64,000 bases of DNA, from positions 288,001-352,000 of the forward strand of contig CBDBFU010000015.1 in assembly GCA_965205025.1 (NCBI GenBank), written 5' to 3'. The notes under the pieces were generated by a model, which worked only from the letters and a program-made list of their open reading frames with translations, did not search any database and had not been told where the DNA came from. The position numbers and the translations under genes are program-made. Of the stretch, positions 1-64,000 are shown in pieces. Each line of letters starts with the position of its first letter. Position 1 is the stretch's first letter. Source of the DNA: Candidatus Poribacteria bacterium. GTDB lineage: Bacteria > Poribacteria > WGA-4E > WGA-3G.

Positions 1-636
1 TTTATCGACAAAGGTGAAACAAATGGACCACCCAGTCTATGGGGTGATCCGTTTAAACGACTAATTGACCACCCGATAATTCTCCCTTACCTGATAGAAT
101 TATTGGGACCACATGTCCGTCTTGACCACGATTATTCTCTTTTTATGAACGAAGGTGAAAAACGGGGTAGATTACATGGTGGTGAAGATGGGGGACGTGC
201 AGGTGGGACCGTCGGGGATCATTGGTATAAATATAGGGATGGTGTTATGCGAAACGGTCTGTGTGTGATGACCTACAATCTAACAGACGCACCAGAAGGA
301 GCAGGTGGATTTGCATGTATACCAGCAAGTCATAAGAGTAATTTCGCACCGGAGATCCCTGCTGACGTACGTCAATTTGAACGTCCAGCACATTACGTCG
401 TCCAACCACCACTCAAAGCAGGTGATGTACTATTTTTTACCGAAGCACTGATTCACGGAACTATGCCGTGGAAAGCAAAACATCAAAGACGTGCATTACT
501 CTATAAATATAGTCCTGGACATTCAGCATGGTCTGGGAATTATTATGACATCAGTAAATATGACAGTCTCACAGAACAACAGAAACGGTTGATGATGGCA
601 CCATCAATTGGTAGAAGACCGAGTGTTTTAGAATAA
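1..636 (+). CDS. Phytanoyl-CoA dioxygenase (PhyH) family Fe(II)/2OG enzyme, 5'-truncated by the window edge
   Basis: Frame is open from base 1 (FIDKGETNGPPSLWG...). Motifs GGFACIPASHKS and GDVLFFTEALIHGT. Close paralog of 813..1547. Confidence 0.85.
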   Translation, partial: FIDKGETNGPPSLWGDPFKRLIDHPIILPYLIELLGPHVRLDHDYSLFMNEGEKRGRLHGGEDGGRAGGTVGDHWYKYRDGVMRNGLCVMTYNLTDAPEGAGGFACIPASHKSNFAPEIPADVRQFERPAHYVVQPPLKAGDVLFFTEALIHGTMPWKAKHQRRALLYKYSPGHSAWSGNYYDISKYDSLTEQQKRLMMAPSIGRRPSVLE

Positions 637-640
637 CCAA

Positions 641-780
641 GACTTACGCACATCCGAGGTAGGAGCGGTTTCTAACCGCTCTGGATGTGCGTACCAAACT
701 TGCGTAAATCCTTCGCACATCCGAGGTAGGAGCGGTTTCTAACCGCTCTGGATGCGCATACAAAACTTATGTAAATCCTT
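641..780. repeat. Two tandem 67-bp REP/MITE-like units
   Basis: Units start at 647 and 714. Each has CGCACATCC...GGATG(T/C)GC arms enclosing GTAGGAGCGGTTTCTAACCGCTC. Outer arms GACTTACGCA / TGCGTAAATC. Confidence 0.8.
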
Positions 781-812
781 ATAACTATTATTAGAAAAAG
801 GAATGAATTCTC

Positions 813-1547
813 ATGACAGGTGAAGAAAAATTTCAGGTTGACCTTGAGGGTTATCTTATAATTAAGAATGTATTGACATCCGATGAATTAGACGAGATGA
901 ACGCATTCATTGATAAAGGGGGTATGCAGGGACCGCCAAGTCTCTGGGGTGAACCGTTTAAAAGATTGATAGATCATCCAACAATATTACCTTATCTAAT
1001 AGATCTTTTAGGACCGAATGTTCGACTTGATCACGATTACCCAATTTTTCTGAACGATGGTGAAGGTCGCGGTGGACTACACGGTGGTGAAGACGGTGGA
1101 AGACCAGGTGGACCTGAAGGTGATCATTGGTATAAATATCGTGATGGTATCATGCGGAATGGTCTATGTGTCATGACATATAATTTAGCCGATGCGCCCG
1201 AAGGAGCAGGTGGATTTGCATGTATTCCTGGCAGTCATAAAAGTCATTTCTTGCGTGAAATACCTTCAGAAGTACGGAGTTTTGACCGGCCAACACACTA
1301 TGTAATTCAACCTGCTCTTGAAGCGGGAGATGTTCTATTCTTCACTGAAGCACTTATTCATGGCACCATGCAGTGGAAAGCGAAACACCAACGACGGGCA
1401 CTATTGTATAAATACAGTCCTGGACATTCAGCTTGGTCAGGTAATTATTATGATATCAGCAAATACGGAGAATTGACCGAGCAACAGCAACGGATGCTCT
1501 TGCCGCCATCTATCGGTGGCAGACCCCGTGTCGTAGAGAACAATTAA
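813..1547 (+). CDS. PhyH family Fe(II)/2OG enzyme
   Basis: GYLIIKNVL start, IPGSHKS, GDVLFFTEALIHGT. AAGGA RBS upstream. Confidence 0.88.
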   Translation: MTGEEKFQVDLEGYLIIKNVLTSDELDEMNAFIDKGGMQGPPSLWGEPFKRLIDHPTILPYLIDLLGPNVRLDHDYPIFLNDGEGRGGLHGGEDGGRPGGPEGDHWYKYRDGIMRNGLCVMTYNLADAPEGAGGFACIPGSHKSHFLREIPSEVRSFDRPTHYVIQPALEAGDVLFFTEALIHGTMQWKAKHQRRALLYKYSPGHSAWSGNYYDISKYGELTEQQQRMLLPPSIGGRPRVVENN

Positions 1548-1737
1548 GTTCATTGTATGAGGGATTCCGATCCCCGATATCCACATATAATGTTTTGATC
1601 AACGAATTGTCTCATACTTTGTTGTAAAGTAAGAATTTTAGATATCAAGACTCCATTCTCCTACATTATGGGATTGTTAAATCTACGATTGTTTTATGGT
1701 TATAAGAATGTTTTTATAGTCTAACCAAGGATTTTAT

Positions 1738-2904
1738 ATGTCCAAGATAGAATTAACTGGAAAAGAGAGTGATTTTTTAAAGATAGTTGTTGCTGCAGCA
1801 GGACGCGGTGATATTGAAGGAGTCAGCCAATTATTGGTTGATAAACCTGAATGGATACACACCATCGGTTCACACGGTAGAACAATGCTTTGGGAAGCAG
1901 CCTATCGTGGAAAGTTGGAGATGGTAGAATTTCTGTTGTCCCACGGGGCAGACATTAATTTGCCAGGATGTCATCTAAGCCAACATGATATTGAGATAAC
2001 ACCATACTGTGTAGCACGGTATGAAGGCCGAGATGCTGTTGCGGATTACCTATTGGAAATGGGGGCTAATGTTGACATACAAACAGCAGCCTATTTGGGA
2101 GATTTTGACACTGTGAAAACACTAATTGAGGATGATCCCGATATCGTTAATAGCGGATACCTACAATCAGTCTGGTTGCCATCGGGTAATCCTCATTCTG
2201 TTGAACATCGTTATGCAGAATGGGCAACACCATTGTGTTATGCCATCATAGGTGGGAATATAGAGATAGTGAAATTGCTGATTTCCAAAGGGGCAAAAAT
2301 TGAATCCCAAAGTGAACTTCTGCTTGATCAGGCAGTCTCAGATGATCGTGTTGATATTGTAAAATTGTTAGTTGAAAATGGAGCAGCTCCAAGTAAAGCC
2401 CCAAAGAAAGTCGAAGATAATTCTGAAATGAGTCAGCTACTAAAGTCATACGGGAATCCCGCAGCAGACATCAATGCCTTAGATAATATGGGGTGGCCAC
2501 GGATCGTATATGTCTGCCGCGGAGATAAGGGGGAACATCCAGAGGAGGTTATAAGGCTTTTAGGACTTGGGGCTGATATTGACGCACGAAGTAGTAAAGG
2601 AAAATCTGCATTACACTGTGCGGCAAAGGCAGGTTTTCTCAAAGTCATTGATCTACTTATTGAGAAAGGCGCAAACATAGATGCCACTGACAATAAAGGA
2701 GAAACTCCATTATTTGAAGCAATTCGTTCAACTATAAAAAAGCGAGAAAAACTATACGGTGCAATGGAATCGTTACTTGAGAAAGGGGCAGACCCGAATA
2801 TAAAAAATAATAGAGGTATGTCCCCATTACAGGTTGCACGACAGAAGAGAAGAGAAGATTCTGATAAAATTGTTTCTCTATTAGAAAAGCATGGTGCGGT
2901 TTAA
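1738..2904 (+). CDS. Ankyrin repeat protein
   Basis: Multiple ANK repeats, e.g. TPLCYAIIGGNIEIVKLLISKGA, SALHCAAKAGFLKVIDLLIEKGANID, GETPLFEA. Confidence 0.9.
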   Translation: MSKIELTGKESDFLKIVVAAAGRGDIEGVSQLLVDKPEWIHTIGSHGRTMLWEAAYRGKLEMVEFLLSHGADINLPGCHLSQHDIEITPYCVARYEGRDAVADYLLEMGANVDIQTAAYLGDFDTVKTLIEDDPDIVNSGYLQSVWLPSGNPHSVEHRYAEWATPLCYAIIGGNIEIVKLLISKGAKIESQSELLLDQAVSDDRVDIVKLLVENGAAPSKAPKKVEDNSEMSQLLKSYGNPAADINALDNMGWPRIVYVCRGDKGEHPEEVIRLLGLGADIDARSSKGKSALHCAAKAGFLKVIDLLIEKGANIDATDNKGETPLFEAIRSTIKKREKLYGAMESLLEKGADPNIKNNRGMSPLQVARQKRREDSDKIVSLLEKHGAV

Positions 2905-2956
2905 TGTACTCTACTACTCCGAAATAGAATTGTCCATTCGCCTATAACATTAAAAC

Positions 2957-3688
2957 ATGACTACTCCACATTCCCGTATAAAACTCATTCATGATTTCAC
3001 AAAACTCGGATTAGATAATGCAGATATTGTATTCATACACTCCTCTTTTAAGAGTTTAGGAGAAGTAGAAGGTGGTGCAGGGACAGTTATTTCTGCATTA
3101 GAGCATGTTCTGGAACAGGATGGTCTGATATTAATGCCATCTTTCAATTTACTACCAGATCATCAGAAACGTACCAGTTCATGGAATATTGAAAACACAC
3201 CCTCTACTGTTGGATGGTTAACGGAGTATTTCCGATTAATGCCGAAAACATTCCGGTCCGATCACTATTCACACTCTGTAGCTGCTCGTGGACACAATGC
3301 CAAAGAATTTGTTGCCGACCATCTTTCCAAAGAAGGATATAAGTCACCTTGGGATCATCCACCGTGGGGTAAGACATACGGTACAAATTCTCCAATGTTT
3401 CGGGCATATAAGTCAAATGGAAAGCTGCTGATGCTTGGCGTAGATTACAATACCTCTACCTATATCCATCTTGTTGAGGTTATTTACTGGAATAAACGTC
3501 TTGAACAAAACGGAGAAGCAAATTTCATTGGACTCAACCGTCCAAAACTCGGGGAATTTTGGGATTCATTGGGTGAATTAAATCGAGATTTTGTTGGTAA
3601 TTCAGAGTGCCGTCTCTTCAGCATTAAATCTTATGTAGATACCCTTTTAAAAGAAGTAGAAGAGAATCCAAATCCCTATACTTCATAA
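2957..3688 (+). CDS. AAC(3)/YokD family N-acetyltransferase
   Basis: FIHSSFKSLG, LILMPSF, RSDHYSHSVAARG, LMLGVDYNTSTYIHLVE. Confidence 0.85.
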   Translation: MTTPHSRIKLIHDFTKLGLDNADIVFIHSSFKSLGEVEGGAGTVISALEHVLEQDGLILMPSFNLLPDHQKRTSSWNIENTPSTVGWLTEYFRLMPKTFRSDHYSHSVAARGHNAKEFVADHLSKEGYKSPWDHPPWGKTYGTNSPMFRAYKSNGKLLMLGVDYNTSTYIHLVEVIYWNKRLEQNGEANFIGLNRPKLGEFWDSLGELNRDFVGNSECRLFSIKSYVDTLLKEVEENPNPYTS

Positions 3689-3705
3689 CCGAAAGATTAC
3701 TGAAG

Positions 3706-4323
3706 TTGTTTAATTTATCGAATTTAGAAATGACAGATAAAGATCTCATTACCCATTCAAATCAATTGCATCAAGAAGCGAGTTCGATATTAAATAAGGA
3801 AGGTTTACTTCCTCTACTTTGCAGTTATGGAACGACTCGTGTTATAGGAAGTTATGCACTCAATACTATGACATGGCCTGATATTGACATAAGTATGGAA
3901 CTACCTAACGCACAAGATATTGATTTATTCTTTGAGATTGGGAAGACAATAGCTTCCAAATTTCAAATCCTGAAGATGTCATATTCAAACCACTTCATAC
4001 GAAACTTTCCCGGTTTCGACCACGGACTCTATTGGGGGATACAACTCCTACACGCAGACAAACAATGGAAAGTCGACTTATGGGGTTATGACAAACAATC
4101 CTATAAAACCCACATGTCAGACTTTGATGAATTACAAAACAAACTGCTTCAAATAGATAGAACTATAATACTCCGAATTAAACACCCCATATCACATCGT
4201 CCTGATTACCGTGGGGATGTTTACAATAGCATGACAATCTATAACGCAATATTGAAAGATAAGGTTAAATCCTTAGAGGAATTTGAAACATGGATGGAAA
4301 GGAATTCTAATGTTAAGACCTGA
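3706..4323 (+). CDS. Hypothetical protein, probable pol-beta-superfamily nucleotidyltransferase (start may be ATG at 3730)
   Basis: GS-x-DxD-type motif IGSYALNTMTWPDIDI, plus a candidate third Asp in WKVDLW. Confidence 0.6.
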   Translation: MFNLSNLEMTDKDLITHSNQLHQEASSILNKEGLLPLLCSYGTTRVIGSYALNTMTWPDIDISMELPNAQDIDLFFEIGKTIASKFQILKMSYSNHFIRNFPGFDHGLYWGIQLLHADKQWKVDLWGYDKQSYKTHMSDFDELQNKLLQIDRTIILRIKHPISHRPDYRGDVYNSMTIYNAILKDKVKSLEEFETWMERNSNVKT

Positions 4324-5107
4324 AGAAAAATGGCACTTCGATCATCACGGGTTTATTATACTAAGACAAGTTGTTTCACCTGAAGATGTTAAGTTGATGA
4401 TAGATTATGGGAACCTTTGGCATAGTATGGCTCTTGAGGAATTACCTCCTCCACTAACCTCTACATCAAAACGTAGTCCGTACTCAGAAACGATTGCACA
4501 TTGGATAAATCACATTCACTACGGAGATGAAGTTTTCCAACGTTTAGTCCTTAATACAGAGATAATGAGGGTTATAATTTCACTAACACGTGGAGCACCC
4601 TGTCTCGTTGATACTGCTCTAACAAAGAACTACAAAACCTCAGACGATATTCACTTTCATGCATCAGGACAGGATTACGGTGTAGAAAACGACGAACCCC
4701 ATGCAGGTTTTCTGAATGCAGGCATCTCATTAGTTGATGTCCCTGAAGGAACTGGGTTTGTATGTCTTCCTGGGAGTCATAAACGAAATTTTGATCCACC
4801 AAAATACATATCAATATACGATGGTCCTCCAACGGTGATTAATGTTCCTGTAAATGCTGGGGATTGTGTAGTATTTACTGAAGCACTCTACCATGGTGCC
4901 AGACGTTGGACAGAAGAATACCCACGTTTTACCATTTTTAATCGTTATATTGACAATGGTTCACACGGTGCTTTACCAATTGAAGACTATAAACACTTGG
5001 TGTCTGACGAAGTTTATGAATTGGAACAACCTGCTGTTCAAGGTGAACAAAAACGAGCAGTTAAAAGAATCATAGATGAAATAAACGAAAATCAACACAG
5101 ACTATGA
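4310..5107 (+). CDS. PhyH family Fe(II)/2OG enzyme
   Basis: ATG at 4310 follows AAAGGA. HGFIILRQV, CLPGSHKR, GDCVVFTEALYHG. Confidence 0.82.
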   Translation: MLRPEEKWHFDHHGFIILRQVVSPEDVKLMIDYGNLWHSMALEELPPPLTSTSKRSPYSETIAHWINHIHYGDEVFQRLVLNTEIMRVIISLTRGAPCLVDTALTKNYKTSDDIHFHASGQDYGVENDEPHAGFLNAGISLVDVPEGTGFVCLPGSHKRNFDPPKYISIYDGPPTVINVPVNAGDCVVFTEALYHGARRWTEEYPRFTIFNRYIDNGSHGALPIEDYKHLVSDEVYELEQPAVQGEQKRAVKRIIDEINENQHRL

Positions 5108-5171
5108 ATCCTTACTATACCTTACCTCAAACGAACTTATTCGGACACCGATAACAAAAACTTTACACACC

Positions 5172-5215
5172 CAACTCTATAAAAACTTGACAATTTATAG
5201 AGTTGTCTTTAAAAT
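5172..5215 (+). promoter_or_regulatory. Sigma70-type promoter with a perfect 12-bp inverted repeat around the -35 box
   Basis: TTGACA(5187-5192)-17 nt-TAAAAT(5210-5215). CAACTCTATAAA (5172-5183) pairs with TTTATAGAGTTG (5194-5205). Confidence 0.6.
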
Positions 5216-5248
5216 GCGACATATTATCTATCATCATAAGGAAAACTT

Positions 5249-6850
5249 GTGAAATTACATAAAAGAGAGTATGGAACAGTTGTTGGTCCACACCCAAGAA
5301 CCGCACATGCAGGTATGGAAATGCTTCTCGCAGGTGGCAATGCTGTGGATGCCGCAGTTGCTGCTGCCTTTGCAGAAGGTGTCGTAGAACCCTCACACAA
5401 CGGTATCGCAGGCTACGGCGGTTGCGTCCTAATATATCGAAAAAAAACTAAGGATGTAGTCGCAATCGACTATAATTCTGCCGCTCCCGCTGCTGCTTCG
5501 GAGGATATGTTCACTATCGAAGATGCACCAGATACTGCTGCTGGATACCGTGTACCCGGACGTGTCAACGTACACGGACCGCTTGCTATCGGTGTTCCAG
5601 GTATTGTCGCAGGTTTGTGCTTAACTCTAAAGGAGTATGGTAGTCTTCCACTTAATGACACATTAAAACCAGCAATTAATTCTGCACGTTACGGATACGC
5701 CCCAAATGGAGCAAACCGTGGAGGCATCGCTGGGAATGCTGAAAGATGGAAGAAAGAATTTCCTGAAACTGCACGTGTTTTTCTGAAAAATGGTGAACCA
5801 CCAAAAAAGGGTGAAGTGCTAACAAATCCTGATCTGGCACGAACGTTAGATGCTGTTGCGGAAGGTGGACATGAAGCCTTCTATGAAGGGAAAATCGCTC
5901 AGAAAATTGCAGATCACATACAGGAATTAGGGGGTTGTATAACTTATGATGATATGAAGAATTATCGGGCATTTATCACCGATCCTTATGAGATAAACTA
6001 CCGTGGTTATGCTGTATATACATCTCCTCTTGGAGCAGGTGGATTAACAACCCTTCAAATGCTACGATTAGTCGAACCTTATGATATTGCCGAGATGTCA
6101 CCCGCAGAACGTTTCCATCTATTTGCTGAAGCAATGAAGATATGTTGGTTTGAAAGACTCAGTCGTTTCGGAGATCCAGAATTTGTAGACATTGATATTG
6201 ATAAAGAACTATCAGATTCTTTCACTGCAACCCTCGCGGAAAAATTAAAATCTGGACTTGAATCTCCACAGCCGGGTGAAGTCGTCTATCAAGAACCGAT
6301 GAGTTGTACGAGTCACATCTCTACAGCCGATGTTGAAGGAAACATGGTGTCTCTAACACAGACACACGGTGGTGGATTTGGTTCAATGGTAACTGTTCCC
6401 GGTACAGGATTACTCTTTGGACACGGTGTAGGTCGATTCGATCCCAGACCAGGACTTGCAAACTCTGTCGGACCGAGAAAACGTCCATTACATAATATGG
6501 GACCGTGTATGGCTACCATTGATGGAAAACCCTTTGCAACATACGGGATTCCTGGTGGTCGCACAATACCGAACAATCAACTAAATATCAGTGTTGGTCT
6601 GATAGATCTACAATTGTCTGCACAAGAATCTCTGGATGCAGCAAGGTTTTTCAGTGATGGTGCTGAACCAATTCAGATTGAGTCAAGGGCAGGGGATGAC
6701 GTCATTGAAAAAGTAAGAGAATTCGGACATGAAGTCTCACCAAGTGGTGGAATTGGTGGTCCTGGACACGTAATTCGAGTATCTGAGGATGGAAAACACC
6801 ACGATGGTGGCACAGACACTCGGGGTGAAGGTAAGGTAGTCAGCAAATAA
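5249..6850 (+). CDS. ggt: Gamma-glutamyltransferase family Ntn-hydrolase with no obvious signal peptide
   Basis: GGNAVDAAVAAAF, PLAIGVPG, nucleophile region CTSHISTAD, GGGFGS, KRPLHNM. Confidence 0.88.
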   Translation: MKLHKREYGTVVGPHPRTAHAGMEMLLAGGNAVDAAVAAAFAEGVVEPSHNGIAGYGGCVLIYRKKTKDVVAIDYNSAAPAAASEDMFTIEDAPDTAAGYRVPGRVNVHGPLAIGVPGIVAGLCLTLKEYGSLPLNDTLKPAINSARYGYAPNGANRGGIAGNAERWKKEFPETARVFLKNGEPPKKGEVLTNPDLARTLDAVAEGGHEAFYEGKIAQKIADHIQELGGCITYDDMKNYRAFITDPYEINYRGYAVYTSPLGAGGLTTLQMLRLVEPYDIAEMSPAERFHLFAEAMKICWFERLSRFGDPEFVDIDIDKELSDSFTATLAEKLKSGLESPQPGEVVYQEPMSCTSHISTADVEGNMVSLTQTHGGGFGSMVTVPGTGLLFGHGVGRFDPRPGLANSVGPRKRPLHNMGPCMATIDGKPFATYGIPGGRTIPNNQLNISVGLIDLQLSAQESLDAARFFSDGAEPIQIESRAGDDVIEKVREFGHEVSPSGGIGGPGHVIRVSEDGKHHDGGTDTRGEGKVVSK

Positions 6851-6935
6851 CATTTAGATTCAATGTGTATATTTGTGATATAAACAATAGCAAGAATAAT
6901 CCATTTTTCAATAGTTATGGAGTTATAATTCAAAT

Positions 6936-7271
6936 ATGGCAGAATATTTTAAAGCCGCGACAACCGATCAAATCCAACCTGGAACTTGTATCGGTGTTAA
7001 AGTCGAGGGTGTTTTTATCGGTATCTACAATGTAGAGGGTGAGTATTATGCTATGAATAATATTTGTCCACATCTCGGTGGCGTTTTAACCTACGGTTTC
7101 TTGGATAAGAATTGTGTTACCTGTCCAATGCACATGTGGGAATTCGATGTAAAAACTGGTGAATGTGTATGGCCCGGTGAAGAGAGTATACCTACCTATG
7201 CAGTTAAAGTTGAAGGTGAGGATATTCTTGTAAATGTTGACGAACCACTTAATAAGGGTGAAACACAATAA
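6936..7271 (+). CDS. Rieske-type [2Fe-2S] ferredoxin
   Basis: CPHLG ... CPMHMWEFD motifs. Confidence 0.9.
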   Translation: MAEYFKAATTDQIQPGTCIGVKVEGVFIGIYNVEGEYYAMNNICPHLGGVLTYGFLDKNCVTCPMHMWEFDVKTGECVWPGEESIPTYAVKVEGEDILVNVDEPLNKGETQ

Positions 7272-7320
7272 GAAAAAATAGACGTTATACGTAATATATC
7301 TATTGAAAGGAAAAATTTAT

Positions 7321-8268
7321 ATGTCATATCTACTCACCGGTGGCATGGGATGTATTGGAACTTATGTCATTCGAGATCTATTGGCTGCCGGTGAAAAGGT
7401 CATCGTTTACGATTTTGCTTACGATCTCACTATTCCAAAGATGGTGTTGTCTGATGAACAAATTGAGAGTATTACATTTGTTCAAGGAGATATCACCGAC
7501 CTACCTCATATCCTACGCACAATTCAAGAATATGAAATTGACCGCGTTATTCATCTTGCATCTTGGCAGGTGCCAGCCTGCAACGCGAACCCTCCACAAG
7601 CGATAAAAGTTGTATGTGAAGGCACTATAAATATACTGGAAGCTGCACGGATATTTGACATAAAACGGGTTGTCTGGGCAAGTAGTGTGGCAGTGTTCGG
7701 TTCACCTGAAGATTACAATCACCAGCAAATACGCAACGATGCACCCCATTATCCAAAGTTCATATATGGTGCGTGTAAATCCTTATGTGAAAGATATGCT
7801 ATGCACTATTTTGATGAATATGGAGTGGATTCTATAGGTCTACGGTTTACTGCAGTGTATGGTGTCGGTAGAACACGGGGTATGAGTTCATTTACAACGA
7901 AGATGATCGAGGATGTTGCGTTAGGGAAGCCACATGTATGTCCTTTCGGTGATGACTCCGTAGATTGGCAGTTTGTAGAAGATGTATCCCGTTCAATTGT
8001 CATGTCGTGTACCTGTCCCACAACGAAGACCCGTGTATTTAATGTAAAGGGAGGGATTCGACCTGTAAAAGAAGGTGTAGCGTATCTGAAATCTTTAGTT
8101 CCGGATGCGGAAATCACAGTTGAACCGGGTGTGTTTGGAATTTCATGGGATTATGACGCTACACCTATCAAAGAAGAGATGGGATTCACACCAGAATATA
8201 CTATGGAGCAAGGCATCTTAAAAACATACAACAAGTTTCGTGAACGCGCTGGGTTACAAACAATATAA
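7321..8268 (+). CDS. NAD-dependent epimerase/dehydratase (extended SDR)
   Basis: LTGGMGCIG, ASSVAVFG, YGACK. ATG at 7321 follows AAAGGA. Confidence 0.88.
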   Translation: MSYLLTGGMGCIGTYVIRDLLAAGEKVIVYDFAYDLTIPKMVLSDEQIESITFVQGDITDLPHILRTIQEYEIDRVIHLASWQVPACNANPPQAIKVVCEGTINILEAARIFDIKRVVWASSVAVFGSPEDYNHQQIRNDAPHYPKFIYGACKSLCERYAMHYFDEYGVDSIGLRFTAVYGVGRTRGMSSFTTKMIEDVALGKPHVCPFGDDSVDWQFVEDVSRSIVMSCTCPTTKTRVFNVKGGIRPVKEGVAYLKSLVPDAEITVEPGVFGISWDYDATPIKEEMGFTPEYTMEQGILKTYNKFRERAGLQTI

Positions 8269-8274
8269 TATGCT

Positions 8275-8988
8275 TTAATAATACTTTTTCATCTGTGCCC
8301 AACTGACAGCTAACTTACCTTTTGCTTGAACTACAAGCACTCTATCCCAAGGTATGTTCTCACCAGCAGCATTCGCTTGGTGAATATCATCAAAGTTTGG
8401 ATGTCCCCAACCACCACTGTTTTTGTCAATTACCACAAGTTTAGCCATTTTATTCTTTAAATCTGAAACATCCCACTCTCTACGGGTCATTGTTTCAGTA
8501 TTACTGCCGGTCATTGTCCGTTCAACTTTTCCATTTATCACAAGGTTAACACAACACGGTCCAGGATCAACTTCCCAAGGATGATTACCACCACCCATCA
8601 GAAAATTCATTGATTCTCCAATTATCTTAAACTCAATCGAAGTTAATGTACCTTGGGGAAGGTCAGGTGCGTTACCCCCAGCAGCATTCTTATTCATATC
8701 CCCAGCTTTCTGCCCAAGTTTTGCTCCCTTATCTGGTCCTTGATACTTCTCAGCCAAACCGAGCCACCAATCTCCTTGATGGTTAGAGGGTTGTCCACGG
8801 TTGCGTGCTGTAGGATTATCTCCCCAAGTGGGTTGAAAATCAAATGCATCTCCGGTTTTCTCTTCCCAATCGGTCAAGTCACCCGTCTCAAAGTCGTTAT
8901 TAAAAGAACGCGCAGAAACGAAATTAATAAGTACAAAAGTCAGTATAACCAGAAAAGAAGTAATTATTAAAAACATAGATTTCTTCAT
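8275..8988 (-). CDS. Secreted beta-sandwich protein with C-terminal KLAVSWAQMK tag, paralog of 9098..9790
   Basis: Signal peptide; NNDFETGDLTDW, GTLTSIEF, GGWGHPNFDD; C-terminus VQAKGKLAVSWAQMKKYY. Confidence 0.75.
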   Translation of the reverse strand: MKKSMFLIITSFLVILTFVLINFVSARSFNNDFETGDLTDWEEKTGDAFDFQPTWGDNPTARNRGQPSNHQGDWWLGLAEKYQGPDKGAKLGQKAGDMNKNAAGGNAPDLPQGTLTSIEFKIIGESMNFLMGGGNHPWEVDPGPCCVNLVINGKVERTMTGSNTETMTRREWDVSDLKNKMAKLVVIDKNSGGWGHPNFDDIHQANAAGENIPWDRVLVVQAKGKLAVSWAQMKKYY

Positions 8989-9050
8989 CTATCTCATCTC
9001 CATGTGTCATAGATATAATTAATCTGTTATGATGGTCAATAATAGGAATC

Positions 9051-9091
9051 GGGATTGAAAGATAGAAAATTGATATAATTCTTTCAATCCC
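9051..9091 (-). terminator. Stem-loop between the two paralogs, possible terminator or mRNA stabiliser
   Basis: GGGATTGAAAGA / TCTTTCAATCCC 12-bp stem just after the stop of 9098..9790. Large loop and no clear U-tract. Confidence 0.35.
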
Positions 9092-9097
9092 CAATAT

Positions 9098-9790
9098 TTA
9101 TCTGTAGTACTTTTTCATCTGTGCCCAACTGACGGCTAACTTACCCTTGGCTTCAACAGCAAGCACTCTATCCCAAGGTATGTTATCCCCAGCAGCATTC
9201 GCTTGATGAACATCATCAAAGTTTGGATGTCCCCAACCACCACTGTTTTGATCAACAACAACAAGTTTAGCAGTTTTTCCCTTCAATTCGGCAACATCCC
9301 ATTCCTTACGACTCATAGTTTCATTGGCATTCCCAGTGGATGTTCGTTCAACATTTCCATTAATCACAAGGTTAACACAGCAAGGTGCTGCAGTACCCCA
9401 TGCATGGTTTCCTCCACCAATTAGGAAATTCATTGACGCGCCTATAATCTTGAATTCAATTGAGGTAAGTGTACCTTGAGGAGCATCATGTTGAACATCT
9501 CCAGCTTTCTGTCCAAGTGCTTTTCCCTTATTAGGTCCTTGATATTTTTCGAATAAACCGAGCCACCAATCGCCTTGATGTTTAGAAGGCTGACCACGGT
9601 TGCGTGCTGTTGGATTATCTCCCCATGTAGGTTGAAAATCAAATGCTGTTCCTGCTTTTTCCCAATCTGTGAGATCGCCTGTCTCGAAATCGTTGTTAAA
9701 AGCACGGGCAAAAACAAGATCAATAGACATAACAAACATAATTACGAGAATACAGGAAATTAGTAGTGGTAAATAGTTAGCATGTTTCAT
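9098..9790 (-). CDS. Secreted beta-sandwich protein with C-terminal KLAVSWAQMK tag
   Basis: Signal peptide; near-identical architecture to 8275..8988; AAGGAG RBS. Confidence 0.75.
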   Translation of the reverse strand: MKHANYLPLLISCILVIMFVMSIDLVFARAFNNDFETGDLTDWEKAGTAFDFQPTWGDNPTARNRGQPSKHQGDWWLGLFEKYQGPNKGKALGQKAGDVQHDAPQGTLTSIEFKIIGASMNFLIGGGNHAWGTAAPCCVNLVINGNVERTSTGNANETMSRKEWDVAELKGKTAKLVVVDQNSGGWGHPNFDDVHQANAAGDNIPWDRVLAVEAKGKLAVSWAQMKKYYR

Positions 9791-10088
9791 GTTTATCTCC
9801 TTATGTTTAGTGGTTGTGTTTAGTTAGACCATATCTGATTAGACAATGATTAATGTATTAGTTTAAGGGTAATCGTTTCACATGTTTAAACACGAATAGG
9901 TAGGTAATGGAGTTGAATCCATTTCATAGTTTATAGACTATCTTACATATATTTTACCAGATTTCAGTAGTCGTAGCAATATAAACTGGCAACATTAGCG
10001 TCAATTTTAGGAAATGAGGCTCTTGGTTTTGGTAAATCGAGTCCCATAGGGACTCAATTATCGGGATATACACTATGGTCATTTGATA

Positions 10089-12830
10089 CTATTTCATAAT
10101 TAGCATTTTGCGTGTAGCAGTGAATTCATCTGCATTCAACGTATAGAAATACACACCACTCGCGACGGGTTCACCCATAGCATTGCGTCCATCCCAAAAT
10201 GCAGCACGGTTTCTGTTCGTGTAGATGCCGACAGGTTGATGCCCTAATGCCAATTTTCGCACCAGAAGTCCATCCGCAGCATAAATGGATATACTCACAT
10301 CTGAGGGGGTTGCCAACTGATAAGGTATCCAGGTCTCAGGGTTGAACGGATTCGGATAGTTCGCCAGCAGTGCGTTTTTGTCGGGTAAGGTAACAGTGAC
10401 GGTGGGTGCTGCTTGTGTTTCGATAACTTCAAAGCGCGTGATTTCGGTAAAATCATGGTAAATGGTATTCCCTGCTTTGTCAGTAACCGATATACCGATA
10501 ACCCCCCAAATACCGGGAACACTACCTTCCGGTAAGTAGATATACCCAGTATATTTACGATAAACCTTTGGGTCATCTTGAAAATAGATTCCTCCCCATC
10601 CCGCTCCATAATAATAGGGTCCCAAAATAGTATGGTCTCGTTCACCCCCCAACGGATCTCTGATAACGATAGACCCTTTTTCAAACCCACTTATATCGTC
10701 TTTCACATAATATTCTACAGTGACGGATGTCTCACCATTGGGATTTTTCGGATTTGCAGGTTCGGCATCAACAGTGATCCTGTTAACATCGAGTGTAGGC
10801 GGTTTAGTATCTGGGTTCTTCGTTTCTATTGTTACTTTTTGTATCTGGTCATCAATGTTAGGTAACCAAGCATTCTCCCGATTTATATCATCCGAAAAGT
10901 AGAGTCTTTTTAATTCATACACCCCTCCGGGCATATAATGCGGAATGAAAAAAGTTGATTTCAATGTCCAAATATCTTCCTCTCGACTGACGATAGAAGC
11001 ATACACCAGTTTGCCAATACGATAATTATATGTCTGGCCGTATGGAGGTAGGTAGCCATATTCGCCAGTGTTCTGTTCTTCTGGTTGTATATAGGTGTAT
11101 CCGCTGAGTGTCCTATCCTCTTTTACTTGCCATGTTGCGGTTACGGCGTAGAAATGCTCGTTTTTATCGGTATATGCGTCTGCTACTGACAACTTTGCGG
11201 AATTCGGCACATATTCCGGTGGGTATAAATCTTCGTATACGTTATTGATATAGATTTGTAAGCCGAATGCACCCGAGTTATATCTTGTGAGTCGATTCAC
11301 ATCGTATGTATACACCTGTGTTAGTGTGTAATTCCCTTTAGCGTAATACGGAGGCACCCTTGTGTTTCCACGCAATATATTGCTCTGCCTTTGACGAAAA
11401 GAAGTTCTACCCTCTGCATCGACAGGACGTAAATTAACATAGAAGTTATTGAGATGATTTCGATAGTCATCTATCAATCTGAAGAACACACGTCCCCCTG
11501 TTGAGTAATCCAATTCGTTTTCTGTATGTGTTTCTATTTCAATTTTAACCCACCAAACCGATTCTGGTTCACCTTCCACTGTTGCATCCACCCGTATGAC
11601 TTGACCGGGGTACACATAATCAGGATATAGATTATAGACAACAAAGGTGAGATCTTCGCGTATTTGCGACATATAACGTGTGCCGTGCATAATCCTGTTC
11701 TGTATGAATTCATACTTAGCAGGTGATCTTGACCTGAGTTTATCCGGGGTGACAATATAGTAAGCGATACTTTCTGCCATATCTTCATTTGGATTGACGC
11801 CATGTGCGTAGTCGGATACAAACTCGGTCTGATTGGTTGTCAACCACCTTCCATCTTCATAATACCACCCACCCAGTTCTATCCAGTCTGCTTTGAGATG
11901 CTCATCAAATAGATAGGTCCACAAGAAATGTGCTTTTTCATGGAGAATAATCCGTTGTGTGTCGTGTGTGATACCATCTATAAAAGCAGCATCTGTAAAC
12001 TCTATATAGCCTGCCCCCGTATTTGCGAGTGCTGCGTATTCAACATACGGATCTGGTGCCCGTCTGATAAGATATTTCAATCCCGGTGTTACATGCATGC
12101 CTGATGGATATTCTTCAAACATTATCATGATACCCATTATTTCTTCATAGTTAAATTTGTCAAACTTATGGTCAGGTTCATCTGTTAAAGCTTCATAGTC
12201 GGAGACATGCACTGTAACGCCATATTTATATTGGAGCATGTTGTCTATTGCCTGGTGTTGGATTCCCATTCCCGGTATGTATGTAGCAAATCTGAGAACG
12301 GCTCGCCAAAGTCGCTTGGAAAAATATCGTCCTCGAATACCATCTATTTTTGCGACAAACGGATGTGCATTCGTGAAAGCCTCTGATGCAATTGTTATCG
12401 TCCGAAGACTACTGTCTCCCACATCAGGTCCCAGGTCGATATCCTGTGCCACATGAGCATCACTCAATATCCAATAACTTGGGTTAGATCCCCAAGTTCT
12501 ACCATACCCTTCCGTCATATCTTCTAATGTCTGTAGAAGCAGATATGCTTTATCCGTATCCCATTCTGGCGATAAATACACTCTATACTGATCTGCTAAT
12601 CTCATACTTGCACTATCTGATATAAACGTTTTGATGCCGGTATCTTCGATTTCCACCTCTATCGGTTGGGGAACAAAGACTGTTTCTTGTCCTGAAGGAA
12701 CTTCATCAATTGACCAGTGATATGTAGTCGTTTCCCATTCTGCAATTGCCAGTCCAGAAAATAGGCTAATTATCAAAAGAGTGATCGTAGAATAGATTAA
12801 CAATTGCTGTCTTACCAGAGTCTCACGCAT
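10089..12830 (-). CDS. Secreted putative zinc metallopeptidase with C-terminal FlgD-Ig/T9SS-CTD-like domain
   Basis: Signal peptide; ILHEKAH plus downstream FVSDYA..NPNEDMAES; C-terminal LLANYPNPFNPETWIPYQL...ASGVYFYTL...TRKMLIMK. Confidence 0.8.
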   Translation of the reverse strand: MRETLVRQQLLIYSTITLLIISLFSGLAIAEWETTTYHWSIDEVPSGQETVFVPQPIEVEIEDTGIKTFISDSASMRLADQYRVYLSPEWDTDKAYLLLQTLEDMTEGYGRTWGSNPSYWILSDAHVAQDIDLGPDVGDSSLRTITIASEAFTNAHPFVAKIDGIRGRYFSKRLWRAVLRFATYIPGMGIQHQAIDNMLQYKYGVTVHVSDYEALTDEPDHKFDKFNYEEIMGIMIMFEEYPSGMHVTPGLKYLIRRAPDPYVEYAALANTGAGYIEFTDAAFIDGITHDTQRIILHEKAHFLWTYLFDEHLKADWIELGGWYYEDGRWLTTNQTEFVSDYAHGVNPNEDMAESIAYYIVTPDKLRSRSPAKYEFIQNRIMHGTRYMSQIREDLTFVVYNLYPDYVYPGQVIRVDATVEGEPESVWWVKIEIETHTENELDYSTGGRVFFRLIDDYRNHLNNFYVNLRPVDAEGRTSFRQRQSNILRGNTRVPPYYAKGNYTLTQVYTYDVNRLTRYNSGAFGLQIYINNVYEDLYPPEYVPNSAKLSVADAYTDKNEHFYAVTATWQVKEDRTLSGYTYIQPEEQNTGEYGYLPPYGQTYNYRIGKLVYASIVSREEDIWTLKSTFFIPHYMPGGVYELKRLYFSDDINRENAWLPNIDDQIQKVTIETKNPDTKPPTLDVNRITVDAEPANPKNPNGETSVTVEYYVKDDISGFEKGSIVIRDPLGGERDHTILGPYYYGAGWGGIYFQDDPKVYRKYTGYIYLPEGSVPGIWGVIGISVTDKAGNTIYHDFTEITRFEVIETQAAPTVTVTLPDKNALLANYPNPFNPETWIPYQLATPSDVSISIYAADGLLVRKLALGHQPVGIYTNRNRAAFWDGRNAMGEPVASGVYFYTLNADEFTATRKMLIMK

Positions 12831-12888
12831 TGCACTGTTCCTCCGTAATTATCAAGTTGGTTTTATGTGTTGCCATCAAAGTCATATA

Positions 12889-13003
12889 ATACCATTTCTA
12901 TAAATGTCTATTCCATGAAGAGTTGTTAAAGCAGGTCTTTAAATACCGCACAAACTAAAAGTTTATGCTACATTAAAAAGACTATAATTATCAGAAATGG
13001 CAT
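12889..13003. mobile_element. Putative 115-bp MITE-like element
   Basis: Terminal inverted repeats ATACCATTTCT / AGAAATGGCAT (10/11 match). Internal REP-like hairpin CACAAACTAAAAGTTTATGCTAC. Confidence 0.5.
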
Positions 13004-13097
13004 TACTTATAGTCTGTATCAATGACCCCATGAGTTATACTAATAGTATGAGTTACCCTATCAGATAGATGTATTTGCATCACCGCCGATCTATTCT

Positions 13098-13330
13098 TTG
13101 CTCCAGCGGAGCAATATGTCTATAGAAAAAACACCACACCTTTAATGCACTCCAGCGGAGTGCTATGTCTATAAGAGTAAAATTCTGGTTCCTTAGTCTG
13201 CAGTCCCCGTTCCTTTGTCTAATAGCCTGTTCTTACGCATCTAAGAGATTTGAGATACATTGCACTCCGCTGGAGTGCATGCTCTGTGTGTATCGGTTTT
13301 CTATAGACATATCACACCGCTGGTGTGAAG
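13098..13330. repeat. Cluster of CTCCAGCGGAG palindromic repeats (BIME-like)
   Basis: Two forward copies (GCTCCAGCGGAGCAATATGTCTATAG; GCACTCCAGCGGAGTGCTATGTCTATA) and two inverted copies (GCACTCCGCTGGAGTGC; CTATAGACATATCACACCGCTGGTGTG). Confidence 0.75.
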
Positions 13331-13456
13331 AACTCTCAGCCGGTAGCGTCTCATTTCTTAAAGAAAATGCCAGTGAATTCAACTTAACCCACTCATTAAC
13401 AATCACTGGGAAGCTAATAAACATCAACATTCCAGCTATCCTATGGTCATTTGATA

Positions 13457-16354
13457 CTATTTCATAATTAACATTTTGCGTGTCGCTGTGAATTCACCTG
13501 CATTCAGCGTATAGAAATACACACCACTCGCGACAGATTCACCCAACACATTTTTTCCATCCCAATATGCAGCACGGTTTCTGTTCGTGTAGATGCCGTC
13601 AGGTTGATGGCCTAACGCCAATTTTCGCACCAAAAGTCCATCCGCAGCATAAATCTTCAGCGTTACATCTGTGGACTTTGCCAGTTGATAAGGTATCCAC
13701 GTCTCAGGATTGAACGGGTTTGGATAGTTTGCCAAGAGTGCCGTTGTTTTCGGCACCGTTTCTGTCTCTCTCAGTATCGTTAGGAGATTTTGCAGCACAG
13801 CAATTCCTTCTTGAAAACCCGCATCTGTCAGGTTAATTTGCTTGGCGTGGTCAATCCATCCTTGGAGACTCTCAGTTATGGATACAGCAGCAGGTGCTGC
13901 GGCGGATTCCTCAAGTGTGTCTAAAACTACGTTAATGTCTTCACGGTTTACTTCACCGTCGCCGTTGACATCCCCCTGTGCAGGGGTTGCATCGGTTCTT
14001 CCATAGTTCTCTGCAACTAATACTAAATCTATCACATCCACGACACCATCCCCATTGACATCCTTTGCAGGTGCAAACGCTGCGTAAATGGTATAGTCGC
14101 CAGTCATTTGTGCATAACTTTGGACTTTGATGTAATATGTCCCCGGGTACATATACCTTTCTATTCTGAAATTTAATTCTTCATTCACAGTTTCATCGGC
14201 ATTCGTTGCTAATGTGATGCCTTCACTATCTTGCAATGTGCCTATCGTATCCAGGGTCCCTGTCGTCCAAAGTGTGAGTTGACCAAACTCCTCTATTTGC
14301 ACATTGAAGTAATCCACATCATTGCCGGGGTCTATCTTTGCTGTGATTGAGTCCCCCAGAAGCAGCGAGGTTGCTTCAATTTCTGCGATGTCCCACAACA
14401 ACACCGTGCCGTCATCACTCCCACTTGCGAGGATGCGTCCATCCGGACTGAAATCAACACTATTGACAGCAGCGGTATGTCCTTCAAGTCTACCTATTTC
14501 TACCCGTGTATCCCACAAACGCACGGTGTTGTCAGAACTCCCACTTGCAAGGATGTGTCCATCCGGACTGAACGATACACTATTGACTTTTTCGGTATGC
14601 CCTTCAAGTGTACTTATTTCTGTCCGTGTACCCACATCCCATAAACGCACGGTGCGGTCATTACTTCCACTGACGATTGTTTTACCATCCGGACTGAACG
14701 AAACACTATTGACCCAACCGGTATGTCCCCGGAGTATAGCGATTTCAGTCCATGTATCCACATCCCACAGACGTACAGTGGCGTCAATACTCCCTGCACT
14801 TGCGAGGATGCGGCCATCTGGACTGAAGACAACACTGTTGACAGCCCCGATATGTTCCCAATGTCTGCCTATTTCTGTCTGCGTAGCAACATCCCACAGA
14901 CTCACAAGAACATTGTAGAAATAACTCCCACTGGCACTTGCGAGGGTGCGTCCGTCCGGACTGAAGACAACACTATTGACAGCCCCAATATCAAGTGTGC
15001 CTGTTTTCGTTTGCGTAGCAACATCCCATAGACGAGTGCCGCCATGCTTCCCCGCACTGGCGATTGTTTTGCTATCCGAACTGAATGATACACTATAAGA
15101 ATTATATATACCAAGTGTGCCTATTTTTGTCTGTGTATCCACATCCCACAAAAAGATGCCGTCCTGCCGCCCACCACTTGCGAGTGTTTTGCCATCTGGA
15201 CTGAACGATACACTATTGATACCACCCCCATACCTGTCACCCGTATGATCCTCAAGCATGGTGCGGAACCAGGAAAATCCCTTTTTTTCTACTTGCGGAG
15301 CAATAACCCATAGGACTTCCCAGGTATGTTCAGGTCCTCCGATGGATCCAGGGAGGGTATATCCAACTATTTTTGTCTGCGTAGCAACATCCAAAAAACG
15401 CGCACTGCCCACCCCAGTCCTATATGCGATTGTCTGACCATCGGGACTAAACGATACACCCGTGACAATGCCATTAGTCACCTCAAATGTAGTTATTTCT
15501 GTTTGCGTAGCAACATCCCACAAACGCACATCGCCGTCATTACTTCCAGTTGCGAGGGTTTTGCCATCCGGACTGAAAACAAGACTATTGACCCGACCGG
15601 TATGCCCTTCAAGGGTGCCTATTTCTGTCCATGTATCCACATTCCATAAACGCGCGTTATAGTCATTACTTCCACTTGCGAGGGTTTTGCCATCCGGACT
15701 GAAAGATACACCACTGACGTAACCGGTATGCCCTACAAGTGTGCCTATTTCTGTCCGCATAGCAACATCCCATAGGCGCACAATGTCGTCTTTACCTCCA
15801 ATTGCGATTGTCTGACCATCCGGACTGAACGATACGCTATTGCTATCTCCCCACTGTCCCTCAAGTGTGTATATTTGTGTCTGTGTAGCAACATCCCATA
15901 GACGTAGGGTGTTGTCATCACCCCGACTTACGATAGTTTTTCCATCGGGACTGAATGATAAACTTTTAACAGTATCGGTATGTCCTTCAAAGGTGCCTAT
16001 CTCCGACCATGTATTCATATTCCACAGACGGACAGTGCCGTCAATACTCCCACTTGCGAAGGTGCTGTCATCTGGACTGAAAATAACAGTATTGATATTC
16101 TCCGTATGTTCCGTGAGTAGGGTAAGTTCTTCGCCTGTCTGTATATCATAAATCCATATACCGATTTTACTCGCCACAGCAAGCAACGTTCCATCTTGTG
16201 TGCACGTTATATCATTTATCCCGCCTTTGCCAAGTCGTGCTTTTGCCCCTTCGGGTAAACTCCATTGCGTATAATCTTGTGCAAAGGTGCTGGGTAGAAA
16301 AAAGGCTAAACCAAAAAATAGTGTCAAAATAATCGTAAACAGTTTTCTTTTCAT
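13457..16354 (-). CDS. Secreted WD40-repeat protein with PPC-like, dockerin/EF-hand and FlgD-Ig/T9SS-CTD-like domains
   Basis: Many GHT..VNSVSFSPDG..LASGS.D.TVRLWD repeats; DVDYF...GTYYIKV; DVNGDGVVDVIDLVLVA and DVNGDGEVN; YPNPFNPETWIPY tail. Confidence 0.9.
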   Translation of the reverse strand: MKRKLFTIILTLFFGLAFFLPSTFAQDYTQWSLPEGAKARLGKGGINDITCTQDGTLLAVASKIGIWIYDIQTGEELTLLTEHTENINTVIFSPDDSTFASGSIDGTVRLWNMNTWSEIGTFEGHTDTVKSLSFSPDGKTIVSRGDDNTLRLWDVATQTQIYTLEGQWGDSNSVSFSPDGQTIAIGGKDDIVRLWDVAMRTEIGTLVGHTGYVSGVSFSPDGKTLASGSNDYNARLWNVDTWTEIGTLEGHTGRVNSLVFSPDGKTLATGSNDGDVRLWDVATQTEITTFEVTNGIVTGVSFSPDGQTIAYRTGVGSARFLDVATQTKIVGYTLPGSIGGPEHTWEVLWVIAPQVEKKGFSWFRTMLEDHTGDRYGGGINSVSFSPDGKTLASGGRQDGIFLWDVDTQTKIGTLGIYNSYSVSFSSDSKTIASAGKHGGTRLWDVATQTKTGTLDIGAVNSVVFSPDGRTLASASGSYFYNVLVSLWDVATQTEIGRHWEHIGAVNSVVFSPDGRILASAGSIDATVRLWDVDTWTEIAILRGHTGWVNSVSFSPDGKTIVSGSNDRTVRLWDVGTRTEISTLEGHTEKVNSVSFSPDGHILASGSSDNTVRLWDTRVEIGRLEGHTAAVNSVDFSPDGRILASGSDDGTVLLWDIAEIEATSLLLGDSITAKIDPGNDVDYFNVQIEEFGQLTLWTTGTLDTIGTLQDSEGITLATNADETVNEELNFRIERYMYPGTYYIKVQSYAQMTGDYTIYAAFAPAKDVNGDGVVDVIDLVLVAENYGRTDATPAQGDVNGDGEVNREDINVVLDTLEESAAAPAAVSITESLQGWIDHAKQINLTDAGFQEGIAVLQNLLTILRETETVPKTTALLANYPNPFNPETWIPYQLAKSTDVTLKIYAADGLLVRKLALGHQPDGIYTNRNRAAYWDGKNVLGESVASGVYFYTLNAGEFTATRKMLIMK

Positions 16355-16485
16355 TATGAAAACTCTCTCCTTAGTATTAGCCGTGTCATAATGCTCATAG
16401 TGTTACCCAGTTGCGTTTACATATTCTTTTATGGATGTGAAAACATAGAAAAAAGGCAGGATCACTATGAATATCCGCCAAAATA

Positions 16486-16601
16486 ATACCAATTCTATTT
16501 AAATAGTTCACATTACGAATACTCTTAGAAGTCCCCCTGACAAGGGGGATTTAGGGGGTTTCTCCAATTAATAATGGGCAATCATTATTTAGAAATGGTA
16601 T
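16486..16601. mobile_element. Putative 116-bp MITE-like element
   Basis: Terminal inverted repeats ATACCAATTCTA / TAGAAATGGTAT (11/12 match). Internal TCCCCCTGACAAGGGGGATTTAGGGGG hairpin. Confidence 0.55.
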
Positions 16602-16758
16602 AAGATAAAACCGTATTTCTGTTGATGTCGTAGAATGCCGCTTGCTAAATCGGGGATAGGCACCCTACACATAGTTGACCAAAGTATTAGCATACGGATA
16701 CTTGCAATGGTTAGTTACGTGCTATCCAATTATAATCATAGGGATTGTGTTGGGAAGT

Positions 16759-16787
16759 ATTGTAAGGTATCGCACTGAAAGTGTCAA
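16759..16787 (-). promoter_or_regulatory. Sigma70-type promoter facing the WD40 gene
   Basis: Minus strand TTGACA-17 nt-TACAAT. Confidence 0.5.
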
Positions 16788-16856
16788 CACGATTTCTTTA
16801 GGGGCATACAAACGGAAGGAAATGTTGATGACTGTACTTTGGGGAAGGCTAACGCT

Positions 16857-17693
16857 TTAATGCACCATTGACCCGCCAGCTACAGGTATAGACAAACCTG
16901 TTAAAAAGTTTGATTGTTCTGATGCTAAAAAGGCTACTGTATTAGCAACGTCTGTTCTGGTTGCGAGTCTGCCGAGTGGAACTATGCCGGATCTGTTTTG
17001 TATAAGTTCCTCATACTTATCTTTAAATTGCTCGTTATTTTCCGTGAGAGAATTCACAAGTTGGGTCACGCGCTCTGTATCCACTAAGCTTGGGCAAACT
17101 GCGTTTACGTTTATCTGATGTGGCGCGAGTTCAAGTGCGAGTGCTTGCGTAAATCCAATAATAGCAAACTTTGAGGCACTATACGCGGCGTATCTCGGCA
17201 TAGCCTCTTTTCCCACTACAGACGATATATTTATTATTTTACCGTGTATTTTTTTCTCTATAAAATGACGGGCTACCGCTTGGGAGCAAAGGAATGTTCC
17301 TTTTGCATTTACTTTGAGAACTCTATCCCATTCTTTATCGTCCAAATCGACAGTGAGAACACGGTCTTTGTCCGGTTTAGACCCTGCATTGTTAACGAGT
17401 ATATCTATCTGCCTAAACTCACGGACTACATTTTTTACCATGTCAGAGACTTTATCTGGATTCGTAATATTTACGACAACCCCATAGGAGCGTCTACCAA
17501 TGGATTTTATTTCTCTAACGACATCCTGTAAGCCAACCCATTCAGATTCTTCCGAACTATACGGTTTTTCTACAACGTCATTAACGACGACATCCGCGCC
17601 GTCCTTTGCTAACCTGACTGCAATAGCCCGTCCTAAGCCATACTCGCCGGCGGCACCTGTTACAAGAGCAATCTTCCCATTTAAATTCCCCAT
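16857..17693 (-). CDS. SDR family oxidoreductase
   Basis: ALVTGAAGEYGLGRAIA, NNAG, YSASK, VNAVCP. Confidence 0.92.
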   Translation of the reverse strand: MGNLNGKIALVTGAAGEYGLGRAIAVRLAKDGADVVVNDVVEKPYSSEESEWVGLQDVVREIKSIGRRSYGVVVNITNPDKVSDMVKNVVREFRQIDILVNNAGSKPDKDRVLTVDLDDKEWDRVLKVNAKGTFLCSQAVARHFIEKKIHGKIINISSVVGKEAMPRYAAYSASKFAIIGFTQALALELAPHQINVNAVCPSLVDTERVTQLVNSLTENNEQFKDKYEELIQNRSGIVPLGRLATRTDVANTVAFLASEQSNFLTGLSIPVAGGSMVH

Positions 17694-17870
17694 ATTACCT
17701 CTCCAGTAGTTTTCACACGCTGCAATTGTGAATCTCCTTGTTAGTATTTAGTAAGTTTAATATTTATCAGTCAATGTCACAAGACTTTGGACAATTTTAT
17801 GCAATACACATTTCGCCCCGCAAATCAAGGAATCAACGGTATGAATGACATATGAAGATTAATTTTTAAA

Positions 17871-17944
17871 TTCGGTAATTTTGTAAAATTCAGTGCGGTT
17901 AGGAAACCGCACCTACCGAGTTTGGGAAATTAGAATTACCGAAA
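17871..17944. repeat. REP-like palindrome inside a TTCGGTAATT/AATTACCGAA inverted repeat
   Basis: Minus strand GTAGGTGCGGTTTCCTAACCGCAC, same family as the core of the 647/714 units. Confidence 0.65.
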
Positions 17945-17981
17945 TACTTCTTTATTCTTCATTTGAGTATAAAATACCTCA

Positions 17982-20198
17982 TTAAAATTGAAAACTGATT
18001 CCAGCCTGCAGATTTAAGGGATTCCCCGGTGTAAAGTGAATTTCAGACACCGGTTCAGGTTCGTAATCTAACCGTGATTCTGTGTCAAACTGCGCTTCGT
18101 TCCATTCCACATCAAAGAGGTTTTCAGCAGCGACAAAATATTTGAACGGACCATACGTGTAAGAAAGGCCGAGATTTACCACAGTGTAACCTTCTGCGAT
18201 TACGCTACCATCCTCATTAGCGGGGCGGTCACCGATATGCCGATAACGTAAACTGGCATCCCAGCCAAAGGGGTGGAAAGCAGTTAAACCACCATTTGAG
18301 GTAATACGTGGTGCGAGCGGAATCAGATTAGCATCTTCAGGTTCATCAACGTATTTTCCTTGCGATAAGTTCACGTCTGCGTCTACCCATACCCATGGAA
18401 GAATCTTTACCCGTCCTTCAATATCAATACCGATCCGTTGTGATTTACCGCTGATTTCTGTTTCACCAGCATCCCCAACAAAAACTAATTCTTCGTCTAA
18501 TTCCAACCACCAGCAAGCAACCCCGATATTAAATCGGTCAAAATATCGTTGACGCGTGCCGATTTCAGCACCAATCGCACGAGGAAGCGTCTGAATTCCA
18601 GCGTGTTCTCGGTTGAAATTCATCTGTGTTAGACGCTCATCAATTTTGTCTTCACTCAACTCTTGACTTTTGTATGTTTGTTCTAAATCCGAAATTGTCT
18701 GTTCAATCACCACATCACGGGCATCGTTGGAGTGGAACCCCGTCCCGATATTTAAGAACATATCAAACGATTGGATAGGACTATAAACCATGTTGAACTT
18801 GGGATTGAGCCTGGCTTCCTGTGCATATCCTGAAGCATGCGGTAAAGTAACTGTTTCACCAGACAAGGTGTCAAGATGGTCTTCCACATTAAAAGTAAAG
18901 TAGTCCCCGCGCAAACCGAGTTGAAATCGTAGTTTGGTGTTAATGATTAACTCTTCTTGTGCCCAGAGAAATATGTTGCGTTCAATGATGCCTGAATCCA
19001 CCCTTTGTGTTAATCGTCTCCGATTTGGGCTATGCCAGAGACTAACTGCAATGTCGTCAGAACGAAATCCGCCACCGAACGTTGTATTTGCCTGTATTGA
19101 AGAGAGCAATTGCGTAAATTTATATTCGGTATTCAAACCGATAATGGTGCGGTCATCAGTCTGTTCAATCATGTCACCTTTTTCCAAGTCTTCAAGAAAG
19201 AAGGTAAAATTTGAGAACAATTTGAAATTATATCTACTGAAATAGGGTTGAAACAAGAATTGGCTGTTATTCTCACCGGCTGCTGTGTAAATCAAATTGA
19301 GATTTTGTCTACCTGTTTGTCCACCTTCAAGGTCGTCAATTGTTCCGAACCGTGAAATCAAACCGTTGTCAACAGCGCGTTTCGGAATTTGTCCCGAAGC
19401 GTCCCACGCAGAACTAAAGGAGCTTGCAGAAAGAGAAAGTTTGCTTGTTTCGTTTAGATCTGTCCGAAATTTTCCGAATAGATTCAATCTCTGGAAATCC
19501 TGTGCACTTTCAACGGGGCCGTCTGTATTATAAAACTGACTAGCAAAATATGCGTTTTGATGTTTGCCGACAGTAGGTACCTGGAACATCCCGGTGAATT
19601 TTTGGGTGTTAAACTCGCCTGCTTCGATTTTCAGCATATTTCTATCAATTCTGTCTTTTGTGTGGAACTGTACCGCACCTGCAGTCGAAAAATTGCCATA
19701 CCTGGCAAAGTATGGACCTTTAAAAACGTCAATTGATTCCACTAATTCAGGTATAGCAAAATGGATATCTGCATAACCCTGTCCGTGCCCGTGTGAGACC
19801 ATGTTCACTGGAATACCGTCAGATGAGATAGCGACATCTGTACCATGGTCGGCATCAAATCCGCGCAAAAAAATCTGCTCAGCTTTACCACCACCTGCGT
19901 GCTGTGCGATAACAAGCCCTGGTGCCAGTCGTAGCATATCTTGTGCTGTACTCACGGGTCGGACGTTTAGATCAAAATCTCGTATAGACCGTGAAGATGC
20001 TGTTGAATAGACACGTTCACCTGTAACTAAAATTTTCTCAAGTTCAACTATTTCGTCAGAAGATACAGAATCGCTTTCAGATTTCATGTCTTTATTCTCA
20101 GTCGTGTTGTCTTGTGCTTCAGATATTCCAAAGAAAAATAAGAAAATAAGTAATAAGGTTATCGGAAATTGAACGGAAAATAGAACGATTTTTTTCAT
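17982..20198 (-). CDS. TonB-dependent receptor
   Basis: Likely start MKKIVLF at 20198 after AGAGGA. TonB-box-like ILVTG; plug FLRGFDADHGTD, HGHGQGY, KGPYFARYG; C-terminal Phe (GISFQF). Confidence 0.9.
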   Translation of the reverse strand: MKKIVLFSVQFPITLLLIFLFFFGISEAQDNTTENKDMKSESDSVSSDEIVELEKILVTGERVYSTASSRSIRDFDLNVRPVSTAQDMLRLAPGLVIAQHAGGGKAEQIFLRGFDADHGTDVAISSDGIPVNMVSHGHGQGYADIHFAIPELVESIDVFKGPYFARYGNFSTAGAVQFHTKDRIDRNMLKIEAGEFNTQKFTGMFQVPTVGKHQNAYFASQFYNTDGPVESAQDFQRLNLFGKFRTDLNETSKLSLSASSFSSAWDASGQIPKRAVDNGLISRFGTIDDLEGGQTGRQNLNLIYTAAGENNSQFLFQPYFSRYNFKLFSNFTFFLEDLEKGDMIEQTDDRTIIGLNTEYKFTQLLSSIQANTTFGGGFRSDDIAVSLWHSPNRRRLTQRVDSGIIERNIFLWAQEELIINTKLRFQLGLRGDYFTFNVEDHLDTLSGETVTLPHASGYAQEARLNPKFNMVYSPIQSFDMFLNIGTGFHSNDARDVVIEQTISDLEQTYKSQELSEDKIDERLTQMNFNREHAGIQTLPRAIGAEIGTRQRYFDRFNIGVACWWLELDEELVFVGDAGETEISGKSQRIGIDIEGRVKILPWVWVDADVNLSQGKYVDEPEDANLIPLAPRITSNGGLTAFHPFGWDASLRYRHIGDRPANEDGSVIAEGYTVVNLGLSYTYGPFKYFVAAENLFDVEWNEAQFDTESRLDYEPEPVSEIHFTPGNPLNLQAGISFQF

Positions 20199-20298
20199 AA
20201 TTCCTCTTTTCTGTAACCTCTTGATTGAGGTGTATTTATTAACGTATGAGATAACGTGAGTTTGATAATTAAAAACTGGTAAATAGAGAACCCCTTTG

Positions 20299-21030
20299 TT
20301 ATAAGGATGAAAAGAACGCAATACACATCTCTGCTACTTCCTTCGGACGTTCATGGGGTAAATAATGTCCTGCATCTGGAATCCATTTAACGTGAATGTA
20401 GGGGTTAGGTGGAATATTCAAGAGATGTTCTGTTTCATCATTTCTCCCCATTTCACCGAATACCTCATAAATAGGAATGGATGCTTCTTTTAAGTAATTG
20501 TATCCATTAAAGGTTGCTACTGTATCCCAAAATTCTTGCCAGACACTTGTCCTAAAACAGGATCGAGTTTCATTTGATTTCTTTTTAATCTTAATGATTT
20601 CTGTATCGGAAAGCGTCCCGTAAAACCGGTCTGAGTCAAACGCTGTTCCTGCCGATTTAAGATTTGTCCAACCTTCTAACAAAACAAGGCCAATGACATA
20701 AGAACATCTGCTCGCTACATTCATTGATACCATGCCACCAAGGCTATGTCCAACAAGGATAACTTCTCTTATGTTTTGACTGTCAAGAAATGCAATGACA
20801 TCATCAGCGAGATCATGGATAGAAAATGTTTGGGTTGGAACAGCAGTCTTCCCGTGCCCGCGAAAATCGAGAGTAAGGTGACGTTGATGTGATGGAAGGT
20901 AATCAATTACGGATGACCAATCTGTTGAATCACAACCTGTACCGTGTAAGAAGAGTAGTGGTCGGGTAGTTCTCCCTGAATCGGTGAATGACATATCTCC
21001 CCAACCCAATTTTATTGTATCCATTTTCAT
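20299..21030 (-). CDS. Alpha/beta hydrolase
   Basis: FLHG, DFRGHG, GHSLGG, AGHYLPHE. Confidence 0.9.
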   Translation of the reverse strand: MKMDTIKLGWGDMSFTDSGRTTRPLLFLHGTGCDSTDWSSVIDYLPSHQRHLTLDFRGHGKTAVPTQTFSIHDLADDVIAFLDSQNIREVILVGHSLGGMVSMNVASRCSYVIGLVLLEGWTNLKSAGTAFDSDRFYGTLSDTEIIKIKKKSNETRSCFRTSVWQEFWDTVATFNGYNYLKEASIPIYEVFGEMGRNDETEHLLNIPPNPYIHVKWIPDAGHYLPHERPKEVAEMCIAFFSSL

Positions 21031-21063
21031 TGATTATAGGTCGGATAATAAGATGTTATGGGA

Positions 21064-21903
21064 TTATAAATCCCATATAGTTGCTGCTGTACCTCCAAGG
21101 ATGTTATCTTTATCATTAGAAGATAAAAATGGAAGTCCATCCTGTATGAGCCGTAGTTCATCTACTAATGTTGGCCAGTTGTGTTTTGTTCTATGATGAC
21201 CAGGATATCCTGTTCCCCAAACTGTTCGTTCTGATCCGAATGCTAACAGCAGCTTTTTTATGAATGGATGGACATCTGTAAACGGGAATTCCTGACTTGA
21301 ACGACCAGCAACATCTGATAGTTTAAAATAGATATTAGTGAATTTGGCAAGATCCACAATCGGTTGAAATAAAGTTGCATCCTCATCAACTTGCGGGTAT
21401 CCCATATGATCCAAGATGAGTTTTATGTGTGGATACTGTTGTGCGATGATAGCAATTTGATCTGCATGTTCAGCACGTAAATGAAATTGGATAACTGCAT
21501 CTACCGCTGCGATTTCCTCCCACAATGGTTTGTTCTCTTCAGTGATAAGTATCTTTTCATCTGGATAATACATTGGATGGAATCGGAAACCAGCCAATCC
21601 TCTATCCTTTATCCAATACCTTACCTGTTCGGCGTTATTAGGATCTTGAGGATCAATCAAACCGTGTCCTATAAACCTATTTGGAAATCGTTCTACAGAA
21701 TCAGCGATGTACCCGTTATCCCACGTTGACCAACTGGTTTGAACCAATACAGACCAGTCAACATTATGTAAGTCCATCTCCTCAAGGAGTTCATCTGCAG
21801 TTCCCGGTTCATCAGGTAATGAAGTCCAGTTTGGTGCTGTTGGTCCTACAGGATATTTCGGTGGATCTATTTCCCAGACATGGACATGTGTATCAACAAT
21901 CAT
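21064..21903 (-). CDS. Amidohydrolase_2 family protein (LigI/lactonase-like)
   Basis: IVDTHVHVW, ILDHMG, YFKLS, RTVWGTGYP. Confidence 0.88.
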   Translation of the reverse strand: MIVDTHVHVWEIDPPKYPVGPTAPNWTSLPDEPGTADELLEEMDLHNVDWSVLVQTSWSTWDNGYIADSVERFPNRFIGHGLIDPQDPNNAEQVRYWIKDRGLAGFRFHPMYYPDEKILITEENKPLWEEIAAVDAVIQFHLRAEHADQIAIIAQQYPHIKLILDHMGYPQVDEDATLFQPIVDLAKFTNIYFKLSDVAGRSSQEFPFTDVHPFIKKLLLAFGSERTVWGTGYPGHHRTKHNWPTLVDELRLIQDGLPFLSSNDKDNILGGTAATIWDL

Positions 21904-21923
21904 ATAAAATTACATCTCGTTTA

Positions 21924-23126
21924 TCAGGTTAGTAAATGTGCATCGACTGTCTCACCTGCTTTTACGGTAACACCTGAAGGTATAATGATTAATCCGTTGG
22001 CTAAAACAAGAGAATGTAAGATTCCTGAACCTTGAGGTCCCGTTGTTTTCGCAATGAATTGTCCGTCTTCTTCTGTCAGTATGGCACGCATATAATTCAC
22101 GCGACCATCTCTATTGGTGACATCCGTTTGCAGAATAGCTTTGAATGTAGGACGGAATAGATCAGTATGTCCAGCCATTTTCAGAAGTGCTGGACGAACA
22201 AATAATTCAAAGACAACAAGTGAAGATACAGGATTACCGGGTAGTCCAAAAACAGGTTTACCTTCAATATTGCCATAAGCCTGCGGTTTTCCAGGTTTCA
22301 TAGCAACTCGCCAAAAATTCATCTCACCTAACTTCGTCAATACGTTTTTCACTATATCGTGTTCGCCAACCGAAACACCACCACTTGTAATGAGAGCATC
22401 AGCCTGAGAAATCGACTCACGGAAGATACGCTCAGTTTCAACTTCATCGTCTGGTGCGATACCCATATCAATAGGAACACATCCAATCTCGTCTACCTGT
22501 GCAAAAATACCATACCTGTTACTATCACGAATTTTCCCCGGTTCCAACGGTTCACCGAGGGGTGTTAGTTCATCACCTGTTGAAACAATGGCAACTTTTG
22601 GTTTACGATAGACTTTAACATCCGTACAATTCAGTGATGCAAGCATTGAAACTTCTGGAGGACGTAATACTTTTCCAGGAGACATAACGCATTCCCCTTG
22701 ACTAACACTTTCTCCAGTAAACCGTACATTTTCATTCTCTTCAACTGATTCAAAAATACTAACTGTATTTCCTGTTAGTTCAGTGACCTCCTGCATGACG
22801 ACTGCATCTGCTCCTTCTGGCATCATAGCCCCTGTCATAATTCGTGCAGCTTGACCACTCTCAACAGTCTGCTTTGGTGCATATCCAGCAGCTATGGTCT
22901 CAACAACCGTTAGGGTTGTAGGTTTCTCTTTAGATACACCATTAACATCCTTTGATTGTATAGCAAATCCATCCATCGCAGAATTGTCAAACGGTGGTAT
23001 ATTTTCAGTTGCGTTTAGTGTTTCTGCGAGAACATATCCTGTCGATTCAAGTATTTCTCGAGATTCCGTGGATAACACAGGTATACTCTCTAACATTTTC
23101 TGTCGTGCTTCTTCAACACTAAGCAT
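21924..23126 (-). CDS. moeA: Molybdopterin molybdotransferase
   Basis: PPFDNSAMDGFA, RIMTGAMMP, STGDEL, SGGVSVG, KPGKP, GLPGNPVS. Confidence 0.95.
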   Translation of the reverse strand: MLSVEEARQKMLESIPVLSTESREILESTGYVLAETLNATENIPPFDNSAMDGFAIQSKDVNGVSKEKPTTLTVVETIAAGYAPKQTVESGQAARIMTGAMMPEGADAVVMQEVTELTGNTVSIFESVEENENVRFTGESVSQGECVMSPGKVLRPPEVSMLASLNCTDVKVYRKPKVAIVSTGDELTPLGEPLEPGKIRDSNRYGIFAQVDEIGCVPIDMGIAPDDEVETERIFRESISQADALITSGGVSVGEHDIVKNVLTKLGEMNFWRVAMKPGKPQAYGNIEGKPVFGLPGNPVSSLVVFELFVRPALLKMAGHTDLFRPTFKAILQTDVTNRDGRVNYMRAILTEEDGQFIAKTTGPQGSGILHSLVLANGLIIIPSGVTVKAGETVDAHLLT

Positions 23127-23152
23127 TCTTATTCACTCCATTCATATATCGA

Positions 23153-23647
23153 TTATGTCGCATGTCCAATAAGTAGTACTGCAGCAGGTAATGAGGATTC
23201 ATCAGACTTGTTAAATGCCCATTCAATATTTTCAATATCTGTATCGTGTTCTAACATCTTATAGGGTAAATTCCATGCATTTAGTGTTGGTTCCAAAAAG
23301 GTAGCAACAGAGTCAACCCAGTCTCCATTTTCATCTCGATTATGGTAACCCCGATAGCCGATGAACACAACAACAGGGATCTCCATATTGATAACTGTAC
23401 CGCGGATTGCATCCCCGGATTCCAAAAAACCTGTGTTTTGTATTATTATGATAGGGTTTTTGCCACCAATATACAAACCAGCTGCGATAGCAAACGCTTC
23501 ACCTTCGCGTGTTACAGTTATTACATCTATCTGTGATTCATCGCGTAGGAGTTCATATATCTTTGCACTACCATTATCTGGAACACCAACGGCATGCGTA
23601 ATATTATGCTCTTTTAATACCTTGACAATTTTCTGTGCTGTTGCCAC
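23153..23647 (-). CDS. TPP-enzyme N-terminal (PYR) domain protein, sulfopyruvate/phosphonopyruvate decarboxylase alpha-subunit-like
   Basis: GVPD, TREGEAFAIAAG, IQNTGF, IGYRG. Confidence 0.75.
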   Translation of the reverse strand: MATAQKIVKVLKEHNITHAVGVPDNGSAKIYELLRDESQIDVITVTREGEAFAIAAGLYIGGKNPIIIIQNTGFLESGDAIRGTVINMEIPVVVFIGYRGYHNRDENGDWVDSVATFLEPTLNAWNLPYKMLEHDTDIENIEWAFNKSDESSLPAAVLLIGHAT

Positions 23648-23760
23648 AAATACTCCTTCATTCCAACTAAACTCTTAACCCTTTCTACATCATCAAATAT
23701 GACACATGAATACGGTGAAGGCAAATTTTCTTACCCAATGATAGTTCAAATATCGTGTAT

Positions 23761-25704
23761 TTATTGCCTACCTTCTACCAATGCATCTACCACTGTCGGA
23801 TCAGCTAATGTGGAGGTATCTCCCATGTCTGAAACATCTCCTTCAGCAATTTTCCGTAGAATCCTTCTCATAATCTTCCCCGAACGAGTTTTCGGTAATG
23901 CTGGTGTGAACTGGATTTTATCAGGTGTTGCTATAGGTCCGATATGTTTGCGTACTTCAAGTTTAATCTCAGCTGCAACATCATCTGATGGAGTCTCACC
24001 CGTCATCAGTGTAACATAGGCATAAATTCCCTGACCTTTAATGTCATGGGGGTATCCCACGACTGCAGCTTCAGCAACAGAATCATGTTGTCCGATTGCG
24101 CCTTCAACCTCAGCAGTTCCCAATCTATGTCCAGAAACATTGAGTACGTCATCTACTCGACCTGTAATCCAATAATATCCATCTTCGTCACGGAACACTC
24201 CATCCCCAGTCATATAGTAACCGGGGAAGCGACTGAAATAGACATCAATAAACCTTTCATGATCACCATAGACGGTCCGCATGATACCTGGCCATGCCCC
24301 TTTAATACACAGATATCCTGTTGCAGGATTCCCATGAACTTCGTTACCTTCTTCATCCAGAATAACAGGTTCAATCCCAAAGAATGGATAAGTTGCAGAA
24401 CCCGGTTTCAATGGAGTAGCTGCAGGTAATGGGGTAATAAGGATTCCTCCTGTTTCCGTCTGCCACCATGTGTCAACTATCGGACAACGTTTATCACCAA
24501 CAATATTGTAGTACCACAACCATTCCGGCTCTTTGATCGGTTCACCTACTGTTCCAAGAAGTCTAAGCGTAGATCTATCATACTTTTCTACCCATGTATC
24601 TCCCTCTTTCATCAATGCACGCAGAGCAGTAGGAGCCGTATAGAAGAGATTGATGTTATGCTTTTCTACCACTTGCCAGAATCGACCATAATCTGGGTAG
24701 TTGGGTACACCTTCAAACATAACAGTGATTGCACGATTGGCAAGTGGTCCGTATATAATATAGGAGTGTCCTGTAATCCATCCAATATCAGCAGTACACC
24801 AATACACATCCCCTTGATGGTAGTCAAAAATCTGTTCATGTGTATAAGAAGTATATACCAGATATCCGCCAGTCGTATGAAGAACACCTTTCGGTTTTCC
24901 AGTTGAGCCAGAGGTGTATAGAATAAAGAGTGGATCTTCAGCATTCATAACTTCAGGTTCACATTCGTCATCTGCAGTTTCCATTGCTTCATGCCACCAA
25001 ATATCGCGTGTCGAATTAAATTCGACATCATCACCTGTCCTTGCGACAACAACGACCTTTTCAATTGATGGACAATCCACTACTGCTGCATCAGCATTTG
25101 CTTTCATAGGTATGTCGCTACGAGGACCTCTCATGGCTGTATCTTGAGTGATAAGCAATTTACAGGAGGAATCATTAATACGATCCCGTAAGGATTCTGC
25201 TGAGAATGCCCCAAAAACGATAGAGTGAATAGCCCCGATTCTGGCACATGCTAACATTGCAATTGCTAATTCTGGGACCATCTGTAGGTAGATACACACC
25301 CGATCACCTTTTTCAATGCCTTGTGCTTTCAAAACATTCGCGAACTTCTTAACCTCAACTAATAGTTCATTAAAACTGAATGTTTTATCCTCGGATGGAT
25401 CATTTCCTTCCCAGATAATAGCGGTCTCATTTCCCTGTCCAGCTTCGACATGTCGATCAAGACAATTATAGCAGGCGTTTAATGTTGCACCTTCGAACCA
25501 CTTAATCTGTGCTTTTACAAAGTCATAATCCCGAACAGTATCCCATTTTTTGTACCATGTCAACCGTTCAGCGATATTTGCCCAAAATGCTTCAGGATCT
25601 TTAATTGATTCCGCATATTTTTCCTGGTATGCCTCTAAACTGTTAATGTGTGCTTCACCGATAGGATAATCCGTCTCCACTGGTGGAAAAACATTGTTTG
25701 CCAT
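23761..25704 (-). CDS. acs: Acetyl-CoA synthetase (AMP-forming)
   Basis: [45 protein letters not shown]. Confidence 0.96.
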
Positions 25705-25857
25705 TATAATCTCCTGTATCTAAATTCTCTTCCTAATAATCTGATTAATGAATGAGGGACAATATGGTAAGAAACACCGGTATAGTATTTTATTATATTA
25801 AATTTAGAACTTTTCTGTTTAGAATGGTGTCACTTGTCCTCAAATCTCTGTAATTCC

Positions 25858-25886
25858 ATTTTAATGTATAAATGTAAAAGTGTCAA
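25858..25886 (-). promoter_or_regulatory. Sigma70-type promoter for acs
   Basis: Minus strand TTGACA-17 nt-TAAAAT. Confidence 0.55.
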
Positions 25887-26351
25887 CAGATTGGTGATAG
25901 TGGGTATTTAAAGTTCTTGGCATGAATTCCTATCTTCTGTATGGATTACGCAGATTACACATAATTCACATAAGTGAATCAACGTAAAATCCATGTAAAG
26001 AATTCATCAGGAGAGTATCAAGGTTAATATAAGTAGTAATACGTGATTATATTTGGATATATAGAGTGGATATTAATAGGGGTTGTTCAATACAATTAAT
26101 GTGTGGAGTTGATTGGTAGAATGTCATAGTCTTTACATTTCTCAATCACTATCTTTTCATTCTTACAGTTATCAAGTATTTCGTAATTCTCTTTAAGTTC
26201 TTTGATTTTGTTAATCTAAATACTATCCTGATCTAAGTAATCTTTAACGATGCAATACCAGTGCGTATCAACAAATATCATTATTGATACCAACCCTTAG
26301 AATAAAATCCAGCAATAAACACGACTATTTTGGTTAGGAATTCATTATTTA

Positions 26352-26380
26352 TTGACAATTTTGGTTAGATATATTATAAT
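26352..26380 (+). promoter_or_regulatory. Perfect-consensus sigma70 promoter of the rrf2-cysK-cysH operon
   Basis: TTGACA(26352-57)-17 nt-TATAAT(26375-80), followed by AAGGAG RBS. Confidence 0.8.
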
Positions 26381-26415
26381 TGTTTTGCCTATTGGTTTAG
26401 ATCAAGGAGTTATTC

Positions 26416-26853
26416 ATGCATTTATCAGCCAAGTTGAAGTATGCAGTTTGTGCTATGTTAGAACTCGGTTTGCAGTATCGTCAGGAATTCGTTTCGGTCA
26501 CAGCGTTAGCAGAAAAACGTAGTATTCCCGGTCCTTTCTTAGAAAAACTCCTGCTGGATCTGAAAAAAGCAGGATTAACGATAAGCCGTCGTGGACCAGA
26601 TGGTGGTTATAGTCTTGCGTTGCCACCTGATGAAATTCGTATTGGAGATATTTTCACCGCTGTTGATGGCCCCGTGAATTTTACAGAAGGATTTGAAACA
26701 CAAAATTCGTCTGAGATAGCTACTTTTTTTGCAGATATTGAGCAGGAAGTACGGGAGGTATTAAATACAAAGACACTCCATGAATTGTGTTGTCATGCCC
26801 GTAAACTAAAACAATTATCTCAGCCATCACATCCTCATCCTTTCTTTATATGA
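26416..26853 (+). CDS. Rrf2 family regulator, CymR-like (lacks the Fe-S cysteine triad)
   Basis: FLEKLLLDLKKAGL.SRRGPDGGYSL; C-terminus HPFFI; ATGA overlap with cysK. Confidence 0.88.
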   Translation: MHLSAKLKYAVCAMLELGLQYRQEFVSVTALAEKRSIPGPFLEKLLLDLKKAGLTISRRGPDGGYSLALPPDEIRIGDIFTAVDGPVNFTEGFETQNSSEIATFFADIEQEVREVLNTKTLHELCCHARKLKQLSQPSHPHPFFI

Positions 26854-27800
26854 AAATTGCTCAGAATCTTACTAAACTTATCGGGAATACACCTATGGTA
26901 CGCTTGAATGCGTTACCAAAGACTGAGGATGCAACAATCTATGCTAAATTAGAGTCGTATAATCCAGGTGGAAGTATAAAAGATCGCATAAGCTATGGAA
27001 TGGTAATTGATGCTGAAGAACGTGGGATTCTAAAACCGGGTGATACGATTGTTGAACCTACTGCGGGTAATACGGGAATTGGTTTATCTATTGTAGGAGT
27101 AGCCCGTGGGTACAATGTTACATTAACAATGCCTGAAAATGTTAGTAGTGAAAAATATGCACTGTTATCTGCTTTCGGTGCTAACATCGTACTAACACCT
27201 GAGCATGGAGGAATGGCAAGTGCGATTTGGGAGGCAGAAGAAATACTCCGTCTGAATCCGAGACATTATATGCCAAACCAATTTACAAACCTTGCTAATC
27301 CAAAAATCCATCGAGAAACAACAGCAGTAGAAATCTTAGATGCAGTAGAAAGGGATATAGATTATTTCGTAACAGGTGTTGGAACAGGTGGAACATTAAC
27401 AGGTGTTGGCGAAGTACTTAAAGCTAAGAATCCTGATACTAAAGTAATAGCAGTGGAACCTTTGGTATCTTCGGTTTTATCTGGTGGGATTCCTGGACCG
27501 ACACGGATAGATGGATTAGGAGCAGGCATGGTGCCAGAAGTACTAAACGTAGATATTATTGATGATATTATTGCAGTTTCGGAAGAGGTGGCATATCAGA
27601 CAATGAAAGAAATTTCGCAAAAAGAAGGTCTTTTAGTTGGAATGTCTTCTGGGGCAAATGTCAATGCTGCCCTACAAGTTGCAAAAGCAAAAGGTCCCGA
27701 GAAGACGGTTGTAACCATCCTGCCCGATACGGGTGAACGCTACTTTAGCCTAAGCAGATATTTTGAACTGGAAACCGATATTATGGAGACACTTCCATAA
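26850..27800 (+). CDS. cysK: Cysteine synthase (O-acetylserine sulfhydrylase)
   Basis: KLESYNPGGSIKDR, EPTAGNTG, GVGTGGT, PDTGERY. Confidence 0.93.
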   Translation: MKIAQNLTKLIGNTPMVRLNALPKTEDATIYAKLESYNPGGSIKDRISYGMVIDAEERGILKPGDTIVEPTAGNTGIGLSIVGVARGYNVTLTMPENVSSEKYALLSAFGANIVLTPEHGGMASAIWEAEEILRLNPRHYMPNQFTNLANPKIHRETTAVEILDAVERDIDYFVTGVGTGGTLTGVGEVLKAKNPDTKVIAVEPLVSSVLSGGIPGPTRIDGLGAGMVPEVLNVDIIDDIIAVSEEVAYQTMKEISQKEGLLVGMSSGANVNAALQVAKAKGPEKTVVTILPDTGERYFSLSRYFELETDIMETLP

Positions 27801-27826
27801 AGAAGGGTATAACAGGATAGGATTGA

Positions 27827-28585
27827 ATGACATTTCAAATTCAGAGTGCTTCAATGGTAGAATTGAAGCAGCAAATTAGTTTAGAAGGTAATCCTCAAGA
27901 GATACTATTCTCTCTCTTCAAGCAATTTAACGAAAGCGCAGCTATAGTTACAAGTGGACAGTTATCTGGTATGGTGCAAATACATCTTGCTGCAGAGAAC
28001 AATCTACCATTTCGAGTATGTACTATTGATACACTCCGTCTTTTTCAAGAAACATATACCTTTTTCGAACAGGTCGAGAAGCGGTACGGTATCCAAATAG
28101 AGAGAATTCAACCTGAATCTAATGAAGTAGAGAAAATGGTCAATGAACACGGTGAATTCCTATTCTTTGACAGTAGAGAAAAACAGAGATTCTGTTGTGA
28201 TATACGAAAAGTCCGTCCCATGCAACGACTATTAGAGACTTTAGATGTATGGATAACAGGAACGCGGAGAGACCAGTCTGAATCACGACAAAATTTCCAG
28301 AAAGTGGAGATAATTTCTTCCATGGCACACCCAATCCTTAAGGTAAGTCCATTAATCGACTGGACAGAAGAAGAAATTTGGAGATTTGTCCGAGAAAATG
28401 ATGTACCAGTGAATCCTTTGTTTGAACCAGATTCTCAAGGTCATTTTTATGAATCACTCGGGTGCAAGATTTGTACGACTCGAATCCGTCCAGGTGAACC
28501 CAAACGTGCTGGTCGATGGCGTTGGCAGAATGCTGCAGATACAGAAGAAAACAACAAAGAATGTGGTTTACACTACTCAATCTAA
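27827..28585 (+). CDS. cysH: APS/PAPS reductase, probably the 4Fe-4S APS type
   Basis: IDTLRLF, CCDIRKVRP, WITGTRRDQS, SLGCKICT, RAGRW, KECGLH. Confidence 0.9.
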   Translation: MTFQIQSASMVELKQQISLEGNPQEILFSLFKQFNESAAIVTSGQLSGMVQIHLAAENNLPFRVCTIDTLRLFQETYTFFEQVEKRYGIQIERIQPESNEVEKMVNEHGEFLFFDSREKQRFCCDIRKVRPMQRLLETLDVWITGTRRDQSESRQNFQKVEIISSMAHPILKVSPLIDWTEEEIWRFVRENDVPVNPLFEPDSQGHFYESLGCKICTTRIRPGEPKRAGRWRWQNAADTEENNKECGLHYSI

Positions 28586-28756
28586 TTGATGAGAATTCAT
28601 CTCGATTTATACACTAATGTTATAAACAAGTCCTGCTAATTTAAGCAATGTCTTATATTAGAGTAATAAGTAATTTAGAACTATAAAATTATAAATTTCG
28701 ATTTTCAACATTAACTTTGTGTCATTATGCTGACACATATAACATGGAGGATAAAC

Positions 28757-29035
28757 ATGTCAGTTACAGTTCGTATACCAACACCTCTGAGACGATTGAC
28801 GCAAAATCTCGCAGAGGTAGAAACAGAAGGTCCGGATATCAACACTATCATAGAAAATTTGGATACAAGTTATCCAGGTATGAAAGAACGTATTTGCGAT
28901 GAAGATGGGAATATACGACGGTTTGTTAACATATATCTCAACGACGAAGATATCCGTTTTCTTGATGGCAAATCCACAGAGGTTGAAGACGGTGCTGAAA
29001 TTTCAATCATCCCTGCAATCGCTGGCGGGAAATAA
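28757..29035 (+). CDS. MoaD/ThiS/CysO family ubiquitin-like sulfur carrier
   Basis: ATG at 28757 follows GGAGG. VRIPTPLR...FVNIYLNDEDIR...IIPAIAGGK. Confidence 0.9.
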   Translation: MSVTVRIPTPLRRLTQNLAEVETEGPDINTIIENLDTSYPGMKERICDEDGNIRRFVNIYLNDEDIRFLDGKSTEVEDGAEISIIPAIAGGK

Positions 29036-29110
29036 CTACCTATATTACAGTTTACTTGTAAGAGGATAGATATCCTCTTACAAGATAGATTATACAATTT
29101 TATTAACGAA

Positions 29111-29824
29111 ATGGTTACATTACTTCCAAATACTCTTGATCAGATATGTAGTCATGCAAAGACAGAATTTCCTGATGAATGCTGTGGTGTCATACTCCAG
29201 ACAGATTCTCAGGAATTCGTCAGACCTTGCCGTAATATCCAGAATGAGATGCATAAGGAAGATCCAATTACATATCCTCGTGATGCTCGAACAGCATACT
29301 TAATGCATCCTGATGACTTAATATCTATACATAAAGAGGTAGATACCAAGAATCGACCAATTAAGGCATTCTACCATTCACATCCAAACCACGAGGCATA
29401 TTTCTCAGAAAAAGATAAAAAAGACGCAATGGCATGGGGTGAACCGACCTACCCTGGTGTATCCTATCTTGTGATTTCAATTTATGAAGATAATATTCGT
29501 GTTATCAAAGCATTTGAATGGGATGAAACGAAGTCCGATTTTATTGAAGTTCCTTTCCAAATCCCTCCATCAGGTGTAACACAGTGGAGATCAATTAAAG
29601 TACGCCTTACTTTTCCACCAGAAAAAATTACTGAACCAATTATATTCAATATTGGTAAAGAGTACGGAGTGATAACCAATATCCGTCGCGCAAATGTTAC
29701 CGAAGAATCTGGTTGGGTCATGTTAGAGATGCAAGGAACTTCAGAAGAATTAGAACGTGCTATAGATTACCTGAAAAATATAAAAGTCCAAGTTGAACCT
29801 GTGGAAGGTGATGTGGTACAATAA
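29111..29824 (+). CDS. JAB/Mov34 (Mec/M67) metallopeptidase fused to a C-terminal NIL domain
   Basis: PDECCG and FYHSHPNHEAYFSEKD (JAMM motif). Tail VRLTFP...EPII...TNIRRANV...GWVMLEM (NIL). Confidence 0.85.
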   Translation: MVTLLPNTLDQICSHAKTEFPDECCGVILQTDSQEFVRPCRNIQNEMHKEDPITYPRDARTAYLMHPDDLISIHKEVDTKNRPIKAFYHSHPNHEAYFSEKDKKDAMAWGEPTYPGVSYLVISIYEDNIRVIKAFEWDETKSDFIEVPFQIPPSGVTQWRSIKVRLTFPPEKITEPIIFNIGKEYGVITNIRRANVTEESGWVMLEMQGTSEELERAIDYLKNIKVQVEPVEGDVVQ

Positions 29825-29872
29825 CTACATCACGAATATTTCTCAACACCCTATATCCATACAGAGAGATAG

Positions 29873-32176
29873 ATGCAATTTCTGCAACTTGGCTGGTTCG
29901 ACCCCTTCCGAAAATTATTTCCTGATTTCAATTTAGTTTACGATACCACTCTCCGTACGTATTTACGTATCATTACAATATCAGCGTTTTCACTTGCTAT
30001 TGGAATTGGATTCACACTCAAAAACTATCTTGTCTTTGAATTCCATAACACATCTGGTGTAGTGGGTTGGATTAGTCAAAATCAATATCCTAAACAACAA
30101 GAAATATTCTATTACCTTCTTGCCCTAATTGGTATTCCAATTACTATTTTCGTATATTGGATTGGATGGTTAATCTATTCCAAATGGGTCGTAAAGGTCA
30201 CTCAAAAACCAATTAAACATGTACTCAGACAGTCTGCTCTTGCTTCTTTACCATTGTGGTTATGTTGGGTTCAGTTGATAAATTATAATGGTAGTAGTTG
30301 GATTTGGTTAATACTACCCATCGGATTATCACTCTTTTTGAAGGCTAGTTTAATTCTCACTAAACCGAGATCTACTCAAGTTGATAGTACTAAGGACACT
30401 CTCACACAATCAGACATTTCATCGGATGAATACATACGTCCAAGAACAAGAGGGTTATTGATACTTTATCAATGCTTTGCGTATATCCTTCTGCCTATTT
30501 TGATCTACCTACTACTATATAATGGTAATATTAATGGTGGTATAGATATGTTCCATGAAGGGGAAAGGGTTGCACCATTAAACGAAATGTTACATGGTGG
30601 TGTAGTTTTCAAAGATATATACGTGCAGCATGGACTCTTTCAAAACGCCTACTTGGCTTGGTTCGGTAGTAAGTTCTTTGGTCCTACATTGATGGGTGTC
30701 CGCTCAATGGAACGTGTATTAAATCCACTTGGATATGTGGCTTTGTACTTGCTTGGATTGCAAATCTTTCGTGGTGGCGTAATTACCTCATTCATTTGCT
30801 TTCTTATATCTTCAGGGAACAACTTTTCTGTATCTGCCAGACACACACTTGGATTACTTGCCTTTGCCTTCATAGCTAATTATCTCTCCTCTCATCGTGA
30901 TAATGGGTTATTTATTAGATTAGAGAAGGAATCATCTAACAATAGTGAATGGGTTTCAAGGATAATCTCATCAGGTTGGAAGATTATAGTTGGAGGTATT
31001 TTTACCAGTTTAGCATTTTGGTATAGTACTGAAATAGGGTTGTACACACTTGGAGCAATCGGACTTTTTCTTTTTATATATAGTTTGCAGAGAGAAATTC
31101 CGTTGAATACGCGTCCATTGCCACTCCTAAGTTATTGTATTGGACTCTTATTAGGATTTCTCCCGATAGGCATCTATTTCTTGTCCCATGGTGCTTTAGA
31201 TGATGTAATTTGGAATTCGTATATTCAGTGTAAATATCAACTTGCAACGTGGGGTCTTGCTTTTCCAAGTCTATCTGGAACTCTAAATATTCTTAAAGAC
31301 CAAGGATGGAAAGCATTCATACTGAGTGAGAAATTTCGATGGTATCTTCCAATTTGTGTCTATGTATTGACAGTAGTTTACCTAACATATAAACGCTTAT
31401 CAAGTAATGAAACTTATCCTATCTATGCGTTGAAATTGTTGCTGGTTTTGTTGGGAGGAATCGCATTTTTCCGTACTGCCCTTGGTAGATCTGATGGTGG
31501 ACACTTACACTTTGGGGCAACGTTTCTATGGATTCTATGTCTCTTCCCTTTTGACAGAGTATGGTCTGGAATATTTATTGATCTATTTAAGAAGAGGACT
31601 GATAACAACTTGGAAATGCCAAGAGATAGAATTAGTAAACAGGTGATTTTGAAAACGGTGTTGATAATTATTCCAACCCTTCTCTGTCTAGGGTATGTTA
31701 GTCAAGTACATAATCCATTGCAGAATTTTGAGGGGAGATGGAAACACGTACAGAATAATCCGTTTAATAGAACACTTGCCCCAGAGGAATTTAAACGTGC
31801 AGGACAAGTGGATATTCCTGATGACCAAGTTGAACAAATACAGAAGGTTGTATCTTACATACAGGAGAACACTGCCCCAGAGGAGAAGATATTTGATTTT
31901 ACGAGCCAAGGTGCGTATTTTTTCTTTGCGAATAGACCCAGTGTAACCCGTTATTTCATGGTGTGTTATGCCTCAACTCCAGGAATGCAGCGGGAGGTGG
32001 TTGCTGACTTAGAAGAGGACCAGACACGATTAGTAATCTTTAAGACTGGGGGTTGGTTCGATAGAATAGATGGAATTCCTGTAGAAGAAAGACATCCAAT
32101 TATTGCCAAATATCTTGAGGAAAACTACGAATTGGCTATTGATATTAATAATACGGAGATATTAATACGTAAGTGA
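29873..32176 (+). CDS. Large polytopic membrane protein, possibly a GT-C-fold glycosyltransferase
   Basis: Many TM segments; loop DMFHEGE; soluble C-terminal domain YIQENT.PEEKIF...YFFANRPSVTRY. Confidence 0.6.
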   Translation: MQFLQLGWFDPFRKLFPDFNLVYDTTLRTYLRIITISAFSLAIGIGFTLKNYLVFEFHNTSGVVGWISQNQYPKQQEIFYYLLALIGIPITIFVYWIGWLIYSKWVVKVTQKPIKHVLRQSALASLPLWLCWVQLINYNGSSWIWLILPIGLSLFLKASLILTKPRSTQVDSTKDTLTQSDISSDEYIRPRTRGLLILYQCFAYILLPILIYLLLYNGNINGGIDMFHEGERVAPLNEMLHGGVVFKDIYVQHGLFQNAYLAWFGSKFFGPTLMGVRSMERVLNPLGYVALYLLGLQIFRGGVITSFICFLISSGNNFSVSARHTLGLLAFAFIANYLSSHRDNGLFIRLEKESSNNSEWVSRIISSGWKIIVGGIFTSLAFWYSTEIGLYTLGAIGLFLFIYSLQREIPLNTRPLPLLSYCIGLLLGFLPIGIYFLSHGALDDVIWNSYIQCKYQLATWGLAFPSLSGTLNILKDQGWKAFILSEKFRWYLPICVYVLTVVYLTYKRLSSNETYPIYALKLLLVLLGGIAFFRTALGRSDGGHLHFGATFLWILCLFPFDRVWSGIFIDLFKKRTDNNLEMPRDRISKQVILKTVLIIIPTLLCLGYVSQVHNPLQNFEGRWKHVQNNPFNRTLAPEEFKRAGQVDIPDDQVEQIQKVVSYIQENTAPEEKIFDFTSQGAYFFFANRPSVTRYFMVCYASTPGMQREVVADLEEDQTRLVIFKTGGWFDRIDGIPVEERHPIIAKYLEENYELAIDINNTEILIRK

Positions 32177-32233
32177 CGAATGGATTGGATCCTAAAAGTA
32201 TTTTAGAATAGTAGACACAAACATAGTAAGAAC

Positions 32234-33301
32234 TTAATTCTGTTGCTGGTCAATAAAGATACGATAGATCTCCTCAAATATTCTTACATCTGTTAGTGTG
32301 TCTTCTGCTGAGGAACGGAATGGTTCAGGATTTTGAAGGTTTTTGATAAAGTATTCTGCTTCTCTGTGATATGCCCAAGTCCAAGATGGTCTGGGTATTG
32401 GTCTTGTAATTTCTTGATCCTCTCCTGCCCGGTATATTTCAACTTCTGCGGGTGTATTCTTCAGCAATAATGGTGGGGCCCATGTGTGTATCCAACCGTG
32501 TTGGAAATAAACCTGAGAATGCTCATCCCAACGATAGTGTGAAACATGACCCGTTTCGAGTGTTACACGCACACCCGCCATATCAAAGATTACAACTCCT
32601 GTATACCCATTTTCATTTAGATCTACTGCTTTAACGGTTACATCATCCCCTGCGTCCAGTAACCACCGCATTAAATTGACATTGTGTGTATATTGTTGAA
32701 GATATCCGATGTAGGATCCCCATCTTTCTTCTGGGAGCCAGTCAGGAAATTTTTGCGGGGCACTGGGTTTAGATTCCTCTGTACTTTCCATTGGTGTATC
32801 TAAATTACACACCCAGTCTCCACCAAATGCATGATTTCGTGCATAAGTCAACCGTCCAAGTTCTTCAGTTTCCCGGAATTGTGCGATCTTCTCTTTGACG
32901 ATTTCGTTTCCAGCATCATATCGTTTCATATATCCGACCATCAACTTCTTACCGGATTCTTTGGATGCGTCTACAATAGCTTGTGCTTGTTCTACTGAAA
33001 CAGCCATAGGTTTTTCCATAAAGACGTGCTTACCAGCCTTTAATAGATCTTTGGCTATTTCACCTTGTAATGCGAAATCAGCAGAGACAGCTACTGCTTC
33101 AATATCTGGATTTTGTGCAAGCTCAATATGATCTTTATATAGATGTGGTATATCAAAACGTCTCTGAACTTTTTTACCAAGTTCTGTCCGTACTTCTGCG
33201 AGTCCAACAAGTTCACACTCAGGTATACTTGCGAAATTTGGTATATGGACTTTCTGTCCCATAAAACCGCAACCGATATATCCTAATTGAACTTTCTCCA
33301 T
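32234..33301 (-). CDS. Gfo/Idh/MocA family oxidoreductase
   Basis: GYIGCGFMG, GKHVFMEKPMA, VGYMKRYD. Confidence 0.92.
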   Translation of the reverse strand: MEKVQLGYIGCGFMGQKVHIPNFASIPECELVGLAEVRTELGKKVQRRFDIPHLYKDHIELAQNPDIEAVAVSADFALQGEIAKDLLKAGKHVFMEKPMAVSVEQAQAIVDASKESGKKLMVGYMKRYDAGNEIVKEKIAQFRETEELGRLTYARNHAFGGDWVCNLDTPMESTEESKPSAPQKFPDWLPEERWGSYIGYLQQYTHNVNLMRWLLDAGDDVTVKAVDLNENGYTGVVIFDMAGVRVTLETGHVSHYRWDEHSQVYFQHGWIHTWAPPLLLKNTPAEVEIYRAGEDQEITRPIPRPSWTWAYHREAEYFIKNLQNPEPFRSSAEDTLTDVRIFEEIYRIFIDQQQN

Positions 33302-33338
33302 CTATAGTCTCCTTTACTGATACAGGTATAATCTATGC

Positions 33339-33782
33339 TCAAATCTGTTTCTGCTCATAACCTGACTGAATCTGCTCAATTGCAGTGATTGCTCCTTGCC
33401 GGACAAGGGCTGATGTGTCGTTTTGAGCAAGTTCTTTAAGTTTTGGCAAACTGAGTGTAGCTTCTAATTTCCCAAGTGCGACAGCGACAAAATAGCGTAC
33501 ATCGGAATCCTCATCCTCAAGTGCATTGATTAATATTTCAGTATCCGCTTGTGTTGCTATATGTCTATCCGCATCGCCTATATTTATAAGGGATTGTGCT
33601 GCAATCCGTCGTGAATGTATATCACCATGTAGAAGTGATGCAATGAGTTCATCATTATCATTTGATATAGCAGACAAGTTATCCCAATCACAATCCAGAC
33701 AAAACCAAGAGTTTTCATCCAACTTCTGGATGTTTTTCTTGCCACACTGTGGACATTTATTATATAATTGATAGCTATCCAT
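33339..33782 (-). CDS. Zinc-ribbon plus HEAT/PBS repeat protein
   Basis: CPQC..CLDC; LINALEDEDSDVRYFVAVALGKL. ATG at 33782 overlaps the upstream stop (TGATG). Confidence 0.75.
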   Translation of the reverse strand: MDSYQLYNKCPQCGKKNIQKLDENSWFCLDCDWDNLSAISNDNDELIASLLHGDIHSRRIAAQSLINIGDADRHIATQADTEILINALEDEDSDVRYFVAVALGKLEATLSLPKLKELAQNDTSALVRQGAITAIEQIQSGYEQKQI

Positions 33783-34153
33783 CAAATATTCATTGCCTCC
33801 ATTTCTGGTAGGTCTCTCCATATTTCAGGACCTTCTGGTTTGAAGTTTATTGTCGCGATGAACTGCATTCCGTGATAAAAGTTAATTTTGAATTTTCCAC
33901 CACCGTAATTCTGTTTAAGATATTCCAGTGGAGCATCTATTAATGGTCCCATTTCATCGGCATAGTAAAAGGCGAGTGCTTTGAACTTTACAGTGTTTCC
34001 CACAGGTTCCTGTACCAAGAGTTGTGCAGATGTTGCAGGAAATAACACTTGAAATGCATCCCATAAGTCTGCAACCGTGGGATTATCCTTACCGATTCGT
34101 TTTTTGAAGTCATTCTCAAGATATTCTGAGAATGTGTTGAATACCCAGTCCAT
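33782..34153 (-). CDS. Hypothetical protein
   Basis: 123-aa ORF with protein-like composition, translationally coupled to the HEAT gene. Confidence 0.7.
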   Translation of the reverse strand: MDWVFNTFSEYLENDFKKRIGKDNPTVADLWDAFQVLFPATSAQLLVQEPVGNTVKFKALAFYYADEMGPLIDAPLEYLKQNYGGGKFKINFYHGMQFIATINFKPEGPEIWRDLPEMEAMNI

Positions 34154-34192
34154 AGATTTTTGTTTTGGTGATACACCATTTAGCCGAGCAAA

Positions 34193-34762
34193 TCAAAGAT
34201 CAACACGCCTATAGATTTCCTTTAATGATAATTTACAACTGATGGTAGAAAGAATAAGAATATCTGTTGGATCTTCTAATGTGACCAATTCCCATTCTGT
34301 TCCTTGCATAACATAATGCTCAAGCGAGATTTTGTCTTGTGCTACGAGGATATACTCTTTTAATGATGGTAACTGCTTATAGTATTCAAATTTCTCACCC
34401 CTATCGTATTCCTCAGTAGAAGGTGAAAGCACTTCTATGATTATGACAGGATTTAGAAGAGTATCGAATGAATCATCTTCGAATTCAGGTTCATCACAAT
34501 AAACAATAACATCTGGATAAAAATAAGAAACATCTGGTGAGGTTTTTACACGCAAATCGTTTGTTACTACTCTACATTCTGATTCCCGTAATTGGATGTT
34601 GAGTTCAGTAGCTATATCTACCGTAATAAGACCGTGTGTAAGGCTGGCACCAGACATTGCAAAAATCTCTCCAAGGAAATACTCGCTCTTGTAAGCAGCT
34701 TTACGCTCTAATACAAGATATTCGTCTGGTGTAAAATGTGTTCTTGCTCCAATTGATGACAT
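34193..34762 (-). CDS. Uma2 family PD-(D/E)XK endonuclease
   Basis: KSEY..GEIFAMSGAS..H, FYPDV, IEVLSPSTEEYDRGEKF..Y, EYILVAQD. Confidence 0.9.
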   Translation of the reverse strand: MSSIGARTHFTPDEYLVLERKAAYKSEYFLGEIFAMSGASLTHGLITVDIATELNIQLRESECRVVTNDLRVKTSPDVSYFYPDVIVYCDEPEFEDDSFDTLLNPVIIIEVLSPSTEEYDRGEKFEYYKQLPSLKEYILVAQDKISLEHYVMQGTEWELVTLEDPTDILILSTISCKLSLKEIYRRVDL

Positions 34763-34851
34763 GCTATCTCCAACTCAAGATATTCTGAGAATGTGTTGAA
34801 TACCCAGTCCATAGTTTTTTGTTTTGGTGATACACCATTTAGCCGAGCAAA

Positions 34852-35421
34852 TCAAAGATCAACACGCCTATAGATGTCCTTTAATGGGAATTTACAGCTG
34901 ATAGTAGAAAGTATAAGAATATCTGTTGGATCTTCTAAGGTGGCCAATTCCCATTCTGTTCCTTGTATAACATAATGTTCAACTAAGATTTTGTCTTGTG
35001 CCACGAGGATATACTCTTTCAAGGTGGATAACTGTTTGTAATACTCAAATTTCTCACCCCTATCGTATTCCTCAGTAGAAGGTGAAAGCACTTCTATGAT
35101 TATGACGGGATTGATAATTGAATCCATAAAATCATCTTCAAACTTGGGTTCATTACAAGCAACAACTACACCAGGATAGAAATATGCCTCTAAATGATTA
35201 ATCCATACTCGCATGTCGCTGGAATATACTTCGCAATCTTGTTCCCATAACTGATTGTTTATTTCAGTAGCAATATCAAGGGTTATAAGATTATGGGCAC
35301 GGCTGGCACCAGACATTGCTACTATCTCTCCACGGAAATACTCGCTCTTGTATGCGGCTTTGCGTTCTAATACAAGATATTCGTCTGGTGTAAAATGTGT
35401 TCTTGCTCCAATTGATGACAT
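34852..35421 (-). CDS. Uma2 family endonuclease, tandem copy with PD replaced by PG
   Basis: Same length (570 bp) and same MSSIGARTHF start as 34193..34762; FYPGV replaces FYPDV. Confidence 0.85.
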   Translation of the reverse strand: MSSIGARTHFTPDEYLVLERKAAYKSEYFRGEIVAMSGASRAHNLITLDIATEINNQLWEQDCEVYSSDMRVWINHLEAYFYPGVVVACNEPKFEDDFMDSIINPVIIIEVLSPSTEEYDRGEKFEYYKQLSTLKEYILVAQDKILVEHYVIQGTEWELATLEDPTDILILSTISCKFPLKDIYRRVDL

Positions 35422-35606
35422 ATTGTCTCTAATATATTGATGGATAGTATTCAACAATCCAATAGGGATACCATATCGGTATAATCCAATGGCTTTTCTT
35501 ATCAAACCCGATTCAAGCACTAACTTATAGATTAAAATCCTGGTGCCTTCAAGAAGTTCTTCCAGTCGAAATCGGGCAGAGGGAACTCCTCCGTGGCTTT
35601 ACATTG

Positions 35607-36020
35607 TCAGAATGTGGATGCCTGTTCAAAGAAATCTATATCAACACGTTCAACTTGTGCTGAACGGGCATTTTCTGCTACACGTTGAACGACCATTTCT
35701 CTAACAAAAGGAATAGGAATCCGTTTAACTCTGTGTACGACTTCTTCAGTACAAGGGACATTTGTGTTATCAAGAAATGGACCATCCACCTTTGGAATTT
35801 CGGCAGGATGATCACATGTCTCTGGCACCAATTGTTGTAATCGCATTGATACATAATCAGTGACCCATTGTTGGAAATCCTCCGTACCCCCACCATCAGC
35901 AACTGCAGTTTGCGATGGTTGTTCCAACTTATCATTTATGCTTGTCAAAAGCGTCTCTAACCGTTCTAATCTATCTTCAACATTTGTGAGTCGTTCTTGA
36001 ACCTTGTTTTGCCCACTCAT
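35607..36020 (-). CDS. Coiled-coil protein with a degenerate C-terminal PCP_red-like domain
   Basis: N-terminal heptads; CTEEVVHRVKRIPIPFVREMVVQRVAENARSAQVERVD; AAGGAG RBS. Confidence 0.65.
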   Translation of the reverse strand: MSGQNKVQERLTNVEDRLERLETLLTSINDKLEQPSQTAVADGGGTEDFQQWVTDYVSMRLQQLVPETCDHPAEIPKVDGPFLDNTNVPCTEEVVHRVKRIPIPFVREMVVQRVAENARSAQVERVDIDFFEQASTF

Positions 36021-36029
36021 ATTTACTCC

Positions 36030-36758
36030 TTAAATAGCCCAGTATTTCCAAAGATCTTCTGGAATTTCGTACCGAATCTCTTCTCGTTGTTTATGGTGGT
36101 ATCGAGCAAATATACCAACACGAGGTATGTCTCTGATATTACCAGAACCCGTATGACATAAATAAGCGTGCCATAGCACAACATCCCCTGCTGCCCCGAT
36201 AAACTCGCGTGGTCCCTCTGGTGATGAATCTGAGAAGAGATGCCATCCCCATCCTTCAATATCCCTAAAACTTCCATCTACTTGTTCAGGATACTTAAGG
36301 AAGTATTCGTGGGTTGTATGATGACTCTTTGGCCAAAATACGAATGCTCCACCACTGGGTTCAACATCATAGAGATAGGTTGTTGCCCCCATCATAAACG
36401 GACTCCAACCACCTGGACCATAGGCATCAATGTGACCACTTCCCGGCATAGACCATTCATCATCTTTATTTGGCCATTTCACTAATGGTGATCCCCCACC
36501 ACCTGTAAAGTGTCCTCCACCTAATTGCTCAATTATCGTCTGCATTTCAGGTAATTGACCAAATTGTGGTGAGAAACCGAAGTTCTCCACTACATAATTA
36601 TCGGGCCATGTCTCTGGAGTTTCCAAGCTGGAATCAAAATGCTTCCATATCTGTTCCCGCCATCCGTTAATTATATCTGTATCTATAAGATTTTCAAGTA
36701 TAAGATATCCATCTTCTTGAAAGGATGTAATTTGTTCTGGTGATAGCATACAATGCAC
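36030..36758 (-). CDS. PhyH family dioxygenase with canonical HxD motif
   Basis: FQEDGYLILENL, GHIDAY, WPKSHH, GDVVLWHAYLCH. Confidence 0.85.
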   Translation of the reverse strand: MHCMLSPEQITSFQEDGYLILENLIDTDIINGWREQIWKHFDSSLETPETWPDNYVVENFGFSPQFGQLPEMQTIIEQLGGGHFTGGGGSPLVKWPNKDDEWSMPGSGHIDAYGPGGWSPFMMGATTYLYDVEPSGGAFVFWPKSHHTTHEYFLKYPEQVDGSFRDIEGWGWHLFSDSSPEGPREFIGAAGDVVLWHAYLCHTGSGNIRDIPRVGIFARYHHKQREEIRYEIPEDLWKYWAI

Positions 36759-36803
36759 CTCTACTATTTATATCAACGACTGTATGTGATTTGTCCAAAT
36801 ATT

Positions 36804-38105
36804 TTAACGTCGTGGTCTAAAAGAGGGAATTCCTGTTTTATCAAACCGTTTTTTGACAGTCTGCATGAGTTCAGGTGTAATTTCATGATGTCCGTTTTCC
36901 CGTGCATATTTTTCAACACTCTTGACAACCATTCCCCGGGCAAATGAAGGTACGCGTTTTAGTCTTTGTTCTGCAGCCTCATTCCAGGTGAGATCATACT
37001 CTGGTTCTGATGCAAAGGCAGTCCGTTTTTCAAATTGAATAGGTTGTTTTTCTTGTCCTGGTTGATATTCACAAGATTCATCCGCAGCAAGGTAATTATT
37101 CGTAGTAGCATACGCGCGTGCTCTACAACCTCCACAAACCTCTTTAAATTCACAAGCACCACACTTTCCTTCAAGACGATTTCTATCCCTCAAATCGTGA
37201 AAGGTTTCAGAATCATTCCACAGTTTGACGAAACTTTCTTCTTTTAGATTACCGACACTTACTGGAAGATATGGACAAGGTGTAAGCTCCCCTTCAGGAC
37301 TAATACGACAGTAGTAGATACCACATGGACAAGTTCCACTTGGGTAACCTTGAAGAAATGCGGAATCGGACTGTTGTTCATAGATAACACGTTTGTAATG
37401 TGGAGCACATTTCGCTGCTATTAACATTTTCCCACTATATTCTGACTGTAATTGAAACATGGTCTCTAACATTTTCTCATATTGTATAGGAGTGATATCC
37501 ATAACAGTTTTCCCTCTTCCTGTCCGAACAAGAAAATAGAGATTTAGAACTTTCGCCCCCAACTGATATGCATATTCAACAATCTGTGGAATCTCATCGT
37601 AATTCCATTGTGTGACGGATGTTTGTACGAGAAAATCAAGTTTGGCACGTTTTAGTGCTTCTACACCATTCATGGTTGCTTTCCATGCGCCTTCCATTCC
37701 ACGAAATTTATCGTGACTCGTAGGTTGTATGGAATCAATACTCAAACCTGCGCCTGTAACACCGTTTTGTTGCATTTTCTCAACAACTTCATCATTGAGC
37801 AAAACCCCATTTGTTCCCATTACCACAAGGAATCCAGTGTCAGAAGCATATTTTGAAATTTCCAGAATATCTGGTCGTAATAACGGTTCTCCACCTGTGA
37901 GGATAAGTAGTATATTTGGATTGATTTCAGCAATTTCATCAATTACATTAAAACATTGTGATTGGGTTAATTCTGTGTCTCTTACGTATCCTTGAGGAAA
38001 TTCTTCAGTATCAACAAAACCTGCGGGAAGATAGCAGTGTGTACATTTAAGATTACACAACCGGGTTATATTCCAAGAGACTGCCTGAACTTTAGTTTTT
38101 TCCAT
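36804..38105 (-). CDS. Radical SAM/SPASM protein (AhbD/NirJ-like) with C-terminal PCP_red-like domain
   Basis: CNLKCTHCY, LTGGEPLLR, CAPHYKR; SPASM CPCG..CPY..CGACEFKEVCGGCRARA; tail WNEAAEQRLKRVPSFARGMVVKSVEKYARENG. Confidence 0.85.
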   Translation of the reverse strand: MEKTKVQAVSWNITRLCNLKCTHCYLPAGFVDTEEFPQGYVRDTELTQSQCFNVIDEIAEINPNILLILTGGEPLLRPDILEISKYASDTGFLVVMGTNGVLLNDEVVEKMQQNGVTGAGLSIDSIQPTSHDKFRGMEGAWKATMNGVEALKRAKLDFLVQTSVTQWNYDEIPQIVEYAYQLGAKVLNLYFLVRTGRGKTVMDITPIQYEKMLETMFQLQSEYSGKMLIAAKCAPHYKRVIYEQQSDSAFLQGYPSGTCPCGIYYCRISPEGELTPCPYLPVSVGNLKEESFVKLWNDSETFHDLRDRNRLEGKCGACEFKEVCGGCRARAYATTNNYLAADESCEYQPGQEKQPIQFEKRTAFASEPEYDLTWNEAAEQRLKRVPSFARGMVVKSVEKYARENGHHEITPELMQTVKKRFDKTGIPSFRPRR

Positions 38106-38564
38106 TTAAATTCTTAATAGCAATGCCAGTGCGATAACAATTAATCCTGAAAAGAGTGTTAAATGTCCGAATAGATTGATATGTGTTGGTATGCTGATAC
38201 TGCTATTGGGTGGTGCTACTTCAAGTTGTTTACGATATAGAGAACTGTATAAACCCCAAAATAGAGCCATCAATCCGAATGCTCCTAATTTTGCAGCAGA
38301 GAAAATCATATATTCGGCACTTAATTTCATATCGTTGTTCCAAGCAACAATAAACACAACGATTGCACCAGTTGTATATAGTACATGTATCATCAATGAG
38401 ATGATACCACGAAATCGATTGTGTATTTTAAGTAGGTCTTGCGTTATCAAGTTCTGTCGAACTATTGGCATTGTAATTAATGTTGTGAAGAAAACACCTC
38501 CAAACCAAATTATTGCTGAAGTTAGATGAATAAACCTGATAGAGAGTTCTACTATCGTCCGCAT
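38106..38564 (-). CDS. Four-TM membrane protein, CopD/DUF4149-like
   Basis: FIHLTSAIIWFGG in the first helix; four hydrophobic segments. Confidence 0.65.
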   Translation of the reverse strand: MRTIVELSIRFIHLTSAIIWFGGVFFTTLITMPIVRQNLITQDLLKIHNRFRGIISLMIHVLYTTGAIVVFIVAWNNDMKLSAEYMIFSAAKLGAFGLMALFWGLYSSLYRKQLEVAPPNSSISIPTHINLFGHLTLFSGLIVIALALLLRI

Positions 38565-38638
38565 TGTTTATATCAGATTATCCACTGTATTCTAAGATTA
38601 TTCTGTTTCCAGGTATCCATAAGACTTCAGATAACTAA

Positions 38639-39334
38639 TTAAGATTGCGATTGCATACGAGCGATCTGTTCTCTAAGTTCAACGACTTCTGCTTCAGCAG
38701 TATCAGCTCGTTTTGCTTCCTGTTCTGCTCGGGTTTCTGCTGCTTCTGCGGGGGTTTGTAACCACTCACTCGTAGATGGATTATAAATACCTAACCCTTC
38801 ATCCAATACTTGGAAATCTAAGCCGATTGAGGTAGCATGGATACCGTTCTCACCTTGGGGTAAATTGACATAATTGCCATCTTTTAGCTCAAATCCCATC
38901 AATTGCGATGGTAGATATAGATCTTCAGCATCATATAGGAAATAGTTTTGTATTTTTAGTGCTGCATAAATCTCGATCTTGTCAGTTAAGTCTTTATCGT
39001 AAGTGTTCTTGCTACTGAACTCCATCACAAATTCTGGTGTCTTCCCTTCTTCCCATACCTTATAAGTTCTGCGTTGTTTCATACCTACACCGAAAGAGAC
39101 CAAGACATCAGGTGATATAGATTTAGTTGGCAAACCTTCTTCGTAATATATCAGAATATCACCTGATACATAGACAGTTGGATCTGTTGCGTAGAATGCT
39201 TCAATAACGTGTAACGTCCTGATTAACTGACTTCTGTGTAGATCGCTTGCAGCCATTGGCTTTCCATCTTCTTCAGGATATAATGAATCTGTAGGGACAA
39301 AGGTGAGTTTTTTCTTTTCTCCGTTAGCCACCAT
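38639..39334 (-). CDS. Uma2 family endonuclease with C-terminal coiled coil
   Basis: YPEEDGKPMAASDLH, ISPDVLV, PEFVMEFSSKNT..KD; tail AETRAEQEAKRA. ATG at 39334 follows AGGAGG. Confidence 0.88.
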   Translation of the reverse strand: MVANGEKKKLTFVPTDSLYPEEDGKPMAASDLHRSQLIRTLHVIEAFYATDPTVYVSGDILIYYEEGLPTKSISPDVLVSFGVGMKQRRTYKVWEEGKTPEFVMEFSSKNTYDKDLTDKIEIYAALKIQNYFLYDAEDLYLPSQLMGFELKDGNYVNLPQGENGIHATSIGLDFQVLDEGLGIYNPSTSEWLQTPAEAAETRAEQEAKRADTAEAEVVELREQIARMQSQS

Positions 39335-39446
39335 TGATAATCCTCCTGACGTTAGAAATATTACACACAAAGGTTAAGAGTTGACATCTTCCAAGTAGGT
39401 TAATTATAGTCTTAATAACTTGGACTCATCAAACCAATTTGTGGGT

Positions 39447-39968
39447 TTAGAACTGTGCAGGGAAGTTCCCACGTGCTTGATCCATTACCTCGGCAGTGAT
39501 TTCTGTATGTCCATTTTCTTTTGCGAAACTTTCAATCCCCATTTTTGCCATTGGTCGAACAAACGCAGGTATCCGTTCTAAACGATCTAACGCGTCTTGT
39601 GTCCATTCAATACCTTCAGTTTTAGGTTCGGATTCCTCTTCGTAAGCTTCAGAAATAACGGAGGTGAAGGGACATTTCCCACCTTCAGTTTCACCTGTAT
39701 TTGTATCGAATGTTGGGTTTGGCATCGAATCTTCTTTACCTGTTTGCAGTTGGGAACGGACCATCTGCATCGGTTGTGCAGCTTCATTATTGCCACCAAG
39801 CTTTAAATCCATCGATTTCAGCATTTGTGTTTCGGATGGATTTAAGAACATTGCTATTTCTGTAAAACAGTCAGGACATTCGAAAACAGCGGTAATAGAT
39901 CCTTGTTCAGGACGGGTTACATCCTTAAATTTCATTGCAGTTTCACATTCTATACATAGGAATTTCAT
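39447..39968 (-). CDS. Zinc-ribbon, CP-motif and PCP_red-like domain protein
   Basis: CIEC...CPDC; GGKCPF; WTQDALDRLERIPAFVRPMAKMGIESFAKENGHTEITAEVMDQA. Confidence 0.8.
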   Translation of the reverse strand: MKFLCIECETAMKFKDVTRPEQGSITAVFECPDCFTEIAMFLNPSETQMLKSMDLKLGGNNEAAQPMQMVRSQLQTGKEDSMPNPTFDTNTGETEGGKCPFTSVISEAYEEESEPKTEGIEWTQDALDRLERIPAFVRPMAKMGIESFAKENGHTEITAEVMDQARGNFPAQF

Positions 39969-40015
39969 TTTTTATCTCCATAAATGTTGTAGGAGAAGTT
40001 ATGTTCAATCACATG

Positions 40016-40903
40016 TTAAGTTAGTGTGGTAAAGTATTTTTGTATATTATGAGCTGTCTCAACGATAGCTTCACTTGCCGGATTATTGGGGAATTGTTCT
40101 AAATAGGGTATTCCACTGTCATTACACTGTGATAGTTTTGGATCAAAGGGTATCTTACCGAGTAAAGTGAATTGGAAAGTATTTTCAACAGAATCTTCAT
40201 TAGAAAAGAGTGATTCACTCTCACCACAATGATGACAAACATAGTATGACATATTTTCTACAACCCCAATAATTGGCACCTTAAGGACGTCCCTCGCCAT
40301 CGTCACAGACTTCTTTACAATCAGTTGTGATACATCTGAGGGAATAGTTACAACAACCACACCACTAAGAGAGGGTATCAGTTCAACGACGTTTGCTAAA
40401 CGTTCTGAACCAGGTGGTAAATCAAGGAGGAGATAATCTAACTCTTCCCATTCTGTATCTCCTATAAATTCTCGTAATGCGCCAACCTCCATTGTACTAC
40501 GCCAAGTAAATGCATCCTTCTGAGAATGTGCATTCCATAATACTGGTGCATGATCTTCGGATAGGAGTAGATCCATTGAGATGACTTTTACTCCGAGTGA
40601 GGTGATTGCTGGCTTGACACCTGTTGAAGTATATTCTAAATTAGTATCTCGTACTCCCATCATTTTCGCAATTGATGGACCGTTTATATCTGCATCAACA
40701 ACACCTACAGAACAACCTGCTAAAGTAAATGCGGTAGCTATATTGGCGGTGACAGCACTTTTACCGACACCCCCCTTTCCACTCATTATTGCTATAGTAT
40801 ATTTTACAGAGTTTAACCGTTGATTTACTCTGTTTGCTTGTGCTTTAACTTGTCCAACGATGTTAGAGCCAGCATCATCGGGTAGTTCCTTGTAGCTTTT
40901 CAA
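40016..40903 (-). CDS. mrp: Mrp/ApbC/NBP35 family P-loop ATPase (Fe-S carrier)
   Basis: SGKGGVGKS, DADINGPS, LDYLLLDLPPG, GVVENMS..CHHC, LGKIPFDP. Confidence 0.9.
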   Translation of the reverse strand: MKSYKELPDDAGSNIVGQVKAQANRVNQRLNSVKYTIAIMSGKGGVGKSAVTANIATAFTLAGCSVGVVDADINGPSIAKMMGVRDTNLEYTSTGVKPAITSLGVKVISMDLLLSEDHAPVLWNAHSQKDAFTWRSTMEVGALREFIGDTEWEELDYLLLDLPPGSERLANVVELIPSLSGVVVVTIPSDVSQLIVKKSVTMARDVLKVPIIGVVENMSYYVCHHCGESESLFSNEDSVENTFQFTLLGKIPFDPKLSQCNDSGIPYLEQFPNNPASEAIVETAHNIQKYFTTLT

Positions 40904-42213
40904 TTTTTCTGTCCAATTGCATACAAGGCATCATAACTTCGTAGGTATAGTGTGCCATTTAATATAACAGGAGATGCTGCGATTTCTTCGTCAATATTAT
41001 TTGTAGCAACTATCTCAAAGTCTCTACCTGCCTTCACAACATTTACAACACCATCTCTTGCGGTTAGGTATATATGTCCGTTTGCATATACTGGAGATGA
41101 ACGGTGTCTATGTCGATGTGTCTGGTGTCTATAGAGTTGCTCACCTGTTTTTGCGTCAATACAGATCAGATCACCATTCTCACGACACAAATATACTAAA
41201 CCGTCGTGTATTAGAGGTGAAGGGACATCAGGTGTACCTCTACTTAGTTTCCACTTTTGCCATTGAGTATCGGTAATATCACCACTTCCTGATGGGTCAA
41301 TTCCTATCACAGGACCATTTTTTGCTGAAGGCACAACTATTAACCCCTCAGTTGAAACTGGTGAAGCGACCAATCGGAAGGATCGGTTGTAATTTTCTGC
41401 TGGATTGAATCCACCACATCGCCATATTTCGTTTCCATCATCAAGCTTATGTGCTGTGACATAGTCTGCCCCATGGACAACAAGAAATTCCCGTTCAGCG
41501 TCCCTATATAACATAGGTGATGTATATGCCTGTTCAGATTCTTGTATAGCATCACTCTTCCGCTTCTGTTTCCATACCTCTTCACCGTTCATCTTATCAA
41601 GTGCAAGAACTAACCATGCATTACTATGAATTAGGTGCAAGTATAACCTATCTTTGTAGAGGAGCGGTGAAGTTGACATTATAAAATATAGGTTGAATTC
41701 CCCGTACCGTTCTTGCAGGTTTGTCTTCCATACCTGATTTCCATCATAATCATAACAAACCAGATCCCCATTCCCCAAAAATGCCCATACATGTTTACCA
41801 TCAGTGGTAGGTGACGGTGCAGCGAAGTTAACTTCATCCCCACGAGATCTTCTATTGCCTGTTGCTAACGTGCGTTTCCAAACTTCATCTCCTTGTGTGT
41901 TAACACAAATCAATACCACATTAGCACCATCAGCACAGGTAAGAAAGATTTTATCATCCCAAATTACAGGTGTGGAAGCACCCTCTCCAGGCAGTGGTAG
42001 ACGCCATTTAACATTTTCTGTTTGACTCCATTTTTTTGGAACTTCGGTGGCATTACTTATTCCATCGTTGTTTGGTCCACGCCACTGATGCCAATTATTA
42101 CTTACAGCGTTTTCTGTATCAGCAACAACATGTGTCCAACTGGTCTTTAAGAAAAAGAGAATTAAAAGACTTAATACTGTAATTACTCGATTTATAGAAA
42201 TTTTATTGTTCAT
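40900..42213 (-). CDS. PQQ-binding-like beta-propeller protein
   Basis: Signal peptide; WHQWRGP..DG, NVKWRLPLPG.G.STPVIW; repeated SP.... strands. Confidence 0.85.
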   Translation of the reverse strand: MNNKISINRVITVLSLLILFFLKTSWTHVVADTENAVSNNWHQWRGPNNDGISNATEVPKKWSQTENVKWRLPLPGEGASTPVIWDDKIFLTCADGANVVLICVNTQGDEVWKRTLATGNRRSRGDEVNFAAPSPTTDGKHVWAFLGNGDLVCYDYDGNQVWKTNLQERYGEFNLYFIMSTSPLLYKDRLYLHLIHSNAWLVLALDKMNGEEVWKQKRKSDAIQESEQAYTSPMLYRDAEREFLVVHGADYVTAHKLDDGNEIWRCGGFNPAENYNRSFRLVASPVSTEGLIVVPSAKNGPVIGIDPSGSGDITDTQWQKWKLSRGTPDVPSPLIHDGLVYLCRENGDLICIDAKTGEQLYRHQTHRHRHRSSPVYANGHIYLTARDGVVNVVKAGRDFEIVATNNIDEEIAASPVILNGTLYLRSYDALYAIGQKN

Positions 42214-42323
42214 TACATCCCTCCTGCATCAGAGTTAATATGTGTGTTATTCATGATTCTTAACACCTTAGAGCCCTACGAATTGTTAATCCTACATGTA
42301 TTTAAAATAACGTGAGTTCAATA

Positions 42324-42753
42324 TCACCTATTTTCGTCTGTCCACAAACCACGATCCGGACCGTTCCACTGAAATGGAACTATTTTCGACAACTTACCGA
42401 CGTTGTACTCAGGAAATGTATATCCTGCCTTCAACAACATAACCTTCATTTGTAAAAAGTGGAAATTCAAGATTTTGGAGAGAGGAGGTTGGTTCAATTT
42501 CCAACCAAACGTCAAGTTCACCGAGAACGGTCTTATAGAAGAAGTCTGCAGAATGGGATTCATGCTTCAGAATCATGATAACCCCTGATTGTTTCACTTC
42601 TCCATTTGATGAGGATACTTTTAAGGCAACTAACAAGTCTTCTTGTGGAGGAGGATCAGATTTTACTTTAAACCAGAGACCTTGTGTGGAACCTTCTGCA
42701 GCACCTTCATTTGGACCGAGGATCTGAAAAGTAATAGTGGGTAAATCAGCCAT
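42324..42753 (-). pseudogene. Probable frameshifted hypothetical gene
   Basis: MADLPTITF...NEGYVVE continues naturally as AGYTFPEYNVGK...ENR* if one G near 42429 is removed. Confidence 0.45.
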
Positions 42754-42813
42754 ATCGATCCTATTGCTATTAATACTCAGCAGAAACATCTATTGAATAC
42801 TGGATTAACCTTT

Positions 42814-44715
42814 TTACTCTTGCGTCTGCTGATAATATTCACCTAATACTTCATTTGCCAGACTTCTTCCATCCTCAATAACGCGTGCGGCAAAATCGAG
42901 AGTTATTTCAGTAATTTTTGCTTCATTTGCTCTCTGTTCTATGCGGGTTTGGGTGATATTACGCATGAAACCTTCAGGGACTAAGTTTAACCGGTCAATT
43001 GCTTCTTCTGTCCATTGTAAAGAACTTGCAAAGTTGTTGCCGTCTTGAGTGTTTTGTGATTCGGTCTGAGTTTGCATGGCTCTAAGTTCCGGGGCATCTT
43101 CACGAACTGCTGCTGCTTCCCCCATGCTTTCGTCAATAATGTGAGTTGCAAAATCATTTGTAATAGTATGTATTTTTTGAGAACGAGCAGATTTTTCAAT
43201 TCGTGCTTTGACATTTCGACGCATGTAGCCACGTGGAACGGTACGCAACGCCTTTTTCGCTTGTTCGGACCACTGTAGACGTACACCATCGAATGTTTCC
43301 TCTTCTTCTGCACCACCTTCATCAATAGCAATATGATCCAGAGAATCCTTATTAACCATCTGAAATCGTTCTGGGGGAGAACTGCATACGGGACAAACGA
43401 CAGGTTGTTGATTATGTGCAGCATACCCACATTCACCACAGATATATGTCTGGACATCACCTAATTCGATTACTTTCTGTTCAGCGATCTCTTTTGCCAC
43501 GCGTGTTAATTTCTCTGAAGCGCGTTGTGGCATAATTGCTTCCATAGCCTTTTCAATAACACTCTCTGTAATGACAGAATGTCCGCGTTCGATAGCAAAC
43601 CGATGCACAGCAGTCTTTGCTATACCGCGTACCAGAGGAGGCGCTTTCTCCATTCGATCCATTGCTTCTTGAGTCCATACTAATGTTTCCTCTGCTTTTA
43701 CATCTATTTGTGGGAAATATCGTTGACTTGATAGGAGTACATTACATGGTGCAAGACGTAGTAGATTCTCTGCAGTACTTCCAATATCCATTTCTTGTTC
43801 GCTATGGACACCGATGCGTCCTAAAACGAGTAACCATGGTTCTGTTTTACGGGTGTATTGTATTATTTTTTCGTAGGCTTTACCATCAAGTAGTGTGATT
43901 TTTAGATTATAGTCGTGTTCCTCTTTTGCAATAGAACGAGCGACTTCTAAGTGGGATTGATATATCTTCGCTAATCCAGTATCAATTACCTCTTCATGTA
44001 GTTGTTCCTGTTCTTTAAATCTGAATGTTCTTGCGGCGCGTTCAGTAAGTACGTTCACTACAGAGTTAAAAACGATATAGTGTAGATATGGATCGTATAC
44101 ACCGACAGCTTCTACCTGTTTGTTGAACTTTTGTCCGAGTTGGATAGCGGTTTTTAGTCCTGAAAACGATTCAGGACTTCCATCAATACCGACAAGAATG
44201 TTACCTTGCTGTTCTTCGATTGGGTCAAGGTTTCGCACTACGAGTGTATCGGTGGTAATCCGTCTAACAACGCGTTCAGTAACTCCACCGATTAGGCTAT
44301 CTTTTACTGCCCCCATCCCGAGTGCCCCCATAATTACGAGATCATAATCCCCTTCTTGGATATCTTCTACAAGCTTAATGTAGTGTTTCCCTTCAGGCAT
44401 TTGTGGTTCAAATGGTATATTGAACTTTTCACACTTCTTCTTCATAACCTCAAGGTAGGAGTCAGAAATGAGTTGGAGTCCCATAGTAATAAGTGTGTCA
44501 TGTATACGTCGCTGTTTTTCGAGTTCAACTTCATCCTGATATTCTTCTGGAAGGGTATACTCCATCTGTTTAAAGCGTACGTCATGCATTTTCGCTGCGT
44601 AAACGTGGGATCCTACCAACTGTGAATCGAAGTGTTTGGCGAATTCCACAGCTAAGTCGATACTTGCATCAGAATAATCGGAGTTGTCAACAGGGACGTA
44701 TATTTTTTTCATCAT
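42814..44715 (-). CDS. Multidomain protein: USP-USP-PCP_red-rubredoxin-like-PCP_red-PCP_red
   Basis: KKIYVPVDNS..DLVIMGALGMG; NILVGIDGS..IGSTAENLLR; YICGECGY..CPVC; three W(T/S)xxA..P...R helical domains. Confidence 0.85.
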   Translation of the reverse strand: MMKKIYVPVDNSDYSDASIDLAVEFAKHFDSQLVGSHVYAAKMHDVRFKQMEYTLPEEYQDEVELEKQRRIHDTLITMGLQLISDSYLEVMKKKCEKFNIPFEPQMPEGKHYIKLVEDIQEGDYDLVIMGALGMGAVKDSLIGGVTERVVRRITTDTLVVRNLDPIEEQQGNILVGIDGSPESFSGLKTAIQLGQKFNKQVEAVGVYDPYLHYIVFNSVVNVLTERAARTFRFKEQEQLHEEVIDTGLAKIYQSHLEVARSIAKEEHDYNLKITLLDGKAYEKIIQYTRKTEPWLLVLGRIGVHSEQEMDIGSTAENLLRLAPCNVLLSSQRYFPQIDVKAEETLVWTQEAMDRMEKAPPLVRGIAKTAVHRFAIERGHSVITESVIEKAMEAIMPQRASEKLTRVAKEIAEQKVIELGDVQTYICGECGYAAHNQQPVVCPVCSSPPERFQMVNKDSLDHIAIDEGGAEEEETFDGVRLQWSEQAKKALRTVPRGYMRRNVKARIEKSARSQKIHTITNDFATHIIDESMGEAAAVREDAPELRAMQTQTESQNTQDGNNFASSLQWTEEAIDRLNLVPEGFMRNITQTRIEQRANEAKITEITLDFAARVIEDGRSLANEVLGEYYQQTQE

Positions 44716-44744
44716 CTTATCTCATTAATAATTGTAAGGTTATA

Positions 44745-45008
44745 CTACTCTATTTTCATATCATTACACGGTTTATAGTGATAGCCAATCCATGTTCCAA
44801 TGATATGTGCGAGTAATGTAGCTGGCCATAAATACACTAATGCTGTCTGCCAATGCCATTGAAGAATAAAACGACGTACTACAAAGTTTAGGACTATTGG
44901 AATATATAAGCATCTACCCCAGGGACGACTAAATTTTCTATATCGAACCCGATAAAATCCGAAAGGAAAATGTATCAGAAAAGCAAGAATAGAGATTAAA
45001 AGGTTCAG
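44745..45008 (-). CDS. Small membrane protein (87 aa) with probable CTG start, absent from the ORF track
   Basis: Reads (M)NLLISILAFLIHFPFGFYRVRYRKFSRPWGRCLYIPIVLNF...KIE*. GAGGA RBS; CTGA overlap with the SCO stop. Confidence 0.7.
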   Translation of the reverse strand: MNLLISILAFLIHFPFGFYRVRYRKFSRPWGRCLYIPIVLNFVVRRFILQWHWQTALVYLWPATLLAHIIGTWIGYHYKPCNDMKIE

Positions 45009-45655
45009 TTATTTTCCTCATTCTTGAGTAGTTGCTTTATATCCTTTCGTATTTTCTGCATAGCAGCTTTACTGCGACTGTCATAGTAGTCATGTATTGT
45101 TCTATCGGGTTTTATGACCACGAATTTTCTACTATGTGGAAATACACCTTCATGATATGCAGCAGGTAATTTAAAACCATTGTTAGCTAAATTGTAAATC
45201 TGTTCCTTATCTCCCGTTAGGAAGTGCCAACTATCTTGTTTTGCTCCATAATCTAATGCATATTGAGAAAGAACTTGCGGTGTATCGCGTTCTGGGTCAA
45301 CAGTGATAGACACAAAAATGACCTTATCGTTTTCAATTTCTGCCTGTAGTTCTGCCATTTCTTGTGTCATAATTGGACAAATTGTTGGACAATTAGTAAA
45401 GATAAAATCGACAACCCATAATTTTCCATCCAAATCAGATATACCAAACGACATACCTTGTTGATTTGTTAGACTGAAATCAGGCACACTTGCCAATGGA
45501 GTATGTTCAGGTGCTTTATCATTTGAGTTTACAGATGACCAAAGTGTAATTCCTGCAACACAAAGAATAACTACACCTAATACTATCCAAGGAATAGAAC
45601 TTTTTTCGATTCTATGTGCCTCCTGATTAGGGTTTTCGTTAGGATTATCCATCAT
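45005..45655 (-). CDS. SCO1/SenC copper chaperone
   Basis: N-terminal TM; DFIFTNCPTICP, SITVDPERDTP, distal His in FPHS. Confidence 0.92.
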   Translation of the reverse strand: MMDNPNENPNQEAHRIEKSSIPWIVLGVVILCVAGITLWSSVNSNDKAPEHTPLASVPDFSLTNQQGMSFGISDLDGKLWVVDFIFTNCPTICPIMTQEMAELQAEIENDKVIFVSITVDPERDTPQVLSQYALDYGAKQDSWHFLTGDKEQIYNLANNGFKLPAAYHEGVFPHSRKFVVIKPDRTIHDYYDSRSKAAMQKIRKDIKQLLKNEENN

Positions 45656-45693
45656 TGCCTACCTATAGAATAGGAACAGGTTTAAATTTGATC

Positions 45694-46032
45694 TTAGTGA
45701 TCGGATGTATTTACTACTTCTGTCGGGGGTTTTTCCACACCTTCATGTCGTGAATCTGATGTTAAATCTGGTATTAACATAATCACCAGAAAGACACAGA
45801 TAAGAAATGGAGTAATTACAATTGCTGCTAAGGTCCGTTTCTCAAGTTTCAAATGCATGAAATAAGCTGCAACCAAGTATGCCTTCCCACATGCTAATCC
45901 AATGAGGATTATAGCTTTGAGAACTACTGAGTATTTAGGAATGGCTACTCCAATCTCAATAGCAGTTAGCACAGCCAACCATATAAAAATTAAAAAATAT
46001 CTTGGATGTTTGTGGTGTCCATCTTGAGCCAT
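45694..46032 (-). CDS. Cytochrome c oxidase subunit IV (COX4_pro-like)
   Basis: LAVLTAIE, KAYLVAAYFMHLK. Confidence 0.85.
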   Translation of the reverse strand: MAQDGHHKHPRYFLIFIWLAVLTAIEIGVAIPKYSVVLKAIILIGLACGKAYLVAAYFMHLKLEKRTLAAIVITPFLICVFLVIMLIPDLTSDSRHEGVEKPPTEVVNTSDH

Positions 46033-46044
46033 ATTTGTTTCCTC

Positions 46045-46695
46045 CTACAATAGATAGATAAAAGTGAAAACCATAATCCAAATTAGGTCAACAAAGTGCC
46101 AATACAGACCTACTATTTCAACTTCATGGTTGAAATCCGCAGTATAGCGTCCAGACCAACCATTTCTCAAAATTACAATAAGGTAAATCACTCCACCAGT
46201 TACATGTAGACCGTGAAATCCTGTGATTGCATAAAAAGTAGGTCCAAACAATGTTGATCCGCTGATCATAGCACCTGAAATACTGTGTTCAGGTATTCCA
46301 GTGAGTGTCAAACCGTGCGTAATCAAATGGTACCATTCATAGGCTTGTAATCCAAGGAATATGATACCTCCAAGGATAGTAAGTCCAAGAAAGTCACACA
46401 TTCTACCCACATTACCTTTTTGAATTGATTCTAACGCTTTTACCATTGTGACACTACTACAGATAAGTAAGAATGTCATAAAAGCAGTCAGGTTAATACC
46501 GAGTATATCACTTGGAGGAACCCATCCAATTATACCTGCTCCAGCACGGATTGCAGCATAGGCTGCAAGTAAAGCTCCAAATGACATGGTATCCCCTATT
46601 AAGAAGATCCACATCCCAAGTTTACCGAGACTGTCAGGTGTAAGCGATGGTTCGTATACGTCTTCAGAATGATCTAAAGTGGTAGCTTCTTCCAC
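46045..46695 (-). CDS. ctaE: Cytochrome c oxidase subunit III, copy 2
   Basis: KLGMWIFL, LLICSSVTM, FYAITGFHGLHV, GLYWHFVDLIW. Confidence 0.9.
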   Translation of the reverse strand: MEEATTLDHSEDVYEPSLTPDSLGKLGMWIFLIGDTMSFGALLAAYAAIRAGAGIIGWVPPSDILGINLTAFMTFLLICSSVTMVKALESIQKGNVGRMCDFLGLTILGGIIFLGLQAYEWYHLITHGLTLTGIPEHSISGAMISGSTLFGPTFYAITGFHGLHVTGGVIYLIVILRNGWSGRYTADFNHEVEIVGLYWHFVDLIWIMVFTFIYLL

Positions 46696-46792
46696 TATAC
46701 TTTACTCCTTTTTATTTGTTTCTGTCCGTTATTACAATTTGCTAAATGATTATAAGAACAATCAGTCTGTATGTATTTTGCGATGCCTCTTG

Positions 46793-47680
46793 CTAATGTG
46801 TTCCAACTTCAACTCGAGCATCAGCAATTTCTGCAATTTCAGTATCAATCTCAAATCCGATAAAGTTTCGTCCTTCCATACGTGCTGCGATACCGGTAGA
46901 ACCTGAACCAGCGAATGGATCACATACGACTGACCCTTCAGCGGAGAATATCCTAACTAAATGTCGTAGTAGCGGAACAGGCTTTGCAGCGATGTGTCCA
47001 AATTTCTCCCGTGGTTTAGTTACAGGTATCACAGTACCTGGAAATCTGTCGTTTTCTACAACTGGGTCCGACACATCAATAAGACCTGTTCGATGCTGAA
47101 GCCAATTGTCAACGAAAGTGCCTTCTCGTGGAGACTGTGCAAGAATAATAAGCTCCATTTGTGGCTTGAGTTGCGGTGTTTTTCTACCCCCCAAAACCTT
47201 AATTATTTTCTCCTTCTCATCCTCTGGCAACTTGCTTTTTCTTACGAAATGATCTTGTGTAAACGCTTTAGCTTGTCCTTCATATCGCCATGCTAACATG
47301 TCTCTAATTTCAAAACCTGCCTCTTCTATAGCAAGAGCAGAACGATGTGATAGTCTTGGATGTGAAAAACAGAGAACAAATCCACCTGGTTTAATTATTC
47401 GAAACCATTGTTCTGCGACAGGTTTCAAAAACCTGTATAGGTTATGTCCTTGTGCCCGATCAAATTTCATCCCTACTGGGATTCCACCGATTACCCCTTT
47501 TTTTAGTCTTGATTTGATTCGGTTTGTATCCCAATTGTCATCCAATCCATCCAGGAAATATGGAGGGTCAGTTAGGATTAGAGACACACTTCGCGATGCC
47601 AGCTTAGCCATTCCTTTTCTACAGTCAATATTCTGTACCCAGGAGTCAAAACTATTATTTTTTAAAGCATCGCTTGACAT
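46793..47680 (-). CDS. Orphan N4-C/N6-A DNA methyltransferase, beta-class motif order
   Basis: LILTDPPY (motif IV) precedes H.AAKP...VCDPFAGSGSTG (motif I) and FIGFEID. Confidence 0.9.
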   Translation of the reverse strand: MSSDALKNNSFDSWVQNIDCRKGMAKLASRSVSLILTDPPYFLDGLDDNWDTNRIKSRLKKGVIGGIPVGMKFDRAQGHNLYRFLKPVAEQWFRIIKPGGFVLCFSHPRLSHRSALAIEEAGFEIRDMLAWRYEGQAKAFTQDHFVRKSKLPEDEKEKIIKVLGGRKTPQLKPQMELIILAQSPREGTFVDNWLQHRTGLIDVSDPVVENDRFPGTVIPVTKPREKFGHIAAKPVPLLRHLVRIFSAEGSVVCDPFAGSGSTGIAARMEGRNFIGFEIDTEIAEIADARVEVGTH

Positions 47681-47702
47681 ATTCTTCCTTCAATGAAGCT
47701 GT

Positions 47703-47930
47703 TTATACATCCTTATTAGGGTTAGCACGTTTGTAGTGATAGAATACAGTACCCCCTACTACACCGAATACGGTGAATGGCATAGCCATCATAAAAAGAA
47801 CACTCCAATTAAAACCCTTTGCGATGGGTTCATCTAATTCTTTACAAGCAGGACATGCCTCAAGTGTAATGGGAATTGCTAAAATTACAAACCCAAGAAT
47901 GATTATCCATAGAAGACTTTTTTGTAACAT
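47703..47930 (-). CDS. Small membrane protein with CxxC in the cox cluster
   Basis: Signal-like N-terminus, ACPACKE, then TM GFNWSVLFMMAMPF. Confidence 0.75.
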   Translation of the reverse strand: MLQKSLLWIIILGFVILAIPITLEACPACKELDEPIAKGFNWSVLFMMAMPFTVFGVVGGTVFYHYKRANPNKDV

Positions 47931-47939
47931 ACATTTATC

Positions 47940-48530
47940 CTATGCCAGATATACTAATATATAGAGAATTGGCCAAAGAGCGACAACATAAATCCAATAT
48001 ATCGTACAGGTTTCTACACCAGTATGATGTGTGTGAGAGTACTTTAATGCTATAGCCTTTCCTGTAACTACCGCTAACCAGATTACAGCACCGAATACAT
48101 GGACAGCATGACATCCAATCAGTACATAGAAGATACCGCCATATATACCAGATTGTAATGTCAATCCTTTACCGATTAGTTGAATCCATTCACTTCCTTG
48201 AATCCCTAAGAAGAGTAGACCTAATACTCCAGTGAAAATCAACATATTTCGGAGTTGCTTAATTCTATCTTTCTGTATAGCACGCAACGCTTGAAACATT
48301 GTATATCCACTTATAATCAACAACACGGTGTTTATCCCTGTGACCAATCGTGGAAGATTAATTTCAGCGTGCGATAAAGGTGGCCAAGTAACACTCCCCA
48401 TTCTAAATACAAGAAAAGCACCAATCAAACCTACAAACAACATCGTCTCAGCACCGAGTAAGATAAAAATAGCCAATTTTGCATTACTCAATGGTCGACT
48501 TTCAGTTATTTCAATGTGAGTATGATTCAT
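47940..48530 (-). CDS. ctaE: Cytochrome c oxidase subunit III, copy 1
   Basis: KLAIFILLGAETMLF, NTVLLIISG, FYVLIGCHAVHV, YWIYVVALW. Confidence 0.85.
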   Translation of the reverse strand: MNHTHIEITESRPLSNAKLAIFILLGAETMLFVGLIGAFLVFRMGSVTWPPLSHAEINLPRLVTGINTVLLIISGYTMFQALRAIQKDRIKQLRNMLIFTGVLGLLFLGIQGSEWIQLIGKGLTLQSGIYGGIFYVLIGCHAVHVFGAVIWLAVVTGKAIALKYSHTHHTGVETCTIYWIYVVALWPILYILVYLA

Positions 48531-48548
48531 CTTTTCGAGTCTGTTCTC

Positions 48549-48830
48549 TTATCTTCCAGTTAATTGCCTTAATAGTCGAAATAATCGTCCAAATAATTGA
48601 TGAGTCGCCTTAATAATTGAAGAAATTATCATTATAAGTCCAGGACCAATTAGGAATATCCCAATCCCAGTTGCGACTATTGTCGTAACCCCAGAAACGA
48701 TAGTTTTAATTAGAGGAGGAACATCAACCTGCAAGATAATCCATAATGTTGCGAAGGCAAATAATACCAGAAACAGTAACCCTAAAAGCATTCCAAGCTT
48801 CAAATTTGCTATACGTCTCTCTTGTTGCAT
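48549..48830 (-). CDS. Small two-TM membrane protein
   Basis: Co-oriented within the operon; hydrophobic; AAGGTG RBS. Confidence 0.65.
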   Translation of the reverse strand: MQQERRIANLKLGMLLGLLFLVLFAFATLWIILQVDVPPLIKTIVSGVTTIVATGIGIFLIGPGLIMIISSIIKATHQLFGRLFRLLRQLTGR

Positions 48831-48852
48831 AAATTCACCTTTATATATTTAC

Positions 48853-49782
48853 CTATATTTTATCAATTACCATTGCTATAAAAAGAAGTGGTAGATGGAT
48901 TAACGATGCATATAGGACATAACGTGCTGCCTTCAAAGAATGTGTTTTCTGTAGATAGATTCCACTGACAAGAAACATTCCACCAATGAGTAGTGCTGCA
49001 AGAAAATAGAACCCGCCTGCAATGCTGAACATTGTCGGTAGTAATCCTATACCGAATAGAGCGAGACAGTTAACTACTATTTGCCTCCGTGTACTTTTGC
49101 CATCAGGATGTATGACAGGTAGCAACTTTAGACCTGCATTTGCATAATCTTCGCGGTAGATATATGCAATGGCGAGTGAATGTGGCAATTGCCATAAAAA
49201 GAGTATTGCGAACAATACCCATGCTTGGCCCGATAGACTACCTTGTGCTGCAACCCATCCAACGACGGGGGGTAATGCCCCTGGAAATGCTCCGATAAGT
49301 GTACATAGGGATGTTTTTTGTTTTAATGGTGTATATACAAACAGATAACTGACGACTATAAGTGAAATGACAAATCCACTTATTGGATTAACTATGAACG
49401 TTAGATATAACATTCCCCCTGCAGTGAGAACGGTACAGAACAGGAGTGCTTGCATAGGAAATATTCTTCCCGCGGGAATAGGTCTCTCCTGTGTTCGCTT
49501 CATCTGAGAATCTATATCGCGTTCAAGATATTGATTCAATCCTAAGACACCAGCAGCAGTTAACCCTGATCCGATAAGGGTATGTAGAAACATCAACCAA
49601 TCCACAGTGTTTTGTGAACCAAGATAGTATCCTGCAGCAGTAGTAATCAGTATCATTACTACCATTCTGGGTTTAATGAGTTCAATATAATCCTCAACTC
49701 TTTTAGCAAATACAGAGGATTTCGTTGAGGATTGTATATTATCTGTGTCAGGTAATGGAACTGTTGTATAACGCATATTCAC
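48853..49782 (-). CDS. ctaB: Heme o synthase (protoheme IX farnesyltransferase)
   Basis: LIKPR, NQYLERDIDSQMKRTQERPIPAG, YTPLK, GALPPVVGW, WQLPH. Confidence 0.95.
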   Translation of the reverse strand: MNMRYTTVPLPDTDNIQSSTKSSVFAKRVEDYIELIKPRMVVMILITTAAGYYLGSQNTVDWLMFLHTLIGSGLTAAGVLGLNQYLERDIDSQMKRTQERPIPAGRIFPMQALLFCTVLTAGGMLYLTFIVNPISGFVISLIVVSYLFVYTPLKQKTSLCTLIGAFPGALPPVVGWVAAQGSLSGQAWVLFAILFLWQLPHSLAIAYIYREDYANAGLKLLPVIHPDGKSTRRQIVVNCLALFGIGLLPTMFSIAGGFYFLAALLIGGMFLVSGIYLQKTHSLKAARYVLYASLIHLPLLFIAMVIDKI

Positions 49783-50756
49783 TCTGTGACCAATTTATTG
49801 CCAATTGTTGTTTCCACAGGTATTGAGGATAATCTTGACCGAAACAATTTTAATGTCATAACAAAACTACTCACCAACATCAGTGCACCAACAGCGACAT
49901 GGGTAGTGGTAATTAGATCCGTTAGAACAGTAGATATTGTTTCTCCAATAAATGTCAATCTTGTTAGATAGGCACCAATTCCGAGTATAATCTGTACTCC
50001 TACTAATCCAAGTAAGACTAAAGGTAATCTCCCGCTAATTTCATGTGATTCATTTGCTACAGTAAAAAATCGTCTGATAAACAAAAAAATATGAAGCGTA
50101 ATCAATAGGGCAAAAAGTATATGTATACCTATTAAAATATATAAAAGAAGTGTTGAACTTAGTTTACTCCCAATATGTCGTAACAATGCTCCGAATATCA
50201 GTTGAATATATATAAGACATGTTGTTAGTAGACTTAATCTTTGTAATCTCTTTGTATTTTGGCTATTATCTACACCATCTGTTTGTTTAGTGTTTGTATA
50301 CCATTTGCGTGATGTAAACCAACTAATTCCGCACAATAATGCGAAAAATGCTTGTGCCAAACAGGCATGTAGAATTGCTAAAGTAATGCTGAGTTCAGTT
50401 ACCCGAAGTCCACCAAGAACCCCTTGAATTATTACTGCGATCAGTGCTACTAATCCAAGCCATTTCAACCACCTTCGGGTGTCTATTGCTAATAACATTA
50501 CCAACAAGGTAATCGTCAACAATCCAACAAGTGATCCCATCAATCGATGACTGTGTTCATATAATATGCCTCCCACCATTTCTGATAATGGGTAGAGAAA
50601 CATGTTATACCCAAAGGTTGTTGGCCAATCTGGAACAGCCAAACCTGATTCAGTACTTGTAACAATTCCTCCTATTACAATCAATAGGAAGGTTGCTCCT
50701 GCAGTGAGAACTGCAACCCTGTGTAACCAAGGATTATAACGGATTTCGTCATTCAT
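49779..50756 (-). CDS. ctaA: Heme a synthase (COX15/CtaA)
   Basis: GGIVTSTESGLAVPDWP, EHSHR, QGVLGGLRV, conserved His residues. Confidence 0.9.
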   Translation of the reverse strand: MNDEIRYNPWLHRVAVLTAGATFLLIVIGGIVTSTESGLAVPDWPTTFGYNMFLYPLSEMVGGILYEHSHRLMGSLVGLLTITLLVMLLAIDTRRWLKWLGLVALIAVIIQGVLGGLRVTELSITLAILHACLAQAFFALLCGISWFTSRKWYTNTKQTDGVDNSQNTKRLQRLSLLTTCLIYIQLIFGALLRHIGSKLSSTLLLYILIGIHILFALLITLHIFLFIRRFFTVANESHEISGRLPLVLLGLVGVQIILGIGAYLTRLTFIGETISTVLTDLITTTHVAVGALMLVSSFVMTLKLFRSRLSSIPVETTIGNKLVTE

Positions 50757-50797
50757 ACAGAATCCCGCAGAAGCATCTTCCTATGACTCATGTTCAA

Positions 50798-52735
50798 CTA
50801 ATCACCACCAGTCGCGGGTGCATGTTCAGGTTGTGCTTGTGGAATCCAATCTGATTCTTCTCCAGGGACACTATATTCATAAGGTCCTCGGTATACAGTA
50901 GGAATTTGTGCAAAATTGCCATGTGGTACAGGAGTCGGTGCTTCCCATTCCAATGTAGTTACATTCCATGGATTCTTTTCTGCGACCTTGCCACGCGCCA
51001 TACTCCAGAAGAAGTTGAATAAAAGGATTAATTGGGCAAAACCGAGTGTAAAAGCACTCATCGTTATAAAGATATTAATACCTTGTAATCCTTGCAAGAA
51101 CTCGTACTGCATTGGATTTGAAATCCGACGCATATGTCCACCAACGCCGAGTATGTGCATTGGGAAAAATGTGCAATTGAAAGAGATGAATGTTAACCAG
51201 AAATGTATTTTTGATAAGGTATCATTCATATATCTTCCATACATTTTTGGGAACCAGTAGATGATTCCGCCAAAGATTGCAAAGAGACTTCCCCCGAAAA
51301 CAACATAGTGAATATGTGCAACAATGTAGTAGGTATCATGAATATAGATATCTACCGGTGTGTTTGCCATGTAGATACCACTCAATCCACCAATTACGAA
51401 CATTGAAACGAAGGCGATACCATGTAGCATAGGTGTTGTAAACCGTATAGAACCACGGAACAACGTACCCAACCAGTTGAATGTCTTAATAGCCGAAGGG
51501 ACAGCAATAAGCATTGTTGTGGTCATGAAAAATGCCCCAAGACCAGGTTGCATACCACTTTGGAACATATGGTGTCCCCAAACAATCCAACCCAAGAATG
51601 CGATTGCAATCATAGCATACACCATAGAGCGATAACCGAAGATTGGTTTTCTTGAGAAGACTGGAAGAATCTCAGAGGCGATACCCATTCCGGGTAAAAT
51701 AAGGATGTATACTTCAGGGTGTCCGAAAAACCAGAACAAGTGTTGCCACAGTAGCGGGTCACCTCCCCCTTCAGCGGTTGAAGTGAAGAATGTTGTTCCG
51801 GCAAGTCTATCAAAGATGAGAAGTGCTAATGCTGAGGACAGTACGGGAAATGCCAGTAGCAGAAGGATTGCGACGACAAATAAGGACCATATAACTAATG
51901 GTAACCGGAAAAAGGTCATTCCCGGTGCACGCATATTTATTACAGTTGTAATATAGTTAATCGAACCTACTAATGATGAGAATCCTTGAATTAACAGACT
52001 GATTGCCCATAGATTTTGTCCCCAATCGACACCTGTCCACTGCGGATCAGCGGATAGCGGGGCATATCCAGTCCAACCGGCTGCAGCGTGTCCTCCCGGT
52101 ACAAAAAAGCCTGCGGTCATTATAACTGCTGCCAGTACAGCCAGCCAGAAAGAGAGCATATTTAGAACTGGGAACGCCATATCCCGTGTTCCAATCATCA
52201 GTGGAATTAGGAAGTTCCCAAATGCCCCCACAAGGATTGGCACAACAACGAAAAAGACCATAATGGTGGCATGCATTGTAAATAGCATGTTGTAGAACGC
52301 AGGTTCAATAACACCACTTGGCATGTTAACTTCGATCCATTCTTCCTTATCCGAATCGAAGATCTTTTCCCACATCTTATCAGCCCCGGTGACAACTTCT
52401 CCTTCATCAATATACTGTTGAGAAGCCCCGATTATGGGAAGAGGTTTTTCTGGGTAAGCAAGTTGCCATCTAAAGAGTAAGGCAAGTCCACCACCTACAA
52501 AGAACATAATCAGACCGTAGATAAGGAATTGCTTCCCAATCATCTTGTGGTCAAGTGAGAAGATATATTTACTTATGAAACTTTCTTCGTGATGATGGTC
52601 ATGGTCGTGTTCGTGGTCATGGTCGTGATCATGGTCAACATCATGGTCATGTGATTCTGTAGCATTGTCACCATTCGCAGGCAGATGGTGTTCATCATTA
52701 TCATTTTCATGTGACATATTTTCATTTTCTTGCAT
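50798..52735 (-). CDS. ctaD: Cytochrome c oxidase subunit I, A1 type
   Basis: DHKMIG, TMHATIM, WFFGHPEVY, VWGHHMF, HDTYYIVAHIHYV, MRRI. Confidence 0.96.
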   Translation of the reverse strand: MQENENMSHENDNDEHHLPANGDNATESHDHDVDHDHDHDHEHDHDHHHEESFISKYIFSLDHKMIGKQFLIYGLIMFFVGGGLALLFRWQLAYPEKPLPIIGASQQYIDEGEVVTGADKMWEKIFDSDKEEWIEVNMPSGVIEPAFYNMLFTMHATIMVFFVVVPILVGAFGNFLIPLMIGTRDMAFPVLNMLSFWLAVLAAVIMTAGFFVPGGHAAAGWTGYAPLSADPQWTGVDWGQNLWAISLLIQGFSSLVGSINYITTVINMRAPGMTFFRLPLVIWSLFVVAILLLLAFPVLSSALALLIFDRLAGTTFFTSTAEGGGDPLLWQHLFWFFGHPEVYILILPGMGIASEILPVFSRKPIFGYRSMVYAMIAIAFLGWIVWGHHMFQSGMQPGLGAFFMTTTMLIAVPSAIKTFNWLGTLFRGSIRFTTPMLHGIAFVSMFVIGGLSGIYMANTPVDIYIHDTYYIVAHIHYVVFGGSLFAIFGGIIYWFPKMYGRYMNDTLSKIHFWLTFISFNCTFFPMHILGVGGHMRRISNPMQYEFLQGLQGINIFITMSAFTLGFAQLILLFNFFWSMARGKVAEKNPWNVTTLEWEAPTPVPHGNFAQIPTVYRGPYEYSVPGEESDWIPQAQPEHAPATGGD

Positions 52736-52802
52736 AATTATCTTTACTCCTTTCGTAACCTATCAATCCTAAACCTGTTATGTTAGGTCACTCCTATAGA
52801 GT

Positions 52803-53468
52803 TTATTGAGGAGGCCACCTTTCTGCCTTCCAAGCATCGTAATCGGCTTGTGAATGAACAGTTAGATATCCAAGCATACCAGAATGTTGGAATCCACATA
52901 GTTCAGCACATGGAATTTCAAATTTACCTGGTTTCGTTGCTTCAAACCAGACAGTGATGAATCTGTTTGGTAATGCATCCTGTTTTAGTCGTAAATTTGG
53001 AACAAAAAAACTATGGATTACATCAATGGATGTTAGGTGTATATGTACAACTTTGTCTTCAGGAACATGTAATTGGTTTTCTAATTCGAGGTCATCTTCA
53101 GTGCCAAATTCACCATCTGGACCTGGATAAGTCATATCCCAGTTAAATTGTTTGGCACTAACCTGAACTATAACTTCTGGAGGTGGTAAATCTGTTGGTG
53201 ATTTTATTTTATTCCATTGTGGATAACTAAACAAAGCTAAACCAAAAACAATAACCGTTGTCACAGTTGTCCAAAGAATTTCTAACTTTGTACTACCCTC
53301 AATATAGGTTGCCTTATGTCCTGGTCTGTGACGGTATAAGATGAGAAAAGCAATGAGTGTAACCGTCACCGAAATAAAGGCAATCAAAGTAATCCAATAG
53401 ATTAACATGAAGAGTTCATCAACGCCTTGTCCGAACGTTGAGACGTTTTCAGGGAGCCATTTGTCCAT
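52803..53468 (-). CDS. ctaC: Cytochrome c oxidase subunit II (CuA, no fused cytochrome c)
   Basis: DVIHSF, CAELCGFQHSGM. ATG at 53468 is spaced 6 nt from AAGGAG. Confidence 0.95.
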   Translation of the reverse strand: MDKWLPENVSTFGQGVDELFMLIYWITLIAFISVTVTLIAFLILYRHRPGHKATYIEGSTKLEILWTTVTTVIVFGLALFSYPQWNKIKSPTDLPPPEVIVQVSAKQFNWDMTYPGPDGEFGTEDDLELENQLHVPEDKVVHIHLTSIDVIHSFFVPNLRLKQDALPNRFITVWFEATKPGKFEIPCAELCGFQHSGMLGYLTVHSQADYDAWKAERWPPQ

Positions 53469-53547
53469 CAAATTCTCCTTAACATGTGCACATTAATTTG
53501 TTTTGCCACTTTATTTAAAGTGCACTTTGAATTCTTTTCCGAATCGT

Positions 53548-54330
53548 TCAAATTCTTTTGGAGGACGCTGTTAACGTAGCCCCCAAATAAGTCAATACAC
53601 AAAAAATAGATATAATAATTATAGAGAGTGTCAAAGATGGTATGTTCTCCATCTGTTGATATGTGTTTTTATATATACCAGACCTAAAAGCTGCAAGTCC
53701 GTATGTCAAAGGATTTAATTTCATAACCCATTCCAACCAGATGGGTGTTCCAACAGTTGGGAAGAATGCCCCTGAGAGCAACCAAATGGGGATGAGTATA
53801 AGGTTCATTATTGCATGAAAACCTTGTGTAGAATCCATTCGCCATGCAATGATTAAACCAAGGTTCGTTAAACCAAACGCCAAAAGTGCCATTACACCAA
53901 CAGTAATTATGATGGATGTAATGCTGAATTTAATACCGATTAGCGGTGCAAGACATAGTAGAAGGATACCTTGAAGAAGTGCTAATGATGTTCCACCTAA
54001 AGCCTGTCCGAGCACAATACTTCCGCGTGACACAGGCGATACGAGTACACTTTGAAGGAATCCTTCACGGCGTTCATTTACGACAGAGATTGTAGCGAAT
54101 ATGGCTGTGAAAAGCAATACTAAAACAACTATGCCGGGATAAAAGTATTCAATATATCCTATATCTTCATTGAATCCTGACGGTTGAAATGATGCATTAA
54201 GACCGCTACCAATGAGAATCCAAAATACTAAGGGTTGTGCGATAGCACTGAGAAGTCTACTTCGCTGACGATAAAATCTGATGATTTCGCGCCACCAGAT
54301 AGTTGAAACTGGTACCAGAATGTTAACCAC
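53548..54330 (-). CDS. ABC-2 type transporter permease
   Basis: ERREGFLQSVLVSPVSR, LSGAFFP, NPLTY. Confidence 0.9.
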   Translation of the reverse strand: MVNILVPVSTIWWREIIRFYRQRSRLLSAIAQPLVFWILIGSGLNASFQPSGFNEDIGYIEYFYPGIVVLVLLFTAIFATISVVNERREGFLQSVLVSPVSRGSIVLGQALGGTSLALLQGILLLCLAPLIGIKFSITSIIITVGVMALLAFGLTNLGLIIAWRMDSTQGFHAIMNLILIPIWLLSGAFFPTVGTPIWLEWVMKLNPLTYGLAAFRSGIYKNTYQQMENIPSLTLSIIIISIFCVLTYLGATLTASSKRI

Positions 54331-54342
54331 TTTGTGTATTCC

Positions 54343-55260
54343 TTACACAAATTTGTTTCCTGTCAACTTAATAAAGACATCTTCCAAAGTAGGTTTGCTC
54401 AACCGAACACTCAGTATGTCATCAGGAAAAGCTACCATTATATCTTTTACGAATTCATTAGCACGAGTAGATTCAATATGTATGAAATCTTCAGTTATTG
54501 TAGTAGAAACACCAAACTTATCCTCAATCGCATTAGATAAGGATCGACTATTTCTTGTCTCTACCGACACCACATCTCCCCCAATTTTTGATTTGAGTTC
54601 GTCAGGAGTTCCGAGTGCAACTAATCGTCCTTCATCCAATATAGCAACTCGAGTACATTCATCCGCTTCATCCATGAGATGGGTTGTGAGTAAAATAGAA
54701 ATATCTTCATTCTCTGCCAAAATAGAAAGATATTCACTCAGTTGTTTTCGAACTCCTATGTCCAACCCACTACTTGGTTCGTCAAGTAATAATACTTGTG
54801 GAGAATGAAGTAGTGCTTTTGCTATTTCTACTCGTCTTTGTAATCCTCCAGATAATTCTTCTACAAGATCTTTTTTTCTATCATTTAAATCAAACTGAAT
54901 TAGAAGTTCATTGATCTTGTGGTTAAGTTGTCTACCTCTAAGTCCGTATAAATGTCCTTGATGTCTTAAATTCTCAATAACAGTTAACTTAACATCCAAT
55001 GCTGGACGTTGAAAAACAACCCCTAATAGTTTTCTAATTAATTTCTGTTCTGTATATATGTCATGTCCAAATATATTGATAACCCCTGCAGTTGGTGTTA
55101 TCAATGTAGACAGAATCTTAAAAAGGGTTGTCTTACCACTCCCATTTGGACCGAGAAATCCAAATACTTCGCCACGGGATACGGAGAAATTAACATGATC
55201 TAACGCACACCGTGTGTCGTAAGTGTGCGTTAGATTTTCAACCGTAATATGATTACTCAC
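54343..55260 (-). CDS. ABC transporter ATP-binding protein
   Basis: GPNGSGKTT, LSGGLQRR, LLLDEP, LLTTH. Confidence 0.95.
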   Translation of the reverse strand: MSNHITVENLTHTYDTRCALDHVNFSVSRGEVFGFLGPNGSGKTTLFKILSTLITPTAGVINIFGHDIYTEQKLIRKLLGVVFQRPALDVKLTVIENLRHQGHLYGLRGRQLNHKINELLIQFDLNDRKKDLVEELSGGLQRRVEIAKALLHSPQVLLLDEPSSGLDIGVRKQLSEYLSILAENEDISILLTTHLMDEADECTRVAILDEGRLVALGTPDELKSKIGGDVVSVETRNSRSLSNAIEDKFGVSTTITEDFIHIESTRANEFVKDIMVAFPDDILSVRLSKPTLEDVFIKLTGNKFV

Positions 55261-55266
55261 ACCATG

Positions 55267-56055
55267 CTACTTGTTAACTTTTACAGAAAAATCCTGCTTG
55301 GTTTCTTCACCAGATTTGACAGTTACGGACATTGGGTCTTTATTATTATTGCCACAGTATTCATGCCAATACCCTAATTTATATGTTCCAGCCGGAACAT
55401 CTTCGAGTGTGAATTCACCCTTCTCATTTGTCACTGCAAAGTATGGATGTGGTACATAAGCGATCCACGCCTTCATCCAACCGTGTATATCACACTTCAC
55501 TTCTACGGGACCTTCAGCTTTTTTGACACCGGGGAGTGGCATTCTTCTCCGGGTTTTTGTTTGCTGCTTGTTTACCGGTTTATTGACAGAACTGAATATA
55601 TGAACGTTATGATTAATTTTATCAGTATTTAACATCGTTATGCGTTCACCTACTGGGACAATTTGGACATGTGGACTGAATTTACATCCCTTTTGGTCAA
55701 TTTCTATTTTTGCTTCTTTGTCAAAATCTTTTCCTTTGGAAATGTCGATCAAGTAGACAATCGTATTTTTCAATACATTTCCTTCACCGACGACAAGGGA
55801 TTCATCAAACTTATCTTCAGCACCACAAACCTTTTCGTCCTTAGTAATTTCAAGCTTTTTCTTTTCAGGTATTTCACCGTTGAACTTAACAACACCTGTG
55901 ATTTTACCACCAGCACTAACTGACATTGTAGTATACTTTTCTGGAAATACAAGTTTATTCATATCTTCATCTTTCTCGTGATGGGATGCGAAAACAATTA
56001 GACCAAAACTACACACGAGAAGAACTGCAAGTGAAGTCAACAATTTAGTCTTCAT
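55267..56055 (-). CDS. Exported carboxypeptidase-regulatory-like/cupredoxin-like protein
   Basis: Signal peptide; DQKGCKFSPHV, HNVH, CDIHGWM, HPYFAVT, GTYKLGYWHE. Confidence 0.8.
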   Translation of the reverse strand: MKTKLLTSLAVLLVCSFGLIVFASHHEKDEDMNKLVFPEKYTTMSVSAGGKITGVVKFNGEIPEKKKLEITKDEKVCGAEDKFDESLVVGEGNVLKNTIVYLIDISKGKDFDKEAKIEIDQKGCKFSPHVQIVPVGERITMLNTDKINHNVHIFSSVNKPVNKQQTKTRRRMPLPGVKKAEGPVEVKCDIHGWMKAWIAYVPHPYFAVTNEKGEFTLEDVPAGTYKLGYWHEYCGNNNKDPMSVTVKSGEETKQDFSVKVNK

Positions 56056-56147
56056 TTTTTATCTCCTTAGTATTCGATGCACATTTGTTTATATGATGCA
56101 CCATTATTAACTGTATATCTAATTAAGATGTATGATATATCTTATGT

Positions 56148-57905
56148 TTACTGCTCTATATCTTTTTCAACAGATACAGAGTTTCTTCGTAGAACAAATC
56201 CGCGTAAACCGAACAATAAACCAACAGAAAGTAGAGCAACGATGGGTGGATAGATGAATCGTCTGGATGATGGAACAGGTTCCAATACAAAAGAATACCA
56301 ACTCGACATTACTCTTTTTATGTCTTTATCCCCATTCGCACCATCCCATGCTGAAAATGCGATTGGAACAAAAACACCCGATTCAAGTTGTAGATCTTTT
56401 TTGTCATCAGTTGCTAACGTTCGTTTTACCCATAACCTATATTGTCCGTTGTCGTATTCACCCTTGACATTTAGGTCGCCTTGCTTCTCTTGAACAGTTA
56501 CATTATTGACTCCTTTTACTGTTAGTTCTGTAATCTGATCTTTTGCAGAAGCTTTCCATTGCCAAACATAGACAGCCTTTTTTCCTCCCCATAGGAAATA
56601 AGGCTTTTCATCCGTTGGACTTTTGGGAGGTTTTACTGGAAACTGAATTGCAATTCCATCCTCATAGGATGTGCCTGTATCTTCGTTTTCTTCCATTTCA
56701 GTATTATGTGTCCGATCATCCCAAATAAAAAGGAAAGCAACTTCTGTATCGTTATAAAAGGACTTTACTCTTACAGAGTCAATCGTTGGATTGAATTGTC
56801 GTGGTTCAATAACAACCTGTCCAACAAGAGGATAATAACTTTCTTGAAGTGTATCCCATGCCTCATCACCTAATATTGGAAGATCCTCCGTCCTGTACTG
56901 TGATCGTAGGACGTTGTTTCCGATAGCAGTTTCAGGACGTTTTTCAGGTGAAAGAGATTTCACATAGTTTGCGAGATGCCAACTTTTTTCATAGACGATT
57001 TTCATTGCATCATCATAAATTTTTTGTGCTTCAGGTGTGAGTTCAGTTCCTTCAGCCAGATCTAATAGTGCCTCTACAGCTACATCCATTTTCTCATATA
57101 ATTTACCTGACTCTTCCTCCTCTTCAGGTGTCATTTCATCTTTATTTTCCATTTCAGAAAGTCGTTTAGATTCTTCTTTTGTTAATCCGAAATGTTCAAA
57201 ACTATCCCCTTCAAAAGCTGGCATAGGCGATCCTGCAATTCCACCAATAAACCTTTTAAATATATCCTCGGTATCCGTCCCTCCCCTAAAGTTCCAATTC
57301 TCAGCGAGATTTGCAGGCCATGTCCGGAATCCCCATTCATCTGTTAGTGTAGCGGCAGATGTTCCATCACCTCTTCCAACGTTTCCATGACATTCTATAC
57401 AACCTTGAGCCGTATATAGAACTTTCCCTATTTCAACACTTTCTTCCGAGTAGGGTATCTTATCTTTTAGACTGATCTGTCGAGGTGGAGTTTCACTTTC
57501 TTTAAAGCCATCATAGAAGGTCTTAATATAACTGACTACTTCCCATCGTTCATCAGCTTTGAGTTGTGTTTCCCAACCCGGCATTGACGAACCCGGCATA
57601 CCTTCCGTGATAATATCAAACAGGTCTTGATCTGTTGGAAGTTCTCCACTCTCAGTGGATCTTATTTTATATAATCCACGCGTAAAATCTCTTGGTTTTG
57701 GTAGCAGGTTTTCTGCAGCACTACCATCTCCCCGCCCTTCAATACCGTGGCAATGTGCACAACTTTCTTCATATACTTCCTTACCTTCGGCAGAAACTTC
57801 TGGAGCGTCTTGTGTATATACCTGTATTGATATAAATAAGGTAAAACCTATTAAAATAGATAGAAGGACAAATACTTTTCTAAACACTTTAGTGTCCCTC
57901 CCCAA
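56148..57905 (-). CDS. Diheme cytochrome c with C-terminal EB_dh-like (DMSO-reductase gamma-type) domain and TM anchor
   Basis: CAHCH and CIECH; KPRDFT, GSSMP; C-terminal DGIAIQFP..KPYFLWG..VWQWKA..IAFSAWDG. Confidence 0.85.
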   Translation of the reverse strand: MGRDTKVFRKVFVLLSILIGFTLFISIQVYTQDAPEVSAEGKEVYEESCAHCHGIEGRGDGSAAENLLPKPRDFTRGLYKIRSTESGELPTDQDLFDIITEGMPGSSMPGWETQLKADERWEVVSYIKTFYDGFKESETPPRQISLKDKIPYSEESVEIGKVLYTAQGCIECHGNVGRGDGTSAATLTDEWGFRTWPANLAENWNFRGGTDTEDIFKRFIGGIAGSPMPAFEGDSFEHFGLTKEESKRLSEMENKDEMTPEEEEESGKLYEKMDVAVEALLDLAEGTELTPEAQKIYDDAMKIVYEKSWHLANYVKSLSPEKRPETAIGNNVLRSQYRTEDLPILGDEAWDTLQESYYPLVGQVVIEPRQFNPTIDSVRVKSFYNDTEVAFLFIWDDRTHNTEMEENEDTGTSYEDGIAIQFPVKPPKSPTDEKPYFLWGGKKAVYVWQWKASAKDQITELTVKGVNNVTVQEKQGDLNVKGEYDNGQYRLWVKRTLATDDKKDLQLESGVFVPIAFSAWDGANGDKDIKRVMSSWYSFVLEPVPSSRRFIYPPIVALLSVGLLFGLRGFVLRRNSVSVEKDIEQ

Positions 57906-58665
57906 ACGTTCTATATCTATAACCTGTATAGTCAGATAAGAATAGGATTACATCCCAAATTTCTTCTTGTGTGAGATGATCTTCCCAAACTGGCATGGCA
58001 CTATTCCAAGGTGTTCCTGATGCTGGCAAACCTGGTCCACCTTTACTAATTCTCCAGAAGAAGAATGATTCTTGGAAGTTCGGGATAATACCGGGGTCTT
58101 GGAAGTTTGCTGGTAGTGGTTGAAGTCCGTGTGCAAAATGTCCTTGGCCATCTAAGTGATCGCCATGACAATAAAAACAGTTATCATAATAGACTCTTCT
58201 CCCATTTTCCACATGCGACTTGAATGTCTCTGGATCGTCCTTTTCATAATGGCGGTAAGGATTTTGTGCCTTCTGCATTGTATCTATGACTTCATCTTTA
58301 TATTTTAACTCAAGAGGAGGTGTAGGATGTGCATCGCGTGGATCTCCTGGTGGAGGAGTTTTTTGTGCTAAATTTGTATATGTAAATCCTGTGAGAAATA
58401 ATGGTATTGCTATGACTAAAACAAGTCGTCTGACACGGTATTGATCATTGACAAGTGTTTCATGTATAGGTCTGAGAAATTCCCGAAATCTCGAATCTTC
58501 AACCGAAACATGGACTAAAATTGCCACGAGAACTAACGCCATATACATCCCAATAACACTATTCGGAATTGGTTTAGAAATAACACCTCCAATAACAAAC
58601 TCAAGAAAAACCCAACTTACGATGGATATAACGAAACATATTGTGAATAGTGAAATGCGTTTCAT
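57889..58665 (-). CDS. Membrane-anchored monoheme cytochrome c
   Basis: Three TM segments; CFYCHGD, PANF, WRISKGG, SAMP. Confidence 0.88.
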   Translation of the reverse strand: MKRISLFTICFVISIVSWVFLEFVIGGVISKPIPNSVIGMYMALVLVAILVHVSVEDSRFREFLRPIHETLVNDQYRVRRLVLVIAIPLFLTGFTYTNLAQKTPPPGDPRDAHPTPPLELKYKDEVIDTMQKAQNPYRHYEKDDPETFKSHVENGRRVYYDNCFYCHGDHLDGQGHFAHGLQPLPANFQDPGIIPNFQESFFFWRISKGGPGLPASGTPWNSAMPVWEDHLTQEEIWDVILFLSDYTGYRYRTFGEGH

Positions 58666-58705
58666 GGGTTATCTCCTATTGTGTTATCTTCTTTGAATTA
58701 TTCTA

Positions 58706-60262
58706 CTATTCAGCGACTTCTTCGCTTGTATCGTCTGTATCTTCAGATGCTTCAGCGGATTGTGTTTCTTCTGTTGATGTTGAACCGGTCAATGTACTTA
58801 GATAAGCCAATAGATTTGCTTGGTCTACAACGGACAATAGAATTGGAAAGTTATCCGGCATTGGTGATGTGACATGAAGTTTCTTACCTGAACCAAGAAT
58901 GAACATAGTGCTACCCTCTTCAAAGTCCCAAAACGGGTCGTATGTTTCTTCACTACCATCAACCATTATTACGATTTGCTCACTATCCATATCCCCTGAG
59001 ATGAGTTCTCCAATGATTTCCTCACGATCAGCTTCCATAATACCGCGGAACTGTTGTTTTACAGCATCTTTAGAAACTGTTTGTGTAGAATCACCTACCT
59101 TTAGTGTTACACTCTCAGCAGTTTCTTCAACAATTTCTCCACTGATAGGACCGTCAGCATCAAGTGGAGTTACAGTTAATGTAAGGTAACCTCTTCCTTT
59201 AAGATTATCAAGTTCTTCTATTGGTTCTTCATCCAATTCACTCAAAAGTATAGTATGCTCAGTTTCAATCCCGGCATCATCCTTTGTTTTTACAACAATC
59301 TGTTCATTATCTTGTGAAACAAGGGTGCCTTGATATGTAATTCCATTAGCGGTTACAGTGACTTTTCCGTAACCACTGACAATCTGTGCATGGGGTAGTA
59401 GAATAGATTCTTCTATATAACGCAATTCATTGAATGCTGCGATTTCGGATAGGTCTGGAGCAGTTACAACTTCAAAATCTTCGTTTGCTTCTCCAGCATT
59501 AGGATTGACTAATCCTTGAATTTCATGACAAGAAATACATGCTTGCTTGATGAAAACTTTTTTACCTTCTTCTGGATCCCCAGAAAGTAATGGAGGAAGT
59601 GCTTCAGCTGCAGTACCGATTTCAGCTCTATCTATCGGTTCAGTGAATGGTTCAGGATCAATATCACCACCCAGACTTTGTAAAAAGGCAATAACAGCTT
59701 GAATCTCTAACTTAGAAAGTGCAATAGGGTTTTTCCATACCTCAGGCATGATTTTACCGTACCCAGGCACTAAGTATTTTCCAGGATCATAGAGCGATTC
59801 GATGAGATATTCCTTTGCTCCCATACCGGGTACACGAGTGGCGGCATTCATCCCGATATCCGTGAGATCAGGACATCTCCCTTTTGGGGCAGAGGTATCT
59901 AATGTGTGACAGGCACTACACTGTCCTTTGGTATTAAAAATAGTTAAGCCGATTTCAGCTACAGCATCCGGATCAGACCAATCTAATGATGTTACATCTC
60001 CAGTAGCAGTTGATGTATTTGGCACAAGTGCTGCTACAAAAGCATAAAACCATATCACACCCAGAGAGAAAGACACCAATTTCATAACTGGATACCATAA
60101 CACCATATTAACCAGTACAGAAATCGTAAACCATACAGACCAAGGTAAAACTTGATCGTTCTCGGTGTTGATCGGAAATGCACCAGCACCTGAAATAAAT
60201 GCTATGAAACTAATTACCATTATTATCAGAGATACAATTTTAATAAGTGTGTTCTTGGTCAT
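58706..60262 (-). CDS. Membrane-anchored diheme cytochrome c with acidic beta-rich insert
   Basis: N-terminal TMs; CSACH..CPDL..IMP and CISCH..APDL..SPMP. Confidence 0.85.
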   Translation of the reverse strand: MTKNTLIKIVSLIIMVISFIAFISGAGAFPINTENDQVLPWSVWFTISVLVNMVLWYPVMKLVSFSLGVIWFYAFVAALVPNTSTATGDVTSLDWSDPDAVAEIGLTIFNTKGQCSACHTLDTSAPKGRCPDLTDIGMNAATRVPGMGAKEYLIESLYDPGKYLVPGYGKIMPEVWKNPIALSKLEIQAVIAFLQSLGGDIDPEPFTEPIDRAEIGTAAEALPPLLSGDPEEGKKVFIKQACISCHEIQGLVNPNAGEANEDFEVVTAPDLSEIAAFNELRYIEESILLPHAQIVSGYGKVTVTANGITYQGTLVSQDNEQIVVKTKDDAGIETEHTILLSELDEEPIEELDNLKGRGYLTLTVTPLDADGPISGEIVEETAESVTLKVGDSTQTVSKDAVKQQFRGIMEADREEIIGELISGDMDSEQIVIMVDGSEETYDPFWDFEEGSTMFILGSGKKLHVTSPMPDNFPILLSVVDQANLLAYLSTLTGSTSTEETQSAEASEDTDDTSEEVAE

Positions 60263-60277
60263 TCTCTTGTCCTCTGT

Positions 60278-62188
60278 TTAATCGTCGTTCCCTGTAGAAA
60301 CTTCGGCTTCAAGTTGTACTGAGGTATCTTTTTTCTTTTCACCCCACAGACCTAACCAGAAGATAAAACCTACAAGTGCGAAAAAGATTACCATTATGAC
60401 GGATACAGTGTTTACGGCACTACTCAATGAAGGGGTAAATGCATCTGGTGATCTATCTTTCATAACTCCAAAGATATGCCATCCTTCTCTTAAACCGGAC
60501 CTTGCATACCCCATCAATCCCATGAGTGATGTAAAGGTGATAGCAAGGAGAATAAGCACGTATTGGGATCGTTCGCTTATCTGTCCCCATCTGATAGTTC
60601 CAGAAGTTGATGCTTTACGGTACATGAATATGTCAAGCACTGTGACAGCAAACATTACAGTAAGCGCAATCACAACCTGCCAAGGGGTCAATATATTCAC
60701 ACGAATATCTGTATCAACTGTGAATCCAACTATTCCAATTACTACAATAGACACGACACCTAAGAAGAAGATAACCGATATTATGATGTTACCGATTCCT
60801 TTCCAACTCACAGTAGGTGACTTACCCGATCTTCTATAGAACAGAAAACTTAGGAAGGTTGTTAATATGATGATATTAACAGCAGTATTTTTTGCAGTCA
60901 TTAACCCAAATAACCCAATGTGTGGATGGTTCCCACCTCCCATTGCACTGAGTTCAGAAGCAGTTGAAATTTTCGATAGTGTTCGCGGTGTCATCCATAT
61001 TCCAACACATATCACAATTATTGCTATCATATAAGGTCGATAACGTGCATAGACTTCTCCGCCATCTATCCGTCCCATTCCAGACCACAGATAGTAGTTT
61101 GCACCAATAAACAGTACACCGATCATCACTGCTTGTAGGATAAATAACCAAGAGAAGAGAGCACCCATCATGTTAATACCCATTGTGTTATTGAACATGT
61201 AGATTTCTCTACCCAACCAATAACCTGCAAAAGGTAAAGGTATGAGTCCGCATAGTGCGATGAAGTTCCCGTTATACCCCATCCAATCGTAATGTGCTTT
61301 ATCTTCTTTTGATTTTGCAACGAGGAAACGAAATGCTGCGTATGCTGCAACTATGGATCCACCAAAAGCGATATTTCCAATAAGACGATGGATATTGACA
61401 GGCATCCATGTAAAGTTGTTAACTGCTTCCCATACGGTCCCTAAGAATTCACCTGTTGTTTCGTTGTGTAGTGGAATAACAGTGTGATCAGTCACATCTG
61501 CCATGACTTCAGAGCGTGTTAACTCAGGATTCTGTGCTATTGAATTCTCTATCCAAGCTTCCTTAGTTTTCTCAGTTAGCTTACGTAATTGTGTTCCGGG
61601 ACTTGTCTGATAGGTTAACCATGTATTGGAAACAAACATTATCGCTGTTCCCCATACGTTTAAGAGAACACCGAGAAATAGATGCCATCCTTTAAACCGT
61701 CCTTGCATCTTATCCCAACCGTATGAATATAGATATAGGGTAAAGGTCTCCCCGAAAAACAGGATAACATAAAATATCATTGTAGGACCGAAAATCCCAC
61801 TCAGCTTGCTCATGACCTTTGGATAACACCATAAAAGGACAAAGACGAGAACACCACCTAAAAGGGCAGTTGTAGAAAATGCTCCCATACAGAGTTTGAT
61901 AAACTCTTTTGCCATTCTGTCATAACGTTCTTCCTTTGTTTTCCAACCGATGAACTCGATTATAACGGCAAACATTGGAACGCCGAGGATAAAGGATCCG
62001 AACAATAGGTGTAACTGTGCAGCAATCCATGCAGCATTACGTGAACCTATTAACGGGAATGGACGGTACTCTGCATCTGTAGTGTCTTGTGCAAACGCGG
62101 GTGCGACAGATAGCAAAATATATCCCAGTAGCATTATACCGAGTATGAGATAAACTCTCTTTTTTCTTAGAAGAGAATTCTTACGCAT
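60278..62188 (-). CDS. Cytochrome bd-superfamily oxidase subunit I-like protein (Nitrospira alternative-oxidase/OR-N-like)
   Basis: AQLHLLFGSFILGVP, FFGETF, NIHRLIGN, MGYARSGLREGWH; many TM helices; no GRQPW motif. Confidence 0.8.
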   Translation of the reverse strand: MRKNSLLRKKRVYLILGIMLLGYILLSVAPAFAQDTTDAEYRPFPLIGSRNAAWIAAQLHLLFGSFILGVPMFAVIIEFIGWKTKEERYDRMAKEFIKLCMGAFSTTALLGGVLVFVLLWCYPKVMSKLSGIFGPTMIFYVILFFGETFTLYLYSYGWDKMQGRFKGWHLFLGVLLNVWGTAIMFVSNTWLTYQTSPGTQLRKLTEKTKEAWIENSIAQNPELTRSEVMADVTDHTVIPLHNETTGEFLGTVWEAVNNFTWMPVNIHRLIGNIAFGGSIVAAYAAFRFLVAKSKEDKAHYDWMGYNGNFIALCGLIPLPFAGYWLGREIYMFNNTMGINMMGALFSWLFILQAVMIGVLFIGANYYLWSGMGRIDGGEVYARYRPYMIAIIVICVGIWMTPRTLSKISTASELSAMGGGNHPHIGLFGLMTAKNTAVNIIILTTFLSFLFYRRSGKSPTVSWKGIGNIIISVIFFLGVVSIVVIGIVGFTVDTDIRVNILTPWQVVIALTVMFAVTVLDIFMYRKASTSGTIRWGQISERSQYVLILLAITFTSLMGLMGYARSGLREGWHIFGVMKDRSPDAFTPSLSSAVNTVSVIMVIFFALVGFIFWLGLWGEKKKDTSVQLEAEVSTGNDD

Positions 62189-62290
62189 TATCTATTCTCT
62201 CAATAGTATGACTGATCGTATTAGTGTTTTACACTCTGAAAGGTGTATTGAATCAACAAGACAGATATATTAAATCTGTTTTATAGTTAT

Positions 62291-63055
62291 CTACTTTTTC
62301 TTAGGTTTTCTGAAATCTGTACTCTTGAAGTCAACTGTAACATCACCATCAGCCGTAACTTCAACAGTCTTGTTTGCTGTACCAAGTTCCTCGTGCCATG
62401 CTACAACTCTTACTCTACCGGCTGCTACACCCTTTAAAGTAAACTTACCTGTATCGGCAGATTTTTCATAGGCGTCAGGATGAATCCATTTACCTTCACT
62501 ATCTTTCTGTCCCGTAACAGTAAAATGGTTGCTGTCAACAGCGACGATATAGCCGCTCATCCATGAATGGATATCACAAGTTAATTTGATGGGTTCGGCT
62601 TTTGTCAGCTTATATGGAATAACTACACCTTTATCGGCAACTATGAAATTCTTTGCTTCATTCTTCATTGCATGTGAATGAACATTATGTGCAACAGGAT
62701 CACTGGATGTCACATCAACTGTTGTACCGGTTGGTACTGCGATGACATGCGGTAGATACCGACAGTTTAGTTGATCAACTTTTGGATTCGTCTTTGGTAG
62801 TGTTACCTTTTGTCCCCGAACACGTGCATAAACTACCACATTTTGGATTCCTTTTCCTTTTGATACGACAAGTGATTCAGATTTCATTCCTTTTGTAGTA
62901 TCAAGACAGTGTTTTTCTTGTGTATTTATAGTCAATGCTGTACGTGCTGGTGCATCTCCGTCATAGGTGACTGTCCCAGTAATATTTCCAGCATAAGCGA
63001 TAGTTGCAAATGAAACGGATATAATTAGGGTAATAATGATTTTCAGAGTTTTCAT
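62291..63055 (-). CDS. Exported carboxypeptidase-regulatory-like/cupredoxin-like protein, paralog of 55267..56055
   Basis: DQLNCRYLPHV, HNVH, CDIHSWM, VAWHEELG. Confidence 0.8.
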   Translation of the reverse strand: MKTLKIIITLIISVSFATIAYAGNITGTVTYDGDAPARTALTINTQEKHCLDTTKGMKSESLVVSKGKGIQNVVVYARVRGQKVTLPKTNPKVDQLNCRYLPHVIAVPTGTTVDVTSSDPVAHNVHSHAMKNEAKNFIVADKGVVIPYKLTKAEPIKLTCDIHSWMSGYIVAVDSNHFTVTGQKDSEGKWIHPDAYEKSADTGKFTLKGVAAGRVRVVAWHEELGTANKTVEVTADGDVTVDFKSTDFRKPKKK

Positions 63056-63116
63056 TGGTCTTCTCCTTAGTTCAATACATTCAATATTAATCTGAACTCA
63101 ATAATATAATTTATTA

Positions 63117-63143
63117 TAGGTACGCTTGAAAACCGTACCTACC
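63117..63143. repeat. REP-like palindrome
   Basis: Minus strand GTAGGTACGGTTTTCAAGCGTACCTA. Confidence 0.5.
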
Positions 63144-63270
63144 TTGGCAGTGAATACAAGATTTATGGCATTAATAACTTCATTCTCAAATAAGGTTCAC
63201 GTTAATATTAACACCTATAGATTTTAATTGGCAAACGGTAAAATTCAACTATCACGGATATCCGTGTGAA

Positions 63271-63627
63271 TTATTGCCTGTATTTTGCCTTAATATAATC
63301 AAGTATCTGCTGTTGGTCTTCTTCATTTAGGTAGTAGTGAAAGGCTGGCATATCGTTTTTCCCATCCCGGATGCTTTTCAGAAGTTGTTCATCGCTATGT
63401 ACTGTCCACAAATTCTCATCAGTCAGATCAGCGGGGTCTAATTTCTTGAATCTCCCAATCCGTCCATTCCCTTCACCATCTTTTCCATGACATCCTGCAC
63501 AATATCTTGCATATTTATATTCTACTTCTGTAGGATATCTGTTAGTCGGATCAATCTGATTTCCTAACCAGATTAATCCGTTAATCCACACAAGAATCAT
63601 GACAATAACAATCATCAGATGTTTCAT
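63271..63627 (-). CDS. Small monoheme cytochrome c
   Basis: TM/signal segment; CAGCHG, PADLT, GKNDMPAF. Confidence 0.88.
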   Translation of the reverse strand: MKHLMIVIVMILVWINGLIWLGNQIDPTNRYPTEVEYKYARYCAGCHGKDGEGNGRIGRFKKLDPADLTDENLWTVHSDEQLLKSIRDGKNDMPAFHYYLNEEDQQQILDYIKAKYRQ

Positions 63628-63644
63628 ATAGGACGGAACCCCTA

Positions 63645-63673
63645 TGTAGGGACGTATTATGACCGCACCTACA
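63645..63673. repeat. REP-like palindrome
   Basis: TGTAGGGACGTATTATGACCGCACCTACA; minus strand reads GTAGGTGCGG... Confidence 0.45.
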
Positions 63674-64000
63674 TTAACGACCTAATGAGAGTATGTAGTC
63701 TCGAACGAAGCGAATCTGCTTTTCAGCATCACTTCCAGCATAGTTGCCGTATGGGAGATGTTTGTCATCGACAAGAGGCCATGCTTGTGGCATTGCCGTA
63801 CCTGGTTGTAGTGCTTGTGGATCTTTCAACCAATCCATAAGCCAATCTGGTTTTAATCTACCATTGGCTAAGGATAGATCTGGTCTACCTGCTTTATCGC
63901 TTCCTTGAGATATTATCTCACCTTTTGAAGGATGGCATGAGTCGCACTTAAGTGCATCGAATATCTGCTTTCCTACCTGTAATTCTGTTCGAGTAGACAT
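63674..64000 (-). CDS. C-terminal cytochrome c domain of a gene probably truncated by the window edge
   Basis: CDSCH, RPDLS..RLKPDWLMDWLKDPQALQPGTAMP. Confidence 0.8.
   Translation of the reverse strand: MSTRTELQVGKQIFDALKCDSCHPSKGEIISQGSDKAGRPDLSLANGRLKPDWLMDWLKDPQALQPGTAMPQAWPLVDDKHLPYGNYAGSDAEKQIRFVRDYILSLGR

Follow-up and report, generated by a model that had tools for sequence, protein, structure and literature searches.

The locus belongs to a sponge-associated Candidatus Poribacteria bacterium and lies in a stretch of 64,000 nucleotides, hereafter the window, with all genes discussed below on its minus strand. Cytochrome c genes, one of them with an EB_dh domain, and a bd-like CydA homologue (60278-62188) occupy positions 56148..62188, as identified by Pfam. 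A heme-copper oxidase operon (45005..53471) codes for COX2, COX1, CtaA, CtaB, two COX3-like proteins, COX4 and SCO1, and a DNA methylase gene is inserted in it at 46793-47680; the COX3, CtaA and CtaB labels come from our reading of the ORFs, the other oxidase labels from Pfam and synteny. Directly downstream of the oxidase genes and SCO1, as the preliminary description of this DNA had it, starts a row of genes of which four, all co-oriented, carry PCP_red, a small helical domain otherwise familiar from chlorophyll synthesis.

The core gene USP_PCP3 (42814..44715) encodes tandem USP domains, a first PCP_red domain, a rubredoxin-like four-cysteine knuckle and two further PCP_red domains. An accessory gene for a hypothetical protein of 126 residues (42409..42789) has no Pfam or NCBIfam match, and its tblastn matches are in Poribacteria loci only. 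Another accessory gene, for a PQQ-like beta-propeller with a hydrophobic N-terminus (40900..42213; PF13360, 83.6 bits), shares 4 nt at its stop with the start of a Mrp/NBP35-type P-loop ATPase gene (40016..40903; PF10609, 241.8 bits), the second of its kind in the genome; a Mrp/ApbC-type ATPase does stand among the tagged genes, as first reported. ZnPCP (39447..39968), the predicted partner of this cassette Mrp, consists of a four-cysteine Zn ribbon, a linker, a C-P-F motif and a C-terminal PCP_red domain.

A Uma2-family endonuclease-like gene (38639..39370; PF05685, 52.5 bits) is probably an insertion outside the system, because only a part of the Poribacteria loci match it and none from other phyla does. 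The stop of a gene for a CopD-like membrane protein with four TM segments (38106..38564; PF05425, 23.4 bits, below its cut-off) abuts the start of rSAM_PCP (36804..38105; Radical_SAM 83.4 bits, SPASM 36.5 bits). The two are always adjacent in Poribacteria loci, and one Calditrichaeota locus has a CopD/UPF0093-like ORF after ZnPCP. Next come an accessory PhyH-type Fe(II)/2-oxoglutarate dioxygenase-like gene (36030..36758; PF05721, 35.4 bits), seen in Poribacteria loci only, and ccPCP (35607..36020), which joins a degenerate PCP_red to a heptad-like N-terminus; its "coiled coil" label is a reading of that N-terminal sequence only. Two conserved neighbours lie beyond, hyp123 (33782-34153), which has no Pfam match, and a Zn-ribbon/HEAT-repeat protein (33339-33821; HEAT_2, 46 bits).

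Six segments of the four genes had been described as copies of one motif resembling the PCP_red domain of DPOR subunit B. Their joint alignment and Pfam matches place them in a single family, PF08369: five score over its curated cut-off of 32.5 bits and one is weak. USP_PCP3 reaches 96.5 bits in three stretches (E 9.2e-28), and a six-frame search of the genome gives 47.9, 35.4 and 33.8 bits for its copies 1 (43546..43677), 2 (43153..43272) and 3 (42892..43014). In Pfam, ZnPCP scores 65.3 bits (39471-39605) and rSAM_PCP 57.4 bits (36852-36986), while the degenerate segment of ccPCP (35619-35747) stays below the cut-off with 23.4 bits (E 6.3e-5). The segments align over 49 columns with invariant P, R and A, and show the pattern W-T-x-E-A...IP-x-F-V-R...IE...A...G...IT; in the alignments, no His, Cys, Met or Tyr that could ligate metal or heme is conserved. 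These six are all the PCP_red matches that the six-frame search found in the 5.66 Mb genome, and all fall within 35619-43677.

The same Pfam family comprises the C-terminal PCP_red of ChlB/BchB, the stand-alone protein 2KRU and Nostoc Asr4154 (2L09). In the AF2 model of ZnPCP, Foldseek matches the PCP_red part to 2L09 and 2KRU (TM 0.69-0.74) and to 2YNM_D. Unlike DPOR systems, however, the genome is devoid of a nitrogenase-like ChlB body, ChlL/BchL and NifH: the six-frame search of the 5.66 Mb revealed no ChlB-sized PCP_red ORF, and no gene of the NifH/BchL family is found in the genome (best match, 26 bits). Instead, the domain is carried in 1-6 repeats by USP, radical SAM, Zn-ribbon and coiled-coil proteins. 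We found no printed description of this gene set or its role in the literature.

A core set of rSAM_PCP, USP_PCP3, the dedicated Mrp paralogue and ZnPCP is found repeatedly next to genes for heme-copper or bd-like oxidases, in Rhodothermales, Calditrichota, Latescibacterota, Marinimicrobia, Methylomirabilota/Rokubacteria, Entotheonella, TA06 and further groups; in loci from Methylomirabilota and Calditrichaeota, cytochrome c/CydA-like genes also flank the cassette. Across phyla we confirmed 561 relatives of ZnPCP and kept the best 80 for locus counts. Among these 80 loci, Mrp is directly upstream in 55, USP_PCP3 is found in 50, rSAM_PCP in 37 and hyp123 in 33; the beta-propeller is matched in 11, namely 10 from Poribacteria and one with a Poribacteria-like gene order. 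Where there is room of at least 1200 nt, Mrp directly precedes ZnPCP in 52 of 71 loci, and the conservation of the cluster with mrp in other phyla is borne out. The two genes overlap by 4 nt in 21 of 48 pairs. In Rokubacteria, ZnPCP is unlinked from Mrp (14/14 loci of the best 80). In 5/5 genomes with a solitary ZnPCP, the genes for USP_PCP3, rSAM_PCP and Mrp are found next to COX or bd-like genes, and ORFs of 137-142 aa with PCP_red matches of 24-25 bits occur in three of five such genomes. The domain architecture is retained in 5/5 radical SAM and 5/5 USP orthologues of other phyla, and one Rhodothermales locus has a small ferredoxin-like ORF between the radical SAM and USP genes.

Within Poribacteria, the cassette is present in 152 of 176 genomes: in 111/111 of family f1, 11/11 of f2, 28/29 of f3 and 1/24 of all others; ccPCP is kept at 64-83% identity. 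That f1-f3 possess both cassette and oxidase may go back to a single evolutionary event. The cassette Mrp (E <= 1e-114) is confined to families with PCP_red, other families having the housekeeping type only. In one Poribacteria genome (G063), all cassette genes have decayed together next to an apparently intact oxidase operon; the oxidase genes can therefore persist without the cassette. The association first drawn between Mrp and PCP_red is upheld by this joint gain and loss and by the joint decay in G063. Altogether, the genes very probably form a genuine cassette whose members, a dedicated Mrp among them, are functionally coupled.

The cassette Mrp contains GKGGVGKS, an invariant CxxC pair (C223, C226), an N-terminal arm of its own (1-26) with a conserved D-G-G-S-x-V-x-G-Q-V, and a roughly 12-aa insertion (119-131); invariant columns were read from 49 orthologues. 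The CxxC pair of the Mrp/NBP35 family holds a bridging [4Fe-4S] cluster. A housekeeping paralogue elsewhere in the genome (351 bits) is 38% identical to the cassette Mrp and lacks the insertion, which is also missing from 3 of 4 PDB homologues compared; the cassette copy is in turn without the N-terminal extension of the housekeeping one. Its nearest PDB chains are 2ph1, 3kb1, 8zkc and CFD1 (6g2g), and in NCBIfam it falls below the equivalog cut-offs of ApbC (175 vs 348) and MrpORP (238 vs 450). With the Mrp/ApbC/NBP35/NUBPL carriers, including MrpORP of Desulfovibrio, it shares the full-length PF10609 domain, the deviant Walker A GKGGVGKS and the CxxC; it differs from them as a second paralogue paired with a Zn-ribbon adaptor. 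In that adaptor, ZnPCP, the ribbon cysteines are C5, C8, C31 and C34, followed by a conserved linker P-M-x-x-x-R-x-x-L and then the C-P-F motif.

Complex prediction for Mrp and ZnPCP gave scores of 0.62, 0.62 and 0.67, against 0.00 for the best of three controls, the score being the model's own confidence and not a measurement. Of 80 solved complexes, 58 attain the score mark, as do 2 of 110 mismatched pairs; these counts are only rough here, since we supplied our own alignments and ran three chains in one job. The runs have at least 65% of contacts in common, with a partner pLDDT of at least 63. On the Mrp side the interface is made of the paralogue-specific insertion and N-terminal arm; on the other side, confident contacts lie in ZnPCP residues 1-80 (ribbon and linker), including its invariant N-terminus M-K-F-L-C, and name no PCP_red residue (122-166). 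In both proteins, the residues involved coincide with invariant columns. From these models, it is fairly likely that the cassette Mrp binds ZnPCP.

The preliminary description had gone further, with PCP_red as a possible shared docking tag by which each tagged protein would bind Mrp, as ChlB would bind the related ATPase ChlL. Mrp binding is supported for ZnPCP by the prediction; the role given to the domain is not, since the confident contacts are those of ribbon and linker, although residues left unnamed by the prediction tool are uncertain. The tag is not without attractions: PCP_red of ZnPCP superposes with an rmsd of 1.1 Å over 49 columns on ChlB chain D of 2YNM, a DPOR complex with bound L-protein and the sole ChlB/BchB chain among the matches listed by Foldseek, and the domain is gained and lost with the cassette Mrp. 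Moreover, the arm of that Mrp looks like the N-terminal D-G-E-G-S-V-Q-V-H of BchL, a resemblance only, which caps the BchL cluster according to the available part of PMC7948495. However, USP proteins elsewhere have 3 to 6 PCP_red copies each, odd for one ATPase dimer, and we consider the tag unlikely. In the portion of PMC12022308 at hand, the substrate-touching trans helix of BchB comprises residues 398-420; PCP_red maps to about 473-523 of the BchB chain and would therefore be a different part. The literature examined, available in part, assigns no role to PCP_red in DPOR.

An ATPase of the MinD/Mrp class with a small zinc-finger partner also recalls HypB and HypA of Thermococcus (3vx3, 5aun-5auq), which act as a pair of Ni chaperones, HypB being the Mrp/MinD-type ATPase. 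Mrp and ZnPCP would then drive Cu, Fe or heme insertion into the oxidase with nucleotide, and not carry Fe-S clusters. The cassette indeed adjoins SCO1 and the CopD-like protein, ZnPCP is small, has a 4-Cys ribbon and places its invariant N-terminus in the predicted interface, and the Mrp-homologue entries 3vx3/5aun-5auq, which presumably include a HypA complex, are among the PDB matches (78.5 bits). Yet Mrp keeps the invariant CxxC pair of Fe-S carriers, ZnPCP has no HypA match in the Pfam scan, no conserved His-rich site was seen and there is no hydrogenase context. As it also leaves the radical SAM enzyme unexplained, such insertion of metal or heme is improbable.

USP_PCP3 matches Usp in Pfam with 123.5 bits in two stretches, besides its PCP_red total, and RUBY_RBDX with 21 bits. 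Its identity across phyla is 52-59%, and the invariant residues include many His/Glu together with C426, C429, C441 and C444; its AF2 model has a pLDDT of 73 and a pTM of 0.51, the latter saying little on domain packing. Among solved structures, the USP part comes closest to tandem USPs that bind ATP, for example TB31.7 (Rv2623) of M. tuberculosis (2jax, 3cis), which shares the two USP domains; USP_PCP3 differs in its long, highly conserved helical inserts with the invariant His/Glu, in the rubredoxin-like knuckle and in the three PCP_red domains. As read from sequence, the second USP domain has G-x2-G-x9-G-S-T and the first G-x2-G-x9-G-G-V-T. These motifs and the ATP-binding relatives would suit a regulatory module, in which the tandem USP senses ATP or redox state and controls oxidase activity or assembly through PCP_red under oxygen limitation, the enzymes being secondary. 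In Nitrospira marina, USPs beside respiratory operons, which may or may not be PCP_red proteins, rise at low oxygen (PMC8115632). Nevertheless, radical SAM enzymes and P-loop Fe-S carriers are unusual as regulators, and the identity across phyla and invariant His/Glu look more catalytic or cofactor-binding; we find a chiefly regulatory role quite unlikely.

rSAM_PCP was rightly called AhbD-like: it aligns to positions 2-339 of the 339 of TIGR04545 with 326 bits, though below the cut-off of 500, and its best NCBIfam matches are the tetrapyrrole enzymes AhbD, NirJ2 (303 bits, nearly as high), TIGR04053 and NirJ. Radical SAM and SPASM domains are common to it and AhbD, including the copies in coproporphyrin-pathway bacteria; it is set apart by its C-terminal addition, a linker of some 90 aa plus PCP_red, and by its oxidase locus with USP and Mrp. 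That it acts as a maturase on a small protein encoded nearby or on an oxidase subunit, with PCP_red recognizing the substrate, is very unlikely: the peptide-modifying SkfB and PqqE are its only PDB sequence relatives at E <= 1e-10 and many RiPP maturase families appear among its weaker NCBIfam matches, but the best families are those of tetrapyrrole enzymes, no conserved precursor-like peptide was seen, and no chain named AhbD or NirJ came up at that PDB threshold, so that the PDB ranking cannot favour them.

It is the sole AhbD-like gene in the genome, which also has one ferrochelatase and a ChdC-like gene whose match covers only half of the profile (92-188 of 189); HemF was not found in the genome, nor any HemN above its cut-off. 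AhbD has been reported in coproporphyrin-pathway organisms without other Ahb enzymes, and a lone AhbD-like gene with ChdC-like and ferrochelatase genes, without HemF or true HemN, is the situation in the available part of PMC13564367.

We now propose, tentatively as regards the whole mechanism as stated, a module for Fe-S delivery and scaffolding, at the service of an AhbD-like heme b synthase that needs no oxygen and supplies the oxidases. The N-terminal Zn ribbon and linker of ZnPCP would clamp the insertion and N-terminal arm peculiar to this Mrp paralogue, as the models partly show, leaving the C-terminal PCP_red free. PCP_red would be a shared protein-protein module by which Mrp, bound to its adaptor, assembles with the USP scaffold, ccPCP and rSAM_PCP; the PCP_red-to-PCP_red contact is what we purely infer. 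Once assembled, Mrp would load or repair the Fe-S clusters of the radical SAM enzyme in an aerobe. This enzyme, as a putative oxygen-independent coproheme decarboxylase (heme b synthase), would work beside ChdC of the coproporphyrin-dependent pathway and supply CtaB/CtaA as well as the oxidases next to the cassette, while ATP-binding USP domains might gate the module under low oxygen or low energy. The earlier idea that the module matures the neighbouring heme enzymes is plausible, and the role of the gene set is probably cofactor supply for the oxidases.

All genes of the region, which belongs to a Candidatus Poribacteria assembly of 5.66 Mb (C15:288001-352000), lie on the minus strand, with the oxidase genes upstream and, downstream of them, a cassette encoding four proteins: USP_PCP3 (tandem USP with three PCP_red domains), a second, dedicated Mrp paralog, ZnPCP (a Zn-ribbon with a C-terminal PCP_red domain) and rSAM_PCP (radical SAM/SPASM with PCP_red). 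In the downstream reading order, a bd-like CydA homolog (60278-62188) comes first. Three cytochrome c genes, of which one encodes an EB_dh domain, and an ABC-2 transporter follow, and then come COX2, COX1, CtaA, CtaB, two COX3-like genes, COX4 and SCO1, ending at 45005; the labels COX3, CtaA and CtaB are our own reading of the ORFs, made without a family search. Next is USP_PCP3 (42814-44715), in which Pfam finds two USP and three PCP_red domains and which bears a rubredoxin-like knuckle. A 126-aa hypothetical protein (hyp126) and a PQQ-like propeller separate it from the Mrp/NUBPL-type ATPase (40016-40903, PF10609), which precedes ZnPCP (39447-39968, Pfam). The remaining genes are a Uma2 endonuclease-like gene (38639-39370), a CopD-like membrane protein (38106-38564) that abuts the start of the AhbD-like rSAM_PCP (36804-38105), a PhyH-like dioxygenase and ccPCP (35607-36020), whose small product begins with a heptad-like stretch and carries a weak PCP_red domain.

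Two more genes of the Uma2 family (putative restriction endonucleases), the close tandem paralogs 34193-34762 and 34852-35520, bring those in or beside the cassette to three; they look like insertions, because some Poribacteria relatives have them and others do not. The two COX3-like genes are split by an N6/N4 DNA methylase gene (46793-47680). Two relatives (L086, L090) have close matches in this position, at 81-83% identity; it is absent there from most other loci. Two paralogs of about 260 aa with a C-terminal CarboxypepD_reg-like β-sandwich (55267-56055 and 62291-63055) flank the cytochrome c and bd-like genes; their homologs in other phyla stand before COX1 or after COX4. A scan for promoters and terminators gave counts no different from shuffles.

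The preliminary description had read six copies of one motif in these proteins. The six segments indeed align with that motif as written and belong to a single Pfam family, PCP_red (PF08369), five of them above its gathering cut-off of 32.5 bits. A six-frame search of the genome gives six PCP_red matches, all within 35619-43677: five score 67.9, 61.6, 47.9, 35.4 and 33.8 bits, and the sixth falls below the cut-off at 25.0 bits. At the protein level, USP_PCP3 reaches 96.5 bits over three stretches, ZnPCP 65.3, rSAM_PCP 57.4 and ccPCP, with the sub-threshold segment, 23.4. The one copy compared by Foldseek is that of ZnPCP, whose AF2 model (pLDDT about 84 for the domain) matches 2L09, 2KRU and ChlB chain D of 2YNM, an L-protein-bound DPOR complex whose coordinates include the PCP_red domain.

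A PCP_red domain sits on every ChlB, a DPOR subunit B (ChlB/BchB). NCBIfam ChlB models match the proteins of the window over their last 55-95 positions only, at 27-58 bits against cut-offs of 490-912, and the nitrogenase-like N-terminal body and chlL partner of ChlB/BchB are missing. The six-frame search found no ChlB-sized PCP_red ORF in the genome, nor was a NifH/BchL-family gene found there. In the phylum sample, the only PCP_red match outside the three Poribacteria families f1, f2 and f3 (G050:C25:5929-6063, from a 79% complete assembly) falls within an ORF of 524 aa, as long as a true ChlB, which it may be.

No published study of PCP_red function was found in the literature searched, and the passages available from PMC13474568, 10.1101/2025.02.17.634645, PMC12022308, PMC5443842 and PMC7948495 mention no role for it in DPOR. 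The idea of PCP_red as a tetrapyrrole “lid” of BchB was dropped: in the passages seen of PMC12022308, the trans helix touching the substrate comprises residues 398-420, and PCP_red maps to about 473-523.

PCP_red occurs in 152 of 176 Poribacteria genomes: in all 111 of f1, all 11 of f2, 28 of 29 of f3 and a single one of the 24 from all other families. Across twelve loci of ten Poribacteria genomes the genes fall into two sub-modules, SCO1 / USP_PCP3 / (hyp126) / (propeller) / Mrp / ZnPCP and CopD-like / rSAM_PCP / (PhyH) / ccPCP / hyp123 / HEAT protein, which in one genus are megabases apart. Hyp123, a 123-aa hypothetical protein (33782-34153), has no family match; identity is 89-95% in the Poribacteria loci nearest this genome and 75-79% in those of the other two families, and cassette neighbours in Rhodothermales, Calditrichia, Latescibacterota and Marinimicrobia share 40-47%. 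Its best score in the ESM Atlas is 0.79, to unnamed clusters.

Representative relatives of ZnPCP number 838 at E ≤ 1e-3 and 334 at E ≤ 1e-10. Four invariant cysteines, a C-P-F motif and a terminal PCP_red are common to them. With one genome scanned per species, 561 relatives were confirmed. We counted neighbours in the best 80 of these 561 loci, all metagenome-assembled, where kinship among genomes inflates the counts. They come from Rhodothermales and other Bacteroidota, Calditrichota, Latescibacterota, Marinimicrobia, Methylomirabilota/Rokubacteria, Entotheonella, TA06, a Deltaproteobacteria MAG and Poribacteria. Mrp stands directly upstream of ZnPCP in 55 of the 80, and in 52 of the 71 with at least 1200 nt of room; the conservation with mrp that the preliminary description asked to have checked extends over many phyla. 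In 21 of 48 such pairs the Mrp stop and ZnPCP start overlap by 4 nt. The same best 80 loci contain USP_PCP3 (50), rSAM_PCP (37) and hyp123 (33), and many are flanked by COX or bd-like genes.

Exceptions to the Mrp-ZnPCP adjacency are mostly Rokubacteria (0 of 14 loci). In all five genomes examined with an unlinked ZnPCP, USP_PCP3, rSAM_PCP and Mrp form one group next to COX2-COX1-CtaA-CtaB-COX3-COX3-COX4 or next to bd-like and cytochrome c genes. The neighbours of the lone ZnPCP gene in Rokubacteria and Calditrichaeota are unrelated, bar one Calditrichaeota CopD-like ORF directly 3′ of it (L065:7759-8223), which also matches UPF0093, the HemJ protoporphyrinogen oxidase family, weakly. Domain architectures are identical in five of five radical SAM and five of five USP orthologs from other phyla, and elsewhere the same partner domains bear 3-6 PCP_red copies. 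This is a conserved cassette, beyond a local oddity.

In other phyla, conserved hypothetical proteins of 256-288 aa, 198 aa and 126-134 aa are encoded between the radical SAM and USP genes (L016:2458-4010, L014:3000-4904, L028:4159-5162); they match neither Pfam nor, by BLAST, the proteins of the window. The one of 256-288 aa is 75% identical between Calditrichia and Latescibacterota. A ferredoxin-like 4Fe-4S ORF occupies this place in one Rhodothermales locus.

The genome has two Mrp genes, a housekeeping one (351 bits) and the cassette copy (236 bits), 38% identical to each other. Against PF10609 the cassette copy is full-length (241.8 bits, positions 2-245 of 246), and it stays below the cut-offs of the ApbC (NF008669, 174.6 versus 348 bits) and MrpORP (NF041136, 238.2 versus 450 bits) equivalogs. 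Compared with the housekeeping protein, its own features are its first 26 residues and a stretch of about 12 inserted ones (119-131), the latter also missing from three of four solved homologs. Across 49 orthologs, S41-S49 with the deviant Walker A GKGGVGKS and the CxxC pair C223 and C226 are invariant. This pair is of the type that bridges a [4Fe-4S] cluster in the dimer, a putative role here.

The first 26 residues (40826-40903) form a conserved arm with the consensus M-K-x-Y-x-D-I-x-x-D-G-G-S-x-V-x-G-Q-V. According to the part of PMC7948495 available to us, a conserved N-terminal D-G-E-G-S-V-Q-V-H segment of BchL caps its Fe-S cluster; the arm resembles this segment, a likeness in a short motif and a resemblance only.

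The cassette-type Mrp (E ≤ 1e-114) is present in 108 of 111 f1, 11 of 11 f2 and 27 of 29 f3 genomes, and in none of the 24 from other families, which have only a housekeeping-type match (22) or no match (2). Five f1-f3 genomes lack it. G126, G131 and G157 are fragmented f1 assemblies, in which PCP_red hits are few as well, and G068, from f3, is in 910 contigs. The fifth, G063 (94% complete), lacks PCP_red; it retains COX2, COX1, CtaA, CtaB, both COX3 and COX4. Its cassette is reduced to stumps of USP (residues 1-44), Mrp (1-133, with stops) and radical SAM (3-230, with a frameshift), and ZnPCP is gone. The cassette genes are thus lost as a unit, and the oxidase genes can outlast them. The locus (L098/L099, G063:C10:28000-62000) has an intact oxidase operon. 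Altogether, there is good support for a functionally coupled cassette that has a dedicated Mrp.

USP_PCP3 matches Usp (PF00582) at 123.5 bits in two stretches. Of the G-x2-G-x9-G-(S/T) nucleotide motif, the second USP domain has G-R-I-G...G-S-T and the first G-G-V-T; nucleotide binding is putative, and the nearest solved relatives are ATP-binding tandem USPs. Between phyla the protein is 52-59% identical, with a mean column identity of 67%. Its long helical inserts contain the invariant residues H37, H44, H72, H212, E237, H240, H255, H304 and H379, and its four-cysteine knuckle is invariant too. These His and Glu residues suggest an unrecognised metal or cofactor site; the protein may carry its own cofactor. 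The AF2 model (pTM 0.51) leaves the packing of the PCP_red domains unsettled. In the part seen of PMC12159084, USP plus PCP_red proteins of archaea are mentioned in passing as an unusual automatic annotation. A regulator centred on the USP protein is one rival reading of the cassette.

rSAM_PCP carries Radical_SAM (83.4 bits) and SPASM (36.5 bits) domains by Pfam, with its CxxxCxxC motif read as C-N-L-K-C-T-H-C. It aligns over the full AhbD model TIGR04545 at 326.3 bits, below the equivalog cut-off of 500; AhbD is the best of 83 matching families, ahead of NirJ2 at 303.4 bits. It is the only AhbD-like gene in the genome, which also has a ChdC-like gene (64.7 bits on half the profile), one ferrochelatase, no HemF and no HemN above cut-off. 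This “ChlC-independent heme context” fits a coproporphyrin-dependent pathway. From the portion seen of a review (PMC13564367), AhbD occurs in organisms with this pathway that have no other Ahb enzymes, and may replace the oxygen-requiring ChdC. Beside CtaB and CtaA, rSAM_PCP may act as an oxygen-independent heme b synthase that makes heme b from Fe-coproporphyrin III, and would then supply the synthesis of the hemes o and a that the oxidases need. The same portion of PMC13564367 attributes several [4Fe-4S] clusters to AhbD-type enzymes, which would provide a client for the dedicated Mrp. A peptide maturase is a second rival reading.

We predicted a complex of two Mrp chains and one ZnPCP, with a 49-row alignment each and three controls. 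The complex scores 0.62, 0.62 and 0.67, against 0.00 for the best control; the runs share at least 65% of contacts, with a partner pLDDT of at least 63. In the calibration of the tool, which holds only roughly for a three-chain job, 58 of 80 solved complexes reach the mark, as do 2 of 110 mismatched pairs. Modelled alone, ZnPCP has a ribbon of three strands, a linker that is disordered and a PCP_red domain that is well folded. In the complex, its confident interface spans residues 1-80, that is, the ribbon and the linker 65-80, where P66 and L74 are invariant and M67 and R71 nearly so. On Mrp the interface comprises residues 1-22 and 91-149, including the invariant W123, W134, R135, E139, R144 and D149, and these parts are largely those unique to the cassette paralog. 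The model with its clean controls, together with the position of the paralog-specific residues, supports the predicted binding of Mrp to ZnPCP.

Mrp and ZnPCP could also be a HypA/HypB-like metallochaperone pair, a rival against which two observations speak: at E ≤ 0.01 Pfam gives only PCP_red in ZnPCP, and no HypA (PF01155), and by Foldseek its ribbon is nearest to those of ZPR1 and NrdR. Likewise less probable than our own reading is the proposal of the preliminary description that PCP_red is a shared docking tag for the Mrp ATPase, which the one binding prediction run does not support: its confident interface names no PCP_red residue (122-166), the unnamed residues being uncertain by the tool's own statement.

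In our best reading, PCP_red would instead be a shared assembly module and ZnPCP the adaptor of Mrp. Each part belongs to a known family. Neither the gene set as a whole, nor the pairing of Mrp with an adaptor, nor the recurrent use of PCP_red is described in the literature searched, which covered PCP_red, PCP reductase, Poribacteria and oxidase/radical SAM/USP/Mrp. We propose tentatively, as a possibility that we hold to be rather doubtful in its full extent, that PCP_red is a general-purpose module that brings into one complex the dedicated Mrp, its adaptor, a heme b synthase independent of oxygen and a tandem-USP protein that has a metal or redox site of its own. Such a complex, occurring in hundreds of species of at least eight phyla, would be an overlooked system for the biogenesis of terminal oxidases of a widespread class.

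The cassette bears on how heme is supplied to terminal oxidases and on the way in which aerobes keep their oxygen-labile radical SAM enzymes loaded. For both it is a concrete and widely distributed candidate, whose paralog-specific Mrp-adaptor interface can be mutated and whose AhbD-like enzyme can be assayed with coproheme. It would further offer a first way into the function of the PCP_red domain and, if the proposal is true, ChlB of chlorophyll synthesis would have borrowed a copy of this assembly module as its so far unexplained C-terminal domain.
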